Positions 1-64,000 of a DNA stretch of 64,000 nt are shown here, piece by piece. Within the stretch, counting starts at the first letter, position 1. Each line of letters opens with the position of its first letter. The notes below the pieces were generated by a model that saw only the letters and a list, made by a program, of their open reading frames with translations, made no database searches and was not told the DNA's origin. The stretch is taken from assembly GCA_963704165.1 (NCBI GenBank), contig CAVPHD010000004.1, positions 352,001 to 416,000 of the forward strand, written 5' to 3'. The translations under genes were made by a program, and so were the position numbers. The stretch comes from an uncultured delta proteobacterium. GTDB taxonomy: Bacteria > Myxococcota_A > UBA9160 > SZUA-336.

Positions 1-1070
1 CCCTGCATGCGTTGCCGCGATGCAGAATCGGTCCAGATGAACTGCAGTGCCAACCCCTGGGCGTGGTCGTCGCGCAGCACGGAGGCCTCGACCAGGAACG
101 GTTCGTCGCGCGCGGAGAGCTGAATCGCCAGCTTGAGCCGACCGCCGACGCAGAGACCCTCGACGGGCTCGATGCGCATCCCGCCCGTCGAGATGTCTCG
201 ACACATCACCAGATAGGCATTTCCACCTTCCATGGCGGTGACCTTCTTCGTGTAGACCGAACGCCTGTGAGTGCGCGTCGGGCGCTCGGTCACTCGGGTC
301 GCCGGATCGACGACCGACGGTGCGGGGCCTCGGCGCTGCTGGACGGACTTCGAAACGCGGTTCTTCCGTAGCGGCGCGGGGCCGAGCACGTGCTCGGCGA
401 GCACGGCCTGCAGACGCTTCCGCGCATCTCCCTCGATGGGCGCGAAGCGCACGCCGACGAAGCACTCGCCCTCGCTCTCACACTCGGCCTCCTCGGATGC
501 GACGCGCACGACCTGGCCGAGGAGATCGAGCGCGCGACCGCCGGCCAGGGGTTTCGGAAGCTGGACGTTGATCTCGCTCTTCTCCATCACCGGCCGCGAG
601 CACAGCAGACGGCAGCCGCGCAGCGACAAGTCGATCAACGTAGCCTTCTGACGCCAGAAACCGGTCTTGAAGGTGACTCCCTGACCGCAGACGACGCGCG
701 GTGCACGGCGCGAGTCAGAACCGCGAAACAGCGCGCGCTGCACGAGCACGCGGAGCGCGGCCTCGTGCACCGGCATCCGGACGAGGAAGTCGAATCCGGA
801 GGCGCGGAGCGCGGATCTCTGCGACTCCGTTGGATCCCAGACGAAGACGAGCCAGGTGGCGCGCGGGACCGAGCCCTTCACCGATCGCTGAATGCGCAGC
901 GACCGGGCCAGCGTCGCCGATGTGATCAAGAGCGTTTCCGGGTGTTGCACGGGGACGCGCGCGCTCGCTCCGGAGGTTCGCTCGAAGTCCGCACCGAGCT
1001 GTTCGAGAAGTGCGCGGACGGAGTCGAGCTCTCCATCGTCGATCAAGTGAACCGGCGGGACTGCAATCAT
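1..1070 (-). CDS. PilZ-domain protein (degenerate receiver-like N-terminus plus two PilZ domains), runs off the window edge
   Basis: Not in the ORF track because it has no stop inside the window. Manual translation from ATG 1070: MIAVPPVHLIDDGELDSVRALLEQLG...DSRRAPRVVCG...LIDLSLRGCRL...CRDISTGGMRI, with RxxxR and DxSxxG PilZ motifs. Confidence 0.75.
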   Translation of the reverse strand, partial: MIAVPPVHLIDDGELDSVRALLEQLGADFERTSGASARVPVQHPETLLITSATLARSLRIQRSVKGSVPRATWLVFVWDPTESQRSALRASGFDFLVRMPVHEAALRVLVQRALFRGSDSRRAPRVVCGQGVTFKTGFWRQKATLIDLSLRGCRLLCSRPVMEKSEINVQLPKPLAGGRALDLLGQVVRVASEEAECESEGECFVGVRFAPIEGDARKRLQAVLAEHVLGPAPLRKNRVSKSVQQRRGPAPSVVDPATRVTERPTRTHRRSVYTKKVTAMEGGNAYLVMCRDISTGGMRIEPVEGLCVGGRLKLAIQLSARDEPFLVEASVLRDDHAQGLALQFIWTDSASRQRMQ

Positions 1071-1097
1071 TGCGATCTCCGGGTCGGCCTACGCACC

Positions 1098-1125
1098 CGA
1101 TCGGGCGGCCGGCCTGGACGCTTGA
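1098..1125 (-). promoter_or_regulatory. sigma-28 (FliA)-like promoter TCAA-N16-CCCGATCG
   Basis: Reverse strand reads TCAA gcgtccaggccggccg CCCGATCG, 27 nt upstream of the PilZ ATG. Confidence 0.4.
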
Positions 1126-1240
1126 GACGCGAGACCACTCGGCCGACGGTCGTGTCCGACAGGACGCGAGTGGCGTCGCATGGCGACAAAGTGAGGCGGC
1201 GGATGCCCGACCTCACGCGCTCGGTTACACTCGCCCGCGC

Positions 1241-2026
1241 ATGAGCGGAGCGGTGCGTACGGAAAAGGACGGGGCGCTCGGGTTCCTCGTCTTCGATCAC
1301 CCCGCCCGCCGCAACGCGATCTCGGCCGAGATGTGGCGACAGATCCCCGCTGCGGTCGAGACCCTCGAGAAAGACGACGACGTCCGCGTCGTGATCCTCC
1401 GAGGCGAGGGCGACACGGCGTTCGTCTCGGGTGCGGACATCTCGGAGTTCGAGCAGCGCCGCTCGGGCGGCTCCGACGCGGCCGAATACGATCGCGCGGG
1501 CGGCGAAGCGTACCGCGCCCTCTCCGGAATCGACAAGCCGACCCTGGCGATGATCCACGGCTTCTGCGTCGGCGGCGGCGTCGCGGTCGCGCTCTGTGCC
1601 GATCTGCGCTTCGCCTCGGACGAGGCGCGCTTCGCCATCCCCGCCGCCAAGCTCGGTCTCGGCTACGGCGCCGGCCTGCTCGAGCCGCTGCTGCGCCTCG
1701 TGGGCAGCGCGCGCGCGCTCGAGATCCTCTACACCGCACGGCGTTATCGCGCGGACGAAGCGCTCGAAATGGGGCTCGTGAATGCGATCGCGCCCAAGGT
1801 GGTGCTCGAATCGGTCGTGCGTGAGACCGCGGATCGGATCGCGGCGAATGCACCTCTCACGCTGCGCGGCGTGAAGATCGCCGCGCGGGAGCTCGGCCGG
1901 GACGTCGCGCTTCGAGACCGGGCGCGGATGGAAGCCGCGACGCTCGCGTGCTACGAGAGCGACGACTACCGCGAGGGCGTGCGGGCGTTTCTCGAGAAAC
2001 GCAAGCCGCTGTTCAAGGGACGCTGA
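1241..2026 (+). CDS. Enoyl-CoA hydratase/isomerase (crotonase) family protein
   Basis: ATG 1241 (MSGAVRTEKDG). Crotonase motifs AFVSGADISEF, IHGFCVGGG, and C-terminal EGVRAFLEKRKPLFKGR. Confidence 0.92.
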   Translation: MSGAVRTEKDGALGFLVFDHPARRNAISAEMWRQIPAAVETLEKDDDVRVVILRGEGDTAFVSGADISEFEQRRSGGSDAAEYDRAGGEAYRALSGIDKPTLAMIHGFCVGGGVAVALCADLRFASDEARFAIPAAKLGLGYGAGLLEPLLRLVGSARALEILYTARRYRADEALEMGLVNAIAPKVVLESVVRETADRIAANAPLTLRGVKIAARELGRDVALRDRARMEAATLACYESDDYREGVRAFLEKRKPLFKGR

Positions 2027-2651
2027 CGGACGTCTCCTCGCGCGCGACGCCCGGAAGCTCCGCCGGCACGTGCTCGGCGATCCGCGAGAGGCTGCGGTTG
2101 CGCGAGAGGAGATCGACGATCACCGCTGCGGGACGCGTCCAGATCAACGGGTAGATCCACTCCCCGCGGGACGGATCGGCCGCGACCGCGAGTCGTGGCG
2201 CATCGATCGAGAATTCCGCATCGAGCCCCGGCTTGTTCCCGCGTGCGTCGAGCAGGATCCACCGCTCGCGGCTCGGCAGATAGACGCCGTTGAAGCCGTA
2301 GAGCAGGGTCTCCGTTCCTTCCGTCGAGCGCCGCAGGACCTGATAGCCAAACCCCGCGGGAACACCGACCGCGCGCAGCAACGCCGCGAGCAGGTGGCTC
2401 TTCGAGAAGCCGATTCCCGTGCCGGCCGCGAGCACTTCGCTCGCGCGGCAAGGCAGCTCGTCGCGCCCGGCATCCGCGGTGTGCTCGATCCGATCGCGAA
2501 CGAAGGCGAACACCGAGCGTGCCTTCGACACGTCGTCGGTGCAGCCCTCCGCGAGCTCGCGCGCCTTCTCCGTCACGGGTGGCGTCTGCCAGTCGATCGT
2601 GATCGTGTCCTCGACGTAGCCCTGCCAGCGCGGAGTTTCCGGACGCAGCAC
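2013..2651 (-). CDS. Transglutaminase-like domain protein
   Basis: FAFVRDRIEH, GTGIGFSKSHLLAALLRAVGVPAGFGYQ and WILLDARGNKPG fit the family. The usual catalytic Cys and His positions appear substituted. Confidence 0.8.
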   Translation of the reverse strand: MLRPETPRWQGYVEDTITIDWQTPPVTEKARELAEGCTDDVSKARSVFAFVRDRIEHTADAGRDELPCRASEVLAAGTGIGFSKSHLLAALLRAVGVPAGFGYQVLRRSTEGTETLLYGFNGVYLPSRERWILLDARGNKPGLDAEFSIDAPRLAVAADPSRGEWIYPLIWTRPAAVIVDLLSRNRSLSRIAEHVPAELPGVAREETSVSVP

Positions 2652-2658
2652 CGGCCGC

Positions 2659-3111
2659 TCAGCTCTCGGGAACGACGGAAACGTGCGTCTTCACCGAGTT
2701 CGCGATGAAGCACTCGCGGTGCGAGACCTCGTGCATGCGCGCGAGATCCTCCGCCGTCGGGAGCTTCTCGCCCGAGAAGATCACGCGCGGGTGGAGCTCC
2801 ACTCGCGTGATCGCGAGCTTCCCGTCCTCGTTCTTCTCCATGTGGCCGACGGCGTCGTCCGTGTAGCTCTCGACCACGAAGCGACGTCGCGCCGCGACCG
2901 CGAGGAACGTCAGCATGTGGCAGCTCGAGAGAGCGGCCACCAGCGCCTCCTCCGGGTTCGGAAGCTCGGCGCGACCGCGGAACTCGGGTGCGGCCGAGGC
3001 ATCGTGCTCGAGTCCGCCCTCGTACCGCCAACGATGCGTTCGATCGTAGGTTTCGTAGCCGAACGGCTCCGCGCCGCGCGTCCAACGCACCTGCGTGTGG
3101 TGCTCCGACAT
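2659..3111 (-). CDS. OsmC/Ohr family protein
   Basis: ATG 3111 (MSEHHTQVRW). NPEEALVAALSSCHMLTFL and HRECFIANSVK carry the two conserved Cys. Confidence 0.9.
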   Translation of the reverse strand: MSEHHTQVRWTRGAEPFGYETYDRTHRWRYEGGLEHDASAAPEFRGRAELPNPEEALVAALSSCHMLTFLAVAARRRFVVESYTDDAVGHMEKNEDGKLAITRVELHPRVIFSGEKLPTAEDLARMHEVSHRECFIANSVKTHVSVVPES

Positions 3112-3128
3112 CTCTGGTTCCGCCTCCT

Positions 3129-4237
3129 TCAGCGCGGGATTTCCACGTCCTCGCCGATGACGATGTCGCCGGTCTGCTCGTCCTCGAACGACTCGAGCAC
3201 GCTCGTGTCCTCCCAGACCGGGATCTTGTGCTCGGTGTACAGCTCGCGCGTCCGTCGGGTCACCGCGCCGACGCGAACGAGCGCGGGCATCATCAGATCC
3301 TTGAAGGAGTGGATGCTTCCGGGCGGAAGCTTCGCGTTGATCCCGGCGGCGCCCGCCTCGATGATGCCCTTGATGAAGTCCTGCGGGTCGATCCCGACGT
3401 TCTCGAGCACCTTCAGGAAGCCGGGGTCGGCGCGGCGCTGGCCCGTGCCGTCCACGCCGCCCTGCGAATCGACCATCGACTTCACCGCTTCGAACGCGAA
3501 CTGGGCGATGTCCTCGCGCTCGTCCGGGTGCATCGCGGCGATCATCTCCTTCACGTAGACCGTTGCCGAACGCGACGTGCCGCGACTCGTCCTGAAGCAC
3601 GTAGTGCGTCAGGTCCTTGAGGCAGCGGACACGTGGCCTGGCGGCGCATGTTGTGGAACGCGGCCAGCGCGAGCCCCTCGACCACCATGTTCATGCCGAT
3701 CAGGATCTTCACGAAGTGGTTGCCCTGGAGCGTGAGGTCGATGATCTCCTTCAGCCAGGGAGAAATCGGATAGACGATCGCGAGCTTCCGGATGTAGCGC
3801 TCGTACACCTCGACGTGTCGCGCCTCGTCCATGGTCTGGGTCGCGCCGTAGAGCTTCGCCTCGTAATCGGGAACGGCGTGCGTCAGCGTCGCCGCGGTCA
3901 TCAGAGCGCCTTGTTCCCCGTGCAGGAACTGCGAGAGCAGCTGCGCGGTCGCGTGCGCGGTGAACATGTCGCGCTGCGATTGCGAGAGCCGCTGGAAGAA
4001 CGGCACGCGGTGGAACATGAAGCGATCCTCGCCGACGATCGGCTTGGACGGATCGACCTCGACGCTCCAGTCGAGCTGGGAGTCGGCGTCCCACTGACTC
4101 TGCTTCGCCTTGGTGTACAGGTTCCGAAGCTTCTCGATGTCGATCGTGTAGTCGAACTGCCAGGCGACATCCATCGGTGTCTTGTAGGTGTCGAGCACCT
4201 GCCAGTCCATTCGCGGGGCGGCGTTCGGGGTAGCCAT
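3129..4237 (-). CDS. Ferritin-like diiron protein (AurF/ribonucleotide-reductase-like fold), two apparent +1 frameshifts near 3622 and 3560
   Basis: FLHGEQGAL, MDEARHVEV, VVEGLALAAF and, after the frame switch, LQDESRHVAFG give paired ExxH motifs. Continues in ORF 3129..3554. Confidence 0.8.
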
Positions 4238-4890
4238 CAGTCGGGATCCTCCAAGATGTAGCGACAGATCATTTCCGTCAGCCCGTCGAGCACGCGCTCG
4301 GGAGCGGGCTCGGCGACGCGGCGAACCAGAACCTCCGTCGCCGCGATTCGGATCGCGTGACGGATCAGAAACGATGCGGCGAGCGGATCGACGTCCCGCC
4401 GGACCATGCCGCGAAGCTGGCCGTACGCGATCAGGTCGCGCAGACGCTCGATCGCGACCTGATGGATGCGCGCGAGGCGCGAGCGGACCTCGTCGTCGCG
4501 TTCCCCGAGCTCGAGCAGCACGAGATGCAGTCCGCCGTCGCGTCGCAGCTCGTGGTAACGCGCGGCCAGCGCGTCGGCGATCGCGCGGCGCGGGTCGCCG
4601 CCGAGGTAGCGCTCGAAGTCGAGCTCGCTGCGGCTTCGCGCGAGCTGCCGATCGCCCCAGTCGTCGATCAGCGCGAGCAGTAGCGAACGCTTGTCCGGGA
4701 AGTGGTGGTAGAGCGTGCCGACGCCGACCCCGGCGCGCTGCGCGACCTCGGCCATGCCGGTCGCCTCGAATCCGCGGCGCGCGAACAGCGACTCCGCCGC
4801 ACCGAGAAGCTTGCGCCGTGTCGCGATTCCTCGCGCCTGCGGCCGCACGCTGCGCAGGGGGACGACGGAGCCTCGGGGTGGGGGTGACAT
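4237..4890 (-). CDS. TetR/AcrR family transcriptional regulator
   Basis: ATG 4890. HTH segment AAESLFARRGFEATGMAEVAQRAGVGVGTLYHHFPDKRSLL. Stop overlaps the start of the ferritin-like gene. Confidence 0.92.
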   Translation of the reverse strand: MSPPPRGSVVPLRSVRPQARGIATRRKLLGAAESLFARRGFEATGMAEVAQRAGVGVGTLYHHFPDKRSLLLALIDDWGDRQLARSRSELDFERYLGGDPRRAIADALAARYHELRRDGGLHLVLLELGERDDEVRSRLARIHQVAIERLRDLIAYGQLRGMVRRDVDPLAASFLIRHAIRIAATEVLVRRVAEPAPERVLDGLTEMICRYILEDPD

Positions 4891-5070
4891 CGCGCCGCAG
4901 TCTACCCGCCGGAAAAACCGAACACCACCTCGAAATCGGGAGAAAACCCTCCGCAATCGTGAGGAGTTCAGTGTCGACGGCTTCTGGAGGTCCGACCCGA
5001 TCCGGGCCGCCGTCGAAGCCCGTCGGCGGCGTCCTTCGCGGCCGATCGCGGCTCGGCTACCATCGCGCGA

Positions 5071-6114
5071 GTGAGCAGGCTCGCGCTCGTGCTGGTGGCG
5101 GTGATCGTCGCGCTCGGATTGAACGAGCTGGTGCTGCGTGCGTTCTGGGCGAATCCGTTCCGGCACGAGGTTCCGGAGCGGGTTCTCACGCTTCACACCC
5201 AGCACCTGCGGACCGACCATTGGCTGGATCGCGGCATGCTGAAGCTGGAACCGGCGCGGGTTCGTTTTCGCACCGACGACCGCGGCTACATCGAACCGGT
5301 GCGCCGCTTCACCGACCCGGAGTTCACGATCGTCTTCCAGGGTGGCTCCACCACCGAGAGCATGGCGGTCGCGGAGGAGCTGCGCTGGCCGAACCAGGTT
5401 TCGGTTCAGCTCGAAGCGCGCGGCTTCCGCGTGAACTCGCTGAACAACGGGCGCTCCGGCGGCAGCGCGCACGATTCGCTGGTGAATCTGCTCCAGTTCA
5501 TCGTCGAGGACCGCCCCGACGTGGCCCTGCTGATGAATGCGATCAACGACGTGGGTCTCCTGGGTGGCGACGGCTATGGCGTTCGCACCGCGAAGCCCGA
5601 AGGCGATCTCGTGGGCCTTCGCTGGCTGCTCCAGGCGGGGTCCCGGCACTCGTCGCTGATCGGGTTGATTCGGAAGGTCACGTCGATCTCGCCGCTGCGG
5701 AGCACGCGCGAGGCCTCGGCTCCGCTCGCGACGCGCAGGCCCGCCGAGACGCGGCCTTACGAGGCGCGAATCCGCTCCTGGGTGCGCACGTGCCGAGCCT
5801 TCGGGATCGAGCCCGTGCTCGTCACCGAGCCTCTCGCCGCGATGCGAAACGAGCTCACGCCCGATTGGGCCGACGCCGGAGGTCTCGAGGAGTTCAACGC
5901 CGTCGTGCGCCGGGTCGCGCGGGAAGAGGGCGCGTCCCTGATCGACCTGGTCGAGCGGATGATGCAGGAGCCGGACTGGGCGGAGCCGTCTCGGCTCTAC
6001 TACGACGGCATGCACGTGAACGACCACGGCTCCGTCGTCTACGGCCGGATCGTCGCCGAGGCGCTGGCGACCGATGTCCTCCCGCGCCTGCGGGTCTCGC
6101 GGGGCGAACGCTAG
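5071..6114 (+). CDS. SGNH/GDSL hydrolase family protein, N-terminal membrane anchor
   Basis: GGSTTES block I, MNAIND block III, YDGMHVNDHG block V, hydrophobic N-terminus. Confidence 0.8.
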   Translation: MSRLALVLVAVIVALGLNELVLRAFWANPFRHEVPERVLTLHTQHLRTDHWLDRGMLKLEPARVRFRTDDRGYIEPVRRFTDPEFTIVFQGGSTTESMAVAEELRWPNQVSVQLEARGFRVNSLNNGRSGGSAHDSLVNLLQFIVEDRPDVALLMNAINDVGLLGGDGYGVRTAKPEGDLVGLRWLLQAGSRHSSLIGLIRKVTSISPLRSTREASAPLATRRPAETRPYEARIRSWVRTCRAFGIEPVLVTEPLAAMRNELTPDWADAGGLEEFNAVVRRVAREEGASLIDLVERMMQEPDWAEPSRLYYDGMHVNDHGSVVYGRIVAEALATDVLPRLRVSRGER

Positions 6115-6127
6115 CGACGCGAGCTCG

Positions 6128-7474
6128 TCAGAGCGCTCGGAAGTGGATCGGCAAGCCGTCCCTGGGCCTCGAGATCGGCGCCTGCTGAATCGGCATGGTG
6201 TAGCCGTCCGGAACCTCGAAGCGATAACGCAGGAGCAGCTGGTGCATGACCAGACGCACCTGTGTCTCGGCGAAGCGACGCCCCAGACACATATGCGGCC
6301 CCCCGCCGAAGGGGATCCACACGTGGGTGTGTCGCTCGTGCTCGGCGCGACCCGGGGCGAAGCGCTCGGGATCCCAACGGAACGGGTCCGGCCAGTGCTC
6401 CGCCATGTGGTGAGTGTGGATCGGCGAGACGATCACCATGCTGTTCGCGGGAATCCGGTAGCCGCCGAAGTCGAAGTCCGAGGTCGCGACCCGAGGAATC
6501 ACCGGCAACGGCGGGTAGCGTCGGAGCGTCTCGTTCATCGCCAGGGTCAGCGACTCGAGCCGGCCGAGCTCGTCGAACGCCGGTTCTTCGTTCCCGAGGT
6601 TCCGGCTCTCGTCGCGAACGCGTTCCTGCCAGTCCGGGTGTCTGGCCAGCTCGTAGGTGAGGGACGTCAGCGTGCTCGTGGTCGTGTCGTGTGCGGCCAT
6701 CATCAGGAAGATCATGTGGTCGAGCACGTCGTCGTCGGCGAGCGCATCGCCTTCCTCGCTGCGTGCGCGGCAGAGCCGACTGAACATGTCGGGTGCCCGT
6801 CCCGCGCGTTTCTCGTCGAGCATCGCGCCGAGAAACCCGAGCATGAACTCGCGACCGCGCAGGCCGCGGTAGAACTCGAGGCCCGGAATGCGAAGTCGGA
6901 CGAGCGACATCGATGCCGTCACCATGTCCTCGAAGGCCTGATTCATCTTCGTCGTCGAGGGACCGAGCTCGACGCCGATGAAGATCGATGCCGCGAGCTC
7001 GAGGGTGAGTCGCTTGTAGGCGTGAAACGCAAGCGTGCTCGCGCCGCCCGCGCCCCAGTCTGCAATGCCAGACGCAATTCGCGGACCCATCCGCTCGGTG
7101 TACTCGCGCAGCACCGGTCGTGTGAACGCCTCGTGCATGATCTTGCGCTGATGGACGTGCTCCGATCCGTCTCGCAGGAGCAGGCCGTTCGGGAAGATCC
7201 TTCCCATGATCTGGGTCCACGGCCGCCGCGACGAGAAGATCTGCTCCCGATCGAGCAGGACCGTGCGGTTCGCGTCCGGACCGAAGAGGTGGATGAATCG
7301 GAACGGTCCCCCGCCGATCTGGGCCACCACCGGGCCGTGTTCTGCGTACTGAGCCGAGAGGTTGGAGAGCATGTCCACGCGTCCACCGCCGCCGAGCGCG
7401 AGCGCACGCAATCCGCGCAGGAGCGAGACGCGCGGGATCTTCGGGCGGGTGGTGTTCGTCTTCATGGTCGTCAT
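6128..7474 (-). CDS. Cytochrome P450
   Basis: ATG 7474. I-helix AAHDTTT, ETLR (ExxR), DPERF, heme motif PFGGGPHMCLG. Confidence 0.95.
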   Translation of the reverse strand: MTTMKTNTTRPKIPRVSLLRGLRALALGGGGRVDMLSNLSAQYAEHGPVVAQIGGGPFRFIHLFGPDANRTVLLDREQIFSSRRPWTQIMGRIFPNGLLLRDGSEHVHQRKIMHEAFTRPVLREYTERMGPRIASGIADWGAGGASTLAFHAYKRLTLELAASIFIGVELGPSTTKMNQAFEDMVTASMSLVRLRIPGLEFYRGLRGREFMLGFLGAMLDEKRAGRAPDMFSRLCRARSEEGDALADDDVLDHMIFLMMAAHDTTTSTLTSLTYELARHPDWQERVRDESRNLGNEEPAFDELGRLESLTLAMNETLRRYPPLPVIPRVATSDFDFGGYRIPANSMVIVSPIHTHHMAEHWPDPFRWDPERFAPGRAEHERHTHVWIPFGGGPHMCLGRRFAETQVRLVMHQLLLRYRFEVPDGYTMPIQQAPISRPRDGLPIHFRAL

Positions 7475-7491
7475 TCTGCCGGTTCCCGGGC

Positions 7492-8763
7492 TCAGCGCCG
7501 GCTCACGGGACCGGTCGGCGGGCGCGCGCGGAGCTCGGGGGCATGCCGGTGGATGCGAGCGAACGCCTCGAGCAGGTCGTCGACGTCGGCGTCGTTTCCG
7601 AGGAAGAGCTCGTGCGAGAGCCAGATCGACTCGTCGGCGGCTGCGCGCTGCGCGACGGGGAAACGCTGGCCGGCATACGAGATGCCCGCGCGCGACAGCG
7701 GATTGGTGTAGGGATCGGAGGAGAAGAGCGCGTCGTCGACCAGGGGCGTGTAGAAACGGCCGGAGCAGGGCACACCCTCGGCGCGAAGCGCCAGGATCAC
7801 GTGGTCTCGCGGCACGGCCGAGAACTCGCTCGGGTCGTAGCGAAGCACGAGCTGGTAGCTCGTTCGCTCGGTGACGCGCGCGTCGCGCTGGAGCGGACGC
7901 AGGCCGGGCACCCGGGCGATCTCGCGCTCGAAGCGCTCCACCTGCCGGGTCCGCCGTGCGTTCTGTCCCGGGAGACGCTCGAGCTGCGCGCGCGCGAGGG
8001 CCGCCTGGAACTCGGTCATGCGCAGGTTGTGGCCGAGCATCTGTTCGGGGAAGCCGTCGGAGCCGCTCTCCTTGCGGCCGCAGTTCACCAGCGACCAGAG
8101 ACGGGAGGCGATCGTTGCATCGCTGGTCGTGACGGCTCCGCCTTCGCCCGAGCTCAGGAGCTTCGTGCTCTGCAGCGAGAACGAGCCGAGATGTCCGAGT
8201 GACCCCGCGCGCCTGTCCCGCCAGCGGGCGCCGTGCGCGTGCGCGCAGTCCTCGACCACGAGGAGCGACCGGCGCTCGGCCAGCGTCCCGATCGCGTCCA
8301 TGTCGGCGAGCGAGCACGCCAGGTGCACGGGCAGGATCGCGGCGGTTCGCGGCGAGAGTCCGGCCTCGATGCGGCTCGGGTCGAGACAGTACGAATCCGG
8401 ATCGATGTCGACGAAAACCGGCACGCAGCCCGCCGCGATGATTCCACCCGCGGTACCCACGAACGTGTAGACGGACGTGATGACCTCGGAGCCGGGCGGA
8501 ACACGCGCCGCCTGCAGTGCGAGCATGAGCGAGAACGTGCCGTTTGCGCAGGGCACGGCGTGTTCGGTGCCGATGAACGCAGCGAACTCGCGCGAGAACG
8601 CCCAGCCCTCCGTGTTCGGGCTCGGATGGCCGCCCCAATTGCCGGAGTCGAGCACGCGCAGCACGGCATCGCGCTCGGGTTCGCCGTGCTCGGGCCACGC
8701 CGGCCAGGGCCGGGTGCGCACGGGCGGACCGCCGTGGATCGCGAGCGCGGTCATCGCTGCCAT
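7492..8763 (-). CDS. DegT/DnrJ/EryC1/StrS family PLP aminotransferase
   Basis: ANGTFSL, VEDCAHAHGA, SFSLQSTKLLSSGEGGAV (PLP Lys), NLRMTEFQAAL. GAGGAG RBS before ATG 8763. Confidence 0.92.
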   Translation of the reverse strand: MAAMTALAIHGGPPVRTRPWPAWPEHGEPERDAVLRVLDSGNWGGHPSPNTEGWAFSREFAAFIGTEHAVPCANGTFSLMLALQAARVPPGSEVITSVYTFVGTAGGIIAAGCVPVFVDIDPDSYCLDPSRIEAGLSPRTAAILPVHLACSLADMDAIGTLAERRSLLVVEDCAHAHGARWRDRRAGSLGHLGSFSLQSTKLLSSGEGGAVTTSDATIASRLWSLVNCGRKESGSDGFPEQMLGHNLRMTEFQAALARAQLERLPGQNARRTRQVERFEREIARVPGLRPLQRDARVTERTSYQLVLRYDPSEFSAVPRDHVILALRAEGVPCSGRFYTPLVDDALFSSDPYTNPLSRAGISYAGQRFPVAQRAAADESIWLSHELFLGNDADVDDLLEAFARIHRHAPELRARPPTGPVSRR

Positions 8764-8836
8764 GGCTCCTCTCGTGACGCGCACACTCTACCACGCGGTT
8801 TTGACACTCCGAGCGAGCCCCATGTAGGCTCCGCGC

Positions 8837-9647
8837 GTGCCCCAGAAGTACGTCCACGTCGGTGGCGTGGCGACGTTCCTCCGACACGTCGGTCCGACGA
8901 CGCTGCCCGAGCGCCCGCCCCTCGTCACGAGCGGTGAGGCCGTCGTCTGCCTGCACGGATCGAGCGGGAACTCGGGGGTGTTCTCGGATCTGCTCGCGCG
9001 TCTCGAGCCGGCGCATAGTCCGATCGCCTTCGATCGCCCCGGACACGCGCGTTCGGGCGGACTCGACAGCCTGGCCGTCGATCGCGGGCATGAGCGAATT
9101 CACGCGCGCGTTCTGCGCCGCGCTCGGCATCGAGCGCTGCGTTCTGCTCGGCTCGTCGATGGGAGGATGCATCGCGCTCGAGACCGCGCTCGTCGCGCCC
9201 GCGCTCGTGAAGGCGCTCGTTCTCGTCGGCGCGGGAGCGCGCTTGCGACGATCAGCGACGACGCGCTCGAGAAGCTGCGTCTGGTCACCGAGGGAAAGGC
9301 GCGGCGCGAATTCGACCGCGGCGCCTACTCGCCCGCACGCCTCGCCGGACGTGATGCGCCGCGGCTTCATGGAGGACCTGAAGACGGATCCGCGGGTCGT
9401 CTACGGAAACGCCCTTGCGCTGCGCGGCTGGAGCCGCGTCGCCGATCTCGGGCGGATCGCGTGCCCGACGCTCGTCGTCGTCGGCGAGGACGACACCGAG
9501 ATGCGAAGCGAGTCGGAGCGGCTGGCTTCGGAGATCCGGGGCGCCCGGAGGGTCGTCGTGCCGAAGTGCGGTCACGGCGTCGCGCGCGAGCAGCCCGAGG
9601 CGCTGGCCGACGCGGTGCTGTCCTTTCTCTCCGGGCTGTCGCGGTGA
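8837..9647 (+). CDS. Alpha/beta hydrolase, several apparent frameshifts
   Basis: CLHGSSG and DRPGHARSG in one frame. LLGSSMGG (GxSxG), PTLVVVGEDD and CGHGVAREQP in another. Confidence 0.8.
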
Positions 9648-10817
9648 GTCTCTCGCGCGCGATCGCGCTCGCGGGCGTCTACGAGCACCCGACGCGCTGG
9701 GCGCCGGACAAGACCGAGTTCCAGATCATGGCCGAGTGCGCGCGCGGCGCGCTCGAGGACTGCGGCCTGTCGCTCGCGCGACGTCGACGGCCTCTTCGCC
9801 GCGAGCATGTCGATGGGCGCCGATGGGCGTCGTCGACGCTGGCCGAGTACCTGAACCTGAAGCCGCGCTACCTCGACGGCACGAACATCGGCGGCTCGTC
9901 GTTCGTCGCCCACGTCAGCCACGCGGCGGCCGCCATCCACGCCGGGACTGTGCGAGGTCGCGCTCGATCCTGTACGGCAGCACGGCGGCCTCGAACGCCA
10001 TGGCCATCGGCACCGGCATGGGCATCGGGCCGCGACCCGGGCGGCGTCCTTCGTCGCGCCCGTACGGCACTGACGACGGTCGGCAGCTACGCGCTCGTCG
10101 CGCAGCCGCCACATGCAGCGCTACGGCACGACCTCCGAGCAGCTCGCCGAGATCGCCGTCACCATGCGGCGTCACGCGGGGCTGAACCCGAACGCCAAGA
10201 TGCGCAAGCCGATCACCGTCGACGACGTGCTCGCCAGCCGGATGATCTCGCGCCCGCTGCACCTGCTCGACTGCTGCATCATCAGCGACGGCGGCGGCGC
10301 GCTGGTGGTGACGAGCGCCGAGCGCGCACGCGATCTGCGCCAAGCGCGCCGGTGCTCCTGCTCGGCTGCGGCGAGGCGGTCTGCCACCAGGAGATCGGCG
10401 CGCCCGACCTGCTGACGATCGCCGCGAAGCAGTCCGGCGAGCAGGCCTTCGGCATGGCGGGCGTCACGCGCGACGACATCGATCTGTGCATGATCTACGA
10501 CTCGTTCACGATCACCGTGCTCGCGACGCTCGAGAACCTCGGCTTCTGCAAGCCGGGCGAGGGCGGCGACTTCGTCGTCGGGCGGGCGCATCGGCCTCGG
10601 CGGCGCGCTGCCGGTGAACCCCGACGGCGGCGGGCTCTCCTCGAACCATCCCGGCATGCGCGGCATCTTCCTGGTGATCGAGGCCGTGCAAGCAGCTCCG
10701 CGGCGAGTGCGGCGAGCGGCAGGTCGCGGACGCGCGGATCGCGCTCGCCCACGGCACCGGCGGCACGCTCGGCGTCGCAGCACAGCGGCGCGACGCTGAT
10801 CCTGGCGAGGGACGTGA
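9644..10817 (+). CDS. Thiolase-fold protein (SCP2/Ltp2-like, no catalytic Cys), multiple apparent frameshifts
   Basis: Pieces across frames: AGVYEHP, DGTNIGGSSF, RHAGLNPNA, PLHLLDCCIISDGGGA, MIYDSFTITV, NPDGGGLSSNHPGMRG. End is approximate. Confidence 0.85.
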
Positions 10818-11240
10818 TGGCGCGCGAGATCGAGCACCCCGAGCGCCGTGCGCGCGACTGGGAGACCCGCGGCTACTGGGAGGGCGCCGGGCGCGGCGAG
10901 CTCGTGCTGCAGCGCTGCCGCGCCTGCGGCACCGTGCAGCACCGGCCGCGCGCGCTCTGCGTCACGCTGCCTCGCCGGCGACGATCGAGCACTTCGTGGC
11001 GAGCGGCCGCGGCACGGTGCTACACCTTCACGGTGACCGCACCAGAACCAGGTCCCCGCGTTCCGCGACGCCACGCCCGTACGTCCTCGCCTACGTCGAG
11101 CTCGAGGAGGGGCCGCGCCTGCTGACCAACGTCGTCGGCTGCGACGCCCGACGCGGTGCGCGATCGGCATGCCGGTCGCGGTCGACTTCCGCGCCGACGC
11201 AGACGGCGAGCTCGCGGTGCCCGTGTTCCGGCCGGCATGA
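10817..11240 (+). CDS. Zn-ribbon/OB-fold (DUF35) acyl-CoA-associated protein, frameshifted
   Basis: YWEGAGRGELVLQRCRACGTVQHRPRALC, PYVLAYVELEEGPRLLTNVVGC, VPVFRPA*. Confidence 0.85.
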
Positions 11241-11866
11241 TCCTCGACCTGCACAACCACTCGATCTGTCCGACGACGGCCGCGCCAAGGTCGAGAACTA
11301 CTGCCAGTGGATCCGCAAGCGCGAGATCCCGCTCGACGGCTTCGTGCTGACCGAGCACCGCCAGTTCGACGCCGAGTCGGACTACCGGCCGCTCGAGGAC
11401 GAGTACGGCCTGCTGATCCTGAAGGCCAGCGAGGTCGAGACGGACTACGGCCACGTGCTCGTCTTCGGCGTGAACGACGACCTGCGCGCGGCCTTCGACT
11501 TCGCGCGCATCGACCTCCCGCTCGACGTGGTGCTGCGCGAGACGGAGCGCTGCGGCGGCGTCGCCGTGCCCTGCCACCCGGGCCGGCCGCAGCGTCGGGC
11601 TCTTCGCCCACTACGAGACGAGCGGCCCGGTCGAGGGCGTGCGGGTCGTCGAGACGCTCAACGGCGGCAGCCGGGCGCGGCGAGGACGAGGCCGCTCTCG
11701 CGCTGGCCGAGCAGCCACGGCTACCGGGGCATCGGCGGCAGCGACGCGCACATCGTGAGCCAGATCGGCCGCTGCGTGACGCGCTTTCCGCGCGCGATCC
11801 GCGACGGCGAGGCGCTGGTCGCGGCGCTTCGCGCGGGAGAATTCGAGGCGACTTTCATGGAAGTAG
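11237..11866 (+). CDS. PHP-domain (polymerase/histidinol phosphatase-like) metallohydrolase, frameshifted
   Basis: MILDLHNHS, LTEH, EVETDYGHVLVFG, CHPGRP, ETLNGG, GGSDAH. ATG overlaps the DUF35 stop (ATGA). End is approximate. Confidence 0.8.
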
Positions 11867-12314
11867 ACGTCGAGAAGCTGAAGCGGGACTGGACGGGATT
11901 CGACGTTCGACACGCGCCGAGTTCGAGGTTCAGACCTCGGACCTGGTCGCGTTCGCCCGCGCCTGCGGCGAGATCGACGCGCGCTACACCGATCCGGCGC
12001 ACCCCGACTTCCAGGCGGTGCCGAACTTCACGTCGCGCTACGTCGGGCGCCGCGTCCTGCCGGACAGCTTCCCCCGGCTCGGCGAGTGGCTACGGCTTCG
12101 ACGCGGGCAAGTGCGTGATCCCGCTCGCGCCGATCCGCGCCGGGCGACAAGGTCGTCGCGGCGCGGAGCCAGATCTACGACATCTACACGAAGACGGGTC
12201 GCTCCGGGACGATGCTCTTCATCGTCCACCGGATGGAGTTCTCGCAACCAGCGCGGCGAGCCCGTCTCGATCGTCGACTGGCGCATGGTCCAGCAGGAGC
12301 GGGGTGCGCGATGA
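11857..12314 (+). CDS. MaoC-family dehydratase N-terminal (hotdog) subunit, frameshifted
   Basis: LVAFARACGE, FQAVPNFTSR, GFDAGKCV, DIYTKTGRSGTMLFIVHRMEF, NQRGEPVSIVDWRMV. Confidence 0.75.
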
Positions 12315-12718
12315 GCCTCGGCTACGACGACGTGGACTTCGGTGCGGAGCTTCCGCCGGCGGCTCCGGACGTGACGCTCGCGACCGTGCGTCGCTTCACC
12401 GCGGCGGCGGGCATGACCTTCGCCCGCTTCAACGATCACGACGAGGCGCGCAAGGAGGGACTCCCCGGCGCGATCGTGCCGGGGATCATGAGCCAGGGCA
12501 TTCTCGTCGCGCTGATCCATCGCTGGGCGCCGCAGGCCGTGGTGCGAAAGATCGACACGATCTTTCGCGCGCCGATCCAGGTCGACTCGCATCCGGTCGC
12601 GCGCGGCGTCGTCACCGACAAGAACGACGAGACGCGCACGCTCGAGATCGACCTCACGATCCAGAACGAGGCCAAGGAGACGCGCGTCGTCGGCACGGCG
12701 ACGGTCGAGCTCCCCTGA
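12311..12718 (+). CDS. MaoC-family dehydratase subunit
   Basis: ATG 12311. ARKEGLPGAIVPGIMSQG, FRAPI, VVGTATVELP. Confidence 0.8.
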   Translation: MSLGYDDVDFGAELPPAAPDVTLATVRRFTAAAGMTFARFNDHDEARKEGLPGAIVPGIMSQGILVALIHRWAPQAVVRKIDTIFRAPIQVDSHPVARGVVTDKNDETRTLEIDLTIQNEAKETRVVGTATVELP

Positions 12719-12788
12719 GCGGATCTGTCGTCGGTGGCGTCCATGTCACGTGTCGACACACGTGTGCATCGGGTGGCTGAGCGCGCTC

Positions 12789-12816
12789 TCAACCGCACCC
12801 GCTCCGTCGCCGAGAA
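12789..12816 (+). promoter_or_regulatory. sigma-28-like promoter TCAA-N16-GCCGAGAA
   Basis: Direct reading. Ends 6 nt before the GTG of the PilZ gene. Confidence 0.5.
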
Positions 12817-12822
12817 AGACAC

Positions 12823-13452
12823 GTGGTCGAAATCCCGAACCCGCGTGTGATCCTCTCGCTCGCCCCGCCCCAGAGTTACGTTCCGCTTGCGCGCCTCAAG
12901 CTCTCGCAGGCGGGCTATTCCGTGATCTCCGAGGATCGCTGGGAGGCTCACTACCGCAACGTCGGGCGCTCGCCCGATCTCGTGATCGTCGACGCCGAGC
13001 GCGTGAGCGAGCTCTCCGGACTGCCGGGAATCCTGCTCTACTCGCGCGGACAGAACGTGCCCTGGGCCGCGAGCGCGGTGGGCTCGATCGAACGTCCCGC
13101 CGGCTTCCACGACCTGTACCGGCTCGTTCAAACCGCGCTCGAGCCGAACCCGCGCGCGACACCGCGTGTACCGACGAGCATTCCCGCGCGCGTCCGTTCC
13201 GCCGCCGGCGGCGAGGACGCACAGGTCGTATCGCTCTCGCGGGGAGGTTGTCTGTTGCGCCGCGAGAACCCGCCGGAGCCGGGTGAGGAGGTTCTCATCG
13301 AGTTCGAACTTCCGCGCGTCGGCACGCTCGAGATCATCGGCCGGTCCGTCTACCGGCGCGTCTGCGAAGCCGGGTTCGTCTTCCGAAATCTCTCGACACC
13401 CGCAAGCCGCGGGATCCAGAGCTTCGTCGAGGAGCGCATGCTCGCGGTGTGA
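12823..13452 (+). CDS. PilZ-domain protein with degenerate receiver-like N-terminus
   Basis: [10 protein letters not shown], then PRATPRVP (RxxxR), SLSRGGCLL and EAGFVFRNL. Confidence 0.75.
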
Positions 13453-13475
13453 TTCGCGACCGCGGCCCCCGCTCT

Positions 13476-14612
13476 TCAGCCGATCGCCTTCGCCTCGCGC
13501 AGCCTCGCGATCTCGTCCGCACCGAAGCCCCAGTCGCGCAGCGCCTCGTCGGTGTGTTCACCGACGCGCGCCGGTGCCCGCTGGATACCGGAGTCCGTTC
13601 GGCTGAAGCGCGGTGACGGCCGCGGCTGCTCGACGCCCGCCAGCTCGACGAACGTTCCGCGCGCGACGTTGTGGGGGTGGCGTCGTGCCTCCGCGATCGA
13701 GAGCACGGGAGCGAAGCAGACGTCGCTGCCCTCCAGGATCGCGCACCACTCCGCGCGCGTCTCTCGTCAGGAAGACCTCGCGCAATCGCTCCTTCAGCGC
13801 GGGCCAGCGGGTGCGATCCATCTGCGGGCGCGAACTCGTCGGCGGAAAGACCCATGCGCACGAGAAGCTCGGCGTAGAACTGGGGCTCGATCGAGCCGAT
13901 CGAGACGAAGCGGCCGTCGGAGGTCTCGTACACGTCGTAGAAGTGCGCACCGGTGTCGAGCATGTTGGTGCCGCGTTCCTCGCTCCACCAGCCCGACTGC
14001 TGCGCCGAGTGGAAGATCGTCATCAGCGTGGCGGCACCGTCGACCATGGCGGCGTCGACGACCTGCCCCTTGCCCGACCGCACGCGCTCGAGCAACGCGC
14101 AGACCATGCCGAACGCGAGCAGCAGACCGCCGCCACCGAAATCGCCCACGAGATTCAGCGGCGGCGTCGGCGGCTGGCCGCGCCGGCCGATCGGATCGAG
14201 CGCGCCCGCGAGCGCGATGTAGTTGATGTCGTGACCGGCGGCCTGCGCGAGCGGCCCCGTCTGCCCGAAGCCGGTCATGCGGCCGTAGACGAGCCGCGGG
14301 TTCCGATCGAGGCAGACGTCCGGGCCCGAGGCCGAGGCGCTCCATCACGCCGGGGCGGAAGCCCTCGAGCAGGCCGTCGGCGCGCTCGACCAGGCGCAGC
14401 ACCGTCGCGACTCCCTCGGGGCTCTTCAGGTCGACGGCGATGCAGCGCCGGCTCGCGAGAAGCAGATCGCCCGACGCGTCGCCCGGAGCCATGCGCGCGA
14501 GCCGCTCGACTCGCAGCACCTCGGCGCCCATGTCGGCGAGCATCATCGCGCAGAACGGACCCGGGCCGATGCCCGCGATCTCGACGATGCGCATTCCCTC
14601 GAGCGGTCCCAT
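13476..14612 (-). CDS. CaiB/BaiF CoA-transferase family (alpha-methylacyl-CoA racemase-like), about three frameshifts
   Basis: [60 protein letters not shown]. Confidence 0.9.
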
Positions 14613-14869
14613 TCGCCGCGAGCATACGAGCCGTCTCCGTCCGATGGCAAACGAAGCTGCGACGTCGGTCGAGGTCGGATGCGACTCACTGCATCGCCGA
14701 CGTTCGAGAACACCGCCACTCCGCGAAGGAAGAACGCGTTTCCAGAGCCGCCGGGTGTCTCACTCGAATACGTCCGCGGCGGTCTTCGCATCGGGCGAGA
14801 AGGGCCGTCTCTGGGCCGTCCGGGGCTCATGCGTGCGCAACTTCGCCCGGGCTGGGAAGCGACGATCCA

Positions 14870-14896
14870 TCAGCCCGGACGGTCGTCCGCCGATAC
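14870..14896 (+). promoter_or_regulatory. sigma-28-like promoter TCAG-N15-GCCGATAC
   Basis: Direct reading, just upstream of the histidine kinase start. Close to the FliA consensus TAAA-N15-GCCGATAA. Confidence 0.55.
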
Positions 14897-14933
14897 AGCA
14901 TAGAGCGCGTTGATATCGCGCCAAAGACCTGCG

Positions 14934-16740
14934 ATGACCCGTCTCTGGCACAGCTTCGTCACGCCGATTCGCGACGAGGATCTTCCGGATCTGTGGAAGC
15001 TTCTGACTCGCGGAGGTCGGCTGATCTGCGCCATTTCGGCGTTCGCGCTGGTGCCGTTCACGCTCGTGTGCGCGCTCGCCGGGAACATCGACGCGGGCCG
15101 CGCGGCGGTCTTCTACGCCGTCACCCTGGGCATCGCCGTGGGCTGTTGTGCCGTGGCGAAGACCGGCTGGGGACGGCGTCACTCCTCGGCGCTCTTGTTC
15201 CTTCTCGTCACCGTCGTCAACGCGGCTCTGCTGTTCGCGGGGGTTCCAGACCCTGACGGGCGCGAACCCGTTGAGGACGTTCGGCCTGCTCTCGCCCCTG
15301 CTCATGGCCTGTCTGGCGCCGTGGCGGCCGACGCTCTCGCTTGCACTCGCCGCGGAGCTGGCTGCGATCTACCTGCTGTCTCTGTGGATCGCACCCGATC
15401 CCGCGGGTGGCAGCACCGCGGCGTCTCTCGGAATCGCCGCGCTCGCCGGAGTCGCCGGGGCGGTGACCTGCCAGACTCACCGGACGGTCTGGGCCTCGCT
15501 GCATCGCGCGCAAGCCCAGGCGGACGACGCGTGCAAGGTCGCGCTGGCGGCAGACCGGGCGAAGTCGGAGTTCCTGGCGAACATGAGTCACGAGATCCGA
15601 ACGCCGCTGACGGCGATACTCGGCTTCACCGACGAGTTGATCGACGAGGCCGTCCGCACGGGCCGTCCGACCGGACCCGATCCGGCCCTCCTCACGGTGA
15701 AGCGCAACAGCAAACACCTGCTCGCGGTCGTGAACGACATCCTGGATCTTTCGCGCATCGAGGCCGGGAAGTTCACGCTGGAGAGCGTGGCCTGCTCACC
15801 GGTGCAGATCGTATCCGACGTCGTCGCATTGCTGCGCCCGCGCGCTCTCGAAAAACAGCTTCGCTTCGAAACTCGCTACCGCGGCGCGATCCCCGAACAG
15901 ATCCACTCCGATCCGACGCGCCTGCACCAGATCCTGGTGAATCTGGCCGGGAACGCGATCAAGTTCACCGAGTACGGTGCAATCACCTTGAGGCTCGAGC
16001 TGATCCCGGCGACGGTCGAGAGCGGGCCGCTGCTCGCGATCGACGTCGCGGACACCGGCGTCGGATTGAACGCGGAGGAGCAGAGCCGCATCTTCGAGGC
16101 CTTCGCGCAGGCGGACCAATCCCTCGCGCGCCGCCACGGCGGCACGGGACTCGGCCTGACGATCTCCCGCGCGCTGGCGCGCCTGCTGGGCGGCGACCTG
16201 ACCGTGGAAAGCGCTTCCGGTCTTGGGAGCACGTTCCGCGCCACGATTGCGACGGGCCCGCTCGAAGGCGTGCGCATGCTCGAGCCGACGCACGAGATCT
16301 CGAGCCCGCCCACGAAGCAGCCGATCGTGGAAGTCGAGCGCGAGCCCGAGCCGCTGCGCGGCCGCGTTCTGCTGGCCGAGGACGGAGCCGACAACCGCGT
16401 CCTGATCTCGCTCGTGCTTCGGCGCGCCGGTCTCGAGGTCGAGATCGCGTGCGACGGCCAGATCGCCTACGAGATGGTGGTCGCGGCGCAAGAACGCGGC
16501 GAGCCCTTCGACCTCGTCGTCATGGACATGCAGATGCCGCTGATGACGGGATACGAGGCCACCGCAGCGCTGCGAAGCGAGGGCTTCGAGACCCCGATCC
16601 TCGCACTCACCGCGCAGGCGATGGCTGGCGATCGCGAGCGGTGCCTCGCGTCGGGCTGCGACGAGTATCTGTCCAAGCCGATCGACCGCGGACGTCTCGT
16701 CACGCTCGTGGGCGGGTTGTTGCAGAAGCGGTCCGCCTGA
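14934..16740 (+). CDS. Hybrid sensor histidine kinase/response regulator with multi-TM N-terminus, frameshift near 15240
   Basis: H-box FLANMSHEIRTPL, N-box NLAGNAIKFT, G boxes DTGVG and GGTGLGL, receiver LLAED...MDMQMP...KP. Alternative TTG start at 14910. Confidence 0.92.
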
Positions 16741-16774
16741 AGAGGATCGGGTCTCTCCCCGCGCGCGCTCGCGT

Positions 16775-17548
16775 ATGATGAGCGCGGAGGTGGAGATGCG
16801 GCGGTTCGAGGGCAGGAGCGCAGTGATCACGGGCGCGGCGAGCGGTATCGGCCGTGCGACCGCAGAGCGGATGGCGACCGAGGGCGCGCGGCTCTTCCTG
16901 CTCGACGTCCAGGCGCCGGCGCTCGACGAAACCGCGAAGACCCTCCGCGAGATCGGCGCGGACGTCGAGACCCGGATCTGCGACGTCTCCGATCCCGAGG
17001 CCGCTCGCGCGTCGGTCGAAGCGGCGGTAAAGCGTTTCGGTCGGCTCGACGTGCTCTGCAACATCGCCGGGATCCTCCACTTCGATCACACGCACGAACT
17101 CTCGCTCGACACCTGGCGGCGAATCCTCTCGGTCAATCTCGATGGCACGTTCTTCATGTGCCAGGCTTCGCTTCCACACCTGCTGCAAGCGCGTGGCAAC
17201 ATCGTGAACATGTCCTCCACCGCGGCGCTCGCGGGTCATCCGTGGACGGCTGCGTACTCGGCTTCCAAGGGAGGGGTGCTCGCGCTCACCTACACGCTCG
17301 CGATCGAGTACTGCGCACAGGGCTTGCGCGCCAACGCGGTCTGTCCCGGATCGGTTCAGACGCCGATCCACTCGGTCTTCAAGCTCCCGCCCGGGGCCGA
17401 TCGCAAGCTCCTCTACCGGATCATGCCTCCCGACGGCGCCTTCCGCGGGCCGGAGGCCGCGGCCGCGGCGGTTGCCTTCCTCGCTTCGGACGACGCCTCG
17501 CACATCAACGGCACCGAGATCCGGGTGGATGGCGGCACCTTGTCCTGA
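16775..17548 (+). CDS. SDR family oxidoreductase
   Basis: TGAASGIG, CNIAG, YSASK (YxxxK), VDGG. Confidence 0.92.
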   Translation: MMSAEVEMRRFEGRSAVITGAASGIGRATAERMATEGARLFLLDVQAPALDETAKTLREIGADVETRICDVSDPEAARASVEAAVKRFGRLDVLCNIAGILHFDHTHELSLDTWRRILSVNLDGTFFMCQASLPHLLQARGNIVNMSSTAALAGHPWTAAYSASKGGVLALTYTLAIEYCAQGLRANAVCPGSVQTPIHSVFKLPPGADRKLLYRIMPPDGAFRGPEAAAAAVAFLASDDASHINGTEIRVDGGTLS

Positions 17549-17564
17549 CGTTTCGCGCTTCGGG

Positions 17565-18353
17565 TTAGAGATCGGGGAGCGAGAGCGGGAAGTTCGTGGT
17601 CTCGGTCCCGCCGTCGACCTCGACGATCTTTCCGGTCACCCAGCCGCCGGCATCCGAGGCGAGCCAGAGGGCGGCCGCGGCGATGTCTTCGGGACGGCCC
17701 ACGCGGCGCAGCGGTGTCATCGCCTCCATCTTCTCGCGCATGCCCTCGGCTGCGAGGAACGGCGCGAGCGCGGAGGTCTCGACGGCGCCGACGCTGATCG
17801 CGTTCACGCGCACGCGCGGCGCGAGCTCGTTCGCGAGCAGCCTCGTCAGGTGAGAGAGCGCGGCCTTCGACGTGCCGTACGCGCTGAAGCCGCGGTCGGT
17901 GATTCGTCCGAGGGCCGACGAGATGTTCACGATGGCTCCGCCGGACTTCGCGAGCATGTGGGGCACCGAGAGGCGGGCGAGCAGGAAGGCCGACGTGACG
18001 TTGAACCGGAACGACTCTTCGAAGAGGCGCTCGCTCGTCTGCAGGAACGGCTTCCACGGCGAGCCACCGGCGTTGTTCACCAGCACGTCGATCCGGCCGA
18101 ACTCGGACATCGCGCGCGTGACCAAGGTCTCGAGCTGTGCGCGCTCCATGACGTCGCATCGAATCGCGAGCGCGCGTCGGCCGAGCGCGCGCACGCGCGC
18201 CGCGACGTCGTCGATCTCGCTCTGGGTACGCGCGGCGCAGACGACGTCGGCACCGGCCTCCGCGAAGCCGAGCGCGATTCCCGCGCCGATCCCACGTCCC
18301 GCACCCGTGACGATCGCGGCCTTCCCGTCGAGTCTGAATCGATCGAGGATCAT
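17565..18353 (-). CDS. SDR family oxidoreductase (7-alpha-HSDH-like)
   Basis: ATG 18353 (MILDRFRLDGK). TGAGRGIG, NNAGG, YGTSK. Confidence 0.92.
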   Translation of the reverse strand: MILDRFRLDGKAAIVTGAGRGIGAGIALGFAEAGADVVCAARTQSEIDDVAARVRALGRRALAIRCDVMERAQLETLVTRAMSEFGRIDVLVNNAGGSPWKPFLQTSERLFEESFRFNVTSAFLLARLSVPHMLAKSGGAIVNISSALGRITDRGFSAYGTSKAALSHLTRLLANELAPRVRVNAISVGAVETSALAPFLAAEGMREKMEAMTPLRRVGRPEDIAAAALWLASDAGGWVTGKIVEVDGGTETTNFPLSLPDL

Positions 18354-18434
18354 CCGGCCTCCTGCGGCGGCGCAGCATATCACCCCGGGTGCGCCGGCCC
18401 GCGCGCCCTCGTGAAGTCCGTCTATCATGGGCGG

Positions 18435-19106
18435 GTGAAGAGCGATTCCACGCCCGCCGCGCCCGCCGCGACCGTCGTCCTGCTTCGCGACGTGGCCGGC
18501 TCGCTCGAGGTGCTGCTGCTGCGGCGCAACTCGCAGCTCGCCTTTCACGGCGGCGCCTGGGTCTTTCCCGGCGGGCGGATCGATGCGGCGGATTCGGGCG
18601 CGGGTGGTGAGCTCGGCGCCGCGCGCCGCGCCGCGACTCGGGAAGCGCGCGAGGAGGCGGGGCTCGAGCTCGAGCCCGAGGCGCTGGTGCAGGTCTCGCA
18701 CTGGACGACGCCGGAGGGTCTGCCGAAGCGATTCGCGACCTGGTTCTTCATCGGATCGGCCGCTGCGACACCGGTCCGTGTCGATGGGGGCGAGATCCAC
18801 GCTCACGCCTGGCTCACCCCGGAAGCCGCGATCGCGGCGCAGCGCGCGCGAGAGATCGAGCTCCCGCCGCCGACCTTCGTGACGCTGACGACGCTCCTGG
18901 GAAAGCGAAGCGCCGACGAGGCGATCGCCTCGGCGCGGGCCGCGGCTCCGCTCGTGTATCTGCCGCGGCTCGTTCGCATCGAGGGCGGCGCGTGCTCGCT
19001 CTATCCCGCGGATGCCGGCTGGGAGGAGCGCGATCCGGCGCGCGATGGTCCGCGCCATCGCCTGCTGATGCTCGACTCCGGCTGGCGCTACCTGCGCGAG
19101 GGCTAG
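18435..19106 (+). CDS. NUDIX hydrolase (NUDT19-like)
   Basis: AATVVLLRD, WVFPGGRID, AATREAREEAGL, HWTTP...KRFATWFF. Confidence 0.88.
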   Translation: MKSDSTPAAPAATVVLLRDVAGSLEVLLLRRNSQLAFHGGAWVFPGGRIDAADSGAGGELGAARRAATREAREEAGLELEPEALVQVSHWTTPEGLPKRFATWFFIGSAAATPVRVDGGEIHAHAWLTPEAAIAAQRAREIELPPPTFVTLTTLLGKRSADEAIASARAAAPLVYLPRLVRIEGGACSLYPADAGWEERDPARDGPRHRLLMLDSGWRYLREG

Positions 19107-20434
19107 CGAACGCGCGCGAGGGCGCTCTCGAGCGCCTGCTCGAAGCGCGAGGCGAGCAGCTCGATCTCGACCTCCGAGATCGTGAATGGCGGGCCGAACG
19201 TGATCACGTCGCGCGCGGGATCGACACCGCCGGGATACACGAACACGCCGTGCGCGATCCCCGAAGCGACGACCTTCGCGGTGAGTCCCGACTCGGTGGG
19301 GAAGGGCGCCTTCGAGCGCTTGTCGGCCACGAGCTCGATCGCCCAGAGCAGACCGCGCCCTCGCACGTCGCCGACGTTGGGGTGATCGAGCAATCGCGTG
19401 AGGCGCTTGCCGAGCTTCTCGCCCATCGATGCCGCGCGTTCGACGAGCTGCTCTCGCTCGAGGATGTCGAGCACCTGCTCCGCCGCCGCGCAGCTCGCGG
19501 GATGAGCCGAGTAGGTGAAGAACATGATCTCCTGGCCGCGCTCGACGATCGGCGCGACGACGGCCTCGGACGCGAAGATCCCACCCATCGGTGCGTAGCC
19601 GCTGGTGAGTCCCTTGCCGCTGATCAGGATGTCGGGTGTCACACCCCAGTGATCGACGGCGAAGCGCTTTCCGGTCCGACCGAAGCCGGTCATCACCTCG
19701 TCGGCGATCAGCAGCACGCCGAACCGTTTGCAGATCTCGGCGAGCTTCGGCCAGTACTCGTCCGGCGGAACCAACGCGCCCGCGGTCGAGCCACCGATCG
19801 GCTCCGCGATCACCGCGGCGACGTTCTCCGGACCTGCGCGCACGATGGCGGCCTCGACCTCGTCGGCACAGGCGACGGCGCAGGCCGGATGGGATTTCTG
19901 GAGCGGGCAGCGATAGCAGAAACAGGCGGGCGCCTTCGGCAGGTCGGCGAGCCACGGCTCGAAGCCCTTGCGCCGCTTGGCGTGACCGCCGACGGCGAGC
20001 GTTGCGAGCGTCGTACCGTGATACGAGAGATCGCGGCCGATCACCTGCCAGCGGGTTGGCTCGCCCTTGGCGACGAAGTGCGCGCGCGCGATTCGCAGCG
20101 CCGCATCGACGGCTTCCGATCCGCCGCTCGTGAAGGCCACGCGCGTGAGTCCGCGTGGCAGCCAGGAGCCGATCAGGCGTTCGACCAGCCGGACGCGGGC
20201 GTCCGTGGCGAAAGGGGGGAGCGCATAGGCCAACCGCTCGGCTTCTCGCGCGTACGCCTGTGCGACTTCGCGCCGACCGTGGCCGACGTTCACCACGATC
20301 GCTCCACCCGAAGCGTCGAGGATCTGCTGACCGTCGTCGGTGTACAGCCAGACGCCCTCGCTGCGCGCGATGCGCAGGGGAGTCGAGCCCGATCGGGCTG
20401 CGAAGGCGAATTTTCGCGCGCGCTCGGCTTCCAT
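19103..20434 (-). CDS. Aminotransferase class III (PLP)
   Basis: SGGSEAVD, SYHGTT, IADEVMTGFGRTG, SGKGLTSGY, VRGRGL. Confidence 0.93.
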   Translation of the reverse strand: MEAERARKFAFAARSGSTPLRIARSEGVWLYTDDGQQILDASGGAIVVNVGHGRREVAQAYAREAERLAYALPPFATDARVRLVERLIGSWLPRGLTRVAFTSGGSEAVDAALRIARAHFVAKGEPTRWQVIGRDLSYHGTTLATLAVGGHAKRRKGFEPWLADLPKAPACFCYRCPLQKSHPACAVACADEVEAAIVRAGPENVAAVIAEPIGGSTAGALVPPDEYWPKLAEICKRFGVLLIADEVMTGFGRTGKRFAVDHWGVTPDILISGKGLTSGYAPMGGIFASEAVVAPIVERGQEIMFFTYSAHPASCAAAEQVLDILEREQLVERAASMGEKLGKRLTRLLDHPNVGDVRGRGLLWAIELVADKRSKAPFPTESGLTAKVVASGIAHGVFVYPGGVDPARDVITFGPPFTISEVEIELLASRFEQALESALARVR

Positions 20435-21276
20435 CAGGCGAGGCCGGCGAGCTTCGCGCTCTCGTCCCAGAGCGCTCGCGCGAGAGACTCGTCCTGCGCG
20501 AGCGGATCCGTCTTCGCCTGCCTGCAGTTCACGAAATACCGGCCGCTGACGGAATCGACCTCCGGTGACGAAGCCAGGTAGACCGACGTCCGCGCGCCCT
20601 TCTCGGGCGAGCTGAAGAACAGCCGGGTGACCGTGCGCATAAGGAACGACGAATCGCGGGCGATCTCCGTCGCGACACCGCCGGGGTGCAGTGAGTTCGA
20701 GGTGACGCCGCGGTCCGCGAGCCGTCGCGCGAGCTCGTTTGCGAACAGGATGTTCGCGAGCTTCGACTGCCGATACGCCCCGAACGCGCTGTACTTCGCC
20801 GGCCCGCGGAAGCTCCCGAAGTCGATCTTCCCGCCGGCGTGCATCATCGAACTGACCGTCACCACACGGGCGGGCGCACTCGCGATCAGCTTGTCGAGCA
20901 GCAGGTTCGTGAACAGGAAGTGCCCGAGGTGGTTCACCCCGATCTGCTCCTCGAAGCCGTCCTCGGTCGTCCGCTGGTTCGGCGGGAAGACGCCCGCGTT
21001 GTTGAGCAGCACGTCGATGCGGGGTTGGTCCGCGATCAGCTTCTCGGCGCACGCGCGAACCGAGCGCAGGCTTCCGAGCTCGAGTGGGACGAGCTCGACG
21101 CTGGCGCCCGGCGTTCGCGCGAGGATCTCGTCCCGTGCCCGTTCCGCCTTGTCGAGGTCGCGACAGGCGAGTACGAGACGAGCGCCACGCGAGGCGAGCT
21201 CCGATGCGGTGGCTTTTCCGATGCCCGAGCTTGCGCCCGTGATGAGGACCGTCTTGCCCGTCATGGCGGAGCGCAT
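20434..21276 (-). CDS. SDR family oxidoreductase (retinol-dehydrogenase-like)
   Basis: TGASSGIG, NNAGV, VNHLGHFL, YRQSKLAN, HPGGVAT. Confidence 0.93.
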   Translation of the reverse strand: MRSAMTGKTVLITGASSGIGKATASELASRGARLVLACRDLDKAERARDEILARTPGASVELVPLELGSLRSVRACAEKLIADQPRIDVLLNNAGVFPPNQRTTEDGFEEQIGVNHLGHFLFTNLLLDKLIASAPARVVTVSSMMHAGGKIDFGSFRGPAKYSAFGAYRQSKLANILFANELARRLADRGVTSNSLHPGGVATEIARDSSFLMRTVTRLFFSSPEKGARTSVYLASSPEVDSVSGRYFVNCRQAKTDPLAQDESLARALWDESAKLAGLA

Positions 21277-21311
21277 GATAGCCTGAGACTCGACACCAGA
21301 GGGAGATCGCC

Positions 21312-22193
21312 GTGAAGTTGGGCGTCTTCTGTCCGCTCTTGAGCCCGATTGCAGATCCCTCCTACGTGCGTGCGTTCGGAGAGACCGCCGAGGCCCTCGG
21401 CTTCGACTCGCTCTGGGTCGCGGAGCACGTCGTGCTCTTCGACGACTACCGATCGAAGTACCCGTACTCGGCCGACGGGCGCATCCCCGCTGCGCCGGAG
21501 AGCGGGATACTCGAGCCGTTCACGACGCTCGCGTATCTCGCCGCCGCGACGACGCGGATCCGGCTCGGCACGGGGATCGCACTGCTCCCTCAACGCAATC
21601 CGGTGTACACGGCCAAGGAGGCCGCGAACGTCGATTGGCTCTCGGGCGGACGACTCGACCTCGGCGTCGGCGTCGGCTGGTTGGCCGAGGAGTTCCGCGC
21701 GGTCGGCGTGCCCTGGGCCCGGCGCGGCGAGCGCACGCGCTCCTACGTCGAGGTCATGCGTCGGCTCTGGTGCGACGAGCTGTCGGAGTACAAGGACGAG
21801 TTCTACGAGCTTCCCGCCTGTCGGCAGTTCCCCAAGCCGGTGCAGAAGCCGCACGTTCCGATCCACTTCGGTGGAGAAAGCGACGCGGCCCTGCAGCGCG
21901 TCGCCGACATCGGTCAGGGCTGGTACGGCTTCAACCTCGAGCCGGACGAGTTCGCCGAGCGCCTGGGCCGGCTCGACGCGATGCTCGCTTCGAACGGCCG
22001 CAATCGCCGCGACCTTCTCATCTCGGTCTCGCCCTATCTGCGCGAGATGAACCCTGCGAAGCTCGAGGCGTACCGGCGCGCCGGTGCGGATCAGGTGATC
22101 CTCGTCGCCTTCGCACGCGACCGCGACGCGATCGCGTCCGCGCTCGGCGAGCTCGCGGAGACGTACCTCCCCACCGCACGGCGGCTCGGCTGA
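21312..22193 (+). CDS. LLM-class (luciferase-like) flavin/F420-dependent oxidoreductase
   Basis: GFDSLWVAEH, EPFTTLAYLAAATTRIRLGTG, SGGRLDLGVGVGW, PKPVQKPH. Confidence 0.92.
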   Translation: MKLGVFCPLLSPIADPSYVRAFGETAEALGFDSLWVAEHVVLFDDYRSKYPYSADGRIPAAPESGILEPFTTLAYLAAATTRIRLGTGIALLPQRNPVYTAKEAANVDWLSGGRLDLGVGVGWLAEEFRAVGVPWARRGERTRSYVEVMRRLWCDELSEYKDEFYELPACRQFPKPVQKPHVPIHFGGESDAALQRVADIGQGWYGFNLEPDEFAERLGRLDAMLASNGRNRRDLLISVSPYLREMNPAKLEAYRRAGADQVILVAFARDRDAIASALGELAETYLPTARRLG

Positions 22194-22205
22194 AGGGGAT
22201 CCGCG

Positions 22206-23085
22206 CTAGGCGCGGCCGGGCGCGAGCGCTTCGAGCACGCGCCAGTCGGGAAGCGGCTGACCGCTCGAGTTGATCGGCTGGATGCAGACGTGGCTCGCCC
22301 CCGCGTCGAGATGCGCGCGCACACGCTTCTGCAGCACGGAGACGTCACCCCAGGCGACGGTCGCGTCGATGAACCGGTCGCTGCCGCCGTTCTCGAAGTC
22401 TCTGTCCGCGAAGCCCAGCCGCTTCCAGTTGTTGCGGTAGTTCTCGAGACCGAGGTAGATGCCCGCGGTGAGTCGGGCGAGCTGACGCGCCTTCGTCGCA
22501 TCGGTCTCGAGCAGGACCTTCTGCTCGACGCAGAGCCATGCGTCGGGTCCCATCTGCTTTCGCGCCATCGCGGTGTGCTCCGGCGTCGTGAAGTAGGGAT
22601 GCGCGCCCTCGGGTCTTCGTCGCCGCGAGCTCGAGCATCTTCGGTCCGAGCGCGGCGAGCACGGTCGGTGGCGCCTCGGCCGGCGGAACCGCCGCATAGG
22701 GCGCCTTCTCCATCCGCTCGAGGTACGCGCGCATCGTCGCGACCGGGCGTGCGTACACGTGCCCGCGCACCGCTTCGACCATCGGCCGGTGCGAGACGCC
22801 GAGTCCGAGCAGGAACCGCCCGCCCGACTGCTCCGCGAGCGTCTTCTGCGCGGCCGCGGTAGCCGCTGCGTCGCGCGCGTAGATGTTCGCGATGCCGGTC
22901 GCGACGACCAGCCGCTCGGTCTTCGCGAGCAGCCACGCGGCGTGCGCAAAGGGGTGGCGCCCGATCGCCTCGGGAATCCAGAACGCGCCGTAGCCCAGCG
23001 ACTCGATGCGTTGCGCGGCCTCGGCCGCCTGTGCCGCGGTCAGGGTTTCCGTGAAGTACCAGACTCCGAGCTTGCCGAGCTGCAT
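22206..23085 (-). CDS. LLM-class F420-dependent oxidoreductase, frameshift near 22612
   Basis: MQLGKLGVW, VATGIANIYAR, RFLLGLGVSH, LAALGPKML, then GAHPYFTTPEHT...HLDAGASHVCIQ. Confidence 0.88.
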
Positions 23086-23186
23086 GGGTGAGCGCCTCCT
23101 CGACCCGCCTTGTCGCATACTGGAGGCACCTCTCGCCACAGGGGTCCCGTTCGTGTCGCATCCGCGCGCCCGCAGCCATCGATCGC

Positions 23187-23215
23187 GAATCCGAAATCGC
23201 GAGCCACACGTATCA
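23187..23215 (+). promoter_or_regulatory. Possible ECF-sigma autoregulatory promoter GAATCC-N16-CGTATCA
   Basis: ATCC...CGTA arrangement upstream of the ECF sigma gene. A similar element lies at 24745-24775. Confidence 0.3.
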
Positions 23216-23280
23216 GAACGTGGAGGACGTGGTTGAGACGCGTGCCCCCGACACCCGGCGTGCCGGCGACGTCCGGTGCG

Positions 23281-23844
23281 ATGGCGACGGATGGTGAGCT
23301 TCTGCGTCGCCTTTCGGAGCGGGAGACGCTCGCGCTCGAGACGCTGTACGCACGCTACTCGTCGTACGTGATGGGCATCGCGCTGCGAATCTTGGCAAGT
23401 CGGGAGGAGGCGGAGGAGGTCGTGCAGGACGTGTTCTGGCAGCTCTGGAAGTCCGAGCTCCGCTACGACCCGGCACGCGGGCGCTTCTCGACGTGGCTCT
23501 TCTCGGTCACGCGCTTCCGTTGCCTCGACCGGCTGCGCTCGCGCGAGCGCGCATTCCCGCGCGCGGGGCTCCACGAGCTGGACGCACTCGAATCCCATTC
23601 CGACCAGGAGGGCGAGGCCTACCTCGTCGAACGGCAGAAGGAGGTACGGGCCGTCCTCTCGCGCCTCCCGGACGAGCAGCGCGCGGCGATCGAGCTCGCG
23701 TTTTTTCACGGGCTCACCCATTTCGAGATCTCGGAGCGCACCGGCCAGGCGCTCGGGACGGTGAAGAGCCGAATCCGCCGCGGGTTGGTCCGACTGCGCG
23801 GCGCGCTGCCCCATCTGGATACCCGACGCGGAGAGGAACCATGA
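23281..23844 (+). CDS. ECF RNA polymerase sigma factor (SigK-like)
   Basis: AEEVVQDVFWQLW, YDPARGRFSTWL, region 4 LAFFHGLTHFEISERTGQALGTVKSRIRRGL. Confidence 0.93.
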   Translation: MATDGELLRRLSERETLALETLYARYSSYVMGIALRILASREEAEEVVQDVFWQLWKSELRYDPARGRFSTWLFSVTRFRCLDRLRSRERAFPRAGLHELDALESHSDQEGEAYLVERQKEVRAVLSRLPDEQRAAIELAFFHGLTHFEISERTGQALGTVKSRIRRGLVRLRGALPHLDTRRGEEP

Positions 23845-24705
23845 GCGAGCACGCCGATCTCTTGGAAATCGCGGAGCTCTACGGGCTCGGCGGTCTCGGG
23901 GACTCCGAGCGCGCGCAGCTCGAGCAGCACGTGGCGGATGGCTGCGGCGAGTGCGAGGCCGTTCTCCGAGCGAATCTCGACATCGCCGGAGCGCTGTTGC
24001 TCGCGAGCGCTCCGGTCCAGCCCTCGCCCGTCGTGCGCCAACGTCTGCTCGCGCGCGCCCGGAACGACGGCGACGTCGGCTCCGCGAAATCTGCGGCCCC
24101 CGGCCGTGCGACGCGCGGCGCTGCGCGATCGACGCGCGGGCGGCTCGCGGCGGTCGCGGCCGCGGTTCTCCTGCTCGGCTCTTGGGGGTACGCGGCGTTG
24201 CTCGGTGCCCGCCTTGCGCAGCAGAACAAGACCGTGGACGAGCTCGAGGATCTGCTCGTCTACGAAGAGAGCATCTCGTGGGCGCTCGTCCGCGAAACCG
24301 AGCGCGAGCGTTCCCAGCGCGTCGCCCTCGAGAACCGACTGCAACGACTCTCGCGAATCGTCGCGGCGATCGAAGCTCCGCTCGCGCGTAGCCTCGCGCT
24401 CGCCGGTCAGGGCGATTTCCACCGTGCTCAGGCGAAGGCGTACATCGAGCCGGTCAGCGGGCGGCTGATCCTCTACGCGCACAACCTCCCGCCGGTCCCC
24501 GACGGTCGCACGTACCAGATCTGGGTCATCGTCGGCGATCGGTCGCGAAGCGCGGGAGCTGTTCCGATCTGACAACTCCGGGGAGGCCAAGTACGATGGC
24601 GGCCGACTGCAGGACCTCGACGGTCCGGTGAAGGTGGCGGTTACGCTCGAGCCAGAGGGTGGCGCGCCACACCCCACCGGACCGCTCGTGCTCGCCGGGT
24701 CGTAA
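23841..24705 (+). CDS. Anti-sigma factor (RskA-like; Zn-finger motif, TM, coiled coil), frameshift near 24560
   Basis: HVADGCGEC, TM segment, LPPVPDGRTYQIWVI, then VAVTLEPEGGAPHPTGPLVLAGS*. Start overlaps the sigma stop. Confidence 0.88.
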
Positions 24706-24809
24706 GTGCAGCAGTCCGGACTCAGGAAAATCTCGACGCTCGCTGCATCCAGGCCCGAAGCCGGCACCCGTATCAACCCAAGTTACACCCAGCCCTCCAG
24801 GGAGATCTC

Positions 24810-26154
24810 ATGCGCAAGCTCGCGATACTGCTCTGCCTCGCCGTCTCGGTGAACGCGTTCGCCGCAGAAAAAGGTTCGGAGGACGTCCTCCCGAACATGC
24901 CCTTCAAAGAGGGCGACACGATCACGTTCGATCAGCTCGAGAAGCTGAAGGACTTCCTGCCCCCGCAGTTCTGGGAGAACCGCGAGTTCTTCTTCTACGA
25001 GGGCATGCAGCTCGAAGTCGGCCCGGCGATGCGCGACTACACCGAAGCCGAGCCCTACAAGGCGGCGAGCGAGAAGTTCAAGGGCCAGACCAAGATCGTC
25101 GACGACGGCGGCATCTCGGGGTTCGTCGCCGGTCGGCCGTTCGCGACCGAGGCGATCGACTGCAAGGGGGATCCGCAGGCCGCCACCAAGATCATCTGGA
25201 ACTTCAACAAGGTCTGGAACGGCGACGGTGCGGACTCGACCTGGTCGTACACGTACTGGGATCGAGGCGAGCAGCTGCCGCTGTACTACGAGGGCACGCG
25301 CGCGAGCGATCGCGCTCACCAATCGCGTCGAGCCGGAGTACCTCGAGAAGAACGACAGCGACATCTTCCCGAACGAGAAGCGCATGAACGTGTTCGGCAT
25401 CGAGGTCGAGGCCCCGTTCGACGCTCGCGGCATCCTCGTGCTGACCTACCGCTACAAGTCGGCCGACGGGCCGCTGAAGCAGGCCAAGAACGACGACACC
25501 TGGGTGTACGTCCCCGACCTGCGGCGCGTGCGCCGCATCTCGTCGGCGCAGCGCACGGACTCGGTGCAGGGCACGGACTTCACGATGGACGACCTGCGCA
25601 GCTTCTCGGGGATTCCGCCGCAGTACGAGTGGAAGTGCGTCGGCGAGCAGACCGTGATCGGTCCGATGAACACCAAGTCGCTCGCCTACCCCTACTCCGA
25701 TTCGTACAACTTCGGTCCGTACGGTTTCTCGTACGCGAGCGACCGATGGGAGGTCCGCAACGCCTGGATCGTCCGCTTCGATCCGCGGAACGAGGACCAC
25801 CCGTACCACCACAAGGACATCTACATCGACAAGCAGACCTACGAGCCGATCTACAGCTTCGCGTACGACCGAAAGAAGGAGCTGTGGAAGATCATCTGGC
25901 ACAACCACCGCTGGAGCGAGGACTGGGACGGGAAGAAGAACAAGGACCCGAAGGCCTCGGACGGCGTGTGGTACGCGGGCTGGGAAGGCGTCCCCGAGCC
26001 GAAGGATCTTCGCGTGATCAGCGACATCATCGTCAACGTGCAGACCGGCACGGGGAACCGGATCGAGTTCTGGAACAGCAACGGAGAGCCGCTCTCGAGC
26101 AAGGGCAAGATCCGCCGCTACATCGACATCGGGCGTCTCAACAAAGGCCGCTAG
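24810..26154 (+). CDS. DUF1329 / outer-membrane lipoprotein-sorting-like exported protein, frameshift near 25300
   Basis: Signal peptide, DPQAATKIIWN, DDTWVYVPDLRRVRRISSAQRTD, YDRKKELWK. Confidence 0.85.
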
Positions 26155-26177
26155 CCGCAATCGGCACGGCACATGCG

Positions 26178-26203
26178 GGCCCCGGATCGCGAGATCCGGG
26201 GCC
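26178..26203. terminator. Hairpin GGCCCCGGATC-GCGA-GATCCGGGGCC between convergent genes
   Basis: Perfect 11-bp stem with a GNRA loop, followed by ttcgcgtttc on the + strand. Confidence 0.65.
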
Positions 26204-26211
26204 TTCGCGTT

Positions 26212-26586
26212 TCAGTCGCGCGTGTACCACCACGCCCAGGCGATCAGAACGAGCTGGAGTGGAAGCCGGACGTAGCCGATCGGTCCGGCCCCCTCGCTCG
26301 CTCCGAAGACCGGTACGTCGTGGATCGCGACGTGGATGTTCGCGGGAAAGACCGCGACGAGCAGCGCGATCGTCGCCCACGCCGCGAGCTTGCGCGTGGG
26401 CGGAAACAGCAGGCCGACGCCGCAGAGCACCTCGGCGACACCCGAGAGGAACACGAGCTCGGCGTGCCACGGCAGGTAGGGCGGCATCATCGGCAGGTAG
26501 AAGTCGGGCTGCCGGAAGTGCATGACGCCCGCCCACACGTAGAATGCGGCCATCAGCCAGAGCAGCGCCTGCTTGGTGATCTTCAT
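26212..26586 (-). CDS. DoxX-family membrane protein
   Basis: AGVMHF, MMPPYLPWHAELVFLSGVAE, AVFPANIH, RLPLQ. Confidence 0.85.
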   Translation of the reverse strand: MKITKQALLWLMAAFYVWAGVMHFRQPDFYLPMMPPYLPWHAELVFLSGVAEVLCGVGLLFPPTRKLAAWATIALLVAVFPANIHVAIHDVPVFGASEGAGPIGYVRLPLQLVLIAWAWWYTRD

Positions 26587-26616
26587 CGGCACGAGCCTAT
26601 CAGCGAGGAGCGGGAC

Positions 26617-27554
26617 ATGAAACAGATCCGGAACCGGGTGACCGAGCTTCTCGGCGTCGAGATCCCGATCGTGCAGGCGCCGATGGGCTGGATCGCGCGC
26701 GCGCCGCTCGCGTCGGCGGTCTCGAACGCCGGCGGCATGGGCATCATCGAGACCTCCTCCGGCGAACTCGACGCGGTGCGCGAGGAGATCCGCAAGATGC
26801 GCGATCTCACCGACAAGCCGTTCGGCGTCAACATCGCGCAGATGTTCGTGCGCGACCCGAAGATCGTCGATTTCGTCGTCGCGCAGGGTGTGCGCTTCGT
26901 CACCACCTCGGCCGGCGATCCGACGAAGCACACCACGCAGCTGAAGTCGGCGGGGCTGACCGTCTTTCACGTCGTTCCGACGCTGCGCGCGGCGCAGAAG
27001 GCGATCGAAGCCGGCGTGGACGGCCTGGTCGTCGAGGGCGGCGAGGGGGAGGATTCAAGAACCCGCGCGACGTCGCGACGATGGTTCTGCTGCCGCTGAT
27101 CTGCTCGCGCGTCGGTGTGCCGGTGATCGCGGCCGGGGGCATCTGCGACGGACGGTCGATGGCCGCCGCCTTCGCGCTCGGTGCGGAAGGCGTTCAGATG
27201 GGTACGCGCATGGTGTCGGCCGCGGAATCGCCGGTCCACGCGAACTTCAAGCAGGCGATTTGCGATGCGGCCGAAACCGACACGGTGTTCCTGAATCGCC
27301 ACCACCGGCCGGGCCTTCGAGCGCTGCGAACGCAGCGCACCGAGCGGCTCGAGCGCGACGAGAAAGTCGAAATGAGCGAGCTCGGCCGGGTGCTCGAGCT
27401 CTACTTCGGCGGCGACATGGAGGCGTCGATCGCGCTTTCCGGCCAGGTCTCGGGACGGATCGAGTCGGTTCGCCCGGTCGCGGAGATCCTGCGCGACACG
27501 ATGCGAGAGTTCGGCGAAGTCGCCGAGCGGCTCGGCGGTCTCGTCTCGGGTTAG
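26617..27554 (+). CDS. Nitronate monooxygenase / FabK-like FMN oxidoreductase, frameshift near 27050
   Basis: PIVQAPMG, KPFGVNI, VVEGGEG(GGF), VIAAGGICDGR, GVQMGTR. Confidence 0.88.
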
Positions 27555-27564
27555 GGACCTTGGG

Positions 27565-27999
27565 CTACGACTCGCCCGGTGCCGGCGGCTTGGTCGCCAG
27601 CGCGATCCCCTGCGCCCCGGCTTCCTGCGCGATGTCGAGGATGTTGACGGCCTGACCGAGCAGCACCTTCTTGTCCCCGCGCAGGATCACGATCTTCTCG
27701 CGCGCCTTGTCCAGGGCCTCCTTGAGCGCCGCGGGTAGATTCGCCTCCGCGACCTCGACGCCATCGACCTCGATGCCACCGCCCGCGGTGACCGTGACGC
27801 TGACACCGGACGGCGTCGTCGACGCGACCGCCGAGCTCGGCAGATCGACTTCCTTGCCCTGATTCGAAACCACGCTCGTCGTGACCATGAAGATGATCAG
27901 CAGGACGAGGAAGATGTCCGTCAGCGGAGTGATGTTGATTTCGGCGACGATCCCATCGTCGTCGCCGTCGCCTCCACTAGGCAGGGAGCGGGCGGCCAT
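27565..27999 (-). CDS. exbD: Biopolymer transporter ExbD/TolR
   Basis: EINITPLTDIFLVLLIIFMV with the conserved TM Asp, and VILRGDK. Confidence 0.93.
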   Translation of the reverse strand: MAARSLPSGGDGDDDGIVAEINITPLTDIFLVLLIIFMVTTSVVSNQGKEVDLPSSAVASTTPSGVSVTVTAGGGIEVDGVEVAEANLPAALKEALDKAREKIVILRGDKKVLLGQAVNILDIAQEAGAQGIALATKPPAPGES

Positions 28000-28747
28000 G
28001 CCGTACCTCCTCGGGCTTCTCGTCCGGGTAGGTCGCGCTCGCCGATTCGACGTAGAGCAGCGCCTGGATCAGGCGTTCGCAGGAGCGCGCGAAGATCCCG
28101 GCGATCGCACCCGCGCGGACCTGCAGGTAGTTGAAGGCGGCGAGCGCCAGAATCGCGACGAGCAGGCCGACCGCGGTTGCGACCAGCGCTTCGGAGATCC
28201 CCGCCGCGACGACCGCGAAGCCGCCGGAGCCCTGCACCGCCATGTCGTGGAAGGCCTTGAGAATTCCCCAGACGGTTCCGAGCAGGCCGATGAACGGTGC
28301 GAGCGATCCGATCGTTCCCAGCATCCAGAGTCCACGGCGCATCTCGGTGGTCGCTTCGCTGCGCGAGGTCGCGAGCACGCTGTTCAGGTCCTCGAGCGCG
28401 ATGTTTCGCCAGCGCAGCCCCTCGAGGAAGATCCCGGCGAGCGGCGTCTTCGCCGACTCGCAGAGCGAGCGCGCCGTGACGAGATCGTGTTTCACGAGCG
28501 CATCGACGACGCCGCGTGTCAGGTCTCGACTGCGGCGATCGATCCCCGCGTAGCGGACCAGCTGCTGGATGACGACGGCGACTCCGATCACCGAGCACAA
28601 GGCCAGCGGGATGACCGTGAGCCGGCCGACCCAGAGAAGGTGAAGGATGGTCGCGGTATCGAACGTGCTCACGATCTGCCCGGCACCGGTGAGATCACCA
28701 GCGGCCTGCGTCGCGACGTTCACTGCAGTCTCGGTTACTGGATCCAA
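27977..28747 (-). CDS. exbB: MotA/TolQ/ExbB proton channel protein
   Basis: TIGSLAPFIGLLGTVWGILKAF and GISEALVATAVGLLVAI. Start is uncertain. Confidence 0.93.
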   Translation of the reverse strand: MDPVTETAVNVATQAAGDLTGAGQIVSTFDTATILHLLWVGRLTVIPLALCSVIGVAVVIQQLVRYAGIDRRSRDLTRGVVDALVKHDLVTARSLCESAKTPLAGIFLEGLRWRNIALEDLNSVLATSRSEATTEMRRGLWMLGTIGSLAPFIGLLGTVWGILKAFHDMAVQGSGGFAVVAAGISEALVATAVGLLVAILALAAFNYLQVRAGAIAGIFARSCERLIQALLYVESASATYPDEKPEEVRHGRPLPA

Positions 28748-28789
28748 GGTCGGCCCTTTTCCTTTGCGGGGTTGATCAACACGAGCGCG

Positions 28790-28817
28790 TCAAGCTATCC
28801 GATCGGGGAGTCGATCG
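28790..28817 (+). promoter_or_regulatory. Possible sigma-28-like promoter TCAA-N16-GTCGATCG
   Basis: Direct reading in the exbB/tonB divergent region, about 270 nt upstream of the TonB-like gene. Confidence 0.25.
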
Positions 28818-29086
28818 CAGGGTCTGGTGGCCGCGTTGACGCTCGCTGGGAACATGCTTAGCATGCGATCGCGATTCTCCGGTCCAGCGTCGCCACCGAA
28901 TGCCCCTACTCCGGGGTGCGTCGAATTGGCAGCTCGGATGTTTGAGCCATTCGAGGCGACTACCGATGAGGCATCGGCTCCTGGCTGCCAGCGCATGAGT
29001 CCGCAGATCGAGCGCAGGCAGCGAGGGAGTGGCGGCGACACTTCGAGAGGTGACGCCACCACAAAGCCAGGGGGTCCACGCGAGGC

Positions 29087-30268
29087 ATGAGTACCCAGCT
29101 CCTAGGCATCCGCCACCGGGCGCGAAAAACGCCGCTTCAGGCCCGTAGGGTCGGCGCGGCGTTCCGTGCAGGCGGAGCCGGAGTCGCCGTCGCACGCGAG
29201 CCCTTCCCGGGCATCCATGTCGGTGGCGAGAGCCACCGCGCCGACACGCTGAAGTCCGGCACGGTCTCCGCGCTGCTCCATGCGGGCTTCCTGGGACTCC
29301 TGATCTTGCTCGCCTGGATGACGCCTGCGATCCGCGAGGAGATCCTGCCCGTTCAGCTGATCAAGGAAGAGCCGAAGCCCGTTGCGAAGCGGGAAGAGCC
29401 GAAACCCGAACCGATTCCCGAGCCCGCGGTCGAGCCCGCGCCGGCGCCGAAGGCCCTGGCCGAGCGCCGTTCGATGGACTTCGCTCCCCAGGCGCAGGCG
29501 ATGGCGCCGCAGATCGTGAATCCGACGGTGGTGGCTCAGGCATCCCCGCAGCTCAACGCGCAGAAGCTCGAGATGAACCAGGTCGCCGCGGTCGTCGCCC
29601 CGCAGAACATTTCGCAGGCGACCGTCGTCGCCGAGCGTGTGACGGCCGTGAACTCCGTCGCCGTGGCCCAGACCGCGAAGGTGGACCTCGGCACGGCCGC
29701 GGCGCCCGCGCTTCGCGGCCCGGCGAATACGGCGCTGGCGGCGGGGCCTTCGGTCGGGCCGCGACAGATCGCCGCAGCGGGAGACACGATCGGAACGGGC
29801 ACGGCCGTCGACACGGGCACCGGCTCCTCGGTCCGCGAGGGAATCGCCAGCAACCGCGACGTGCTCGGCTCGCCCGACGGAGCGCCGCTCGCGAACGTTT
29901 CGACCCGTGTCGGCGAGGGATTCATGCGCGGCGATGGCGGCAGTGGCAGCGGCGGTGGCGACATCAGCGACTGCCTCTCGCGGCCGGAAGTCCTCCAGTA
30001 TCAGGAGCAGGTGCGCCAGCGCATGTACGCGCGCTGGGTCGTGCCCGGAGATGTGCCGGTCAACCAGAAGGTCCAGCTCCGCTTCGCACTCGACGCGAGC
30101 GGCTCGGTGATGAAGACCGAACTCGTCAGCGCGAGCGACTCCGGACTCGGGCAGACGGCCGTCGACGCGCTTCGATCCGCGGCGCCGTTCGCCTCGATGC
30201 CGGAGCGCGTGCGCTGCCTCGCGCGCCGTACGCTGATCGGCACGTTCAGCGTTCCCGCCGTAAACTGA
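29087..30268 (+). CDS. TonB/TolA-family energy transducer
   Basis: TM with SxxxH (SALLHAG), Pro/Glu/Lys-rich spacer, Ala/Gly-rich linker, C-terminal TonB_C-like domain (YQEQVRQRMYARW...FALDASGSV...AAPF). Confidence 0.85.
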   Translation: MSTQLLGIRHRARKTPLQARRVGAAFRAGGAGVAVAREPFPGIHVGGESHRADTLKSGTVSALLHAGFLGLLILLAWMTPAIREEILPVQLIKEEPKPVAKREEPKPEPIPEPAVEPAPAPKALAERRSMDFAPQAQAMAPQIVNPTVVAQASPQLNAQKLEMNQVAAVVAPQNISQATVVAERVTAVNSVAVAQTAKVDLGTAAAPALRGPANTALAAGPSVGPRQIAAAGDTIGTGTAVDTGTGSSVREGIASNRDVLGSPDGAPLANVSTRVGEGFMRGDGGSGSGGGDISDCLSRPEVLQYQEQVRQRMYARWVVPGDVPVNQKVQLRFALDASGSVMKTELVSASDSGLGQTAVDALRSAAPFASMPERVRCLARRTLIGTFSVPAVN

Positions 30269-30272
30269 CTCG

Positions 30273-33200
30273 ATGAGTCGTCTTTCCACCCGCGCGTTCC
30301 TCCTCGCGAGCTTCGCTCTTGCCTCCGTCACGCCGACGCTCGCGCACGCGCAGCAGGCCAAGCAGAAGGTCGTGCTCGAGTACGACGACCAGGAGCGGCT
30401 CGCGCGTCGCAAGACCGACACCAACGGCGACGGCGCATTCGACGAGACCGTCTTCTACAAGAACGACGTTCCCGAGCGCGCCGAGAGCGACACGAACTAC
30501 GACGGCAAGACCGACCTGTGGGTCACCTTCGACGTGAGCGGAAAACCGCTCGCCCAGGAGCGCGACTCGAACTTCGACGGCAAGCGCGATCAGTGGATCC
30601 AGCTCGAGAACGAGCAGCCCAAGGTCCAACGCGACGACAAGAACGGCGACGGCGAGCCGGAGTCGGTGGTGTACTTCGAGAACGGCGTGCGCACCCGCTC
30701 CGAAGAGGATTCGAACGGAGACGGCCGCATCGACCGCTGGGTGACCTATCAGGACGGCAACCCGGCGCGCGTCGAGGACGACACGAACGCCGACGGCAAG
30801 GTCGACGTGCGCGGCGAGTTCAACCCCGACGGCTCCAAGAGCATCGAGGTCCAGGACACCAACTCCGACGGCCGATTCGATGTGACGATCCGCTACGAGA
30901 ACGGCGTGAAGGCGCGTGTCGAAGAAGACATGAATGGTGACGGTCAGCCGGACGTGATCACGAGCTACGAATCCGAGATCCTCGTGAGGCGCGAGGCCGA
31001 CACCGATGGAAACGGGAGCTTCGACACCGTTTCGAACTACCGAAACGGCGTCGAAGCGCGCCAGACGCGCGATCTCGACGGAGACGGGAACGCGGAGCTC
31101 GTCGCGACGTTCGACGCCCAGGGCGACAAGATCCGCGAGGAGATCTTCGCGGCCGGCTCGAACATCCCGCAGGCCGTTCGCACCTACGCCGGCGGCGTGC
31201 GAACTCGCGAAGAGCAGGACACGAACGGCGACGGCGTTCTCGATCTCGCGACCGACTACGCGGGCGAGGAGCCGAGCCGAAGCGTCGCCGACACCAACCA
31301 CGACGGGAAGCCGGACACCACGATCGTCTTCGGCGCCGGCCAGAAGGTCCGCCAGGAAGAGGACCGGAACGGCGACGGCGAGATCGACGCCCGTTACGCC
31401 TTCGACGAGGACGGAAAGGTCACCTCGGAAGAGCTCGACGACGACCACGACGGCCGCTTCGAGAACGTCGCGACATCGAAGCTCGGCCTGATGGAGCGGC
31501 GCACGATCGACGCGAACTCCGACGGCAATCCGGAACGCATCGAAGTGTACGGCGAAGGCCGGCTCGTCCGGGTCGAGATCGACGAGAACCGCGACGGCAC
31601 GATCGATCTCTGGAACTTCTTCGATCCCGAGAAGCGTCTCGAAAAGCAGGAGCAGGACGTCGACCACGACGGCCGGATCGACACCTGGGTGGTGCTCGAC
31701 CCGGGAAGCGGCAAGGAGCTCCGCGTCCTCAAGGACACGAACTCCGACGGCAAGGCCGATACCTGGCGAACCAACGACCCGGCCGGATCGACGCTGCGGT
31801 TCGAAGAGGACAAGGACTTCGACGGCGAGCCCGATCGCAGCGTGGAGTTCGCCGACGGTCGCCCCGTGCGTTTCAGCGAGGACGCGAACCGGGACGGCAA
31901 GCCGGAGGCGCGAGGCGAGCTCGGGCCGAATGGCGAGGTGCTGCGCGAGGAGCGCGATACCAACGGCGACGGGAAGCTCGATCTGCGCGTCGAGTACGCG
32001 AACGGTCAGAAGGTGCGCGAGGAGCGCGACAGCAAGGACTCCGGCCGCTTCGACATCGTGACCGTCTTCGAGAACGGCGTGCCGGTCCGCCAGGAGCAGG
32101 ACACCCGAGGCACCGGCACGTTCGACTCCGTGATCGAGTTCAAGGGCGGCAAGGAGTCCACACAGCAGCGCGATTCGAACGGCGACGGCTCGATCGATCT
32201 CTGGATCACGCTCGACACCGACGGCAAGCCGGCCCGCGAGGAGATCGACTCGAACGCCGACGGCAAGCCCGACGTCGTGAAGCTGTACTCCGGCGGTGAG
32301 CTCGGCCGCGAGGAGCAGGATCTCGACTTCGACGGCCGCTACGACCTGATCGTCTCCTACGAGGGTGGACTGCGAGCGCACTCCGAGGCCGACACGAACT
32401 CCGACGGAAAGCCCGACGTGCTGATCGAGTTCCGCGGCGGGCGGAAGGTCTCTCAGAGCGAGGACACGAACCACGACGGAAAGCCCGACGTTCTGACTTC
32501 ATTCGGACCCGACGAAGTTCCGCTTCGCAGCGAAGCCGACACCGACGGCGACGGGAGGCTCGAGACCGTGTCGTTCCTCGAGAACGGCGTCGTCGTGCGC
32601 ACCGAGAAGGACTCGAACGCCGACGGTAGAGCGGACGTCTTCGTCTGGCTCGACGGCGACAAGGTCGTGCGTCAGGAAGAGGACTCGAACTTCGACGGCG
32701 TCGTCGACAAGCGCTCCAGCATCGGCAAGTCAGGCTCGCAGGTGCAGGAAGCCGACGCGAACGGCGACGGCCGGATCGACACCTGGCTCACGGTCGACGC
32801 CAACGGGAACGTCACGCAGAAGAAAGAGGACAAGGACGGGGACGGGACTCCCGACGTGACCGTCTCGCTTCGCGACGGTAAGCCCGTGAAGCTCGAGCAG
32901 AACGCCGCGGGCAAGGCCTGCGTCGAACTCATCCAGAGCTACGACGCGGCCGGGAACGTCGTCTCCGAGAGCAAGGACACCAATGGCGACTGCAGGATCG
33001 ACGTCTGGACGTACCTCGAGAACGGAAACGTCGTGCGTCAGGGTCAGGACACGCGTGCCACCGGCCGACCCGACGTGCTGACGATCTTCGGCGCCGATGG
33101 CCGGCCGATCGGCCAGGAGCTGGTCTCCGATCCCAAGGGAAAACGCCCGGACAAGAAGCTCACGCTCGATGCGAACGGTCAGGTCACGTCGCAGTGTGTC

Positions 33201-33557
33201 GACACCAACGCGAACGGCAGCCTCGACGCGCGTGCGGTCGTCCGGAACGGCGTCGTGAGCGAGGTCTGGATCGACACGAAGGGCAAGGGCATCGCCGATC
33301 AGCGCGAGGTCTATCAGGAAGGCCAGCGCGTCGCGCTCGAGGCCGACACCAACGCGGATCGCAAAGTCGATGTCGTCCAGACTTTCCAGGGCGGCCAGCT
33401 CGCCCGCCAGGACGAGGACACCGACTTCGACGGCGTGATCGATCAGCGCTTCGAGGGCGACAAGGCCGTGGCCGTTCCCCCCGGCACGAAGATCTCGACG
33501 ACGAAGCTCGGGCCGCTCGACTGCGGCAGCTTCTCGAAGTTCTGGACCGCGCGCTGA
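30273..33557 (+). CDS. Large exported protein of about 40 tandem 24-25 aa repeats, each with a DxNxDGxxD Ca-binding-type loop
   Basis: Signal peptide ending AHA. Repeats such as DTNGDGAFDE, DSNGDGRIDR and DTNHDGKPDV are separated by two short beta-strand-like segments. Confidence 0.85.
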   Translation: MSRLSTRAFLLASFALASVTPTLAHAQQAKQKVVLEYDDQERLARRKTDTNGDGAFDETVFYKNDVPERAESDTNYDGKTDLWVTFDVSGKPLAQERDSNFDGKRDQWIQLENEQPKVQRDDKNGDGEPESVVYFENGVRTRSEEDSNGDGRIDRWVTYQDGNPARVEDDTNADGKVDVRGEFNPDGSKSIEVQDTNSDGRFDVTIRYENGVKARVEEDMNGDGQPDVITSYESEILVRREADTDGNGSFDTVSNYRNGVEARQTRDLDGDGNAELVATFDAQGDKIREEIFAAGSNIPQAVRTYAGGVRTREEQDTNGDGVLDLATDYAGEEPSRSVADTNHDGKPDTTIVFGAGQKVRQEEDRNGDGEIDARYAFDEDGKVTSEELDDDHDGRFENVATSKLGLMERRTIDANSDGNPERIEVYGEGRLVRVEIDENRDGTIDLWNFFDPEKRLEKQEQDVDHDGRIDTWVVLDPGSGKELRVLKDTNSDGKADTWRTNDPAGSTLRFEEDKDFDGEPDRSVEFADGRPVRFSEDANRDGKPEARGELGPNGEVLREERDTNGDGKLDLRVEYANGQKVREERDSKDSGRFDIVTVFENGVPVRQEQDTRGTGTFDSVIEFKGGKESTQQRDSNGDGSIDLWITLDTDGKPAREEIDSNADGKPDVVKLYSGGELGREEQDLDFDGRYDLIVSYEGGLRAHSEADTNSDGKPDVLIEFRGGRKVSQSEDTNHDGKPDVLTSFGPDEVPLRSEADTDGDGRLETVSFLENGVVVRTEKDSNADGRADVFVWLDGDKVVRQEEDSNFDGVVDKRSSIGKSGSQVQEADANGDGRIDTWLTVDANGNVTQKKEDKDGDGTPDVTVSLRDGKPVKLEQNAAGKACVELIQSYDAAGNVVSESKDTNGDCRIDVWTYLENGNVVRQGQDTRATGRPDVLTIFGADGRPIGQELVSDPKGKRPDKKLTLDANGQVTSQCVDTNANGSLDARAVVRNGVVSEVWIDTKGKGIADQREVYQEGQRVALEADTNADRKVDVVQTFQGGQLARQDEDTDFDGVIDQRFEGDKAVAVPPGTKISTTKLGPLDCGSFSKFWTAR

Positions 33558-33576
33558 CGAGCGAGCCCGGCCTCGA

Positions 33577-34089
33577 TCAGGACGCCGTCGCCGCGCCTCT
33601 CGACTCGTGCGCGAGCAGCCAGCGCTTTCGCTCGATCCCGCCCGCGTAGCCGACCAGTCGCCCGTCGGACCCGATCGCGCGGTGACAGGGCACGATCAGC
33701 CAGATCGGATTCGCACCGTTCGCGGCTCCGACGGCTCGCGACGCCGATCTGGCGCCGATCGCCCGAGCGAGCGCAGCGTAGGACGTCGTCGTCCCCGCGC
33801 GCACGTCGCGAAGCGCCGACCAGACGCGTCGCTGGAACTCCGTTCCGACCGGCGCGATCTCGATCGCGTCGAGCGCGGCGAGGTCGCCTCCGAACCAGGC
33901 GCTCACGCGCGCGATCAGGTCGTCGGCGGATCGCGAGGCGCAGATCTCGACCGGATCGAGCCGACGCACGAGCGCTCGCTCCACTCTCGGCCAGCCGTCG
34001 GCGAATGCGAGGCCGTAGACGCGCCCCGAAGACCTCGCAAACCGCAGCGCGCCGAGCGGTGTTCCGATCTCGCCGATCTCGAGCTTCAT
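33577..34089 (-). CDS. ogt: Methylated-DNA--protein-cysteine methyltransferase
   Basis: GTEFQRRVW, SRAVGAANGANP, PCHR active site, GYAGGIERKRWLL. Confidence 0.95.
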   Translation of the reverse strand: MKLEIGEIGTPLGALRFARSSGRVYGLAFADGWPRVERALVRRLDPVEICASRSADDLIARVSAWFGGDLAALDAIEIAPVGTEFQRRVWSALRDVRAGTTTSYAALARAIGARSASRAVGAANGANPIWLIVPCHRAIGSDGRLVGYAGGIERKRWLLAHESRGAATAS

Positions 34090-35548
34090 CTCGTCTCCTC
34101 TTTCGCGAGGCTCTGCCAGAGCGCCATCGCCGCATACGATCGCCAGGGTCGGAAGCTCTCCGCCCAGCGTTCGGCCTCGGCCGGGCGGATCGGCTTTTGA
34201 TCGCGTGCGAGCGCCTTGCGCAGCGCGAGATCGCCGGCGGGAAACGCGTCGGGCTCGCCGAGCGCGCGCATCGCGATGTACTGCGCCGTCCAGCTCCCGA
34301 TGCCGCGCAGCGCCGACAAGCGCGCGACGGAGTCGTCGAGCCCGAGCGCACCGTCGAGCACCGTGGTCCCGCGCGCGATCGCGTCGGCGAAGCCGCGGAT
34401 CGCGTCGGCGCGCGCCCTCGGCAGCCCGAGCGAGCCGACATCCGCGTTCGCGAGAACCGCCGGCGACGGAAACAGGTGAGTGAGCCCGGCCGGCGCACCC
34501 GCAATTGGCTTCCCGAAAGCGCGAACCAGACGCGCGGCCAGCGTCGAGGCGCCGCGAACACTCACCTGCTGGCCGAGAATCGCGCGCACCCCGAGCTCGA
34601 ACGGGTCCCACGTGCCGGGGACTCGAAGTCCCGGTCGCGCCTCGAGGTGTCGTCGGATTTCCGAGCTGCCGGCGAGTGCGCCGTGGACCACGAGCGGATC
34701 CGCGTCGAGGTCGAAGATCCGCCGCACGCGTTCGATCACGCCGAGCAGATCCGTCCCGCGCGGCGCGGACACGCGCAACAGCAGCGACGTCGCGTCGGCG
34801 ACGGGAGTGACTTCGAACCAACCCGGACTTCCGCCGATCTCGATGGTTCGCCGGTAGCCGGCTCGTCCCCGCTCTCGACGCCCGCGATCGCGCGACCGGC
34901 AAGGTACTCCGACAGGCCACGCCAGTCGAACGGCGGCCGGTACGCGAGTCGAAGCGCGAACGCTTCGCCGGTGCCGGCGGTCGTTTCGGTCCTCGCACGG
35001 CGGACTTCGCGCGGGGCGCGGCCGAAGCGGCTCCGGAACGCGTGATTGAACTGTCGCACGCTCGCGAACCCGGCGGCGAAGGCGATCTCGGTGATCGGGC
35101 GATCGCTCTCGTCGAGCAGCGCGCGCGAGACGTGCACGCGCCGCGCGCGCGCGATCTCCGCGGGCGAGGCGCCGAGATGCTTCGAGAACAACCGGCGCAG
35201 CTGCCGCCCACCCACGCCGAGCCTCGACGCGAGTCGTTCGACGTCGCCCCCGTCGAGCGCCCCGGCATCGATCAGACGCAGCGCACGCGAGACGATCGCC
35301 GAGCTTCCGAGCCACGCCGGGGTGCCGGGGGCGGTCTCGGGCCGACAGCGCCGGCAGGCGCGAAAGCCCGCGCTCTCGGCAGCGGCGGCGCAGGCGTAGA
35401 AGCGGATGTTCCGGAGCAGCGGCCGCCGCGCCGGGCAGACCGGCCGACAGTAGACGCCCGTCGTCGTGACTCCGACGAAGAAGCGACCGTCGAAGCGGCG
35501 GTCGCGCGTCTTCATCGCGTCGTAACAGAGGCCCCGATCGAGCTCCAT
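34086..35548 (-). CDS. alkA: Ada-AlkA fusion (Ada Zn/AraC domain plus DNA-3-methyladenine glycosylase II), frameshift near 34860
   Basis: TTGVYCRPVC, FRACRRCRP, AraC HTH, RAILGQQVS, LRGIGSWTA, DAFPAGDL, RPWRSYA. Confidence 0.92.
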
Positions 35549-35882
35549 GACGCGAACCTACCACCAGGCCATGGCGCCGACTCGCAATCCGCGGACGCGT
35601 CTATCCGAGCCGGAGTCTCCACCGTGAGCTTTCGTGTCGATGCGAAAGTGGCGGCCCCATCGGAGTTGGGGAGCCATTCGAAATACGAGTGCGTTTCTGA
35701 GTGGAGAACCCTCGCCCCTGTGGGTTTTTTCCGAGATCGTGCTTCCAATTGGCGAGAGGCCGATGGTAGGATTCCACCGCATCCCACGACGGACAATTCG
35801 CCGTCGAGGCGTACGTGGAGCGGGCTGCATCGATTCGATCGGATCCGACGAATCGCCCGGCTCGGATTGCGGAGGGTGGCCA

Positions 35883-36581
35883 ATGTCGATCTCACGGGGG
35901 TGGTGTGCCGCACTCGTCGTCGCGGTGCTCACGGCGGCAGGGCCAGTGCACTCGGCTCCGATTCTCTACACGTTCAGCGGCGGGGACGCCGTTCTTCGGC
36001 TGACCTCCGGCGGCGTCACGCTGTCCGAGTCCGCACCTCTCGCGCTCGACGGGGTCTTCGCGACGTTCGATGGGGTGGGTTCCGGAGAGCTCGTCGACTT
36101 CGAGTTCTCGATCGTGCCCGAGCAGACGGTGATGCTCGACATCCTGCTCGGAGGCTACGACTGCATCCAGCTTCACACCGCGACGCTGACGCCCGGTGTT
36201 GGCTATACCCACCTCTTCCAGCAGAACAACGGCGGGGGGAACTACAGCATCGCCGCCGCGCCGGTGCTCACCTCGACGACACTCGACGTGATGAGCTCGG
36301 TGCCCGGTCCGCCTCCGGTCCCGTTCGCGTTCTCCGGAAACAGCTCGACCCCGCTCGTCGCGACGGTCGACATCTCCACCGGCACCACCTTGACGCTCGA
36401 AGGAATCACCATCGGCTCGTTCACGAACGCGGATTTCTCGACCATCCCCGTAGGCGAGACGGTCTTCGTGAAGATGGATCTCAGCTTTGCGGGCATGGCG
36501 CCCGTACCCGAACCGGCCGCGGTTTTCTTGATCGGGCTAGGATGCGTGGGATTGGCCATACTACGAGGACGACGGGTCTGA
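35883..36581 (+). CDS. PEP-CTERM sorting-domain protein
   Basis: Signal peptide from ATG 35883 and C-terminal VPEPAAVFLIGLGCVGLAILRGRRV. Confidence 0.88.
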   Translation: MSISRGWCAALVVAVLTAAGPVHSAPILYTFSGGDAVLRLTSGGVTLSESAPLALDGVFATFDGVGSGELVDFEFSIVPEQTVMLDILLGGYDCIQLHTATLTPGVGYTHLFQQNNGGGNYSIAAAPVLTSTTLDVMSSVPGPPPVPFAFSGNSSTPLVATVDISTGTTLTLEGITIGSFTNADFSTIPVGETVFVKMDLSFAGMAPVPEPAAVFLIGLGCVGLAILRGRRV

Positions 36582-36619
36582 CTCGACCTGGGCAGCAGCT
36601 GAGAAGGGGAGGAGATTCC

Positions 36620-37270
36620 ATGGCGACGAAGTGGCTCCATCGAGCCGTGGCGATTGCAGGCCTTTGGGCGTTGACGACGACTGGGGCGTCGGCCCTCACA
36701 CTGCAGATCACCTCGGGGGGTCTGTCCGCCTCCAACCTTAATTACGGCTGTCCGACCGGCTCGAGCAATTGCTCGCTCAGCCGGGACTACCAGCTCTCCG
36801 GACTGGCGCCGGCGACCGGCACGATCGTCATCAACGATCCAGGCACGATCGCCACCATCTCGCTCTCGATCGCGGGTGCGACCTTCGATCCGCTCGGCAT
36901 CGGCTCGCCGATCGTGTTCGGTCCCACGACCTACTCGGCCACGCTGAGCGGCGGCAGCCTGTCGACCACGCCGATCGGCCCCGGCACCGGCGGCATCGAC
37001 TACGGATTCGGCACGGGTTCGGTGACGGGGAGCGCGGACGCGGTTGGCTTTGCGGTCTCGCCCTCGGTCAACATCACCTGTGCCTACCCGGGCGGTACGG
37101 GGACCTGTGGCATCACGTTCAGCGGCGCTGCTTTCTCGGGAATCGCGGGCCACCAGTGGTCGCACACCTTCAACGTCAGCGTCGCTGCCGTGCCGCTGCC
37201 GGAGCCGGCGACCGCGCTCTTGATCGCGCTCGCGGCCGCAGGGCTTCTGATTCGCTCCCGCGCCGACTGA
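36620..37270 (+). CDS. PEP-CTERM sorting-domain protein
   Basis: GGAG RBS, signal peptide ending ASA, C-terminal VPLPEPATALLIALAAAGLLIRSR. Confidence 0.88.
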   Translation: MATKWLHRAVAIAGLWALTTTGASALTLQITSGGLSASNLNYGCPTGSSNCSLSRDYQLSGLAPATGTIVINDPGTIATISLSIAGATFDPLGIGSPIVFGPTTYSATLSGGSLSTTPIGPGTGGIDYGFGTGSVTGSADAVGFAVSPSVNITCAYPGGTGTCGITFSGAAFSGIAGHQWSHTFNVSVAAVPLPEPATALLIALAAAGLLIRSRAD

Positions 37271-37319
37271 TTCGCGGCGTCTGTGAGAGAATTCTCCCGG
37301 TCAACGACCGGGAGCTCCG

Positions 37320-38129
37320 ATGTCCGCCCCGTCCCCTGTCCCGTCGCCGAAGCTCTCCGCCACGATCCTGCTCGTACGAGACGGCGCAAGCGGGCTCGAA
37401 GTCTTCATGGTTCAGCGCCACCACCAGATCGACTTCGCGACCGGTGCGATGGTCTTCCCGGGGGGCAAGATCGAAGCGGGTGATTCCGACCCGCGTCTGC
37501 GCGAGCGCTGCACCGGCGCCGACCTCCTCGATTCCGACACGCTCTCGGTCCGTGTGGGCGCGATTCGCGAGACCTTCGAGGAGTGTGGCGTCCTGCTCGC
37601 CCGCCCTCGGGGCAGCGCGGCGCTGGTCACGGCCGCTCGACTGCGCGAGATCGAAGCGCGCTGGCGAGACCGGCTGAACGCCGACGAGGCCGGGCTGATC
37701 GACGTCGCGCTCGAAGAGGATCTCGTGCTCGCGTGCGACCTGCTCGTGCCCTATGCGCACTGGATCACGCCCGTGATGGCGCCCAAGCGCTTCGATACGC
37801 ACTTCTTCCTGGTCGCGGCGCCGACCGATCAGGTCGCGCTGCACGACGGTGGAGAATCGGTCGACTCGGTCTGGACCACCGCGCAGAACGCGCTTGCCGA
37901 GTTCGAAGCGGGCCGGCGCACGATCATCTTCCCGACGCTGATGAACCTGAACCTGCTCGCGCTCGCGCGCGATGTCGAAGATGTGCTCGCGCGCGCGCGA
38001 GCGCGCAGCGTGGTGACCGTGCAGCCCGGGGTCCGGCGAGGCCCCGACGGGAAGCCCGAGCTCGTGATCCCGCCCGAGGCGGGCTATCCGCCGCTCCCGT
38101 CGGCGCTTCTCAAGCTGTCGCTGCGCTGA
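37320..38129 (+). CDS. NUDIX hydrolase (NUDT19-like)
   Basis: SATILLVRD, VFPGGKI, AIRETFEECG, HWITP...KRFDTHFF. Confidence 0.9.
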   Translation: MSAPSPVPSPKLSATILLVRDGASGLEVFMVQRHHQIDFATGAMVFPGGKIEAGDSDPRLRERCTGADLLDSDTLSVRVGAIRETFEECGVLLARPRGSAALVTAARLREIEARWRDRLNADEAGLIDVALEEDLVLACDLLVPYAHWITPVMAPKRFDTHFFLVAAPTDQVALHDGGESVDSVWTTAQNALAEFEAGRRTIIFPTLMNLNLLALARDVEDVLARARARSVVTVQPGVRRGPDGKPELVIPPEAGYPPLPSALLKLSLR

Positions 38130-38138
38130 TGTACACCG

Positions 38139-38849
38139 ATGAGTGACGAAGGCTTCCCGAATCGCCGGCTCGAACGCTGGCAGGTCGCGCGGAAGGAAGT
38201 GACGGGTGCGTGGAAGGAGAAGCGGCGCCTCGCCGCGGCCATGCGCACCGTGATCTCGCGGCTGGTCGAGATCGAGGCGCCCGAGGCCGAGCTCGCCGCG
38301 GCCGCGGACGGTCTCGAGCGCTACGCCGAGCGACTCGCGAGCCACCCGCGCCCGAATCGCTACGAAGGCTGGTCGGAGGTGTCGGCCTCCGGTGACGTCG
38401 GCAGCTTCTTCGATCACAGTCCGTTGATCGGGCTCTCGAACCCGCTCGCGCCGCCGGTCGAGCTGTACGCGGACGAGGACGGCCGCAGGGTGCACGGAAG
38501 GGCGGTCTTCGGATCGGCGTACGAGGGCCCGCCCGGGTGCGTGCACGGCGGCTACATCGCAGCCGCGTTCGACGAGCTTCTCGGCTTTGCCAACTCGCTC
38601 TCGGGAACACCGGGGATGACCGGCACGCTGACGGTTCGCTATCGCCGACCCACGCCGCTGCACACGGAGCTGCGCTTCGAAGGACGCTACGACCGCAGCG
38701 ACGGCCGCAAGATCTACACGTCGGCGCAGCTCTTCGCCGGAGACACGCTCTGCGCGGAGGCGGACGGTCTGTTCATCTCCGTCGGTACCGAGCGCTTCCG
38801 CGCGCTTTTCGAACAGCGCCAGAAGCGCGAGGGCGAACGCGGCTCCTGA
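38139..38849 (+). CDS. PaaI-family (hotdog) thioesterase
   Basis: YEGPPGCVHGGYIAAAFDELLG, TLTVRYRRPTP. Confidence 0.9.
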   Translation: MSDEGFPNRRLERWQVARKEVTGAWKEKRRLAAAMRTVISRLVEIEAPEAELAAAADGLERYAERLASHPRPNRYEGWSEVSASGDVGSFFDHSPLIGLSNPLAPPVELYADEDGRRVHGRAVFGSAYEGPPGCVHGGYIAAAFDELLGFANSLSGTPGMTGTLTVRYRRPTPLHTELRFEGRYDRSDGRKIYTSAQLFAGDTLCAEADGLFISVGTERFRALFEQRQKREGERGS

Positions 38850-38868
38850 CGCCGCGAAGGTCCTCCGA

Positions 38869-41590
38869 TCAGTTCGTGAAGGCGGCGAGCCGCGCGGCGA
38901 CTTCGCGCGCGCTGGAGCAGCGCCGTTCCGGGTCCTTCTCGAGCAGATGGAGGATGAGCTCGGCGAGCCCGTCGGGGATGCCCGACGCGCGCTCTCGGGG
39001 ATCGGGTACGGGTGAGTGACGATGGTGGTAGACGACGTCGCCGTCGCGGTACGGGACGCCTCCGGTCGCGAGCTCGAAGAACGTGACACCGAGCGAATAC
39101 AGGTCCGCGCGCGCGTCGACGCTCTCGCCCGCAGCCTGCTCCGGCGCCATGTAGTACGGAGTCCCGCCGATCACCGTCGCGGAGCGGCGCACCTCTTCGA
39201 GCATCTTGGCGAGGCCGAAGTCCATGATCTTCACCACCTTGCCGCGCGTGAAGAACAGGTTCGAGGTCTTGATGTCGCGATGCACGATGCGACGCTCGTG
39301 CGCGTACTCGAGCCCCGCGCAGATCTGCACGCCCAGCCGGGCGCAGTCGCGCGGCGAGAGCCGCCCGGCGCGACGCAGGATCACGTGCAGGGGCTCGCCC
39401 TCGAGCAGCTCCATCGTGATGAAGAACGTGCCGTCTTCCTGATCCGCGTCGTGGATCGTCACGATGTTCGGGTGATTCAAGGCGGCGGCGGCGCGCGCCT
39501 CGCGCAGGAAGAGCTCGACGGCGGTCGGATGGTCGCGCAGGTTGTCGGGCAGGCGCTTCAGCGCGACCTCGCGGCCGAGACGTCGATCGCGCGCGCGGAA
39601 GACCACGCCCATTCCGCCGGCGCCGATCTGCTCCAGGATCTCGTAGCGGCTCTCGGCCGAGGCCTGCGCGCGCCGCCCGGACGACGCTCGACCCGAACCG
39701 GCCGATCGGTCCGCCGGAGATCCGCTTGCGCAGCCCCTCGATCCGCGTCGAGAGCTCTGGCCAGGTCGGCTCCTCCTCGCGCAGCTTCTCGAGCGATTCG
39801 AGCGCGCGCGGAAGATCTCCGCTGCGCTCCCAGAGCTCGGACAGACGTGAGCGCAGCTCGGGTGCGGCGCTCGGGGCGTCGGAACGCTCCAGCCGCTCGT
39901 GAAGCTTGTGAGCGGCGAGGTCGACGTGCCCTTCGGCTTCGAGCGCATCGACCAGCATCAGACACGCTCGCGTGTAGTTCGGATCGCCCGGCAGAACCTG
40001 CTGGAGCAGCTTGATCGCGCGACTCCGGTCGTCGCGATCGCGCGCGAGCGCGGCGGCATCGAAGTGCTCTCCGCGGCGCTCGAGGACGCCGATCACACGG
40101 TCCGCGTCCTCGGCCTCGCGGTAGCAGTCGAGCGCGCGGTCGAGCTCCGATGCCGCTTCGTACGCCTGCCCGGCGCGGACCGGGTCGCCCGCGCGGCGGT
40201 ACATGTCGCCGGCACGCACGGGCTCGCCCGCCTTCTCGTAGAGCGAAGCCGCCTGCGCCCAGTCCTCGAGCTCCTCGCGCAGGCGAGCCGCTTCGCGGGA
40301 AGTGCCCGGCGTACTCGAAGTGCTCCGCCGCGCGCGAGCGGTTGCTCTGCTCGACGTGCATCCGCGCGAGCAGGAGGTTCGAGACCTTGTCCTGTCCCTC
40401 GCGCGCGAGCGCGCGCGCGGCCGATTGGCACGTCGCCCTGCAGGTACGGCGCGACGGCGGGCGGGCAGCCCTTGAAGAGCACGCCCTCGGACACGCCGAG
40501 GTCCACCTCGACGATCCGCGTCGCGTAGTCGTCGACGTCGACCTCGCGCTCCGCGACCCGGTCGCCGGAGCCGACCGCGATCACGTGGCGACCCATCGGC
40601 AGGCCGATGCGTACCGACTGTCCGCGCGTGTGACGCAGCGTGTCTGGACGACCGTGGGCCGAGATCGTGCACTCGCGCACGGTCTGGCGGTCCCAGACGA
40701 CTCGAACCTCGACCGGGCAGGAGCGTGGCCGCAGGTCGAACTCGAGGCGGTGCGTGTCGCGGCTGCGCACGTGGATGAGCTGGGATTCGAAGGGCTGCTC
40801 GATCGGCTCGTCGCCCGAACCCGAGAACAGATCGCCATCGACCGTGATCCAGTAGCGCCCGGGAGTGAGCCCTCGGAACTGCGTCTCTCGCGCCACCAGA
40901 TAGTGTTCGGTCCGTGACGAGACCTTGCCGTGCGTCGCTTCGCGCTCGCCGCGGGGCGCCCGCCCGGTCCGGGGTTTTCCGTGCGAGAGCGTGACCGTGA
41001 AGCTGCCGCGCAGGTCGTCGGGGTAGGCGATGCAGACCACCAGGTCTCCACGGCCGCGAACGGTGCGCAGGACGACGAGCGCGACGACGAGTCCGAGCAG
41101 CGCTGCGAGCAAGCTGCGCCGTCCGGTCGGTTCAGTCGCGAAATCCGCGATCGGCAGCATTCGGCGCTGCCATTCGCCGGGAACCGCTCCCCAGGCGCGC
41201 TTCAGGGCCGTCTCGATCTCGGGCGACCAGCGCTGCCAGCTCTCCTCGACCCATGCGCGCATGTTCGGCGCCGACGAGGCGATCGAGCTCGCCGAACGAC
41301 GGGGGCCCGGGCGGCGTTGCGGGGATGTACGGCCGGGACGGAATCCTGCGCGGGCGACTCGAGGCTCGATCCGAGCGCGGATCCCGGGCGCCGTCCGTCG
41401 CCGCGTCGTCCGCCCCTTGCCCCATGTCGAGCAGGTTCCAGCTTCGCGAAGGCGCCTCGGGTTCCCGAGCGATCGATTCGGTCACCACCGGTTCGGCGGC
41501 GGACTCCTCCCCGCGCGCCGGCAGAACGGCGAGAAACCAGGCGGCGGCAAGCAGGATTGCCGCCGATCTTGCGTGTCTCGTGATGCGCAT
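38869..41590 (-). CDS. Membrane-anchored Ser/Thr protein kinase with TPR-like repeats, about five apparent frameshifts
   Basis: Pieces across frames: signal-like N-terminus (MRITRHARSAAILL), TM LLAALLGLVVALVVL, helical repeats (AASLYEKAG, AGQAYEAA), Hanks kinase IGAGGMG / VALK / HRDIKTSN / DFG / YMAPE. Confidence 0.82.
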
Positions 41591-41603
41591 CGCGCCAGAC
41601 GAT

Positions 41604-41631
41604 TCTTCGGTGCCGCGCGGACTTCGATTGA
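41604..41631 (-). promoter_or_regulatory. sigma-28-like promoter TCAA-N16-ACCGAAGA
   Basis: Reverse-strand reading, 13 nt upstream of the kinase ATG at 41590. Confidence 0.45.
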
Positions 41632-41685
41632 GTGGTCGCCGCCTCGCCCGAACCCGGGCTACGATGGTTCGGGGAGCCTGGCCGA

Positions 41686-43110
41686 ATGCGGGAACGGACC
41701 TTCCTGACACAAGAAATCGATCGAGGTCCGTCGGGGCCGAAGATCGGTGCGTTCTTCGACGTGGACGGCACCCTCCTCGCGGGCTTCTCGGCCATCGCGT
41801 TCTGGCGGGACCGGCTGCTCTCGGGACAGATGAGCCTGTCCGACGTTTCCGAGAACCTGCTCGCGTTCGTCGGTTTTCAGCGCGGGCGGGTGGGGTTCTC
41901 CGGCATGCTCGCCGCGTGGTCCGGAATCCTGCGCGGCACACCGGAGCAGGATCTCGTCGCGACGGGCGTGCGGCTCTTCGACTCCGAACTCGCCGCACTC
42001 GTGTATCCCGAATCGCGAGCGCTCGTCACCGCGCACCTGCGTCGGGGCCACACCGTGGCGATCGTGTCGGCAGCGACGCGCTACCAGGTCGAGCCGCTCG
42101 CGCGGGATCTCGGCATCGAGCACGTGCTCTGCACGCGGCTCGAGGTCGAGGACGGGAAGTTCACCGGGCGCTACATCTCGCCGCCGTGCTGGGGCGAGGG
42201 CAAGGCCAGCGCGGTGCGGGAGCTCGCGTCGCGCGACGGTGTAGACCTCGAGCAGAGCTACTTCTACAGCGACGCCGCCGAGGATCTGCCGCTCTTCGAG
42301 ATCGTCGGGCGGCCGCGGCCGACCAATCCCGACGCGAGGCTCGCGCGCATCGCCGAGCGGCGCACCTGGCCGGTGCGGAAGTTCAAGAGCCGCGGGCGTC
42401 CCGGAGTCGCGGAGGTCGTGCGCACGATCCTCGCCACGACGTCGGGCGCGACCGCGTTTCTGCTCGGACTGCCGCTCGCATTCGTGACCGGGCGGCCGAA
42501 GGAGCTCTTCGACTTCTCGCTCGCCGCCTGGGGCGATCTCGGCACCGCGCTCGCCGGAATCGAGCTCGCCGTCGAGGGCGAGGAGCACCTGTGGTCGGAC
42601 CGCCCGGCGGTCTTCATCTTCAACCACCAGAGCGCGATCGACGTGCTGCTGCTCTGCAAGCTCCTGCGCCGCGACTTCGTCGGCGTGGCGAAGAAGGAGC
42701 TGCGGCGCGTGCCGTTCCTCGGGTCGTTCGCACGCTTCTCGGGCACGGTCTTCATCGACCGCGCGAACTCCACGCTCGGCGATCCGCGCGCTCCAGCCCG
42801 CCGTCGAACGCGCTCCGCCGCGGCACCTCGCTCGCGATCGCGCCCGAGGGCACGCGCACGCCGACGCCGCGGCTCGCACCCGTTCAAGAAGGGCGCCTTC
42901 CACATGGCGATGCAGGCGCGCGTGCCGATCGTGCCGATCGTGATCAAGAACGCGCTCGACGCGCTGCCCAAGCACGGGCTCGTGATCCGCCCGGCCCGAA
43001 TCGAGGTCGTCGTGCATCCGCCGATCTCGACGCGCGGCTGGGTGCGCGAGGACATCGACCTGCACATCGCCGAGGTGCGCAGGCTGTACGAGGAGACGCT
43101 CTCGGACTGA
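41686..43110 (+). CDS. HAD-IB phosphatase / lysophospholipid acyltransferase fusion
   Basis: FFDVDGTL, YSDAAEDLP, NHQSAID, FKKGAF. The PEGTR motif is out of frame at about 42780-42880, consistent with compensating indels. Confidence 0.9.
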   Translation: MRERTFLTQEIDRGPSGPKIGAFFDVDGTLLAGFSAIAFWRDRLLSGQMSLSDVSENLLAFVGFQRGRVGFSGMLAAWSGILRGTPEQDLVATGVRLFDSELAALVYPESRALVTAHLRRGHTVAIVSAATRYQVEPLARDLGIEHVLCTRLEVEDGKFTGRYISPPCWGEGKASAVRELASRDGVDLEQSYFYSDAAEDLPLFEIVGRPRPTNPDARLARIAERRTWPVRKFKSRGRPGVAEVVRTILATTSGATAFLLGLPLAFVTGRPKELFDFSLAAWGDLGTALAGIELAVEGEEHLWSDRPAVFIFNHQSAIDVLLLCKLLRRDFVGVAKKELRRVPFLGSFARFSGTVFIDRANSTLGDPRAPARRRTRSAAAPRSRSRPRARARRRRGSHPFKKGAFHMAMQARVPIVPIVIKNALDALPKHGLVIRPARIEVVVHPPISTRGWVREDIDLHIAEVRRLYEETLSD

Positions 43111-43134
43111 CGGAGCGCCGAAGTGAGACGGCTC

Positions 43135-43162
43135 ACAAGCGGAGAGCCGGATCGAACGATAC
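43135..43162 (+). promoter_or_regulatory. Possible sigma-28-like promoter ACAA-N16-AACGATAC
   Basis: Direct reading, 32 nt upstream of the membrane-protein ATG. Confidence 0.3.
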
Positions 43163-43194
43163 GCTGAGCAGAGCACACCCGCGCGCGGACCGTC

Positions 43195-44061
43195 ATGACG
43201 ACCCTCACGACCACGCCAGCCTCCTCGTCCAGACATCGGCTCGACGCCGCGCCGCCGCGCGTGGTGCTGCTGCCCGTCGTGACGACGCTGTGCGCGATTG
43301 GCGTAGTCCTCGGGTTCCTCGCCCGCGACGAGATGTACGTCACTCCCGATGCCGGACTCGGGTACGGACTCGGAGTCGCGGGACTGTGCGCGCTCTGCTC
43401 GCTCCTGCTCTACTCGCTGAGGAAGCGCGCGCGCTCTCTTCGGTCGTGGGGGGCTCTCCGGCACTGGTTCCACGTCCACATGATGCTCGGAGTGGTCGGT
43501 CCCACGCTGGTCCTCTTCCACGCCAACTTCGAAGTGCACTCGACGAACGCGGCGGTCGCTCTCGGAGCGATGGTGATCGTCGCCGCCAGTGGCTTCGTCG
43601 GGCGATTCGCCTACTCGCGCGTTCATCTGGGATTGTTCGGCCAGCGCGAGACCCTCCGCGACGTCAGCGCGCGAGCGGATGCGAGCCGCAGCGCGCTTCA
43701 CACCGCGCTGCGCGCCGTTCCGGAAGTCGAACTTTGCGTTCGCGAGTTCGAGCAGCGGGCGCTCGCTCGGTCCGGTGGGGTTCTGGCCGAGCTCTGGCGC
43801 GCGGTCGAGCTCGGCCGACAAACGCGTTCGATCCGACGGCGCGCGCGAGCGATGCTTCGCCAGGCTTCGCCGGCTGCTCTGCCGGCGGGTGCGAGTGCGG
43901 TCTCTCGCGGTCTCGACACCCACCTCGCACTGGTGCGGCGCGTGGCGGAGTTCGGTTTCTACGAGGGCGTTCTGTCCCTCTGGCACGCGCTGCACGTTCC
44001 GCTCGGCGTCGTGCTCTACATCGCGGCGGCGATTCATGTGATCGCCGTGCATCTCTACTGA
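43195..44061 (+). CDS. Inner-membrane His-rich protein of multiheme cytochrome cluster (cytochrome b/ferric-reductase-like)
   Basis: About five hydrophobic segments with TM His residues: WFHVHMMLG, LVLFHANF, WHALHVPL, IHVIAVHLY. Confidence 0.75.
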   Translation: MTTLTTTPASSSRHRLDAAPPRVVLLPVVTTLCAIGVVLGFLARDEMYVTPDAGLGYGLGVAGLCALCSLLLYSLRKRARSLRSWGALRHWFHVHMMLGVVGPTLVLFHANFEVHSTNAAVALGAMVIVAASGFVGRFAYSRVHLGLFGQRETLRDVSARADASRSALHTALRAVPEVELCVREFEQRALARSGGVLAELWRAVELGRQTRSIRRRARAMLRQASPAALPAGASAVSRGLDTHLALVRRVAEFGFYEGVLSLWHALHVPLGVVLYIAAAIHVIAVHLY

Positions 44062-45630
44062 GTGCGCGCGAACGCACTCGCGAGTCGGCTGGCACTCGTC
44101 GTCGGTCTCTTGGCTTCGAGCGCCGGCGCGCAGACGTTCGAGCGACTCGTGATGCCCGGAGTGCTCTCGAAGGCTCACGCGGACCTCGAGTCCGACTGTT
44201 CGAAGTGCCACACGCCCTTCAAGCGCGCGGAGCAGTCGGAGCTCTGCCTCGGCTGCCACGACCACCAAGCGGTCGCAGCCGACATTCGCGACAAGCGGGG
44301 ATTCCACGGGACGGCTCCCCCCGTCGAAGGCGCCGAGTGCAGATCGTGTCATCCGGAGCACAAGGGGCGCGACGCCGACATCATCGGTCTCGAGCGGAGC
44401 TCCTTCCCCCACGACTTCACCGACTACCCGTTGCGCGGTGCGCACGTGCGGGTCTCCTGCGAAGGATGTCACGACCCGGACAAGGCCTTCCGCGACGCAC
44501 GCGCGAGCTGTGCCGACTGCCACGCCGCGGCGGACGTGCACCGCGGGGAGCTCGGAAAGGACTGCGAAAGCTGTCACACGGAAGAGCGCTGGCGAGAGGC
44601 TCGATTCGACCACGGCAAGACGAAATTCCCTCTCGAAGGAAAGCACCGGGACGTCGCGTGCGCGCTTTGCCACGCGGGCGAGCGCTATTCGGGAATACCG
44701 ATGGACTGCGTCGGCTGTCATCGCGTGGATGACGTCCACCGGGGTCGATTCGGCGACGCGTGCGAGAGCTGTCATACGAGCGGCCAGTGGAAGACGCAGA
44801 ACTTCGACCACGCAGGAAAGACCCGGTTCCCACTCACCGGCAAGCATGCGAAGGTGCCTTGCGAGGGCTGTCATCCGGACGGCCTGGTCGATCAGAAGCT
44901 CGAGCTGAACTGCCTCTCGTGTCACCGCGGAGACGACGTCCACGACGGACGAAACGGCGCCGACTGCGAGCGATGCCACGGAACATCTGCCTGGAAGCCC
45001 GCGACGTTCGATCACGATCGGAACACGGAGTTTCCGCTTCACGGAGCCCATCGAGAAGTGAGCTGTGCGGCCTGTCACACGAAGCCGGTGCATCAACAGA
45101 AGCTGGGTTCGACCTGCATCGCCTGTCACGTCGCGGACGACGTGCACAAAGAGCAGCTCGGCGGCGACTGCGGCCGCTGTCACGGCGAGATCAGCTGGAA
45201 GGAGAAGGTCAGGTTCGATCACGACCTGGCGCGTTTTCCATTGCTCGGGCTGCACGCCGTCGTCGCATGCGAGGAGTGCCACTCGACCGGGGTCTATCGC
45301 GATACGGAGCAGAAGTGCGTCGCCTGCCACGCGCGGCAAGACGTGCACGAGGACCGGCTGGGTCCGAAGTGCGAGGTCTGCCACACCCCCAACGGCTGGA
45401 AGGTCTGGAAGTTCGACCACGCCACGCAGACGAAGTTCCCGCTCCGGGGCGGCCACTCTCAAGTGGCGTGTGAGACCTGCCACGTCGAGCCGGTCGCGAC
45501 CAAGCCCTCTCTCTCGACCGGATGCGACTCCTGTCACGGCGCGGAGGATCCCCACCGAGGTGCGTTCGGAAGGAACTGCGAGCGCTGTCACGGCGAGCAG
45601 TCGTGGAGAGACGTGAGGATCGCGCGCTGA
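44062..45630 (+). CDS. Periplasmic multiheme cytochrome c with 21 CxxCH motifs (seven triheme modules)
   Basis: Signal peptide ending AGA. 21 CxxCH counted by hand. Repeating FDH..T.FPL.G.H..V.C unit. Confidence 0.95.
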   Translation: MRANALASRLALVVGLLASSAGAQTFERLVMPGVLSKAHADLESDCSKCHTPFKRAEQSELCLGCHDHQAVAADIRDKRGFHGTAPPVEGAECRSCHPEHKGRDADIIGLERSSFPHDFTDYPLRGAHVRVSCEGCHDPDKAFRDARASCADCHAAADVHRGELGKDCESCHTEERWREARFDHGKTKFPLEGKHRDVACALCHAGERYSGIPMDCVGCHRVDDVHRGRFGDACESCHTSGQWKTQNFDHAGKTRFPLTGKHAKVPCEGCHPDGLVDQKLELNCLSCHRGDDVHDGRNGADCERCHGTSAWKPATFDHDRNTEFPLHGAHREVSCAACHTKPVHQQKLGSTCIACHVADDVHKEQLGGDCGRCHGEISWKEKVRFDHDLARFPLLGLHAVVACEECHSTGVYRDTEQKCVACHARQDVHEDRLGPKCEVCHTPNGWKVWKFDHATQTKFPLRGGHSQVACETCHVEPVATKPSLSTGCDSCHGAEDPHRGAFGRNCERCHGEQSWRDVRIAR

Positions 45631-45642
45631 CCTTCGCCTGAC

Positions 45643-47208
45643 TCAGAACAGGCCGAGCAATCCTCGGCTCTTCCCGGATTCGGTCTCGAGATAGCTTGCG
45701 ATCTCTGGATGGCCGGCCTGACGGGCCTGCGCTGCCGCGGTGAGGCCGATCTCGTTCTTTGCGCCGATGCGTACGTCTCGCCGGACCAGAAGCTCCACGA
45801 CCGCCTGATGTCCCGACGCTGCTGCAAACATCAGGGCCGTGTCGCGACGTTGCCCACGCGCATCGGGATCCGCATTCGCGTCGAGGAGGGCTTTGGCGGT
45901 CGCGAGCTGCCCGTTGCTCGCGGCGAGCATGAGCGCGGTGTTCCCCAGGCGGTTGGGTGCGTCGATCCCGGCACCGCGGTCGAGCAGGGCGCGCACGGTG
46001 ACGACATCGCCCGCGGCCGCAGCACGCGAGAGCACGGGCGTCCCATCCGCGCAGATCGTCGCGGTCGAGGCGCCGTGTTCGACGAGGGCGGCGGAGATCG
46101 CCGGGCGTTGACCGCGCAGCGCCAGACACAGCATCGACTCGCCAGAGTCGTCACGCCTCTCCGCTCGTGCTCCGAGAGCGAGCAGCGCGCGCGCGGCATC
46201 GGAGCTTCCAGAGCGTATCGCGTAGACGAGAGGCGGGATCCCGTCCGCGTCCGGATCGTCGGGACGGGCACCTGCGCGGACGAGAAGCTGGACGATCTCG
46301 GCCGAGCCGTGACTTGCGGCCCAGCCGAGCGGGGTTCGTCGCGCGCCATCGACGGCGTTCGGATTTGCGGAGTTCTCCAGCAATACGCTGACCGTGCTCA
46401 CGTGGCCTTCGCTCGAAGCGAGGGACAGCGCGTTCCGGCCATCTGCCGCGCGAGCGCGGAGGTCCGCGTGCGCGCGCACGAGCGCGGAGACGATCTCGGC
46501 GTGGCCGTTGCGTGCGGCTGCGAGCAGGGGGGTGTCACCTGCATCGTCGCGCACCTCGAGCGAGACCCTTCGCGCGATCAGACCGAGGGCGAGGTCGGTC
46601 TCGCCACGCCTCGAAGCGACGACGAGCGCGTCGGTTCCGTCGTGGGTCTCCGCCAACCAGGCCGCGGAATCCGCCGCACGCACCGACGCGGGAACGGGCT
46701 GCGGCGCCGCCCGCGTCTTTGCCCGCGCGCGTTCCTTGGCGGGTGCCGGGCTCCGAGCAGTTCTCGCCTGCGCGTCCTCGGGCTCCGCCTCGAGTTCGTC
46801 GAGCTTCGCGATCGCCCCCGCGTGTCCCTGATCCGCGGCCGCCCGAAACCAGCGCAACGCGGCCTTCCGATCGCGCTTCGTTCCCCAGCCGTCGCGATAC
46901 AGTCCAGCGACACAGAATTGTGACCGAGCATCGCCGCTCTCTGCCGAGGTGAGCCACCAATGGAACGCCTGCTCGGGGTTCTGCTTCACGCCGCGTCCCG
47001 AGCGATACAGCGAGCCGAGCTGGTATTGCGCGTCGGGATCTCCCTTCTCGGCGAGTACGCTCCAGAGAGTCGCCGCGCGTTCGAAGTCGCGCAGGCGAGC
47101 CGCCAGACGGGCGTCCTCCGCCGGGTCGGCGAGAGAGGTCGAGGCGGTCGAGAGCGCCACGGCCACCACCACGAGAAGCGCCCAGACGCTAGTGAAGTGG
47201 TGTGCCAC
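45643..47208 (-). CDS. Exported Sel1-repeat plus ankyrin-repeat protein
   Basis: Signal peptide. Sel1 repeats (AQYQLGSLYRSGRGV, WFRAAADQGH). Ankyrin repeats (GDTPLLAAARNGH, GNTALMLAASNG). GTG 47208 is the probable start. Confidence 0.9.
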   Translation of the reverse strand: MAHHFTSVWALLVVVAVALSTASTSLADPAEDARLAARLRDFERAATLWSVLAEKGDPDAQYQLGSLYRSGRGVKQNPEQAFHWWLTSAESGDARSQFCVAGLYRDGWGTKRDRKAALRWFRAAADQGHAGAIAKLDELEAEPEDAQARTARSPAPAKERARAKTRAAPQPVPASVRAADSAAWLAETHDGTDALVVASRRGETDLALGLIARRVSLEVRDDAGDTPLLAAARNGHAEIVSALVRAHADLRARAADGRNALSLASSEGHVSTVSVLLENSANPNAVDGARRTPLGWAASHGSAEIVQLLVRAGARPDDPDADGIPPLVYAIRSGSSDAARALLALGARAERRDDSGESMLCLALRGQRPAISAALVEHGASTATICADGTPVLSRAAAAGDVVTVRALLDRGAGIDAPNRLGNTALMLAASNGQLATAKALLDANADPDARGQRRDTALMFAAASGHQAVVELLVRRDVRIGAKNEIGLTAAAQARQAGHPEIASYLETESGKSRGLLGLF

Positions 47209-48511
47209 GTTTCGTCTCCGTCTCGATTCCGATCGCTTGCAGGAACGCGGTTGGCAGCACACCCCCCACGCAAACGATCACGGCGTCGCTCGCGACGTCT
47301 TCGATCCCGTCTCCGGTCTCAAGTACCGCGACGCCCGGGCGGATCTCGACGACCGTGGAGCCGAGCCGAACGAACAGCTGACCCGAATCGCGCGCAGCTT
47401 CGACACGGGCGCGGTTTGCCGGCTTCACGCGCGAGAACGCATCTCCCCGGTAAGAAAGCGTGACGCGAGTGCCGGGCTCGCTCGCGAGGCCCAGCGCCGC
47501 CTCGAGCGCGCTGTCTCCGCCGCCGACGACGAGTACGCTCTGACCGCGGTACTGCTCCGGATCGACGAGCCGGTAGACGACGTGCGGCGACTCCTCTCCG
47601 GGAACTCCGAGCTTCGCGGGCGTTCCGCGACGACCGATCGCGAGCACGAGCGTTCGCGCGAGGTGACTCGAACGCGAGGTCCTCACTTCGAAGCCGGTTT
47701 CCACTCGTCCGACGGCCTCGACGCGTTCCTGGTAACGGACGTCGAGGCCGGTCCCTCGAACGACATCGGTGAAGAGCTGGAGCAGCGACTCCTTGCTGAT
47801 CTCGCCCGTCGGGATCCGACCGTACAGAGGCAAGGTGCAGGCGGACGTCATGACGATCTTGCCTCGGGGATAGTGCGCGACCGTTCCACCCAGGCTCTCC
47901 TGCTCGATCGTCGCGAACCGAAGACCCTTCTCCTTCGCGGCGAGCGAGGCCGAGAGACCGGCGGGTCCGGCGCCGACGATCAAGACGTCGAGAACCTCGT
48001 CCGAGGTGCGCCCGTCGAGAGCTCCGACGACCGACTCGATCACCTGTCGGCCCTGCTCGATGGCATTCCGGATCAGGCCCATTCCTCCGAGCTCGCCGGC
48101 CACGAAGATACCCGGCACAGCGGTCTGGAAGTCGGGGCCGAGGCGCGGGATCTCGACTCCGCGACTCTCGGTTCCCAACACGAGCGTGATCGCGTCGAAC
48201 GGGCAGGCGGTCTGGCACGCGCCGTGACCGATGCAGTGCGTGGGGTTCACGAGCACGGCCTTTCCGCGCACGAGACCCAGCACGTTCTCCTCCGGGCAGG
48301 CTTTCACGCACGAGCCGCAGCCGAGACAGCGATTCGGATTGATCGAAGGGTGAAGCGACGCGGGCTCGGTGAGCTTCGATGCGATGGCTTCGCGAAGCGT
48401 CGCAGCGCTTCGGCGCTCCATTCTTCGCCTCGACGCGGAGTATCCGGCGAGCGCGAGCCCGAACGGGACGAGATAGAGCAGAACGAAGACGGAAGACGAC
48501 TCAGAAATCAT
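47189..48511 (-). CDS. Membrane-anchored ferredoxin (two Fe-S motifs) fused to a TrxB/YpdA-like FAD/NAD(P)H oxidoreductase
   Basis: N-terminal TM, CLGCGSCVKACP, CIGHGACQTACP, GAGPAG, GGGDSALEAA, SYRG. No redox CxxC. Confidence 0.9.
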   Translation of the reverse strand: MISESSSVFVLLYLVPFGLALAGYSASRRRMERRSAATLREAIASKLTEPASLHPSINPNRCLGCGSCVKACPEENVLGLVRGKAVLVNPTHCIGHGACQTACPFDAITLVLGTESRGVEIPRLGPDFQTAVPGIFVAGELGGMGLIRNAIEQGRQVIESVVGALDGRTSDEVLDVLIVGAGPAGLSASLAAKEKGLRFATIEQESLGGTVAHYPRGKIVMTSACTLPLYGRIPTGEISKESLLQLFTDVVRGTGLDVRYQERVEAVGRVETGFEVRTSRSSHLARTLVLAIGRRGTPAKLGVPGEESPHVVYRLVDPEQYRGQSVLVVGGGDSALEAALGLASEPGTRVTLSYRGDAFSRVKPANRARVEAARDSGQLFVRLGSTVVEIRPGVAVLETGDGIEDVASDAVIVCVGGVLPTAFLQAIGIETETKRGTPLH

Positions 48512-50675
48512 ATCGGAGCCCACCCGAGAAGGCGTAGATGAACTCATCGCCGCCGGTCGCGTCGAACGAGCGGCTCGTCCATTCCAATCCCGCATCTCCG
48601 AAGAGCGTCAGCTTCCAGATGCGGTACTCGACACCGAGGTACGGCCGGAGGGTGAGCGATCCGTTCCGCGCACGCGAAGCGGCCGCGGCCGCGGTCGGAT
48701 CCTCTGCGGTCTCGTCGGGATCGGGAATGAACTCGTCGCGCCCGCGGCGATTTCGCCAATCGAGGCGGATGCGCGGCAGGACGCGGAGCTTCGGCGTGAT
48801 CGGGTAGCGCTCGTTGATGATCAACGACCAGGTGTTCGAGACGTCGCCGTCGAAGTAGCGCACACCGATCGTGCCGACGTCACCGTTCGTGAAGAGATTC
48901 GAGACGACGAGCTGCGGGTAGTAGGAGAACTCCCAACCCGTGCTCTCCATCGCGTCGACGCCGCCAGATGCGGGAGTGTCGGACAGGTACGAAGCCGAGA
49001 CGTCGAGCGCGATCTGCACCCGATCGCTCAGCTGGTGAGATGCCCCGAGGCTCGTCAGCGCGGAGCGCGGCGTGCGATCCTTCGCGAGCTGCTTGATCTC
49101 GCTCCGTGAGTACAGCTCGTGCAGATCCTCGAGGCGATCGACGCCCTGGCCTTGAATCGCGTTCCAGCTGGTCAGGATCGGGCTGTTCCGATAGTCGACG
49201 AACAGGGTCGCGCTGGTCGTGGGACCGAGCTGCCAGTTCCCGCTCAGGAGGGCGGTGTTGAGATCGCCGAAGTAGAGGTCGTAGTCGACGTAGCTCGCCA
49301 CGAAGAGATCGTCGTCGGCATAGCGAAGCTCTCCGCCGATGCCGTTCCGGTCGAGCATTCCGTCGGCGTGCTGTCGAAGCGAGAAGATCTGCACATCGAC
49401 GAGCCCGCCAAGGTCTTCGGCGTCGAGGCTCAGGCCGTACAGGAATCGGCCCGTTTCGATCGAGTCGGAGTTCTGGATCTCGACCGGGGAGCCGCCGCGA
49501 ACCGTGACGCGCCACTGCTCGGCGAGCCGACGACTGAGGCGAACGCCGTCGAAGCGCGTCGTGACCCCGGCCGTGTTTCCCGGCTGCCGTCCGAACGTCG
49601 CGGAGTACGGTCCCGTGCGCTGCGCGACGTCGAGGAAGAGCGCGCTGACCCGCGTGTCGTTGTGGTCCATTCCTTCGGCGAAGTCGAAGCGGTACGACGC
49701 CGAGGCCAGGCCTCGCCACGCGAACTTGTCTCCGCGAGCGCGAGTCGAGACGCTGAGATCCGAGAACAGCGATGAATCGGTGAGGAGCGCGCCGGTTGCA
49801 TCGCTGTCCAGGGTTTCGTGCCGGTATTGCGTCGATGCGCTGCCGAAGAGCTCGAGCTCACTCGGGCGCGTCGCGGCCATCGTTCCGGTACCCGACCGCC
49901 CCGAGGGCTTCGCGCCTGCGGTCAGAAGCGCGTCCAGCCGCTGGCGGACTCGCGCGGATCCCTCGCCATCCGGATACCACTTCAGGTACTCCTCGTACTC
50001 GGCCTTCGCGTGTGCGAGCTGACCACGGCGCTCGCGCGCGACGCCGAGCAGCTCCTTCGCCTCGCGCGAATTCACGTGCTCGGGAAGAGTGACGATCTTC
50101 GTGAAGACACGGATCGCCTGGTCGAAATCGCCGGCCGTCATGGCGTTTCGCCCGGACGCCATGAGCTCGTGGCTGCGCAGGAGCGGGTCGCTGGATTCGG
50201 GTCGCGAGGCGGCGCCGCGACCCTCTCGAGCCCGCACCGAGACGACGAGGCTCCGGAAGTCTCCACCCTGCCTGACCTCGAAGCTGACGCCGCGAGAGAA
50301 GCGAAGGACCAGGTAGCGCCCGTCGGGTCGCCCGCCCTCGTAGCTGACGTCGAGAAGGGGAACCGGGGAGTCGGGCGGCGCGGAGAGGGTCTCGGTGCCG
50401 GCGAGCAAGGAGACGGTGCGCGGGGCCAGAGAGATCGGGTCGATCTGGATCTGCAGCGTTTCGCCGCTCGCCGCGGGGGCGTGGCGGAGATAGCGAACCG
50501 GCGTCATGAAGCGAACGACCACGTCGATCGTTCCGCCGTGCTCGCGCATCTCGATCGCCTCGAGGACGCGTTGCGGCGTCGGCGCCGCTCGCGCTCGCCC
50601 CGGCGCGAGGAGTGCCAGCAAGAGCCAGGCGAGCATCGGGACGATTGTGCCGGGCCGCCCCGGCGTCGGAATCAC
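48501..50675 (-). CDS. Putative outer-membrane beta-barrel (porin) with N-terminal AMIN-like and TPR regions
   Basis: Signal peptide, TPR (AKAEYEEYLKWYPDG), about 450 aa of amphipathic beta-strand pattern, C-terminal BAM-type signal GGLRYDF. Confidence 0.75.
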   Translation of the reverse strand: MIPTPGRPGTIVPMLAWLLLALLAPGRARAAPTPQRVLEAIEMREHGGTIDVVVRFMTPVRYLRHAPAASGETLQIQIDPISLAPRTVSLLAGTETLSAPPDSPVPLLDVSYEGGRPDGRYLVLRFSRGVSFEVRQGGDFRSLVVSVRAREGRGAASRPESSDPLLRSHELMASGRNAMTAGDFDQAIRVFTKIVTLPEHVNSREAKELLGVARERRGQLAHAKAEYEEYLKWYPDGEGSARVRQRLDALLTAGAKPSGRSGTGTMAATRPSELELFGSASTQYRHETLDSDATGALLTDSSLFSDLSVSTRARGDKFAWRGLASASYRFDFAEGMDHNDTRVSALFLDVAQRTGPYSATFGRQPGNTAGVTTRFDGVRLSRRLAEQWRVTVRGGSPVEIQNSDSIETGRFLYGLSLDAEDLGGLVDVQIFSLRQHADGMLDRNGIGGELRYADDDLFVASYVDYDLYFGDLNTALLSGNWQLGPTTSATLFVDYRNSPILTSWNAIQGQGVDRLEDLHELYSRSEIKQLAKDRTPRSALTSLGASHQLSDRVQIALDVSASYLSDTPASGGVDAMESTGWEFSYYPQLVVSNLFTNGDVGTIGVRYFDGDVSNTWSLIINERYPITPKLRVLPRIRLDWRNRRGRDEFIPDPDETAEDPTAAAAASRARNGSLTLRPYLGVEYRIWKLTLFGDAGLEWTSRSFDATGGDEFIYAFSGGLRYDF

Positions 50676-52303
50676 CAGTCACCTCTGGACGCGCGGTGTT
50701 CCCCACTTCGCGACTCCTGGATCCGGGTCAGGGAACTGTCGGTGTAGGTGTGGCAGCTTCCCGTGCAGTCGCGGAGCTCGCTGACCGTGTAGAGCACTCG
50801 AGGCGTATCGACCTTCTCGTGCTTGTCGGCTCTGAAGTCCGTGGCGTGGCAGCCCGCGCAGTCGGGCCGGTAGCTCGCGTTCCGCCAGGCATTCGCCTGC
50901 GTGTTGCCAATGTGACAATCGCTGCAGTCGCCCACCGAGCGGTGACCGACGGGGTAGTTCGGTGAGCTGTGGCTGAACGTGGAAGGCGTCCAACGCGTGG
51001 TGGAGTGGCAATCCACGCAATCGAGTGACGTCACGAAATGATTCGACGGCTTTCCTGTCGCGCTACTCCCGTTGTGACAGGTCCCGCAGTTCCCGGTGAC
51101 GCTGGCGTGGTCGAAGCGCGCGGGGAGCCAGGCCAGCGTCGAGTGGCAGTCCTCACAGGTGTTCGCGCTGGCGACGTGATTCGCCGACTTGCCCGTCGCG
51201 GTCGTGCCGTTGTGACAGGTGATGCAGTTCCCGGTGACGCTGGCGTGGTCGAAGCGCGCGGGGAGCCAGGCGTTGGTGGTGTGGCAGTCCTCGCAGGCAT
51301 TCGAGCTCTGGATGTGGTTCGAGTTCTTGCCGGTGGCGGTCGTGCCGTTGTGACAGGTGGAGCAGGCGCCGGTGACGCTGGCGTGGTCGAAGCGCGCGGG
51401 GAGCCAGGCGTTGGTGGTGTGGCAGTCCTCGCAGGCATTCGAGCTCTGGATGTGGTTCGAGTTCTTGCCGGTGGCGGTCGTGCCGTTGTGACAGGTGGAG
51501 CAGGCGCCGGTGACGCTGGCGTGGTCGAAGCGCGCGGGGAGCCAGGCGGTGGTGGTGTGGCAGTCCTCGCAGGCGTTCGAGCTCTGGATGTGGCGCGAGT
51601 TCTTGCCGGTGGCGGTCGTGCCGTTGTGACAGGTGGAGCAGGCGCCGGTGACGCTGGCGTGGTCGAAGCGCGCGGGGAGCCAGGCGGTGGTGGTGTGGCA
51701 GTCCTCGCAGGCGTTCGAGCTCTGGATGTGGCGCGAGTTCTTGCCGGTGGCGGTCGTGCCGTTGTGACAGGTGGAGCAGGCGCCGGTGACGCTGGCGTGG
51801 TCGAAGCGCGCGGGGAGCCAGGCGTTGGTGGTGTGGCACACATCGCAGTTGTTCGACGACGCCGGGTGATTCGCCGGCTTGCCCATGACGATGGTCCCGT
51901 TGTGGCAACTGGCGCAGCTGGCGGTCGCGTCGAGGTGATCAAATCGTGCGCCGCGCCAGGTCGCGACGGAGTGACATTCCTCGCAGGGTGCCGAGGTGCT
52001 GATGTGCCTCACCGGCTTGGCGGTCAGCGCTCGGGATCCCGCGCCTCCGTGGCACGCGGCGCACTTCGTCGGTGTTCCCTGGAACGCTCCCGCGATGTGG
52101 CACGCCTCGCAGGCGACGTCGGCGTGGGCTCCATTCAACGGAAAGCCGGTGCGCATGTGGTCGAACTCGAGCGGCGCCTCGGCCCTGGGTGCCGCCGCTG
52201 CCGAAAAGATCAGCGCCACCGAAACTCCGCCGATCGCGAGCCAGGTTCCGACTCGAGCTGCAGGTTCCAGATGGAGCAGGGGCGAACGGCTACCGCGCGG
52301 CAT
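50672..52303 (-). CDS. Multiheme cytochrome c with 19 CxxCH plus one CxxxCH and 46-aa diheme tandem repeats, probably extracellular
   Basis: Hand count of motifs. Thr/Ser/Asn-rich. Hydrophobic N-terminal signal. Start is uncertain (ORF open to 52408). Confidence 0.93.
   Translation of the reverse strand: MPRGSRSPLLHLEPAARVGTWLAIGGVSVALIFSAAAAPRAEAPLEFDHMRTGFPLNGAHADVACEACHIAGAFQGTPTKCAACHGGAGSRALTAKPVRHISTSAPCEECHSVATWRGARFDHLDATASCASCHNGTIVMGKPANHPASSNNCDVCHTTNAWLPARFDHASVTGACSTCHNGTTATGKNSRHIQSSNACEDCHTTTAWLPARFDHASVTGACSTCHNGTTATGKNSRHIQSSNACEDCHTTTAWLPARFDHASVTGACSTCHNGTTATGKNSNHIQSSNACEDCHTTNAWLPARFDHASVTGACSTCHNGTTATGKNSNHIQSSNACEDCHTTNAWLPARFDHASVTGNCITCHNGTTATGKSANHVASANTCEDCHSTLAWLPARFDHASVTGNCGTCHNGSSATGKPSNHFVTSLDCVDCHSTTRWTPSTFSHSSPNYPVGHRSVGDCSDCHIGNTQANAWRNASYRPDCAGCHATDFRADKHEKVDTPRVLYTVSELRDCTGSCHTYTDSSLTRIQESRSGEHRASRGDW
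51070..51836. repeat. 138-bp tandem repeat, six copies of the core and four near-identical full units
   Basis: tcgaagcgcgcggggagccagg recurs at 51111, 51249, 51387, 51525, 51663 and 51801, an exact 138-bp spacing. Confidence 0.97.
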
Positions 52304-52406
52304 CGCCTCAAGATCGACATCTGCGTACGCGCTGACTGTGAGCTGGATTACATCGCTGCGGCTCCGGCTCGCTCGCGGATGGTCGCGCGACGGGTACTCT
52401 AGGGCC

Positions 52407-53750
52407 ATGGGGGGTGTGGCCGACCGTCACCCGCGCGACCGCCTGCGCCGGGAGCTCGGACTTCGCGACGCGACGCTACTCTGTGTAGCTTCGGTGATCG
52501 GATCGGGGATCTTCCTGACGCCGGGTGCGATCGCGGAGCGGCTCCCGTACCCGGGTTTGATCCTTGCGGTCTGGGTCGCGGGCGGAATGCTCTCTCTCGC
52601 CGGGGCGCTCGCGAACGCGGAGCTCGGCGCGATGTACCCGCACGCGGGCGGCGACTACGTGTACCTGCGCGAGGCGTTCTCGGGCTTCGCGGGCTTCCTG
52701 ATGGGCTGGGTCTCGTTCTTCGCGATCTTCACGGGAACGGTCGCGACGCTCGCGGCCGGATTCGCCGAGGCGCTCGATCCGATGCTCGACCTCGGCGAGG
52801 GCGGCAAGCTCGGGGTCGCGCTCGCCGTCACCCTCGCCGCGAGCTGGCTCAACGTGATCGGCGTGCGAGACAGCGCGCGATTCAACAACGCGACGGCGCT
52901 GCTCAAGATCGGCGCGCTCGCCGCGCTGGTCCTGCTCGCGCCGTGCTCGAATGCCGGTGACGTCGCGAACCTGCGTCCGCTGATCTCGACGGCGGACGGC
53001 TTTCCGTTCGCGTCGTTCGGTCTCGCGCTCTCACCGGTCCTGTTCAGCTATCTCGGCTGGAACTCCGCGGTCTACGTCGCGAGCGAGATCCGCGACCCGC
53101 AGCGCAACATCCCGCGCTCGCTCTTTCTCGGGCTCGGGATCTGCATCGTGATCTACCTGCTCGTGAATGTGGTCTACCTGTACGCGATCCCGGCCACGGA
53201 GATGCGCGGCCTCGGCAACGCGGGCGAGGCGGCGGCCGACGCGCTCTTCGGTCCGGTGAGCGGGCGGATCCTCGCGTTCTTCGTGCTCGGATCGATTCTC
53301 GGCACGCTGAACGCGACGATCCTCGTCGGACCTCGGATCGCCTATGCCATGGCGCTCGACGAGCGCTTCTTCGCCCGCGTCGATCGCGTGCACGCGCTCT
53401 ACCAGACACCGCACGTGGCGATCTGGGTGCAGGCCGGCGTGGCGAGCGCGCTGCTGCTCGTGCTGCGGAGCTTCCCCAGCGTGCTCGACTTCACCACCTT
53501 CGCAATCGTGCTCGCGACGATCGCCGACACGCTCGCGCTCTACACACTTCGGCGTCGACGGCCGGAGCTGCCCCGTCCCTACCGAGTCTGGGGCTACCCG
53601 TGGGTTCCCGCCGCGTATCTGGTCGCCAACGCGCTCGTCGCGTTCGCGATGCTGCGCGGGAACCCGCTCGAGTCGCTGGCCTGCGTCTTCGTGATCGCGA
53701 GCGGCGTGCCGTTCTACGTGGCCTTCTCGCGACGCACGCGCAGGGCGTAG
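52407..53750 (+). CDS. APC-family amino acid permease
   Basis: VIGSGIFLTPG, AELGAMYPHAGGDYVYL, FSYLGWN, RPYRVWGYP, about 12 TM segments. Confidence 0.93.
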   Translation: MGGVADRHPRDRLRRELGLRDATLLCVASVIGSGIFLTPGAIAERLPYPGLILAVWVAGGMLSLAGALANAELGAMYPHAGGDYVYLREAFSGFAGFLMGWVSFFAIFTGTVATLAAGFAEALDPMLDLGEGGKLGVALAVTLAASWLNVIGVRDSARFNNATALLKIGALAALVLLAPCSNAGDVANLRPLISTADGFPFASFGLALSPVLFSYLGWNSAVYVASEIRDPQRNIPRSLFLGLGICIVIYLLVNVVYLYAIPATEMRGLGNAGEAAADALFGPVSGRILAFFVLGSILGTLNATILVGPRIAYAMALDERFFARVDRVHALYQTPHVAIWVQAGVASALLLVLRSFPSVLDFTTFAIVLATIADTLALYTLRRRRPELPRPYRVWGYPWVPAAYLVANALVAFAMLRGNPLESLACVFVIASGVPFYVAFSRRTRRA

Positions 53751-53783
53751 ACTCGAGCGATCATCCGGGAGGGAGATCGAGTC

Positions 53784-55538
53784 ATGCCCAAGGTCGACGG
53801 CGGGGAATTGCTGGTGCGCGTGTTCGAGCGCGCGGGGATCGACACGATCTTCACGCTTCACGGTGGCCACCTCGATGCGATCCTGCAGGCCGCGAGCGCG
53901 CGCGGACTGAGGCTGGTTGACACACGGCACGAGCAGGCCGCGGGGCACGCCGCCGACGGGTGGGCGCGCACCACGGGTCGGCCGGGCGTGGCGATCGTGA
54001 CCGCCGGACCGGGGTTCACCGACTGCGTGACCGCGATCGCGAACGCGTACCTCGACTGCATACCCACGCTCTTCATCGCGGGCGCCGCGCCTCTTCGCGA
54101 GGCCGAGACGCTGCCGCTGCAGGGCGGCATCGATCAGGTCGCGATGGTCGCTCCGATCACGAAGTGGGCGCATCGGGTCACCCACACCGAACGCATTCCC
54201 GATCTCGCGGCACAGGCGTTGCGGATCGCGACCACCGGTCGGCCGGGCCCGGTCTTTCTCGAGCTGCCGATCGACGTGCTCTTCGCGCGCGTCGATGAAG
54301 AGCGCGCACCGCTGCCCTTGAGCTTCGACGCCGGCGGCGCGCCCGCGCCCGCGCCGTCCGCCGTCGAGCGCGCGCTCGATCTGCTCGAAACCGCGGAGCG
54401 TCCGGCGATTCTCGCGGGCGGCGGTGCCTGGTTCTCCGGCGCCGGCCGCGAGCTCGTCGCATTCGCGGAGCGCATCGGCGCGCCCGTCTTCTCGAACGGG
54501 AAGGCGCACGGGCTGGTGCCCGCGGATCACCCGCTCTGCGGTCGTGGCTTCGCGACGCTGGCGATCGCGGGGCACGCGGGCTCGGCCGCGGCGGACTGCG
54601 TGCTGATCGTCGGCGCGCGCCTCGGTCTGTTCACCGGCGGGCGCGGCGGTCGTCTGATTCCGCCGGGGGCCAAGATCATCCAGATCGACGTCGCGGCCGA
54701 GGAGATCGGCCGCAATCGCGACATCGACCTCGCGATCACCGCGGATTGCCGCGAGGCGCTGCGCGCGCTCGACGAAGCGGCCGCACGTCGGACCTTCCGC
54801 GATCACGGGACCTGGATCCAGACGGTGCAGAGGGTCCGCCACGGGCACCGCTTCATGTTCGGCGAAGCGCTCGCGAGCGAGAAGGCGCCGATCCACCCGT
54901 ATCGGCTGACCAGCGAGATCGCGCGCATGCTGCCGCGCGACGCGATCGTCGTCGCGGATGGTGGTGAGACCGCGTCCTGGATGGACATGGTCGCCGACGT
55001 GCACAGCGGCGGGAGCTGGATGTCGCACGGCTACCTCGGGTGCCTCGGCACCGGCATGCCGTTCGCGATCGCCGCGAAGGTCGCGCACCCGGATCGTCCG
55101 GTGCTGTGCATCGTCGGCGACGGTTCGGTGGGTTTGAACTTCGCCGAGTTCGACACCATGGTGCGTCATGGCTTGCCGATCGTCGTCGTGGTGAACAACG
55201 ACCAGATCTGGGGCATGTCCGCGCACGGCCAGGATCTGATCTACGGCGAGGGACGGCGCGTCGTGACCGAGCTCGGGGCGACGCGCTACGACCTCGCCGC
55301 CGCGGGCTTCGGCTGCCACGCGGAGTACGTCGTCGATCCGGGCGAGATCCGCCCCGCGCTCGAGCGCGCATTCAAGAGCGGCAAGCCGGCCTGCGTGAAC
55401 GTCATGACCGACCCGAAGGTGATCGCGCCGGTCACGATCGCGATGGTCGGCGGCGCGCGCCCGGCCGCGACGGCACCGACGGGCGCCGACGCGAAATCGA
55501 CGATCCAGATCCCCTACTACGAGAATCTCGAGGAGTGA
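53784..55538 (+). CDS. Thiamine-diphosphate-dependent enzyme (benzaldehyde-lyase / acetolactate-synthase-like)
   Basis: DTRHEQAAGHAADG, GDGSVG...NN ThDP motif, LQGGIDQVAMVAPITKWAHRV. Confidence 0.9.
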   Translation: MPKVDGGELLVRVFERAGIDTIFTLHGGHLDAILQAASARGLRLVDTRHEQAAGHAADGWARTTGRPGVAIVTAGPGFTDCVTAIANAYLDCIPTLFIAGAAPLREAETLPLQGGIDQVAMVAPITKWAHRVTHTERIPDLAAQALRIATTGRPGPVFLELPIDVLFARVDEERAPLPLSFDAGGAPAPAPSAVERALDLLETAERPAILAGGGAWFSGAGRELVAFAERIGAPVFSNGKAHGLVPADHPLCGRGFATLAIAGHAGSAAADCVLIVGARLGLFTGGRGGRLIPPGAKIIQIDVAAEEIGRNRDIDLAITADCREALRALDEAAARRTFRDHGTWIQTVQRVRHGHRFMFGEALASEKAPIHPYRLTSEIARMLPRDAIVVADGGETASWMDMVADVHSGGSWMSHGYLGCLGTGMPFAIAAKVAHPDRPVLCIVGDGSVGLNFAEFDTMVRHGLPIVVVVNNDQIWGMSAHGQDLIYGEGRRVVTELGATRYDLAAAGFGCHAEYVVDPGEIRPALERAFKSGKPACVNVMTDPKVIAPVTIAMVGGARPAATAPTGADAKSTIQIPYYENLEE

Positions 55539-55548
55539 GAGGGGTCCG

Positions 55549-57003
55549 CTACTTCCGCCACGTGCCCGGCATCGGCGGCCAGCGTCCGATGCCGCCCTTC
55601 TCGACGAGCATTCCCGTCAGCGTCCGCTCCGCGTGTTCCGAACGCCAGGTGAGCATCGCCTGCGCGTTCGCGAGCAGGAGCGCGGCGTCGGTCACTTCGG
55701 TCCGCCAGGTCGGATCCGCGGCGAGATCGAAGCAGCGCGACGATCCGTCGCCGAACTGAACGTAGGCGAAGCGCTCGCTGCGCAGCACGGCGAGGTGCTG
55801 TCGCTCGAGGCGCCGATCCCAGGGCCAGACATGCGGACCGTTCGGAATGCGCGTGAAGCGCCAGTCGAACTCCCAGTGCGCGGCGTCGCGCCACCAGGGT
55901 GGCGTCTCTCCGCGCAGGAACGGAGTGAGCGGAAGGCCATCGCACTGCGTCGGGACGTCGATTCCCAGCACGTCGCAGAGCGTCGGGAAGACGTCGACGT
56001 TCTCGGTGAACCGGTCCAAAGCCGATCCGTGCGTCGCCGGGTGCCTCGGATCGCGGACGATGCCGAGGATGTGGTACGAGCCTTCGAAGTACCCGGACTT
56101 CCCGATCAGTCCGTGGTCGCCCAGATCCTCGCCGTGGTCCGAGGTCACCAGGATCCACGTGTCGTCCCAGAGCCCGCGTTCCTCGAGCGTCTGCCAGACG
56201 CGGCCGAGCTGGTGATCGACCTCGCTCACCATCCCGAAGTACTGCGCGCGTATGGCGCGGATCGCGTCGTCGCCGCTCGGCGCGGCGGTTTCGGGGTGGC
56301 GCATCAGCCCTTCGTGCAGCGGGTGGCGGCTCGTGGCCGGTGCGAGCGGTGACGGAATCGACGCGGGATCGTAGGCGTGCGCAAAGGGTCCGGCGGCGGC
56401 GTAGGGCGGATGCGGGCGGAAGTAGCTCGCGTGCGCGAACCACGGCCCGCGCTGTCCTTCGATCCACTCGACGAGCCGATCCGTGACGAACGACGATGCG
56501 CTGTGCTCGAGCGGTCGCTCGGATTCGAGCTCGAGCGCAGCGTCGGCGTCGGCGGGTCGCGGGTAGCCGAGCCTCTCCAGCCATTCGATCCACGCCCGGT
56601 GATCACCGTTCAGATCCAGCCCGACGTCGAAGCCGGGCAGCACGCCCTCGTAGCTCGACAGACGCGGGTCGTCCGGACCGGTCGATTCGCGCGGGTCGAT
56701 GCTCTGGTCCGTGTAGCCGAAGAGCGTCGGCGCGTAGCCGGCGCGGCGGGCCGCGAGCGCCAGGTTGTCGAATCGCGCGTCGAGCGGCGTACCGTTCGCG
56801 ACCACGCGGTTGTTCAGCTGATACGTTCCGGTGTAGAGGCACGCGCGCCCGGGACTGCACGGCGAGGACTGGCTGTAGTGCCGTGCGAGCCGGACACCCT
56901 GCGAGGCGAGCCGATCGAGGTTCGGCGTGCGCACGACCGGATGCCCCGCGGCGGACAGGCAATCCCCGCGGAACTGGTCGAGCGTGACGAGCAGGACGTT
57001 CAA
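55549..57003 (-). CDS. Sulfatase-family hydrolase (phosphonate monoester hydrolase-like)
   Basis: LVTLDQFRGD, formylglycine motif CSPGRACLYTG, RPHPPY, TSDHGE. TTG start. Confidence 0.9.
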   Translation of the reverse strand: MNVLLVTLDQFRGDCLSAAGHPVVRTPNLDRLASQGVRLARHYSQSSPCSPGRACLYTGTYQLNNRVVANGTPLDARFDNLALAARRAGYAPTLFGYTDQSIDPRESTGPDDPRLSSYEGVLPGFDVGLDLNGDHRAWIEWLERLGYPRPADADAALELESERPLEHSASSFVTDRLVEWIEGQRGPWFAHASYFRPHPPYAAAGPFAHAYDPASIPSPLAPATSRHPLHEGLMRHPETAAPSGDDAIRAIRAQYFGMVSEVDHQLGRVWQTLEERGLWDDTWILVTSDHGEDLGDHGLIGKSGYFEGSYHILGIVRDPRHPATHGSALDRFTENVDVFPTLCDVLGIDVPTQCDGLPLTPFLRGETPPWWRDAAHWEFDWRFTRIPNGPHVWPWDRRLERQHLAVLRSERFAYVQFGDGSSRCFDLAADPTWRTEVTDAALLLANAQAMLTWRSEHAERTLTGMLVEKGGIGRWPPMPGTWRK

Positions 57004-57004
57004 G

Positions 57005-57280
57005 CTATCTCGAGCAGGTGAAGACCGTCGTCATCGGCACGATGATTCCGAACGTCAGGATACCGACCGCGACCCCCCAGAGCGGGACCCACGTCGTGAC
57101 CTGGTGCAGGCCGTTCGGACAGCTTCTCGCGTCGATCTCGGTCGAGGAGCCGATCAGGTGCACCCGGGTGTCGCCGTACGAATCGCCCTTCGGGGTCGGA
57201 GCCTGCACCATCGTGCCGAGACAGCCGGTGAGCGAGGCGACCAAGAGGACTGCGATCACGGTGCGGAACGAGGCTTTCAT
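57005..57280 (-). CDS. Small lipoprotein (Bor/Iss-like)
   Basis: MKASFRTVIAVLLVASLTGC lipobox, GILTFGIIVPMT.VFTC, GGGAG RBS. Confidence 0.7.
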   Translation of the reverse strand: MKASFRTVIAVLLVASLTGCLGTMVQAPTPKGDSYGDTRVHLIGSSTEIDARSCPNGLHQVTTWVPLWGVAVGILTFGIIVPMTTVFTCSR

Positions 57281-57290
57281 GGGACTCCCT

Positions 57291-58439
57291 TCAGAATGCG
57301 GATTCCACGGCGCTCGCCGTGCTGCATCGGGCCGGAGCGTAGCCGACCGATGGCAGCAGTGGAACCGCGGGCGCGGACAGCACGAGGTCCTGGCCCGCGT
57401 CGATGCTCGAGCCCGGCACCGCGGGCAGCGACAGCGCGGAGAGCGCCAGGTTGCCTCCGTCGCCATTCCGGATCGGTTGAACCGATTCGGTGTAGCTCGG
57501 TCGTGCGCTGCCCGGGTCGGCGCGCGTCGGCGCGTTCAACGTGTAGAGAGTCCCGCCGCCGGTCACGCCGTTCCCCCAGACCAAGAACGGGATCGTGTAG
57601 TTCGCGGCGTCGGTCGCGGTTCCATGTCCGGTGCCCGTGCCGCCGTGGTCAGTGGAGAGGATGACGAGGGTGTTTCCGTCGAGCTGCGGGTCCGCCTCGA
57701 CGAGCGCGAGGACGTCCGCGAGGTAGCCGTCGATCGTGTGGATCGAGGCGTTCCAGGCCGGACTGCCCCATCCGCTCGCGTGCCCCACGTCGTCGGGCGT
57801 GCTGTAGTGGACGAAGGCGTAGCGGAAGCGGCTCGAGGCCATGTCCGCGAGGAAGGTCGCGTGCATCGATGCTGCGGAGGTGTTCACGTAGCGGTCGATC
57901 TTGTCGGCGCCGTCATCCGCGCCGGTCACGTCGGGCGCGCCGTGCGCCGCGTCGTAGCTCTGTTCGAAGAGCACGAACTTGCTCTTCGACGCGTACAGAG
58001 CCGTCGAGAGCCCGTGATCGTGGGCGACGTCGAAAACGCTCGCGACGTACGAGAGGTTCGGGTTCCCGGACTCGTGCAGCGTGACGGTCGGCGCGGGATC
58101 ACTGTTGCCCGTGTACCCGTGGTGCACCGTGTTCGGCAGTCCCGAAGGCTGCGAGACCGGGCGTCCGGTCAGCATCGAGACGTGGTTGGGCAGCGTGTTC
58201 GTGTGCGTGGTGTCGGTGCGCGCGTTGAAGGTGACGGCGCCCTCGGCGACGAAGCGCGCGAACGTCTCGTAGTCACCCGCGGTGTCGTTCGCGACCAGCG
58301 TTTCGAGCAGGGGGCCCGAGAGCCCATCGACACTGATCTGGATCACATGGTCGGCGGCGAAGGCCACGCTCGGTGCATGCCAGCCGAAGAGCGCGGCGAG
58401 CGCGAGCGCGACTGCCGAAGCGCAGGTCCTCCGATCCAC
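57291..58439 (-). CDS. Exported alkaline-phosphatase-superfamily / type I phosphodiesterase
   Basis: Signal peptide ending AFA, ISVDGL, TLPNHVSMLTG, PDDVGH, STDHGG. Confidence 0.85.
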   Translation of the reverse strand: MDRRTCASAVALALAALFGWHAPSVAFAADHVIQISVDGLSGPLLETLVANDTAGDYETFARFVAEGAVTFNARTDTTHTNTLPNHVSMLTGRPVSQPSGLPNTVHHGYTGNSDPAPTVTLHESGNPNLSYVASVFDVAHDHGLSTALYASKSKFVLFEQSYDAAHGAPDVTGADDGADKIDRYVNTSAASMHATFLADMASSRFRYAFVHYSTPDDVGHASGWGSPAWNASIHTIDGYLADVLALVEADPQLDGNTLVILSTDHGGTGTGHGTATDAANYTIPFLVWGNGVTGGGTLYTLNAPTRADPGSARPSYTESVQPIRNGDGGNLALSALSLPAVPGSSIDAGQDLVLSAPAVPLLPSVGYAPARCSTASAVESAF

Positions 58440-58488
58440 GGCCGGATCCTAGCCGATCTCCGCGCTCGCACTCCGAGGAGACGCGCGG

Positions 58489-60167
58489 TCAGTGGCTCTC
58501 GCGCCAGGGATCCCAGTCGTCGCTGAGCTCGGGGAGCTTCGAGCGGTCGCCGAAGACCTCGCCGGAGAGAATCGGGCGCAGCAGGTCCGTCTCGAGCACC
58601 TCGCTCGCCGCCGCGACCCCGCTGCGCAGCACGCCGGAGATGCCCGGACCCGACGGCGTGCTCGCGCCGCACAGGAACAGGCCCTCGATCTCCGTGCGCG
58701 GTCCCACGCGCATCGGTCCGGCCTGGCGTGCAGGACATCTCGATCCCGTACGAGGTGCCGCCCGTCGAGTGCGTGAATCGCTCCTGGCTGATCGGCGTCG
58801 CGGCCTCCTGCCAGACGATGTGCTCGCGCAGGCCCGGAATCACCCGCTCCGACGTGTCGATCAGGTGGTCCATCAGCTCTTTCTTGCGCTCGCGGTAGAC
58901 GGGATCGCGGTGGTACTCGCCGCCGTCGGCGGGGCCCTTCTCGACGTTCCAGATCGCGTAGTCGCGTGGCACCAGCGTCATGATCTGCAGGTTCGTGTGA
59001 CCCGCGGGCGCGAGATGCGTGCTCACCGGATCCTTCAGGCTCGCGGTCGTGATGTACGCCATCGCCTTCGTCGAGAATCGACCGGCGTCGAGCTCGTCGT
59101 ACATCGACTCGATGTCGTAGTCCGCCCCAGATGAAATGATTGCTGTTCGGCATGCCTTGCGCGGCGAGGTCGATGTCGAGGCCGAGGTAGACGCAGAAGA
59201 GCGGGATCGCCATCTCGAGATCGCGGATCCGCTCGAGCGTCTCGGGCTTGAGGTGCTCGGCACCGATCAGCTCGAAGTAGGTGCGCTTCAGGTCGGCGTT
59301 CGAGATCACGATCGGCGCGTCGATCTCCGTCGGCGGGCGGTCCTTCCTTCCCGTGACCACGCCGACGGCTCGGCCCTTCTCGATGCGAATGTGCCGGACC
59401 GGGCTCTGCGTCCGGACCTCGCCGCCGTTGGCGCGGATCGACTCGACCAGTCGACCCGCCAGCACCTGCCCGCCGCCTTCCGGGTAGTACGCGCCGCGCA
59501 GGAAGTGATCGGTCAGCCCCGCGGCCATCGCGACCGGCGTGTTGGAGGGACGCACCGCGTAGCAGCCCTGCTCGCCGAGCAGAACCGCCGCAGCCTGCGG
59601 CGAGAGCTTGTGCTCGGCGAAGAGGTCGGTCACCGGGCGCAGACCCTGCTGAAGGAAGGAAGGGGACTTCGTCAGGATGTCGGCCATGGCGATCTCGCCG
59701 CGGCCGAGCGCGTGCCCGGTGGTCGCCACGTCGCGCATCACGTCGAGAACCGCGTCGAGCGCCGCGGTCTCGGTGGGGAACGTCTGGTGCAGACGCGCCC
59801 GGTAGCGGTCCCAGCCGAACGGAACCCGAAACGACAGGTCGGGGAAGTGCAGCGTCGAGTAGCCGTCGGGATCCATCGGCCGGAACACCACGCGCTCCGC
59901 CAGGCCGAGCCCGTTCAGCACGGCCGTGATCACCCCGTCGCGGCCGCACTCGCCGATGTAGTGGATGCCGACGTCGAACTCGTACTCGCGACCCTGGTGC
60001 TTGCGCCGGAAGACCTGGCTGTTTCCGCCCGCGACGTAGTGACCTTCGAGCACCAGCGTCCGCCGGCCGGCCGCGCACAGGTACGCCGCCGTGGCGAGGC
60101 CACCCAGGCCCGATCCGATCACGATCGCGTCGAACTTCTCCCGCTCACCCGAAGCCGCGGCACCCAT
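58489..60167 (-). CDS. Phytoene-desaturase / retinol-saturase family FAD oxidoreductase, frameshifts near 59125 and 58725
   Basis: IGSGLGGL, FDVGIHYIG, YPEGGGQ, ISNAD, EAATP, GLFLCGAS. Confidence 0.88.
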
Positions 60168-60627
60168 GCCTTCCTCCCCGCTCACCGGCGCAAACCAACA
60201 CACCACGACGCGGCCGTGGGACACACGACCCCGCCGACGCACCGTTCCATGCTCTCACACAGGACCCCATGCATGCCGCGGGCCAGAGGATCCGAGGATC
60301 GCGGGGTGACCAGACCCCCGGGAACCGCGACGGCGCGGATGCCCAGCCAGCCGCAGCGAGCCCCGGGGCGTATGCCCTGGACTCGGTGCGAGACGTCGAA
60401 ACAGGATTGTGTCGGAGCCGCGAGCCGCGAGCTGCAATCGGCGCGCGAACGCAGCCACTCAGGGTCGCCGTTCGACGGGATCCGGCGTCCCCGCGGCGCC
60501 TTCGCAAGTCACATCGAGTATCTCAGGTGGAAGCCGTCCCGATCCGTCCATGAGATCTGACAAGCTCACTTGCACCGTTTTGTTTCACCGCCGACCTGCC
60601 GAATCAGTGATTTCAGGGAGAGACGCG

Positions 60628-61245
60628 ATGGGATCGGAGCGTCGACGGAATCCGCGTATTCGCTGCAACATCCCCTGCACGCTGCAGATCGGGAAGAGCT
60701 CGCTCACGGGCAAAGTCTGCAACGTCTCCGCGAGCGGGCTCGGCGTCACTGCGGTGGCACCGGGCGCGGACCAGGGCGATGCGGTCCGCGTGACTCTGCG
60801 CGCGGAGGGGAAGACGATCGTGATCCGCGCCCTCGTCTGGCACGTTCGGACGCTGAGTCACGGTGCGGACGAGAAGGCGTCGCGGATCTTCGGCCTCGTG
60901 CTCTCCGATGCCGCGCCGGAGTTCGCGAAGCTCGTCGAGCGGCTCGGCACGAAGCAGTCGAAACCGCCCGCCCCGCCGCCCCCGCCACCGACTCCCAAGC
61001 GTGCTCGTCCCGTCGTGCCCGGGCCCGCCGATCACGGCGCGATCGCGCTCGCGCGACCGGCGACAGGGGCGGCGAGCCCCGAGCCGGTCCGGCTCCGCGA
61101 GTATCGAATCCGAATCAAGCAGAACGGGGGCCCCCGAACCTGCCAGATCGTCGCGAGTGGCGTCAGCCTGGAAGCCGCGGTCAAGGCGGCGCTCGACGAG
61201 GTGGGTCCGGGCTGGATCGTTCTCGAGGCCGCCGCGATCAGCTGA
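60628..61245 (+). CDS. PilZ-domain protein with Pro-rich linker and small C-terminal domain
   Basis: ERRRNPR (RxxxR), NVSASG (NxSxxG), GGGAG RBS. Confidence 0.8.
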   Translation: MGSERRRNPRIRCNIPCTLQIGKSSLTGKVCNVSASGLGVTAVAPGADQGDAVRVTLRAEGKTIVIRALVWHVRTLSHGADEKASRIFGLVLSDAAPEFAKLVERLGTKQSKPPAPPPPPPTPKRARPVVPGPADHGAIALARPATGAASPEPVRLREYRIRIKQNGGPRTCQIVASGVSLEAAVKAALDEVGPGWIVLEAAAIS

Positions 61246-61301
61246 GCACGAGCAAGGCAGTGCACCGGCATGGCAGTATGGGCCCGAGGAGCCTGACGAC
61301 C

Positions 61302-62432
61302 ATGCGAACCAAGCTTGCCGCGGATCTCGGCCTCGAGTTCCCGATCTTTGCATTCACCCACTGCCGCGACGTGGTCGCCGCGGTTTCCAACGCCGGCGGG
61401 CTCGGCGTGCTCGGCGTGGCCGGGCGCTCGCTCGCCGACCTGAAGATCGAGCTCGAGTGGATCGAGAAGCAGGTCGGCGACAAGCCGTACGGCGTCGATC
61501 TGCTCCTGCCGACGAAATTCGTCGGCAGCGACAAGGGCGGCTTCGACGCGTCGAAGCTCGACTCGCTGATCCCCGAAGGCCATCGCCGCTTCCTCGACGA
61601 GCTGCTCGAGAAGTACGGGGTACCGCAGCTTCCGCCCGGCGACGCCGCGAGCCCGGAGTTCAGCGTCGGCTTCGAGAAACAGCGCGACGTGCTCGACCTG
61701 TGCTTCGAGCACCGCATCCGACTGATCGCGAGCGCCCTCGGGCCTCCGCCGGAATACATGATCGAGCAGGGGCGCGCGAAGGGCGTGAAGGTGGCGGCGC
61801 TCGCGGGCACCGTCGAGCACGCGCGGCGGCACGTCGAGGCGGGCGTCGACATCGTCGTGGCACAGGGCTACGAGGCCGGCGGCCACACGGGCGAGATCTC
61901 GACCATGGTGCTCGTGCCCGAGGTCGTCGACGCCGTCGCTCCGCTGCCGGTGCTCGCCGCCGGCGGGATCGCGAATGGGCGCCAGATCACCGCGGCGCTC
62001 GCGCTCGGCGCGCAGGGCGTCTGGACCGGCTCGGTCTGGCTGACGACGGAAGAGGCCGAGACGCACCCGGTCGTGAAGGAGAAGTTCCTGCGCGCGTCCT
62101 CGCGCGACACCGTCCGCTCGCGCTCGGTCACCGGAAAGCCCGCGCGGCAGCTCCGCACCGCCTGGACCGAGGCCTGGGACGACCCGGCGAATCCGGCGCC
62201 GCTGCCGATGCCGCTCCAGCCGCGCCTGGTCCGCGAGGCGCAGGTGCGGATCGCGCGCTCCGCGCACAAGTCGCCCGGCGCCGAGCAGCTGATCAACTAC
62301 TTCGTCGGTCAGGTCGTCGGCTCCATGAATCACGTGCGGCCGACGCGGCGCGTGATCGAGGAGATGGCGCAGGAGTACGCCGACACGATGGAGCGGCTCG
62401 ACGCCTGGGCGGAGGGTTCGAGCGAGGAGTGA
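61302..62432 (+). CDS. Nitronate monooxygenase family FMN oxidoreductase
   Basis: PIFAFTHCRDVVAAVS, AQGYEAGGHTG, LAAGGIANG, GVWTGSVWL. Confidence 0.92.
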   Translation: MRTKLAADLGLEFPIFAFTHCRDVVAAVSNAGGLGVLGVAGRSLADLKIELEWIEKQVGDKPYGVDLLLPTKFVGSDKGGFDASKLDSLIPEGHRRFLDELLEKYGVPQLPPGDAASPEFSVGFEKQRDVLDLCFEHRIRLIASALGPPPEYMIEQGRAKGVKVAALAGTVEHARRHVEAGVDIVVAQGYEAGGHTGEISTMVLVPEVVDAVAPLPVLAAGGIANGRQITAALALGAQGVWTGSVWLTTEEAETHPVVKEKFLRASSRDTVRSRSVTGKPARQLRTAWTEAWDDPANPAPLPMPLQPRLVREAQVRIARSAHKSPGAEQLINYFVGQVVGSMNHVRPTRRVIEEMAQEYADTMERLDAWAEGSSEE

Positions 62433-62434
62433 AT

Positions 62435-62453
62435 CGAGCGGGGCGGCCCGCTC
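62435..62453. terminator. Short hairpin CGAGCGGG-cgg-CCCGCTCG between convergent genes
   Basis: 8-bp inverted repeat with no U-tract. Confidence 0.3.
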
Positions 62454-62468
62454 GCGGATCGCACCTCC

Positions 62469-63800
62469 TCAGCCGTCCAGGTCGCCGCTGCGCAGATCCT
62501 CGTCGACGCGGCGGTCGCGGCGTCGCAGGTACCAGAGCAGCGCCTGGCCTCCGAGCCAGCGCAGCGGCTCGGGTGGCCAGGGCCATTCGAAGCGCTCGAG
62601 CGCGCGTGCGAATTCCGGCGGCTCGCCGAGCGCCTCGTCGGCGAGCGCCGAGCCCATCATCGTGCAGGTCGGCACGCCGTGGCCGTTGCAGCCGCTGTAG
62701 TAGAGCGCGTTGCCGCCGCCGAGCGCGCCGTGGACGGGCAGGAAGTCCACGGTGAGCGCGATCCAGCCGCCCCAATAGCGCTCGATCGGTACACCGCCGA
62801 GGGTCGGGAAGCGCTCGCGGAACGCGCGCTCGATCAGCGCGAACGAATCCTCTTGATAGGCCGCGGGAAGGCGGCGGCCGAACGCAACGTTCACGTCCTT
62901 CGATCCGCCGACGACGCGGCCGTCCGCGGTGATGCGGTAGTTCTCGAGGATCTCGTGCGCGGTGTAGATCGCTTCGCCGCCGCGCCATCCGAGTGATTCG
63001 CGTTCGCTCGGCGTCAGCGGCCGCGTGACGAACTGGTGGACGCGCGCCGGGACCGTCTTGCCGCGCAGCAGGCCGAACGCGACGGGCGTGTAGGCGTTCG
63101 TGCAGAGCAAGACCTTCCGCGCGCGGAGCGTGCCGCCGGATGTCTCGATGCGCGGCTCGCCGCGAAGCTCGAGCGCCTGCACGGGCGTCTGTTCGAAGAC
63201 GCGCGCGCCCGACGCGAGCACCGCGCGCCGCAGGCCGAGCGCGTACTTGCCCGGGTGCATGTGACCGCCGCAGCCCTCGAGCACGCCGAAGCGGAAGGCC
63301 GGCGGCAGGCCGCGCTCCCCCATCGCGGCCTCGTCGAGGAAGCTCGTCTTCAGGCCGAGGTCGCGCGCGAGCTCGGCGCTCGCGCGCAGCGGCTCGCGGT
63401 GGCGCGGGTGCACGCCGGCGATCACGTTTCCGCTCTGCACGTACTCGCATTCGATGCCGCGCGCCGCGATCGTCTCTTCCCAGAATTCGACGGCGCGCTC
63501 GGCGAAGCGAATCAGTCGCGCGCCGCGCTCGCGTCCGGCCTGTCGGATCACGCTGACGATGTCCTTGCCGATCGTCGGCGTGACGTGACCCGCGTTGCGG
63601 CCGCTCGCGCCCGCGCCGCAGAACTCCGCCTCGACGAGCGCGACGTCGACCCCGCGCTCGGCGAGCCGCAACGCGGCGCACATGCCGGTGATCCCGCCGC
63701 CGACGACGGCGACGTCGCAGTGCAGATCCCCTTCGAGCTTCGCAGCGAGGGGCGCCGGAGGCTCGAGCCAGAAGCTGCCGTCGGTGAAGGGAAGCTGCAT
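62469..63800 (-). CDS. FAD-dependent oxidoreductase, DAO family (gamma-glutamylputrescine-oxidase-like)
   Basis: VVGGGITG, GASGRNAG, HPGKYALGL, TNAY, GCNGHGV. Confidence 0.9.
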   Translation of the reverse strand: MQLPFTDGSFWLEPPAPLAAKLEGDLHCDVAVVGGGITGMCAALRLAERGVDVALVEAEFCGAGASGRNAGHVTPTIGKDIVSVIRQAGRERGARLIRFAERAVEFWEETIAARGIECEYVQSGNVIAGVHPRHREPLRASAELARDLGLKTSFLDEAAMGERGLPPAFRFGVLEGCGGHMHPGKYALGLRRAVLASGARVFEQTPVQALELRGEPRIETSGGTLRARKVLLCTNAYTPVAFGLLRGKTVPARVHQFVTRPLTPSERESLGWRGGEAIYTAHEILENYRITADGRVVGGSKDVNVAFGRRLPAAYQEDSFALIERAFRERFPTLGGVPIERYWGGWIALTVDFLPVHGALGGGNALYYSGCNGHGVPTCTMMGSALADEALGEPPEFARALERFEWPWPPEPLRWLGGQALLWYLRRRDRRVDEDLRSGDLDG

Positions 63801-63812
63801 TCGCGTCGGCCC

Positions 63813-64000
63813 TCAGTGGATCGAGTAGATCGAGGCCAGGATGCGCTCGAAGAGCGCGGCGGGAAGGAGGCGCTTCGCGAACGTCCCGGCGCGCTGGTCG
63901 CGGCGCCCCGCCGCGTAGCGCACGCCGACGCGGCGCGCCGAAACGAGCTTCGCCACGAGATCGGCGACGCGCTGCGGGTCCGCGCCGTTGCGCTCGTCGC
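63813..64000 (-). CDS. C-terminal fragment of a probable SDR oxidoreductase (partial)
   Basis: Manual translation ...DERNGADPQRVADLVAKLVSARRVGVRYAAG...KRLLPAALFERILASIYSIH* resembles an SDR tail. Confidence 0.6.
   Translation of the reverse strand, partial: DERNGADPQRVADLVAKLVSARRVGVRYAAGRRDQRAGTFAKRLLPAALFERILASIYSIH

Follow-up and report, generated by a model that had tools for sequence, protein, structure and literature searches.

Arms of the TonB and TolA type are known to act by pulling on a receptor, on TolB or on Glt proteins. Four genes in a 64,000-nucleotide stretch of DNA from an uncultured delta proteobacterium (the window) raise the question of what such an arm pulls on when neither a receptor nor TolB is encoded beside it. 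In this study, we found that the four genes, coding for an ExbB/ExbD motor, a TonB/TolA-like arm and a giant repeat protein, are a conserved unit in most members of one uncultured, myxobacteria-related class. The initial annotation had proposed a possibly undescribed module that is driven by the proton motive force and has the repeat protein as its partner; genomic data support this reading well, because conservation extends to the repeat gene, the motor falls in a clade of its own, and one genus has lost motor and arm together.

The open reading frames of all four genes were found at the coordinates given in Table 1, and together with Pfam matches and key residues they confirm the annotated arrangement, in which exbB and exbD diverge from a TonB-like gene with an SxxxH motif that is followed by the repeat gene. 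exbB overlaps exbD by 23 bp, and 4 bases separate the stop codon of the TonB-like gene from the ATG of the repeat gene. The exbB-tonB-like intergenic region is likely, from its sequence, to hold two promoters, and the true start of exbB may lie a few codons further in. The flanks proved unrelated to the module, as annotated (to the left a gene resembling nitronate monooxygenase, to the right ada/alkA/ogt). The locus was also correctly described as free of receptor, tolB and pal genes: the three matches to the barrel of TonB-dependent receptors (TBDT) in this genome (G000) all fall beyond the window, with 321 kb to the closest one on the same contig, and a complete tolQRA-tolB-pal operon lies apart from the module on contig C7.

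Table 1. Genes of the module, with positions in the window, and segments of the arm, with residue numbers
Feature	Position	Strand	Details and basis
exbD (ExbD/TolR-family motor subunit)	27565..27999	-	144 aa; PF02472 E 2e-26; proton-binding Asp28
exbB (ExbB/TolQ-family motor subunit)	27977..28747	-	256 aa; PF01618 E 9e-30; class-specific 'A' clade
exbB-tonB-like divergent intergenic region	28748..29086		sequence
TonB/TolA-like force transducer (arm)	29087..30268	+	393 aa; TonB_2 E 3e-6
Exported repeat protein gene	30273..33557	+	1094 aa; 42 Dx[DN]xDG beta-hairpin units
Arm, short cytoplasmic N-terminus	upstream of TM helix 51-78		alignments, AlphaFold2
Arm, TM helix with SxxxH motif	residues 51-78		alignments, AlphaFold2
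Arm, probable motor box	residues about 84-92		alignments
Arm, linker, conserved yet disordered	residues about 115-290		alignments, AlphaFold2
Arm, TonB_2 C-terminal domain, invariant C296	residues 293-388		Pfam, alignments, Foldseek

The motor retains the residues by which the ExbBD/TolQR superfamily is recognized, namely Thr/Glu/Thr in ExbB and a transmembrane Asp in ExbD. T158, E186 and T191 of ExbB align with T148, E176 and T181 of E. coli ExbB, leaving the proton-channel residues intact, and D28 of ExbD aligns with D25 of E. coli ExbD and D23 of TolR. Module ExbB scores below both the tolQ and the exbB equivalog cut-offs. In two quick trees, built without bootstrap and leaving the sister group of the module clade unfixed, it forms its own clade (SH-aLRT 99-100) apart from TolQ, including the TolQ of tol-pal operons, from TtpC-type motors and from motors labelled AglR-like by gene context, the trees being without an M. 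xanthus sequence. For the second tree 12 rows were left out (long branches, near-duplicates and MotA-like sequences) and 7 added. The clustering with canonical ExbBD that would have spoken against the annotation was thus not seen, and a plasmid search returned solely distant ExbBs.

The arm combines an SxxxH transmembrane helix, a long linker and a TonB/TolA C-domain, as a transducer does. Its motif S61-x3-H65...L72...A76 matches S16/H20/L27/S31 of E. coli TonB, the last Ser being replaced by Ala. The C-domain scores as TonB_2 (TolA-like) and stays under the TonB_C cut-off, and its best Foldseek matches are the H. pylori TonB-CTD and, tied with it, TolA-III. The linker is conserved both in sequence and in length (156-170 aa in 38/42 alignment rows), and AlphaFold2 leaves it disordered when modelled alone, as would be expected if it takes up its fold upon binding a partner. 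It has no clear periodicity, and its length does not obviously track deletions of repeats.

The annotated 1094-aa DxNxDG repeat protein was borne out by 33 matches to D-x-[ND]-x-[DN]-G, where 1000 shuffled sequences gave 0.5 on average and never more than 4. It consists of 42 units of 24-26 aa, degenerate ones included, between a Sec-type signal (about residues 1-26, read by eye) and a conserved C-terminal cap, CGxFxxFW. The 31 strict motifs lie in loops between strands and all have D/E three residues after the G, so that the protein shows both features asked of calcium loops in the accessible part of PMC3123361, a motif in a loop and a later acidic ligand. Calcium binding is predicted from the Dx[DN]xDG motif alone. 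AlphaFold2 predicts a continuous single-layer beta-meander with a mean pLDDT of 89 and a pTM of 0.37, which makes the global shape uncertain. The protein is thus predicted to be one elongated beta-sheet, a rod that by our own estimate would be about 40 nm long if straight (84-86 strands x 4.8 A), and its acidic loops suggest that it is probably stiffened by Ca2+. Its best fold matches are MORN1 (Z 9.6, rmsd 5.0, 202 aligned) and an OspA mutant (Z 9.6, rmsd 4.6, 175 aligned), and identity to these fold analogues and the CPAP TCP domain is 8-13%. MORN and TCP sheets take extended peptides as ligands, and entries 6jle and 4by2 are listed as complexes of this kind. The model of the Leptospira adhesin Lsa25.6 (NF050087) gives 132.4 bits over 6 stretches, below its curated cut-off of 150. 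Two other folds were considered and rejected. Foldseek ranks Rhs first, but with a TM of 0.10 and an rmsd of about 58 A, and an Rhs/YD shell finds neither an RHS Pfam match nor a tail domain in the model; a lipid-bridging beta-groove (LptA, AsmA-like) is not indicated, both sheet faces mixing charged and apolar residues (highest mean hydropathy at strand positions, 1.1). Few full-length relatives appeared in the first protein search because just 7992 candidates were scored.

The linkage of rod and arm is class-wide. The repeat gene lies directly downstream of the TonB-like gene in 20/20 loci with enough flank (26 loci fetched), as the annotation required, and the divergent exbB/tonB-like layout is the same in 14/26. 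Among 27 class genomes, 25 have both genes, side by side in 24 and separated by contig ends in 1, and the remaining 2 have neither. More widely, the TonB-like gene was found in 160/191 class genomes and 80/82 genera, and the A-type ExbB in 140/191, 138 of these 140 also having the TonB-like gene. In genus g17, four genomes (G087, G097, G255 and G257) have neither the A-type ExbB nor the TonB-like gene, while G275 has all four module genes together. In family f1, genomes without the A motor have an ExbB of a different clade (14/14 tested). Its distance from the TonB-like gene is about 6.5 kb at most in 9 genomes and 14 kb in 1, and in 4 it is on another contig; this substitute was not found in the 3 A-type genomes tested. 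Since the genomes are kin, the g17 co-loss and the f1 motor swap each count as about one event.

It could be argued that the repeat protein is an independent calcium-binding or adhesive exported protein, co-transcribed with the TonB-like gene but making no contact with the arm. Synteny throughout a class can indeed be inherited: a GldA/F/G-like ABC trio and aroA flank many module loci without belonging to them. The trio, a neighbour of many layout-A loci, was rejected as a member because it lies elsewhere in G000 (on C7) and is kept in 5/5 g17 genomes, 4 of them without the module. The arm-rod complex prediction, which is weak, also leaves room for this explanation. It scored 0.36 against 0.00 for the best control, with runs agreeing in at least 51% of contacts and a partner pLDDT of at least 56. 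The mark used was reached by 116/157 solved and 2/215 mismatched pairs, those at the mark but not above 0.60 being just 18 solved pairs and both mismatches; by the tool's calibration, a prediction in the range of 0.36 is more often false than true if the pairing was not already a likely one. The prediction, made with repeats 30-42 of the rod left out, gave no interface, and it is a weak hint that the arm may bind the rod. Nevertheless, the pair stays joined through relocation (layout B, G275 and the context in G000) while other neighbours change, repeat proteins adjoin three different ExbB clades, and the g17 genomes that were checked have lost both genes. We therefore consider an independent repeat protein quite improbable.

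A more serious alternative is that the motor and arm energize receptors encoded elsewhere and that the rod is a periplasmic helper, similar to the TPR/Ttp proteins of other Ton operons or to the N-terminal extensions of some receptors. In two sets of class loci (26 and 20, partly from the same genomes), no TBDT was seen as a neighbour of the module, as judged by called genes and BLAST labels, with a Pfam scan on a subset of loci. However, this is not decisive, because Ton genes are often encoded apart from their receptors. In a Desulfatiglans-like lineage (L152, whose protein shares its 90% cluster with an entry from an uncultured Desulfatiglans), a repeat protein shorter than the rod is encoded in an operon with exbB, exbD and a canonical tonB that converges on a TBDT, two DUF4198 genes and a tetrapyrrole methylase, and exbB directly follows the repeat gene in 4/4 informative contigs of this type. 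Another protein (P0009) carries such repeats as an N-terminal fusion to the plug of a TBDT. The annotation as receptor-less thus holds for the module locus, but not necessarily for its function, since relatives of the rod adjoin or are fused to a receptor. Furthermore, the B-type motor is ~45% identical to motors of TBDT/iron-ABC loci, TBDT matches occur in 27/27 class genomes, and a second, canonical TonB lies beside a TBDT in G000. There, as in G062 and G072 (the three being 84-95% complete), no ExbBD was found besides that of the module and a presumed TolQ, despite 2-3 TBDT matches. The H. pylori TonB-CTD as joint best match of the arm points the same way, whereas its TolA-like TonB_2 score points the other. 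The module is single-copy against 1 to 32 TBDT matches per genome, and G087 and G097, with zero repeat matches, retain 9-10 TBDT matches. Taken together, an uptake role with the rod as accessory is possible, and we hold it to be the less probable reading compared with a structural role in the envelope.

The rod might instead reach or cross the outer membrane in a machine for surface adhesion or gliding that replaces Agl-Glt in this class, with a vWA protein and lipoproteins coupling the motor to the substrate. GltC was found in 0/28 class genomes searched against 123/123 other Myxococcota, and for GltG nothing but FHA-region matches turned up, in 4 class genomes; the module shows the reverse pattern. 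However, this complementarity follows the class boundary and so counts as one phylogenetic contrast. In layout B, a repeat lipoprotein, a secreted vWA protein and a YiaD-like OmpA lipoprotein surround the motor, but the vWA and YiaD genes adjoin the module in family f1 alone. The sub-cut-off resemblance to the adhesin Lsa25.6 and the short repeat lipoprotein-like genes in most Glt-bearing genomes would also fit. Homology of the repeats to GltK/CglC, a further lead, gained no confirmation: the short repeat lipoproteins do not lie beside gltC in 4 gltC loci, no GltK is named among 87 matches, a search aimed at the class of G003 gave a single genome, and the short repeat lipoprotein has no named cluster in the Atlas; in the accessible part of PMC4488436, CglC has no known domain. 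Against gliding, the motor does not group with the AglR-like clade and comes with a single ExbD instead of two ExbD-like subunits, the arm is without an FHA domain, and the module has no linked barrel of the outer membrane or export system. Such a machine seems improbable. A bolder version, a fourth kind of TolQR/ExbBD machine, and a defining trait of the class, is unlikely as well: here the motor would ratchet the conserved 165-residue arm along a calcium-stiffened beta-sheet rail of ~40 nm, the far end of this rail docking on the outer-membrane repeat lipoprotein, providing the surface traction or adhesion that Agl-Glt provides in other Myxococcota.

Our favoured, still tentative, reading is that of a dedicated trans-envelope force module with a structural job in the envelope. 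In this scheme the arm would be pulled by the proton-driven motor and would itself grip the exported repeat protein, the linker of the arm folding onto this partner. The rod may serve as periplasmic scaffold and extension, passing the pull to an outer-membrane anchor. The initial annotation had cast the repeat protein as load, track or periplasmic bridge, and the weak complex prediction does not decide among these. The best candidate for the anchor would be the lipoprotein built of the same repeats whose gene comes after the rod gene in one sub-lineage. The N-terminus of this lipoprotein is poorly conserved from family to family, and it was not found in G275, though all four module genes are there, which counts against the scheme, as do the receptor-linked repeat proteins, the kinship of the B-type motor and the three genomes with few ExbBDs described above. 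With the repeat protein as an undescribed partner of TonB-family machines, we infer that the output would be envelope tethering or remodelling rather than nutrient uptake, by analogy with TolA-TolB-Pal. The module would act separately from the cell's own Tol-Pal and from those Ton systems that adjoin receptors in its relatives.

If true, a calcium-loop beta-meander partner would be a new route for proton-motive force across the periplasm. The pairing of repeat proteins with three motor clades and with a receptor fusion implies that they may be a general, overlooked Ton/Tol accessory, possibly throughout deltaproteobacteria-like lineages. For a widespread uncultured class, one whose searched genomes yielded no GltC, the module is a core feature; its arm and rod, as soluble parts, can be directly expressed and tested. 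The literature searched, mostly main texts outside subscription journals, held no paper describing the module, and DUF6802 gave 0 matches.

Among known systems, Tol-Pal shares with the module a 5:2-type motor, a TonB_2/TolA-like C-domain, single copy, a housekeeping neighbourhood and a transducer gene directly followed by that of a soluble exported partner. In contrast, the module has no TolB propeller or Pal, its partner is a 42-repeat beta-meander, and the TolQ of the complete tol-pal operon elsewhere in the genome belongs to another clade. Ton systems, including TtpC/DUF3450 operons with TPR accessories, share the motor residues, the SxxxH helix, the TonB-CTD fold and, in another lineage, a related repeat protein in a canonical operon next to a TBDT. 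They differ in that the module has no receptor neighbour in class loci, that most relatives have separate Ton systems (for example a TtpC-type operon beside a TBDT in L044), and that the arm linker is conserved in sequence and not simply Pro-rich. Agl-Glt (AglRQS, GltG/J, GltA-K, CglB) has in common with the module the motor superfamily, a TonB-like arm, the phylum and, in layout B, a vWA protein and lipoproteins nearby, whereas its motor clade, ExbD number and FHA domain set it apart. The rod resembles Lsa25.6 in its Dx[DN]xDG hairpin repeats, but is about five times longer than that model (196 positions) and is without a lipobox conserved across homologues; with MORN repeats, the OspA central sheet and the CPAP TCP domain it shares, as fold analogues, a single-layer twisted beta-meander. 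The orphan TolQR/ExbBD-like motors of Williams-Jones et al. 2025 have vWA-ended arms, non-standard partners and, according to the accessible text (PMC12204202), an unknown output; that text does not describe the module. Unlike these vWA transducers, the module arm has retained its TonB/TolA C-domain, and the novelty lies in the repeat rod.

The initial annotation had placed exbB and exbD divergently from a gene for a TonB/TolA-like protein (the arm) closely followed by one for a long repeat protein (the rod), and all four ORFs were found in that arrangement. The SxxxH transmembrane motif claimed for the arm also holds, with S61, H65, L72 and A76 aligning with essential residues of E. coli TonB. 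In alignments, ExbB T158, E186 and T191 match essential positions of E. coli ExbB/TolQ, and ExbD D28 an essential residue of ExbD/TolR. None of the module's proteins reached an NCBIfam equivalog cut-off. The four genes are intact, unlike neighbouring DUF1329, nitronate monooxygenase-like and ada/alkA genes, each lying in two frames (24810-26154, 26617-27554 and 34086-35548), probably through assembly frameshifts. The window also holds an exported protein pair with PEP-CTERM-like tails (35883-37270; Pfam match in the first only) and a multiheme c-type cytochrome cluster with an ankyrin/Sel1 protein and a TPR protein (43195-52408).

Genes of the four-gene module in the window
Feature	Position	Strand	Remarks
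exbD	27565-27999	minus	ORF; 23-bp overlap with exbB
exbB	27977-28747	minus	ORF; divergent from TonB/TolA-like gene
TonB/TolA-like gene, 393 aa	29087-30268	plus	ORF; 4 bp before repeat gene
Repeat gene, 1094 aa	30273-33557	plus	ORF

The rod starts with a Sec-type signal, as read by eye, shows no lipobox conserved across 42 homologues, and comprises 42 units of 24-26 aa each, with 33 motif matches as compared to at most 4 in 1000 shuffles. AlphaFold2 with 23 sequences modelled the mature rod as an unbroken meander of ~85 strands and no other domain (mean pLDDT 89, pTM 0.37), which has a net charge of about -100 and is hydrophobic on neither face. In structure the rod matched MORN1 and engineered OspA sheets best, with a Z of 9.6 that is a middling score for repeats, and its resemblance to Rhs cages was confined to local stretches. 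Repeats 1-31 are near-constant in number, any being lost in just 3 of 42 rows; deletions are frequent in repeats 32-34, and the C-terminal cap, with cysteines and an FW motif, is conserved. The model of the arm shows a transmembrane helix joined by a disordered linker to a TonB/TolA C-domain. In 38 of 42 rows the P119-G285 segment of the arm measures 156-170 aa, and its columns are conserved about as well as those of the folded domain. A prediction of the arm-rod complex along the lines suggested in the initial annotation, with rod residues 1-720 and arm 115-393 as input, scored above the best control (0.36 vs 0.00), and at least 51% of contacts agreed between runs (partner pLDDT at least 56), but this score is weak and was returned without an interface. 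Among solved pairs, 116 of 157 reached the mark, as against 2 of 215 mismatched ones; because only 18 of the solved pairs, yet both mismatches, did so at 0.60 or below, the complex gives weak support. We tentatively favour, as somewhat short of probable, a scheme in which the motor would pull the arm, the arm would grip the rod, and the rod would transmit the pull to an anchor in the outer membrane, serving some structural task in the envelope.

That arm and rod are merely co-transcribed seems very unlikely. The rod gene proved conserved beside the arm gene, which lies directly upstream in all 20 loci with enough upstream DNA among 26 found by the repeat protein. Fourteen of the 26 have the window's divergent layout (A), eight are cut by contig ends, and four have layout B (tonB-like, rod and repeat lipoprotein genes, then convergent exbD, exbB, vWA and YiaD-like genes). 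In a draw of 151 Myxococcota, arm and long repeat gene were both present in 26 of 28 genomes of the class, including the source genome (G000), and absent from the same two; the module-bearing class is, we take it, UBA9160. The 123 other Myxococcota genomes gave no match to the long repeat gene and four marginal ones to the arm. Class-wide, the arm occurs in 160 of 191 genomes (80 of 82 genera) and the class-specific A-type ExbB in 140, of which 138 have the arm. Among 22 genomes with the arm and no A-type ExbB, 14 belong to family f1 and all 14 carry an ExbB of another clade (B-type); in the remaining eight the arm is mostly partial or near a contig end, with one weak match. Arm misses come mainly from genus g17 (17 genomes listed, nine further probably g17). 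In the four g17 genomes tested (G087, G097, G255, G257) the A motor is absent along with the arm, and G087 and G097 keep 9-10 matches to TonB-dependent receptors (TBDTs); a further one, G275, carries the complete module, its rod being shorter and its neighbourhood different. Because the genomes concerned are kin, motor-arm loss and motor swap each amount to about one event. The repeat gene is also present in loci titled Spirochaetales (L023) and Gammaproteobacteria (L017); the L023 ExbB is nested in the class clade, and these titles may therefore be mislabels.

In two quick maximum-likelihood ExbB-family trees (90 and 85 rows), A-type motors form a single long-stemmed clade (SH-aLRT 99 and 100) with no firm sister, separate from tol-pal TolQs, TtpC/DUF3450-type Ton motors, B-type motors and a clade of two-ExbD motors that we read as AglR-like. 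In G000, which is 84% complete, MotA/ExbB matches number three: the module ExbB, TolQ in a full tolQRA-tolB-pal operon on contig C7, and, on C12, a MotA-like gene. Also on C12, a stretch with motA/motB, many short broken ORFs and poor codon-usage score for G000 (L002:1-12000; C12:5000-17000) may be foreign or misbinned DNA. The locus indeed lacks receptor, tolB and pal. There are three TBDT matches in G000, those on the module's contig at least 321 kb off, and its one canonical TonB adjoins a TBDT. A second repeat gene, on C1 (L003:7086-14740 region; C1:38085-41050), encodes a 447-aa lipoprotein with lipobox, glycine-rich segment, acidic helical segment and ~8 repeats, and adjoins genes for a secreted vWA protein and a YiaD-like OmpA-domain protein. 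This site is the exact insertion point of the arm/rod pair and a different ExbBD in layout-B relatives.

The main rival, an uptake system equipped with an accessory, is a lesser though substantial possibility. The B motor is ~45% identical to motors of TBDT/iron-ABC loci, and an 880-aa TBDT (P0009) has ~6 Dx[DN]xDG hairpin repeats fused before its plug domain. Outside the class, repeats of the rod's type occur in a protein of 520-620 aa whose cluster includes an uncultured Desulfatiglans entry. Its gene is directly followed by exbB in all four contigs, of seven fetched, that have both a long repeat match and DNA downstream of it; these motors form a third clade in the ExbB tree. In one locus (L152:6097-12977), repeat gene, exbB, exbD and canonical tonB converge on a TBDT, two DUF4198 genes and a tetrapyrrole methylase, likely for cobalt or nickel uptake. 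In more than one lineage, then, such repeats accompany TonB-family machines; these results also keep the uptake reading alive. Atlas look-alikes, with clusters from Myxococcota, Binatota, Thermodesulfobacteriota and Nitrospinota among them, are a weak lead because of their low recognition score. Of the 123 other Myxococcota genomes, 115 have short repeat matches; the proteins inspected (L033-L038, L048-L054) have 165-270 aa, 4-6 repeats and mostly a lipoprotein-like start, and we found no name for them and no motor beside their genes at these loci. Several lie near lepA or rluB, and some form a tandem pair.

It is unlikely that the module substitutes for an adhesion or gliding machine. In favour of this reading, a search for GltC gave 0 of 28 genomes in the class vs 123 of 123 other Myxococcota, and GltG matches in the class were confined to the FHA region, in four genomes. 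In the accessible part of a recent preprint, former UBA9160 is not among lineages listed with A-motility genes (bioRxiv 10.64898/2026.07.10.737566). In a g17 genome without the module, an AglR-like motor is accompanied by a pair of ExbD-like genes and a TPR lipoprotein (L119; G087 C368), and matches of similar appearance occur in G097, G057 and G122, the latter two with the module. The class also has motors with vWA partners (L047, L161:8897-11787) of kinds in the accessible part of PMC12204202, one sitting between rod genes and B motor in G156. The machine had been called possibly undescribed, and no description was found in the accessible literature short of supplements, including PMC12204202, PMC9946355, PMC11761067, PMC4488436 and PMC3123361. 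The module, whose presumed mode of action is like that of Tol and Ton and which may belong to Ton, fell outside both Tol-Pal and Agl-Glt by membership tests.

Follow-up and report, generated by a model that had tools for sequence, protein, structure and literature searches.

Do six neighboring genes of an uncultured myxococcotal bacterium form one electron route from cytoplasmic NAD(P)H to the cell exterior, and at which protein would the electrons enter it? The genes lie in a window of 64,000 nucleotides, the whole stretch of DNA that was analyzed, and were described in an initial annotation as two converging operons for a porin-cytochrome conduit of about 41 hemes.

Gene content and the PCC3 core

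Inspection of the open reading frames (ORFs) of the window reproduced this layout and its coordinates (Table 1). All six ORFs are uninterrupted, and the stops of the converging operons, at 45630 on the + strand and 45643 on the - strand, leave a gap of 12 bp. The overlapping or abutting starts and stops were likewise recovered: the two + strand genes abut, while on the - strand the overlaps are 4 nt (cytochrome and barrel), 11 nt (barrel and flavoprotein), and 20 nt (flavoprotein and Sel1-ankyrin). Starts were selected by homology and by the sequence of the junctions; those of the longest ORFs (48595, 47262, and 52408) probably lie farther upstream than the true ones. The motifs of the two cytochromes add up to exactly 41. 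In the host genome of 3.87 Mb, whose assembly is 84% complete, no other ORF exceeds 13 CxxCH, and therefore the heme-rich pair is no chance pattern.

Table 1. Genes and CRP-type palindromes of the locus, in window coordinates.
Feature	Coordinates	Strand	Remarks
Inner-membrane protein (IMP)	43195..44061	+	288 aa, 13 His; abuts the 21-heme gene
21-heme cytochrome c	44062..45630	+	522 aa, 21 CxxCH, signal peptide
Sel1 + ankyrin-repeat protein	45643..47208	-	signal peptide; accessory
Membrane-anchored Fe-S flavoprotein	47189..48511	-	440 aa
Outer-membrane TPR/beta-barrel protein	48501..50675	-	signal peptide; predicted 22-strand barrel
20-heme repeat cytochrome c	50672..52303	-	543 aa, 19 CxxCH + 1 CxxxCH
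CRP-type palindrome 1	43122..43137		TGTGA-N6-TCACA, 1 mismatch
CRP-type palindrome 2	52337..52352		1 mismatch

The resemblance to PCC3 porin-cytochrome clusters that had been pointed out for this locus amounts, by the published sequence criteria, to membership. PCC3 was defined by He et al. 2017 as four components, in a model that ends at the quinone (PMC5566968); it is also covered in a survey of the Gallionellaceae (PMC10734462). The four core genes of the locus fit the sequence definition of these components. The IMP carries two Wx3Hx13H motifs (at 91 and 263, with H95/H109 and H267/H281) and SGxxG at 132; the three elements, which characterize the PCC3 IMP, are present in 86/86 homologs, in which the four histidines are invariant. 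Four hydropathy segments exceed the cut-off, and the His-bearing helix 3 was placed from the motif and the loop charges, so that five transmembrane helices are predicted for the protein; it is also predicted to be a di-heme b, ferric-reductase-like protein. Helices 3 and 5 carry the paired histidines by which NOX/FRD proteins are recognized. PF01794 (Ferric_reduct) did not match the IMP of the window and matched 2 of the 86 homologs (best E 0.033); comparison of the IMP profile with solved structures returned nothing significant (best E 0.27), and the plasmid collection held no IMP match.

The 21-heme cytochrome has a signal-like N-terminus and 24.9 aa per heme, inside the PCC3 range for the periplasmic multiheme cytochrome (about 21 hemes, 22-39 aa per heme), and is predicted to be periplasmic. 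It has 24 spare histidines, which makes bis-His ligation probable. In the GTDB locus survey, a multiheme ORF lies directly 3' of the IMP gene in 71/71 loci with room for one. The 20-heme cytochrome, with 27.1 aa per heme and 42.6% T+S+A+G, has the character of the repeat-rich second cytochrome of PCC3 and is built of Thr/Ser/Ala-rich repeats of 46 aa. Its gene contains a 138-bp tandem repeat (5.7 copies, 94% identical) whose copies the assembly may have miscounted, and the versions in class relatives have 11-31 motifs. The N-terminus resembles a signal peptide and lacks a lipobox Cys; we take the protein for the "extracellular MHC" of PCC3, which would place it at the surface.

The product of 48501-50675 had been taken for a beta-barrel, and the AlphaFold2 model (109 homologs, mean pLDDT 86.6) bears this out: a beta-sandwich (residues 38-148) and a TPR region (164-253) precede a predicted barrel of 22 strands (273-723), the number also listed for the L. 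cholodnii porin, and the last residue is Phe. Its Foldseek neighbors are outer-membrane barrels, of generic kinds only. The barrel gene is present in 22/24 full-width loci. Fused-module operons also carry secreted ORFs of roughly 600 aa whose C-termini look barrel-like in sequence (5 seen). Genes for a type II secretion secretin and for cytochrome c assembly are present in the host genome.

The expectation that all six genes would occur together elsewhere held for the core and the flavoprotein and failed for the Sel1-ankyrin gene, which is an accessory found in 28/77 loci and missing from 49/77. It lies downstream of the flavoprotein gene in the 28/28 loci that carry both, and its product is predicted to be periplasmic, where it may act as a scaffold or chaperone. 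A heterotrophic host was rejected as a novelty: most known PCC3 hosts are not iron oxidizers, and such hosts were already published (PMC5566968).

The Fe-S flavoprotein and its association with the IMP

The flavoprotein consists of a transmembrane anchor, two Fe-S motifs (one with the invariant His96), and an FAD/NADPH domain with the NADPH-type motif GxGxxA and the invariant R355. The structure closest to its model is Bdr (Z 21.3, rmsd 4.9, 263 aligned), relative to which the C-terminal FAD segment has been relocated to residues 112-168. Motifs and fold comparison point to an NADPH enzyme of Bdr/FNR-like type that is circularly permuted and anchored in the membrane. Against TIGR04018 (Bdr/YpdA) it scores 153.6 bits, below the cut-off of 339.9, and its domain order is not the canonical one. 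Thioredoxin reductase was rejected as an identity: the redox CxxC is absent, and beyond the Fe-S motifs the sole Cys that is conserved is C414 (46/56).

That the flavoprotein is coupled to the membrane protein, as initially suggested, is supported by co-occurrence, fusions, and topology. Among 61 class relatives, the 12/12 genomes with a PCC3-type IMP carry the flavoprotein, and 12/13 the reverse. In a sample of 251 genomes of the phylum, an IMP-family match is present in 60/60 that encode a full-length flavoprotein, 0/170 IMP-negative genomes encode one, and for 62/67 flavoprotein copies the distance to an IMP match is no more than 10 kb. In a sample of a betaproteobacterial order (351 genomes), 23/23 IMP genomes carry it, and in a 24th flavoprotein genome the copy is split. 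The sampled genomes are kin, and these counts are consequently not independent. Moreover, the two proteins form a single ORF in 14/14 candidate loci fetched, in the order flavoprotein-IMP in 4 and IMP-flavoprotein in 10, and 13/14 of these loci adjoin 23-42-heme cytochromes. The fusions came from genome searches; a search for longer IMP homologs gave one protein only. The charge bias fits a five-helix IMP with its N-terminus inside and C-terminus outside and a flavoprotein anchor with its N-terminus outside, a predicted topology with which both fusion orders are compatible; the IMP-flavoprotein order would give six helices followed by a cytoplasmic FAD/NADPH domain, an NADPH-oxidase-like layout. 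In P0241, an Fe-S domain is fused to the IMP, and a distant paralog system pairs the same flavodomain, there unpermuted and joined by cNMP and Fe-S domains, with a 10-heme cytochrome and an IMP that is divergent.

Several observations count against a single conduit fed by the flavoprotein. In the window itself, the flavoprotein gene sits in the opposite operon and does not adjoin the IMP gene. The flavoprotein lies outside the fetched stretch in 26/77 distinct GTDB loci, among them 4 of the 24 whose flanks each span 9 kb or more; 27/28 genomes in which it falls outside hold a copy elsewhere, and the only copy of one genome (G012) is a 42% one far from the cluster. Some IMP-flavoprotein pairs (L136 and L147) have no adjoining cytochrome or barrel; in some cases, then, the module feeds no wire. 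The flavoprotein and IMP trees agree in 19/26 strong flavoprotein splits; as shared descent would give the same, this agreement was not counted as evidence.

Nor is the flavoprotein special to this host, as had been supposed. S. lithotrophicus ES-1 has two PCC3 clusters (Slit_0867-0870 and Slit_1446-1449); Slit_0866 adjoins the PCC3 porin, and flavoprotein-family peptides also come from a second copy, Slit_0525 (PMC12016527 Table S3). Three of the five ES-1 flavoprotein peptides are exact in at least one homolog of the family, whereas the four IMP peptides all stem from a variable loop and do not discriminate. In the ES-1 proteome, Slit_0525 and the IMP co-vary with rho 0.88, a value that four unrelated controls also reach (0.84-0.91), and the "extracellular" PCC3 cytochrome was undetected. 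The co-occurrence, the fusions, and the ES-1 copy therefore identify the flavoprotein, on genomic grounds, as an unrecognized fifth core gene of PCC3 rather than a peculiarity of one host.

CRP-type boxes at both operons

The first palindrome lies 57 bp before the IMP start, and in three genus relatives its arms are kept and its spacer is changed; the second lies between the start of the 20-heme gene and a divergent permease gene (ATG 52407). Only 25 CRP-type sites exist genome-wide, and a palindrome of this type precedes the IMP gene in 10/86 homolog regions, against 0.77 in shuffles. Matches inside cytochrome genes were discounted because CxxCH codons mimic the box. A CRP-family regulator likely controls both operons together; the host genome encodes four CRP-family proteins. 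CRP control is known for the mtr genes. Upstream of the IMP genes, FNR boxes were at background (0/86), and the genes near the remaining CRP-type boxes of the host form no coherent respiratory regulon. Rex was rejected as the regulator: the 84%-complete genome has no PF06971 match, and Rex sites have a pattern that the spacers here do not follow.

Direction of electron flow and comparison with known systems

From the genes, motifs, co-occurrence, fusions, and predicted folds, we lean, with slightly better than even confidence, toward a PCC3-type conduit in which the flavoprotein and the di-His IMP act as a split NADPH-oxidase-like module that sends electrons outward from NADPH through two heme wires and the barrel. 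Cytoplasmic NADPH would reduce the FAD and then the two Fe-S clusters of the flavoprotein; through contact with the IMP, electrons would pass to its inner b heme (H95/H267), then to the outer one (H109/H281), and on to the 21-heme periplasmic cytochrome. From there they would reach an exported 20-heme cytochrome, located inside the 22-strand barrel or past it, and an acceptor outside. Flow outward from NADPH would cost proton-motive force, as in NOX, by textbook potentials, and therefore the system would serve as a reductant valve or would reduce low-potential solids. Most likely it spends energy and is neither an energy-conserving respiration nor an Fe(II) oxidase.

A link to the quinone pool is the published hypothesis (PMC5566968): the IMP would be a quinone-active cytochrome b and the flavoprotein a second input, like the flavin reductase for MsrQ. 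Quinone binding is described for MsrQ-like proteins, which are of the same superfamily (10.1101/2021.01.07.425746), some residues near the putative outer heme are invariant in the IMP family, and energy conservation would be possible. This account is nevertheless rather unlikely, as it leaves unexplained that the flavoprotein surpasses the IMP in conservation (mean column identity 60% vs 43%), that it is present in nearly all IMP genomes, and that fusions exist in both orders. The position of the Sel1-ankyrin gene after that of the flavoprotein, the predicted location of its product, and the nearest enzyme, Bdr, a disulfide reductase without CxxC, would suit a maturation or maintenance module, in which IMP and flavoprotein supply periplasmic reductant for the huge cytochromes, with a Sel1-ankyrin chaperone, and the wire is fed otherwise; cytochrome c maturation does employ repeat-protein chaperones. 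We judge it unlikely, considering the host's own assembly genes, the lack of any other quinol-oxidizing partner in the cluster, the IMP abutting the 21-heme gene wherever there is room, as a redox partner would, and the many loci without Sel1-ankyrin.

The NADPH electrons could also end in the periplasm, taken up by a heme capacitor, by reactions with oxidants or ROS, or by reductases there, with the barrel exporting or admitting something else. The missing lipobox, the generic fold neighbors of a 22-strand barrel that PF11854 does not match, and the undetected ES-1 homolog of the 20-heme protein agree with this; the near-constant barrel gene, the barrel-like ORFs even in fused-module operons, and the type II secretin make it decidedly improbable. 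An inward conduit, through which an outside donor would reduce NAD(P)+, is very improbable. Iron oxidizers were the first known hosts of PCC3, FNR-like enzymes can run in both directions, and the IMP of PCC3 copy 2 increased in iron-oxidizing Sideroxydans CL21 cells; Fe(II), however, is far too positive for NADP+ reduction against the membrane potential, the host genome (84% complete) has no RuBisCO match, and both ES-1 PCC3 clusters decrease on Fe(II) (PMC8788666).

PCC3 serves as a genomic marker and is named in the literature as a candidate pathway of iron oxidation, with a function so far only predicted. If the NADPH flavoprotein is the true entry, the default direction of PCC3 is outward and bypasses quinones, extracellular electron transfer has a route distinct from MtrCAB, the reading of PCC3 clusters in metagenomes changes, and a compact cytoplasm-to-electrode wire is on offer. 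In its widest form, which we put forward tentatively and with less than even confidence, PCC3 has been read backwards: it would be a five-gene, quinone-independent machine of many phyla, under CRP-type control, in which a split, permuted NADPH dehydrogenase and a two-heme IMP (NOX-like, fused at least twice independently) feed 40+ hemes leading to the surface. The question can be tested directly on the naturally occurring single-chain fusions and on the named genes of cultured Sideroxydans ES-1.

Like PCC3, the locus has an IMP close to 300 aa in which both motifs and SGxxG are present, a periplasmic cytochrome whose 21 hemes equal the PCC3 median, a second cytochrome of low-complexity Thr/Ser/Ala/Gly repeats, 25-27 aa for each heme, and a TPR-bearing barrel with 22 predicted strands. 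It differs in its host, a member of the Myxococcota where the published text lists Alpha-, Beta-, and Gammaproteobacteria, in its division into two operons that converge and are each preceded by a CRP-type box, and in the flavoprotein and Sel1-ankyrin genes, which lie outside the four-gene definition given there. With MtrCAB/MtoAB it has in common a barrel and multiheme cytochromes; an assignment to MtrCAB was rejected, as PF11854 (MtrB/PioB) matches neither the barrel protein nor anything in the host genome, TIGR03508 gives 84 vs 192 bits, the cytochromes are not decaheme, and the cluster has no CymA-type partner. PCC4 and the clusters of MHC, IMP, and "other redox protein" combine an IMP with two HX13H motifs, an adjoining multiheme cytochrome, and a redox protein of 412-805 aa that is left unnamed (PMC5566968, section 16 and Supplementary Table 6); they differ in having 4-18-heme cytochromes and mostly no porin. 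Two paralog loci (L032/L033), whose flavodomain keeps the canonical order and comes with cNMP and Fer4_11 domains, appear from size and context to be of this type. The flavoprotein has the fold, the NADPH-type motifs, and the CxxC absence of Bdr/YpdA and TrxR-type ferredoxin-NADP+ reductases (7A76, 7A7B, 3LZW, 5YGQ), to which it adds the membrane anchor, the two Fe-S motifs, and the circular permutation. Finally, the paired His on helices 3 and 5 are common to the IMP and the NOX/FRD superfamily (PF01794), including MsrQ and MsrQ-like NAD-binding fusions (10.1101/2021.01.07.425746), and the IMP-flavoprotein fusion reproduces the NOX-like six helices with a cytoplasmic FAD/NAD(P)H domain; in contrast to that superfamily, the PF01794 match is not above noise, the dehydrogenase is of the TrxR fold with Fe-S motifs rather than of the FNR type (PF00175), and the electron output here would be a multiheme wire.

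Six genes and the proteins they encode

The six genes proposed for the conduit in the initial annotation are all real and uninterrupted, and its two converging operons do end 12 bp apart. On the minus strand, the overlaps are 4 nt (cytochrome/barrel), 11 nt (barrel/flavoprotein) and 20 nt (flavoprotein/Sel1-ankyrin). The runner-up cytochrome of the whole genome has 13 heme motifs. Labels of its nearest homologs place the host in the Myxococcota. Its genome, 84% complete, encodes cytochrome c assembly genes, three heme-copper oxidase-family genes, a type II secretin and a transhydrogenase; RuBisCO and MtrB found no match in these 84%. The cytochrome c assembly and transhydrogenase matches are among several genes of the assembly that look frameshifted, so indel errors are possible.

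Features of the window and of related loci (IMP, inner-membrane protein)
Feature	Coordinates	Strand	Properties
IMP	43195-44061	+	membrane protein, 288 aa; abuts 21-heme gene
21-heme protein	44062-45630	+	cytochrome, 522 aa, 21 CxxCH
20-heme protein	52303-50672	-	cytochrome, 543 aa, 19 CxxCH and one CxxxCH
Barrel	50675-48501	-	outer-membrane protein, 724 aa
Flavoprotein	48511-47189	-	440 aa
Sel1-ankyrin protein	47208-45643	-	521 aa
TGTGA-N6-TCACA, one mismatch	43122		upstream of plus-strand operon
TGTGA-N6-TCACA, one mismatch	52337		upstream of minus-strand operon
Ser/Thr kinase with TPR-like region	38869-41262		apparently split over frames near 40093
HAD-acyltransferase	41632-43110		upstream of IMP; short out-of-character stretch toward its end
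13-heme cytochrome	L117:9748-11217 (G000:C4:20747-22219)		shares FxHxxxxFPLxGxH repeat with 21-heme protein; adjoins 5-heme ORF; no IMP or porin match there
9-heme cytochrome	L120:5726-7996 (G000:C7)		fused to two thioredoxin-like (AhpC/TSA) domains
Paralog system	L032:6482-12524		additional N-terminal FHA-like region in flavoprotein
Paralog system	L033:7276-12190
Secreted ORFs, ~600 aa	L133:861-2657; L134:3648-5474; L135:14582-16600; L142:10499-12487; L145:1249-4344		near fusions

The IMP carries Wx3Hx13H at positions 91 and 263 and SGxxG at 132, all three present in 86/86 aligned homologs, and the Arg/Lys-rich loops that follow helices 2 and 4 point to an N-in/C-out topology. Bis-His ligation is likely in both cytochromes, since their spare His (24 and 22) exceed their hemes (21 and 20). 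The outer-membrane protein was modelled from 109 sequences as the barrel that had been claimed, with 22 strands (pLDDT 86.6), together with a signal helix, a beta-sandwich and TPRs. Modelled from 56 sequences (pLDDT 90), the flavoprotein has a membrane helix at its N-terminus, a pair of Fe-S motifs, namely C62/C65/C68/C72, with Ser at position 65 in 23/56 sequences, and the invariant C93/H96/C99/C103, and a TrxR-fold domain with GxGxxA and an invariant R355 but no CxxC. Residues 171-435 align to residues 1-273 of Bdr, the closest structure (Z 21.3, rmsd 4.9, 263 aligned). This domain is circularly permuted, because residues 112-168 match a segment located after the domain in one same-genome flavoprotein and five paralogs.

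A flavoprotein partner within a known cluster type

PCC3 porin-cytochrome clusters are defined in the main text of He et al. 2017 (PMC5566968) by four genes, for a porin, an extracellular multiheme cytochrome, a periplasmic one with a median of 21 hemes, and an IMP bearing precisely the Wx3Hx13H and SGxxG motifs seen here. The resemblance to PCC3 suggested initially held for each sequence criterion tested; the cluster type is already known, its function being predicted only. That main text names neither a flavoprotein, pyridine nucleotide, FAD, thioredoxin nor ankyrin; the paper's gene maps, Supplementary Table 4 or Supplementary Figure 4 might draw the flavoprotein gene. In the mainly non-subscription literature searched, we found in print no flavoprotein partner, fusion, permutation or CRP-type box, no occurrence of Slit_0866 or Slit_0525, HX13H in He 2017 alone, and, partly from titles and abstract starts, no work on PCC3 cytochromes with a flavoprotein; the available parts of PMC10734462 and 10.64898/2026.05.27.727921 do not mention one.

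Judged by its distribution, the flavoprotein is a core partner of the IMP. Co-occurrence, asked of all six genes in the initial annotation, gave both partners together in 12/12 genomes with a PCC3-type IMP among 61 (the host and 60 relatives), in 60/60 genomes of the phylum that have a full-length flavoprotein (matched there by an IMP-family protein) and in 23/23 IMP genomes of a betaproteobacterial order (351 genomes), counts that are descriptive, since the genomes are kin and thus non-independent. A 13th flavoprotein genome among the 61 has the cytochrome, barrel and Sel1-ankyrin protein and no IMP match. Across the phylum sample (251 genomes), the full-length flavoprotein (E below 1e-130) occurs in 0/170 IMP-negative genomes, and 21 IMP-positive ones have partial, distant or no copies. 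The IMP is directly divergent from the flavoprotein for 23/24 copies in the betaproteobacterial order. The best 80 of 572 confirmed GTDB loci, reduced by three duplicates to 77, many ending at contig edges, include the flavoprotein in 51, the barrel in 42 and the Sel1-ankyrin protein in 28; where the locus lacks the flavoprotein, 27/28 genomes encode it elsewhere. Membership is constant though gene order is rearranged in at least five ways.

Many nitrifier-lineage genomes (Nitrospiraceae, L041-L110) have PCC3 with the flavoprotein displaced by several kb to 20 kb, and repeat cytochrome ORFs with 4-43 heme motifs each. The converging six-gene layout recurs on a contig labelled Spirochaetales (L088), whose flavoprotein groups with Myxococcota copies, by transfer or mis-binning. 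In L025 (G005), most genes of the cluster are frameshifted, through assembly error or decay.

Data on Sideroxydans lithotrophicus ES-1 bear on the pairing from both sides. Slit_0866, adjoining the PCC3 porin Slit_0867, is listed in Table S3 of PMC12016527 as a 430-aa FAD-dependent oxidoreductase, with peptides matching the flavoprotein family. A second copy, Slit_0525, has an iBAQ of 3.15e8 vs 3.29e8 for the IMP Slit_1446, so that ES-1, in the data available, has two flavoproteins alongside two IMPs. Against the pairing, Slit_1445 and Slit_1450, neighbours of the second PCC3 cluster, are unrelated, and co-variation of Slit_0525 with the IMP was no better than that of controls in these data.

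Regulation and the predicted electron path

The boxes upstream of both operons, which we take to be CRP sites, are two of 25 one-mismatch sites in the genome; that at 52337 could instead serve a divergent permease gene. Upstream of IMP homologs, the one-mismatch box occurs in 10/86 (shuffles: mean 0.77, maximum 3; control spacers of 5 and 7: 2 and 1 of 86) and the two-mismatch box in 31/86 (shuffles: mean 8.6, maximum 18). One of four CRP-family genes of the host is preceded by a box. A palindrome TGGGA-N6-TCCCA, a putative variant operator, is found in Nitrospira and some gammaproteobacteria; it is conserved 140-200 bp upstream of the IMP with an AT-rich spacer, mostly in Nitrospiraceae (L045, L056, L064, L073, L077, L095, L102, L109, L110).

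We lean towards a predicted path in which NADPH electrons would pass through FAD to the Fe-S clusters of the flavoprotein, then to predicted b hemes of the IMP, the 21-heme wire and the 20-heme wire at the barrel, and finally to an acceptor outside the cell. Electron export with the proton released inside spends proton-motive force. Such a conduit would serve as an outlet for reductant or as a strong reductase at the cell surface, and as neither a respiratory nor an iron-oxidising chain.

Fe(II)-driven inward reduction of NADP+ is infeasible on redox potentials, and inward electron flow seems to us very improbable. Accessible parts of the Sideroxydans literature report both ES-1 PCC3 clusters down on Fe(II) (Zhou et al., PMC8788666), the extracellular PCC3 cytochrome undetected (Keffer et al., PMC11429942) and, in iron-oxidising CL21 cells, a rise in the copy-2 IMP only (10.1101/2025.02.27.639646). 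The main text of PMC5566968 proposes a quinone link for PCC3, most of whose hosts are not known metal oxidizers; a quinone-linked conduit with the flavoprotein as second input is the least unlikely alternative, ahead of a maturation module, which we doubt, and a periplasmic sink, slightly more doubtful still.

Fusions, paralogs and known reductases

Fourteen phylum loci whose IMP and flavoprotein matches share one open frame were examined, plus 6 unfused ones; all 14 are single ORFs with the His motifs, CxGHGxCxxxC and GGGDSA. Four fusions (four families) run flavoprotein-IMP and 10 (three families, eight from one) IMP-flavoprotein; as both orders exist, fusion probably happened independently at least twice. 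Cytochromes with 23-42 hemes, kin to the 21-heme protein, adjoin 13 of the fusions. The ~600-aa secreted ORFs nearby have barrel-like ends, do not match our porin profile and, for the three scanned, do not match Pfam; they are possibly a second porin family for the module. In the stretches retrieved for L136, L147 and L148, IMP-flavoprotein pairs or a fusion lack an adjoining wire operon, although in L148 cytochrome genes for 10 and 27 hemes lie close by on the opposite strand; the module may serve other outputs there.

A second flavoprotein family in class relatives (L032, L033, L129-L131) combines an unpermuted, canonical-order Bdr-like flavodomain with two cNMP domains and Fer4_11, an Fe-S domain, which suggests cyclic-nucleotide gating of electron export. 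In L032 and L033, where the pairing recurs as a distant paralog system, its gene lies immediately ahead of those for a 10-heme cytochrome and a divergent IMP with Wx3Hx13H; the family is probably of PCC4 or Table S6 type.

NOX and ferric reductases have six helices followed by a cytoplasmic FAD/NADPH domain. The likeness of the IMP His pattern to theirs was noted in the main text of PMC5566968, and the IMP-flavoprotein fusion would give the same layout, with the flavoprotein anchor as the sixth helix leading into a cytoplasmic FAD/NADPH domain.

Follow-up and report, generated by a model that had tools for sequence, protein, structure and literature searches.

A predicted electron wire in a PCC3-type porin-cytochrome cluster, probably extended in two-haem steps by recent tandem duplication

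Introduction

The porin-cytochrome cluster PCC3, a widespread candidate conduit for extracellular electron transfer, is defined by a porin, extracellular and periplasmic multihaem cytochromes, and an inner-membrane protein that is conserved (He et al. 2017, PMC5566968). In the available text of that paper, the inner-membrane protein has about 300 aa and five helices, with WX3HX13H motifs on helices 3 and 5 and an SGXXG motif on helix 4. The extracellular cytochromes are described there as having residue-to-haem ratios of 26-30 and internal repeats with haem sites, the periplasmic cytochrome as having 21, 24 or 27 haem sites, and the porin of Leptothrix cholodnii appears with 22 transmembrane regions in a supplementary figure (PMC5566968). 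The number of haems in the extracellular cytochrome is not constant: the accessible sections of the same paper and of Hoover et al. (2023, PMC9900912) give 10-35 for Gallionellaceae and 10-57 for the Leptothrix group, and report one Sideroxydans genome with two PCC3 copies of 14 and 12 haems. The PCC3 family, its repeats and its variable haem number are known already; an earlier, sequence-only reading of the locus described below had overlooked its membership of this family, for which repeats and variable haem counts were on record.

As far as their accessible portions go, two papers on the evolution of multihaem cytochromes (PMC12977616; bioRxiv 10.1101/2025.05.29.656830) deal with gene-level duplication and module grafting, not with dihaem units that are duplicated in tandem inside one gene. 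Among the papers found in a search on Myxococcota and porin-cytochrome systems there was, by title or abstract, no report of PCC3 in Myxococcota. Here we describe a PCC3-type locus from a Myxococcota metagenome-assembled genome (MAG), contained in a stretch of 64,000 nucleotides that we refer to as the window.

Results

All four PCC3 components were found within the window, and they match the published definition. The GTG start of the gene for an outer-membrane protein (48501..50675, minus strand) overlaps the TGA stop of the variable multihaem cytochrome gene (50672..52408, minus strand). The outer-membrane protein has a beta domain at its N terminus, helices of the TPR type and a beta-barrel predicted to have 22 strands. 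In the AF2 model (mean pLDDT 85.1) these strands fall within residues 274-723, Foldseek matched this model to porins and ushers, and the C-terminal Phe was invariant in 30 sequences; at the sequence level no match to any solved barrel was obtained. A homologue of the barrel was present at 74 of 80 related loci. About 5 kb from this pair of genes, on the plus strand, lie the genes of a dihaem-b-like inner-membrane protein (43195..44061) and of a 21-haem cytochrome corresponding to the PCC3 'periplasmic' cytochrome (44062..45630; 522 aa, 21 CxxCH, c7-type repeats). The inner-membrane protein (288 aa, homologue at 45 of the 80 loci) carries two WX3HX13H motifs, starting at W91 and W263, and an SGFVG inside a hydrophobic segment spanning residues 117-140. 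A crude hydropathy scan gave four clear segments, the segment of W91, which would be helix 3, being below threshold, and Pfam gave a weak hint of cytochrome b561 (E 0.051).

Two further genes are found on the minus strand between these pairs. One encodes a pyridine-nucleotide-disulphide oxidoreductase with FAD and 2x[4Fe-4S] (47189..48595; Pfam Pyr_redox_3, 142 bits, and Fer4 families), with a homologue at 43 of the 80 loci, and the other an ankyrin / Sel1 repeat protein (45643..47262; Pfam Ank_2, 166 bits, and Sel1, 60 bits), with a homologue at 29. Here and in one related genome (G003) the genes of the cluster fall into two convergent units, whereas most relatives are collinear, a difference that counts against the explanation preferred below. 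The order of the genes, with the periplasmic cytochrome first, then the extracellular cytochrome and then the porin, agrees with supplementary figure 1 of PMC5566968, within the part of that source available. The four-gene set was also found as a group at locus L069 of Uliginosibacterium gangwonense DSM 18521, at which the membrane protein is 37% identical to that of the window (E 6e-51), the 21/24-haem cytochrome 44% (E 9e-129), the barrel 30% (E 3e-53) and the C-terminal module of the variable cytochrome 58%. This species is a PCC3 holder named in the available text of He et al. (PMC5566968), to which L069 is tied by organism name and not by the authors' gene identifiers.

Gene content assigns the gene at 50672..52408 to a PCC3-type cluster, as its variable cytochrome next to the porin. 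The locus shares with PCC3, as portrayed in the accessible accounts, the same four genes, a low residue-to-haem ratio, internal haem repeats and a haem number that varies from genome to genome. The host differs: it is a Myxococcota MAG, whereas the PCC3 holders in the available text of He et al. (PMC5566968) are Alpha-, Beta- and Gammaproteobacteria, and the locus extends PCC3 to Myxococcota.

The variable cytochrome has 578 aa when read from the first ATG, and a later Met, at residue 36, is followed by a signal-peptide-like stretch. By motif count it has 20 haem-binding motifs, 19 CxxCH and one CxxxCH (CTGSCH), in 543-578 aa, that is 27-29 aa per haem (27 from Met36). It contains 43 His in total, and 15 consecutive CxxCH are spaced exactly 23 aa apart. 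Pfam matched Cytochrome_C7 (PF14522) over 11 stretches with 94.5 bits, against a gathering threshold of 24.8, Paired_CXXCH_1 (PF09699) with 29.7 bits, against 20.6, and Cytochrom_c3_2 with 83 bits. Three parts were distinguished, all on the minus strand: a conserved N-terminal three-haem module (51947..52168, aa 81-154, FDHxxTGFPLxGxH...), which forms conserved columns in alignment A2 and is present in orthologues; an array in which seven dihaem units of 138 nt (46 aa) each follow one another in the RFDH register (50981..51946); and a conserved C-terminal module with two CxxCH, one CxGxCH and a GDW end (50675..50980), with 57 invariant columns in the 7 sequences of alignment A1. The AF2 model of the cytochrome, built from a 27-row alignment, was unusable (mean pLDDT 49.9, pTM 0.21), and a Foldseek search of the PDB with this poor model gave nothing at E <= 0.001.

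The cytochrome was then compared with other multihaem systems. In a sequence search of the PDB its best and only match was 6r2q_A (6R2Q chain A, MtrA/DmsE type; E 4.6e-6), and the family profile matched MtrC (6e-10) and 6r2q_A (8e-10). MtrA/DmsE (of MtrCAB), MtrC and the cytochrome described here are all bis-His-type CxxCH chains whose genes lie beside an outer-membrane barrel gene. However, MtrA/DmsE has ten haems, and the barrel of this locus is predicted to have 22 strands and carries a TPR domain at its N terminus. Assignment to the DmsE/MtrA decahaem family (TIGR03508) was rejected, since the score of 84.4 bits is below the cut-off (192.2) and there are 20 motifs instead of ten. The c7-domain polymers of the Geobacter GSU1996 type are likewise single polypeptides made of repeated small haem modules and are thought to be wires, but their unit holds three haems in about 70 aa and that of the present cytochrome two in 46 aa. 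The cytochrome scored 35.1 bits with TIGR04257 ('nanowire_3heme'), under the cut-off of 40; c7-like three-haem repeats belong at this locus to the neighbouring gene (44062..45630) and not to the variable cytochrome. Filament cytochrome nanowires (OmcS/OmcE/OmcZ) were also rejected, as no such chain appeared among the PDB sequence matches of the protein or of the profile. The 'nanowire' of the sequence-only reading is therefore a loose term: the protein is one multihaem chain belonging to a porin-cytochrome cluster and not a polymerising filament cytochrome.

At the nucleotide level, Tandem Repeats Finder reported a period of 138 at 51069..51856 (5.7 copies, 94% matches, no indels). All seven 46-aa units carry two CxxCH and two extra His, one in FDH and one in R/N-H, as had been noticed earlier. 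Units 2 and 3 (type A; 51671..51808 and 51533..51670, minus strand) are identical over 138/138 nt, and so are units 4 and 5 (type B; 51395..51532 and 51257..51394, minus strand). The two types are 4 nt apart, in the order AABB, with differences at codon 26 (CGC/AAC, R/N), codon 32 (AAC/AAT, silent) and codon 41 (ACC/AAC, T/N). The earlier description of one pair with NSRH..TTT and an AAC codon and of another with NSNH..TTN and an AAT codon was correct in each detail, and its flanking units are indeed more diverged: unit 6 is 26-27 nt away from the A and B units, and units 1 and 7 are 41-53 nt away. Exact repetition at an offset of 138 extends over 229 nt in one place and 180 nt in another, which cannot be due to chance. 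Since a single duplication of an AB pair would have yielded ABAB, the AABB order calls for at least two separate one-unit events. These events would be recent, because divergence is 0/138 within pairs and 4/138 between pairs, compared with 27-38/138 at the orthologous end units of a genome from the same genus (G007). Order and divergence together support the two separate recent duplications proposed by the sequence-only reading.

We then examined how the array varies among relatives. A search of genome contigs with the C-terminal module as query gave 511 relatives; of the 80 related loci, 55 were complete at the 5' end and were used for CxxCH counts. Both end modules were kept in relatives while the number of interior units differed: 6 in G007, 7 in the genome studied here (G000), 9 in G006, 11 in G012 and about 10, by Tandem Repeats Finder, in G005, with 6, 7, 9 and about 10 units occurring within the genus. 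The number of CxxCH per cytochrome ranged from 6 to 49 and was odd in 52 of the 55 complete homologues, as it was in 54/56 protein matches holding both end modules. The partner cytochrome had 21 CxxCH at 22 loci, 24 at 19 and 18 at one (21 or 24 in 41/42). Haem number thus varies between orthologues, as had been suggested, with different unit counts and family-wide steps of two haems; the opposite outcome, a unit number that stays fixed while the DNA diverges, was not found.

A tree of the units separated the ends of the array from its interior. The last units of all 9 genomes formed one clade (support 95/86) and the first units of G000, G007 and G006 grouped together, while interior units were genome-specific (units 2-5 of G000, 99/86; 3-4 of G007, 100/99; 3-8 of G022b, 100/100). 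Orthologous ends combined with interior units that cluster per genome indicate that each lineage gains, loses or homogenises dihaem units on its own. Independent near-identical pairs of units were observed in eight relatives (G007, G022, G013, L028, L029, L056, L071 and L067). Adjacent units at least 95% identical were seen in only 7/55 complete homologues, a lower bound since identical repeats break short-read contigs, and most arrays are therefore old and stable; the arrays of G006 and G012, with 65-89% identity between units, are likewise so.

Discussion

We consider it quite probable that the gene encodes a 20-motif cytochrome of a PCC3-type cluster whose four central 138-bp units arose, most likely, by two recent in-register tandem duplications. 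In each event, unequal recombination or slippage of replication from one 138-bp unit to another would gain or lose a single unit, that is 46 aa and two haems, and such one-unit steps would leave the frame, the haem spacing of 23 aa and the docking ends as they were. By analogy with the published PCC3 model, the cytochrome may be the cell-surface member of an extracellular electron transfer conduit. The interior of the array would act as a spacer wire, and array length would set how far electrons reach from the barrel. If scaled from the roughly 100 Å given for ten-haem MtrA, the haem chain would be straight and measure about 1 nm per haem, and its conserved C-terminal module would sit at the barrel. 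Recent tandem duplication is likely to have extended the predicted electron wire by two haems per step.

The same pattern could have arisen by concerted evolution at constant length, the seven units being long-standing and two gene-conversion events having produced the identical pairs with no haem added. Relative L028, whose C-terminal module is 69% identical, likewise carries 7 units, with 19 CxxCH, and its units 3-5 are near-identical (best adjacent identity 0.986), so that constant-copy gene conversion could give the same picture; clustering of interior units by genome, seen in all relatives, is also what homogenisation would produce. The differences in unit number within the genus and, more widely, within the family, always by two haems, nevertheless mean that gain and loss of units certainly occur. 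As unequal crossing-over both homogenises repeats and alters copy number, the two processes are not cleanly separable, and we regard homogenisation with no haem gained as unlikely, duplication being the preferred reading.

We find it still harder to believe that the assembler miscounted the identical 138-bp units, the true number being lower or higher. Such arrays do trouble assemblers: the contig ends within this gene at 25 of the 80 related loci, so that short-read MAGs often give truncated haem counts, and related arrays in G005 and L089 contain frameshifts. However, the contig studied here continues past the array for more than 350 kb in one direction and 12 kb in the other and keeps the reading frame intact, and an assembly of 12 contigs for 3.87 Mb, with a full-length 16S gene inside a contig, suggests that long reads were assembled, which would span the array. 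In addition, the usual short-read error is collapse and not an ordered AABB, and near-identical adjacent units are also found on relatives' contigs of 0.67 to 5 Mb (L028, L067). The sole public run found (7% of sampled words) gave one contig of 168 nt, covering 51320..51487, which is identical to the window and too short to inform on copy number.

A true contingency locus, at which copy number would switch at high frequency in the population and be exploited to vary the reach of the wire, is highly improbable, since the exact direct repeats, which lend themselves well to slippage or unequal exchange, the two independent events in a short time and the near-identical pairs in eight relatives, all in its favour, are outweighed by the scarcity of near-identical neighbours among complete homologues (7/55 as a lower bound) and by the old, stable arrays of the G006 and G012 type, and since we know of no mechanism tying unit number to a selectable switch. 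Metagenome contigs scanned with units 6-7 and the C-terminal module gave 40 loci but no contig of the same species, the best being 76% identical and starting inside the gene.

With two recent tandem duplications as the preferred origin of the central units, the locus shows a likely origin of the haem-number differences among PCC3 cytochromes: an in-register gain of 138-bp dihaem cassettes between conserved end modules, next to a periplasmic partner that stays at 21 or 24 haems. The accessible parts of the published PCC3 accounts note repeats; DNA-identical units, the two-haem step and the contrast between interior and end units are not described there. Going further, the outward haem wire of PCC3 might be length-tunable, with fixed docking ends and interior cassettes that recombine fast enough for variants of different reach to coexist within single populations, a proposal that we hold to be unlikely. 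If it were true, cells could adjust the wire to how far away a mineral or partner surface lies, and the window would show such a process under way, two duplications having occurred and zero mutations since.

The streptococcal alpha C protein is a surface protein with long, DNA-identical, in-frame tandem repeats of variable copy number. Proteins of this type and the cytochrome described here, itself predicted to be at the surface, have in common identical in-frame repeats and length changes that keep the frame; the repeats here carry redox cofactors, whereas those of the alpha C type carry epitopes. The family offers a natural length series, from 6 to 49 CxxCH, whose near-isogenic steps could be used to relate the length of a haem chain to the distance or rate of electron transfer.

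Repeat structure of the variable cytochrome

The variable cytochrome is encoded at 50672..52408 on the minus strand (578 aa), and its reading frame holds a period-138 array that Tandem Repeats Finder (TRF) placed at 51069..51856, counting 5.7 indel-free copies with 94% matches. The protein carries 19 CxxCH motifs and one CxxxCH (CTGSCH), and fifteen of its haem motifs, from residue 142 to residue 464, are spaced by exactly 23 aa. It contains 43 histidines against only 4 methionines, a composition that fits bis-His ligation of its putative haems. In the RFDH register we counted seven 46-aa units, numbered in coding order. Units 2 and 3 (type A) are identical over 138 nt, as are units 4 and 5 (type B), and the four nucleotides that separate the types correspond to an R/N exchange at codon 26 (2 nt), a silent AAC/AAT change at codon 32 and a T/N exchange at codon 41. 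Divergence from units 2-5 rises to 26-27 nt in unit 6 and to 41-53 nt in units 1 and 7. At an offset of 138 there are exact repeats of 229 and 180 nt, far longer than chance would produce. All the features described in a sequence-only reading, namely 138-bp dihaem units, AABB order and more diverged flanking units, were recovered. Pfam matches comprised Cytochrome_C7 (94.5 bits, 11 stretches), Cytochrom_c3_2, Cytochrom_CIII, the MtrC/MtrF domain II/IV family and Paired_CXXCH_1. The best NCBIfam model was that of the DmsE/MtrA decahaem family, and membership was rejected (84.4 bits for a cut-off of 192.2). The sole sequence match in the PDB was MtrA (6r2q_A, E 4.6e-6), while the family profile additionally matched MtrC (6e-10), UndA and Hmc.

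Origin of the identical units

Origin of the AABB order in a single event is ruled out because duplication of an AB pair yields ABAB; the pattern requires two events, be they duplications of one unit, unequal exchanges or conversions. The units differ at 0/138 positions within each identical pair and at 4/138 between A and B, compared to 27-38/138 for orthologous end units of the window and of G007, a genome of the same genus. Both the identical pairs and the A/B split are therefore much younger than the separation of the two genomes. A maximum-likelihood tree was calculated from 75 unit sequences (10 gene pieces, 9 genomes, 138 columns), leaving out genomes G005, G033 and G039 and units that did not fit the search pattern. 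Many forks of this 138-column tree were poorly resolved. The last units of all nine genomes nevertheless formed one clade (support 95/86), and the first units of the window's own genome (G000), G007 and G006 grouped together (80/95). Interior units formed genome-specific clades: units 2-5 of G000 (99/86), 3-4 of G007 (100/99), 3-8 of G022b (100/100) and 1-4 of G013 (97/98). These groupings indicate that the ends were vertically inherited, while the interior was repeatedly expanded or homogenised within lineages. Recent duplication in the variable cytochrome is well supported.

The identical pairs could also have been made by gene conversion at constant unit number, in agreement with the seven units likewise found at the related locus L028, whose own units 3-5 are near-identical. 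Among other complete or nearly complete orthologues we counted 6 units in G007 (units 3 and 4 differing at 2/138 nt), 9 diverged units in G006, 11 diverged units in G012, about 10 by TRF in G005, with frameshifts, and at least 15 in G022, on two contigs that both end within the array; in G003 and G013, too, the array runs into a contig end. The haem number, which had been suggested to be tunable, is so over evolutionary time. A true contingency locus, as had been suggested, is possible as a mechanism, but most arrays of the family are old and diverged. Several observations make an assembly error behind the unit number or the AABB pattern unlikely: the contig is long, the reading frame is unbroken, the genome comprises 12 contigs and has a 16S gene inside one of them, and arrays of this kind occur on megabase-sized contigs in other genomes.

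The window holds a PCC3 cluster

True reading frames around the variable cytochrome were chosen by third-position G+C. The start of an outer-membrane barrel gene (48501..50675, minus strand, 724 aa) overlaps its stop codon. The AF2 model of the barrel protein (mean pLDDT 85.1, 30-row alignment) shows a 22-strand barrel preceded by TPR helices and, at the N-terminus, a beta domain; its Foldseek matches are porins and ushers, and its C-terminal Phe is invariant among 30 homologues. Downstream in the same operon lie genes for a pyridine-nucleotide-disulphide oxidoreductase with FAD and 2x[4Fe-4S] (47189..48595, minus strand) and an ankyrin/Sel1 repeat protein (45643..47262, minus strand). Converging on these, a plus-strand gene at 43195..44061 encodes a membrane protein of 288 aa that contains WX3HX13H twice, as well as SGFVG, followed by a cytochrome of 522 aa with 21 CxxCH (44062..45630, plus strand). 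Directly upstream of the membrane protein gene, we also observed a 492-aa HAD-hydrolase/acyltransferase fusion (41632..43110, plus strand).

He et al. 2017 (PMC5566968) define the PCC3 type of porin-cytochrome cluster by four components: a porin; a cytochrome with many haems, termed 'extracellular'; a second, 'periplasmic' cytochrome with about 21 haems; and an inner-membrane protein of about 300 aa with WX3HX13H and SGXXG, exactly the motifs of the 288-aa protein. Judged by sequence, this four-gene content is present in the window, which adds to an already known system. The gene order in their supplementary figure 1 (periplasmic cytochrome, extracellular cytochrome, porin) designates the 50672..52408 gene as the 'extracellular' cytochrome. 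The published definition lacks the oxidoreductase and the ankyrin/Sel1 protein, both present in the window's operon; these two proteins may be accessory components so far overlooked, serving perhaps in electron entry or exit on the cytoplasmic side. He et al. 2017 do not use the words FAD, ferredoxin or ankyrin (0 occurrences each), and the literature searched, available in part, yielded neither such conserved neighbours of PCC3 nor PCC3 in Myxococcota.

The conserved C-terminal module (alignment A1) was searched against species-representative genomes, giving 511 relatives, and the best 80 of these 511 loci were analysed. By tblastn in flanks of at most 7 kb, homologues were found near these loci for the barrel (74/80), the membrane protein (45/80), the oxidoreductase (43/80) and the ankyrin/Sel1 protein (29/80); the 21-haem cytochrome query matched 77/80, a figure inflated by cross-hits to the variable cytochrome. 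The window's genes form two convergent units (43195..45630, plus; 45643..52408, minus), likewise in G003 of the same genus, whereas most relatives (e.g. L069, L036, L035) have a single row of membrane protein, 21/24-haem cytochrome, variable cytochrome and barrel. L069, with all four genes in one row, is Uliginosibacterium gangwonense DSM 18521, a species named as a PCC3 holder by He et al. 2017. The cluster was matched in 11 genomes among 40 related ones and the window's own, including 5 of 11 others of the genus (one weakly); the six same-genus genomes without a match are 92-96% complete (five) or 74% complete (one). The cluster is therefore patchy.

Haem number changes in steps of two

In 55 of the 80 loci (L027-L106) the open frame stops short of the contig end; CxxCH counts there ranged from 6 to 49 and were odd in 52, which, with the constant CxGxCH motif, amounts to steps of two haems. 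Adjacent units were at least 95% identical in DNA in 7 of the 55 and at least 90% in 10. In the other 25 of the 80 loci a contig end lies inside the gene; haem counts from short-read MAGs are often underestimates for this family. Among the 120 best protein matches, 56 have both end modules by pattern (the other 64 were excluded), with odd counts in 54, mostly 13 or 15. The partner cytochrome was near-constant over 42 loci, with 21 CxxCH in 22, 24 in 19 and 18 in one, excluding three cross-hit rows (variable gene) and one incomplete row. The window's copy consists of some six three-haem repeats of ~67 aa, as seen from its motif positions and from six separate matches; despite such repeats the count is nearly fixed at 21 or 24.

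PCC3 cytochromes are described as having many haem-site-bearing repeats and greatly differing haem numbers (He et al. 2017, PMC5566968), and later papers mention 10-35, 10-57, and 14 vs 12 haems for two copies in one genome. The PCC3 literature searched, available in part, contained no mention of DNA-identical units, a strict two-haem step, fixed ends with interior turnover, or partner near-constancy over a comparably wide set.

Single arrays showed further irregularities. The array of L010 (G006) is regular except for one motif of unit 5, which reads CDDCQ in place of CxxCH; this is either a sequencing error or the putative loss of the proximal His for one haem. Frameshifts break the arrays of L017/L022 (G005) and L089, whose assemblies consist of few or large contigs, with a TRF period of 139 in G005 and several frame switches in L089; they reflect either long-read indel errors in repeats or gene decay.

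Proposed mechanism

We propose that slippage or unequal recombination between 138-bp units would change the array by 46 aa, or two haems, per step, leaving intact the reading frame and both end modules (the conserved N-terminal three-haem and C-terminal modules). Both end modules would serve as docking sites for partners, and the interior array would act as a spacer wire. Contact with the barrel is likelier for the C-terminal module, which shows the strongest conservation and whose coding sequence immediately precedes the barrel gene. Ten-haem MtrA is roughly 100 Å long, as quoted in He et al. 2017 (PMC5566968); by this scaling a straight chain would gain up to about 4 nm from the two extra units. 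The AF2 model of the variable cytochrome had a pLDDT of 49.9, too low to be usable, and the length is scaled solely from MtrA. A role in extracellular electron transfer, a cell-surface location and any direction of electron flow are predictions taken from the PCC3 hypothesis, which the literature consulted calls functionally unverified. In some homologues (P0062, P0033, P0017), SPOR (PF05036) peptidoglycan-binding domains precede the cytochrome part, an arrangement that would fit oddly with a purely extracellular location.
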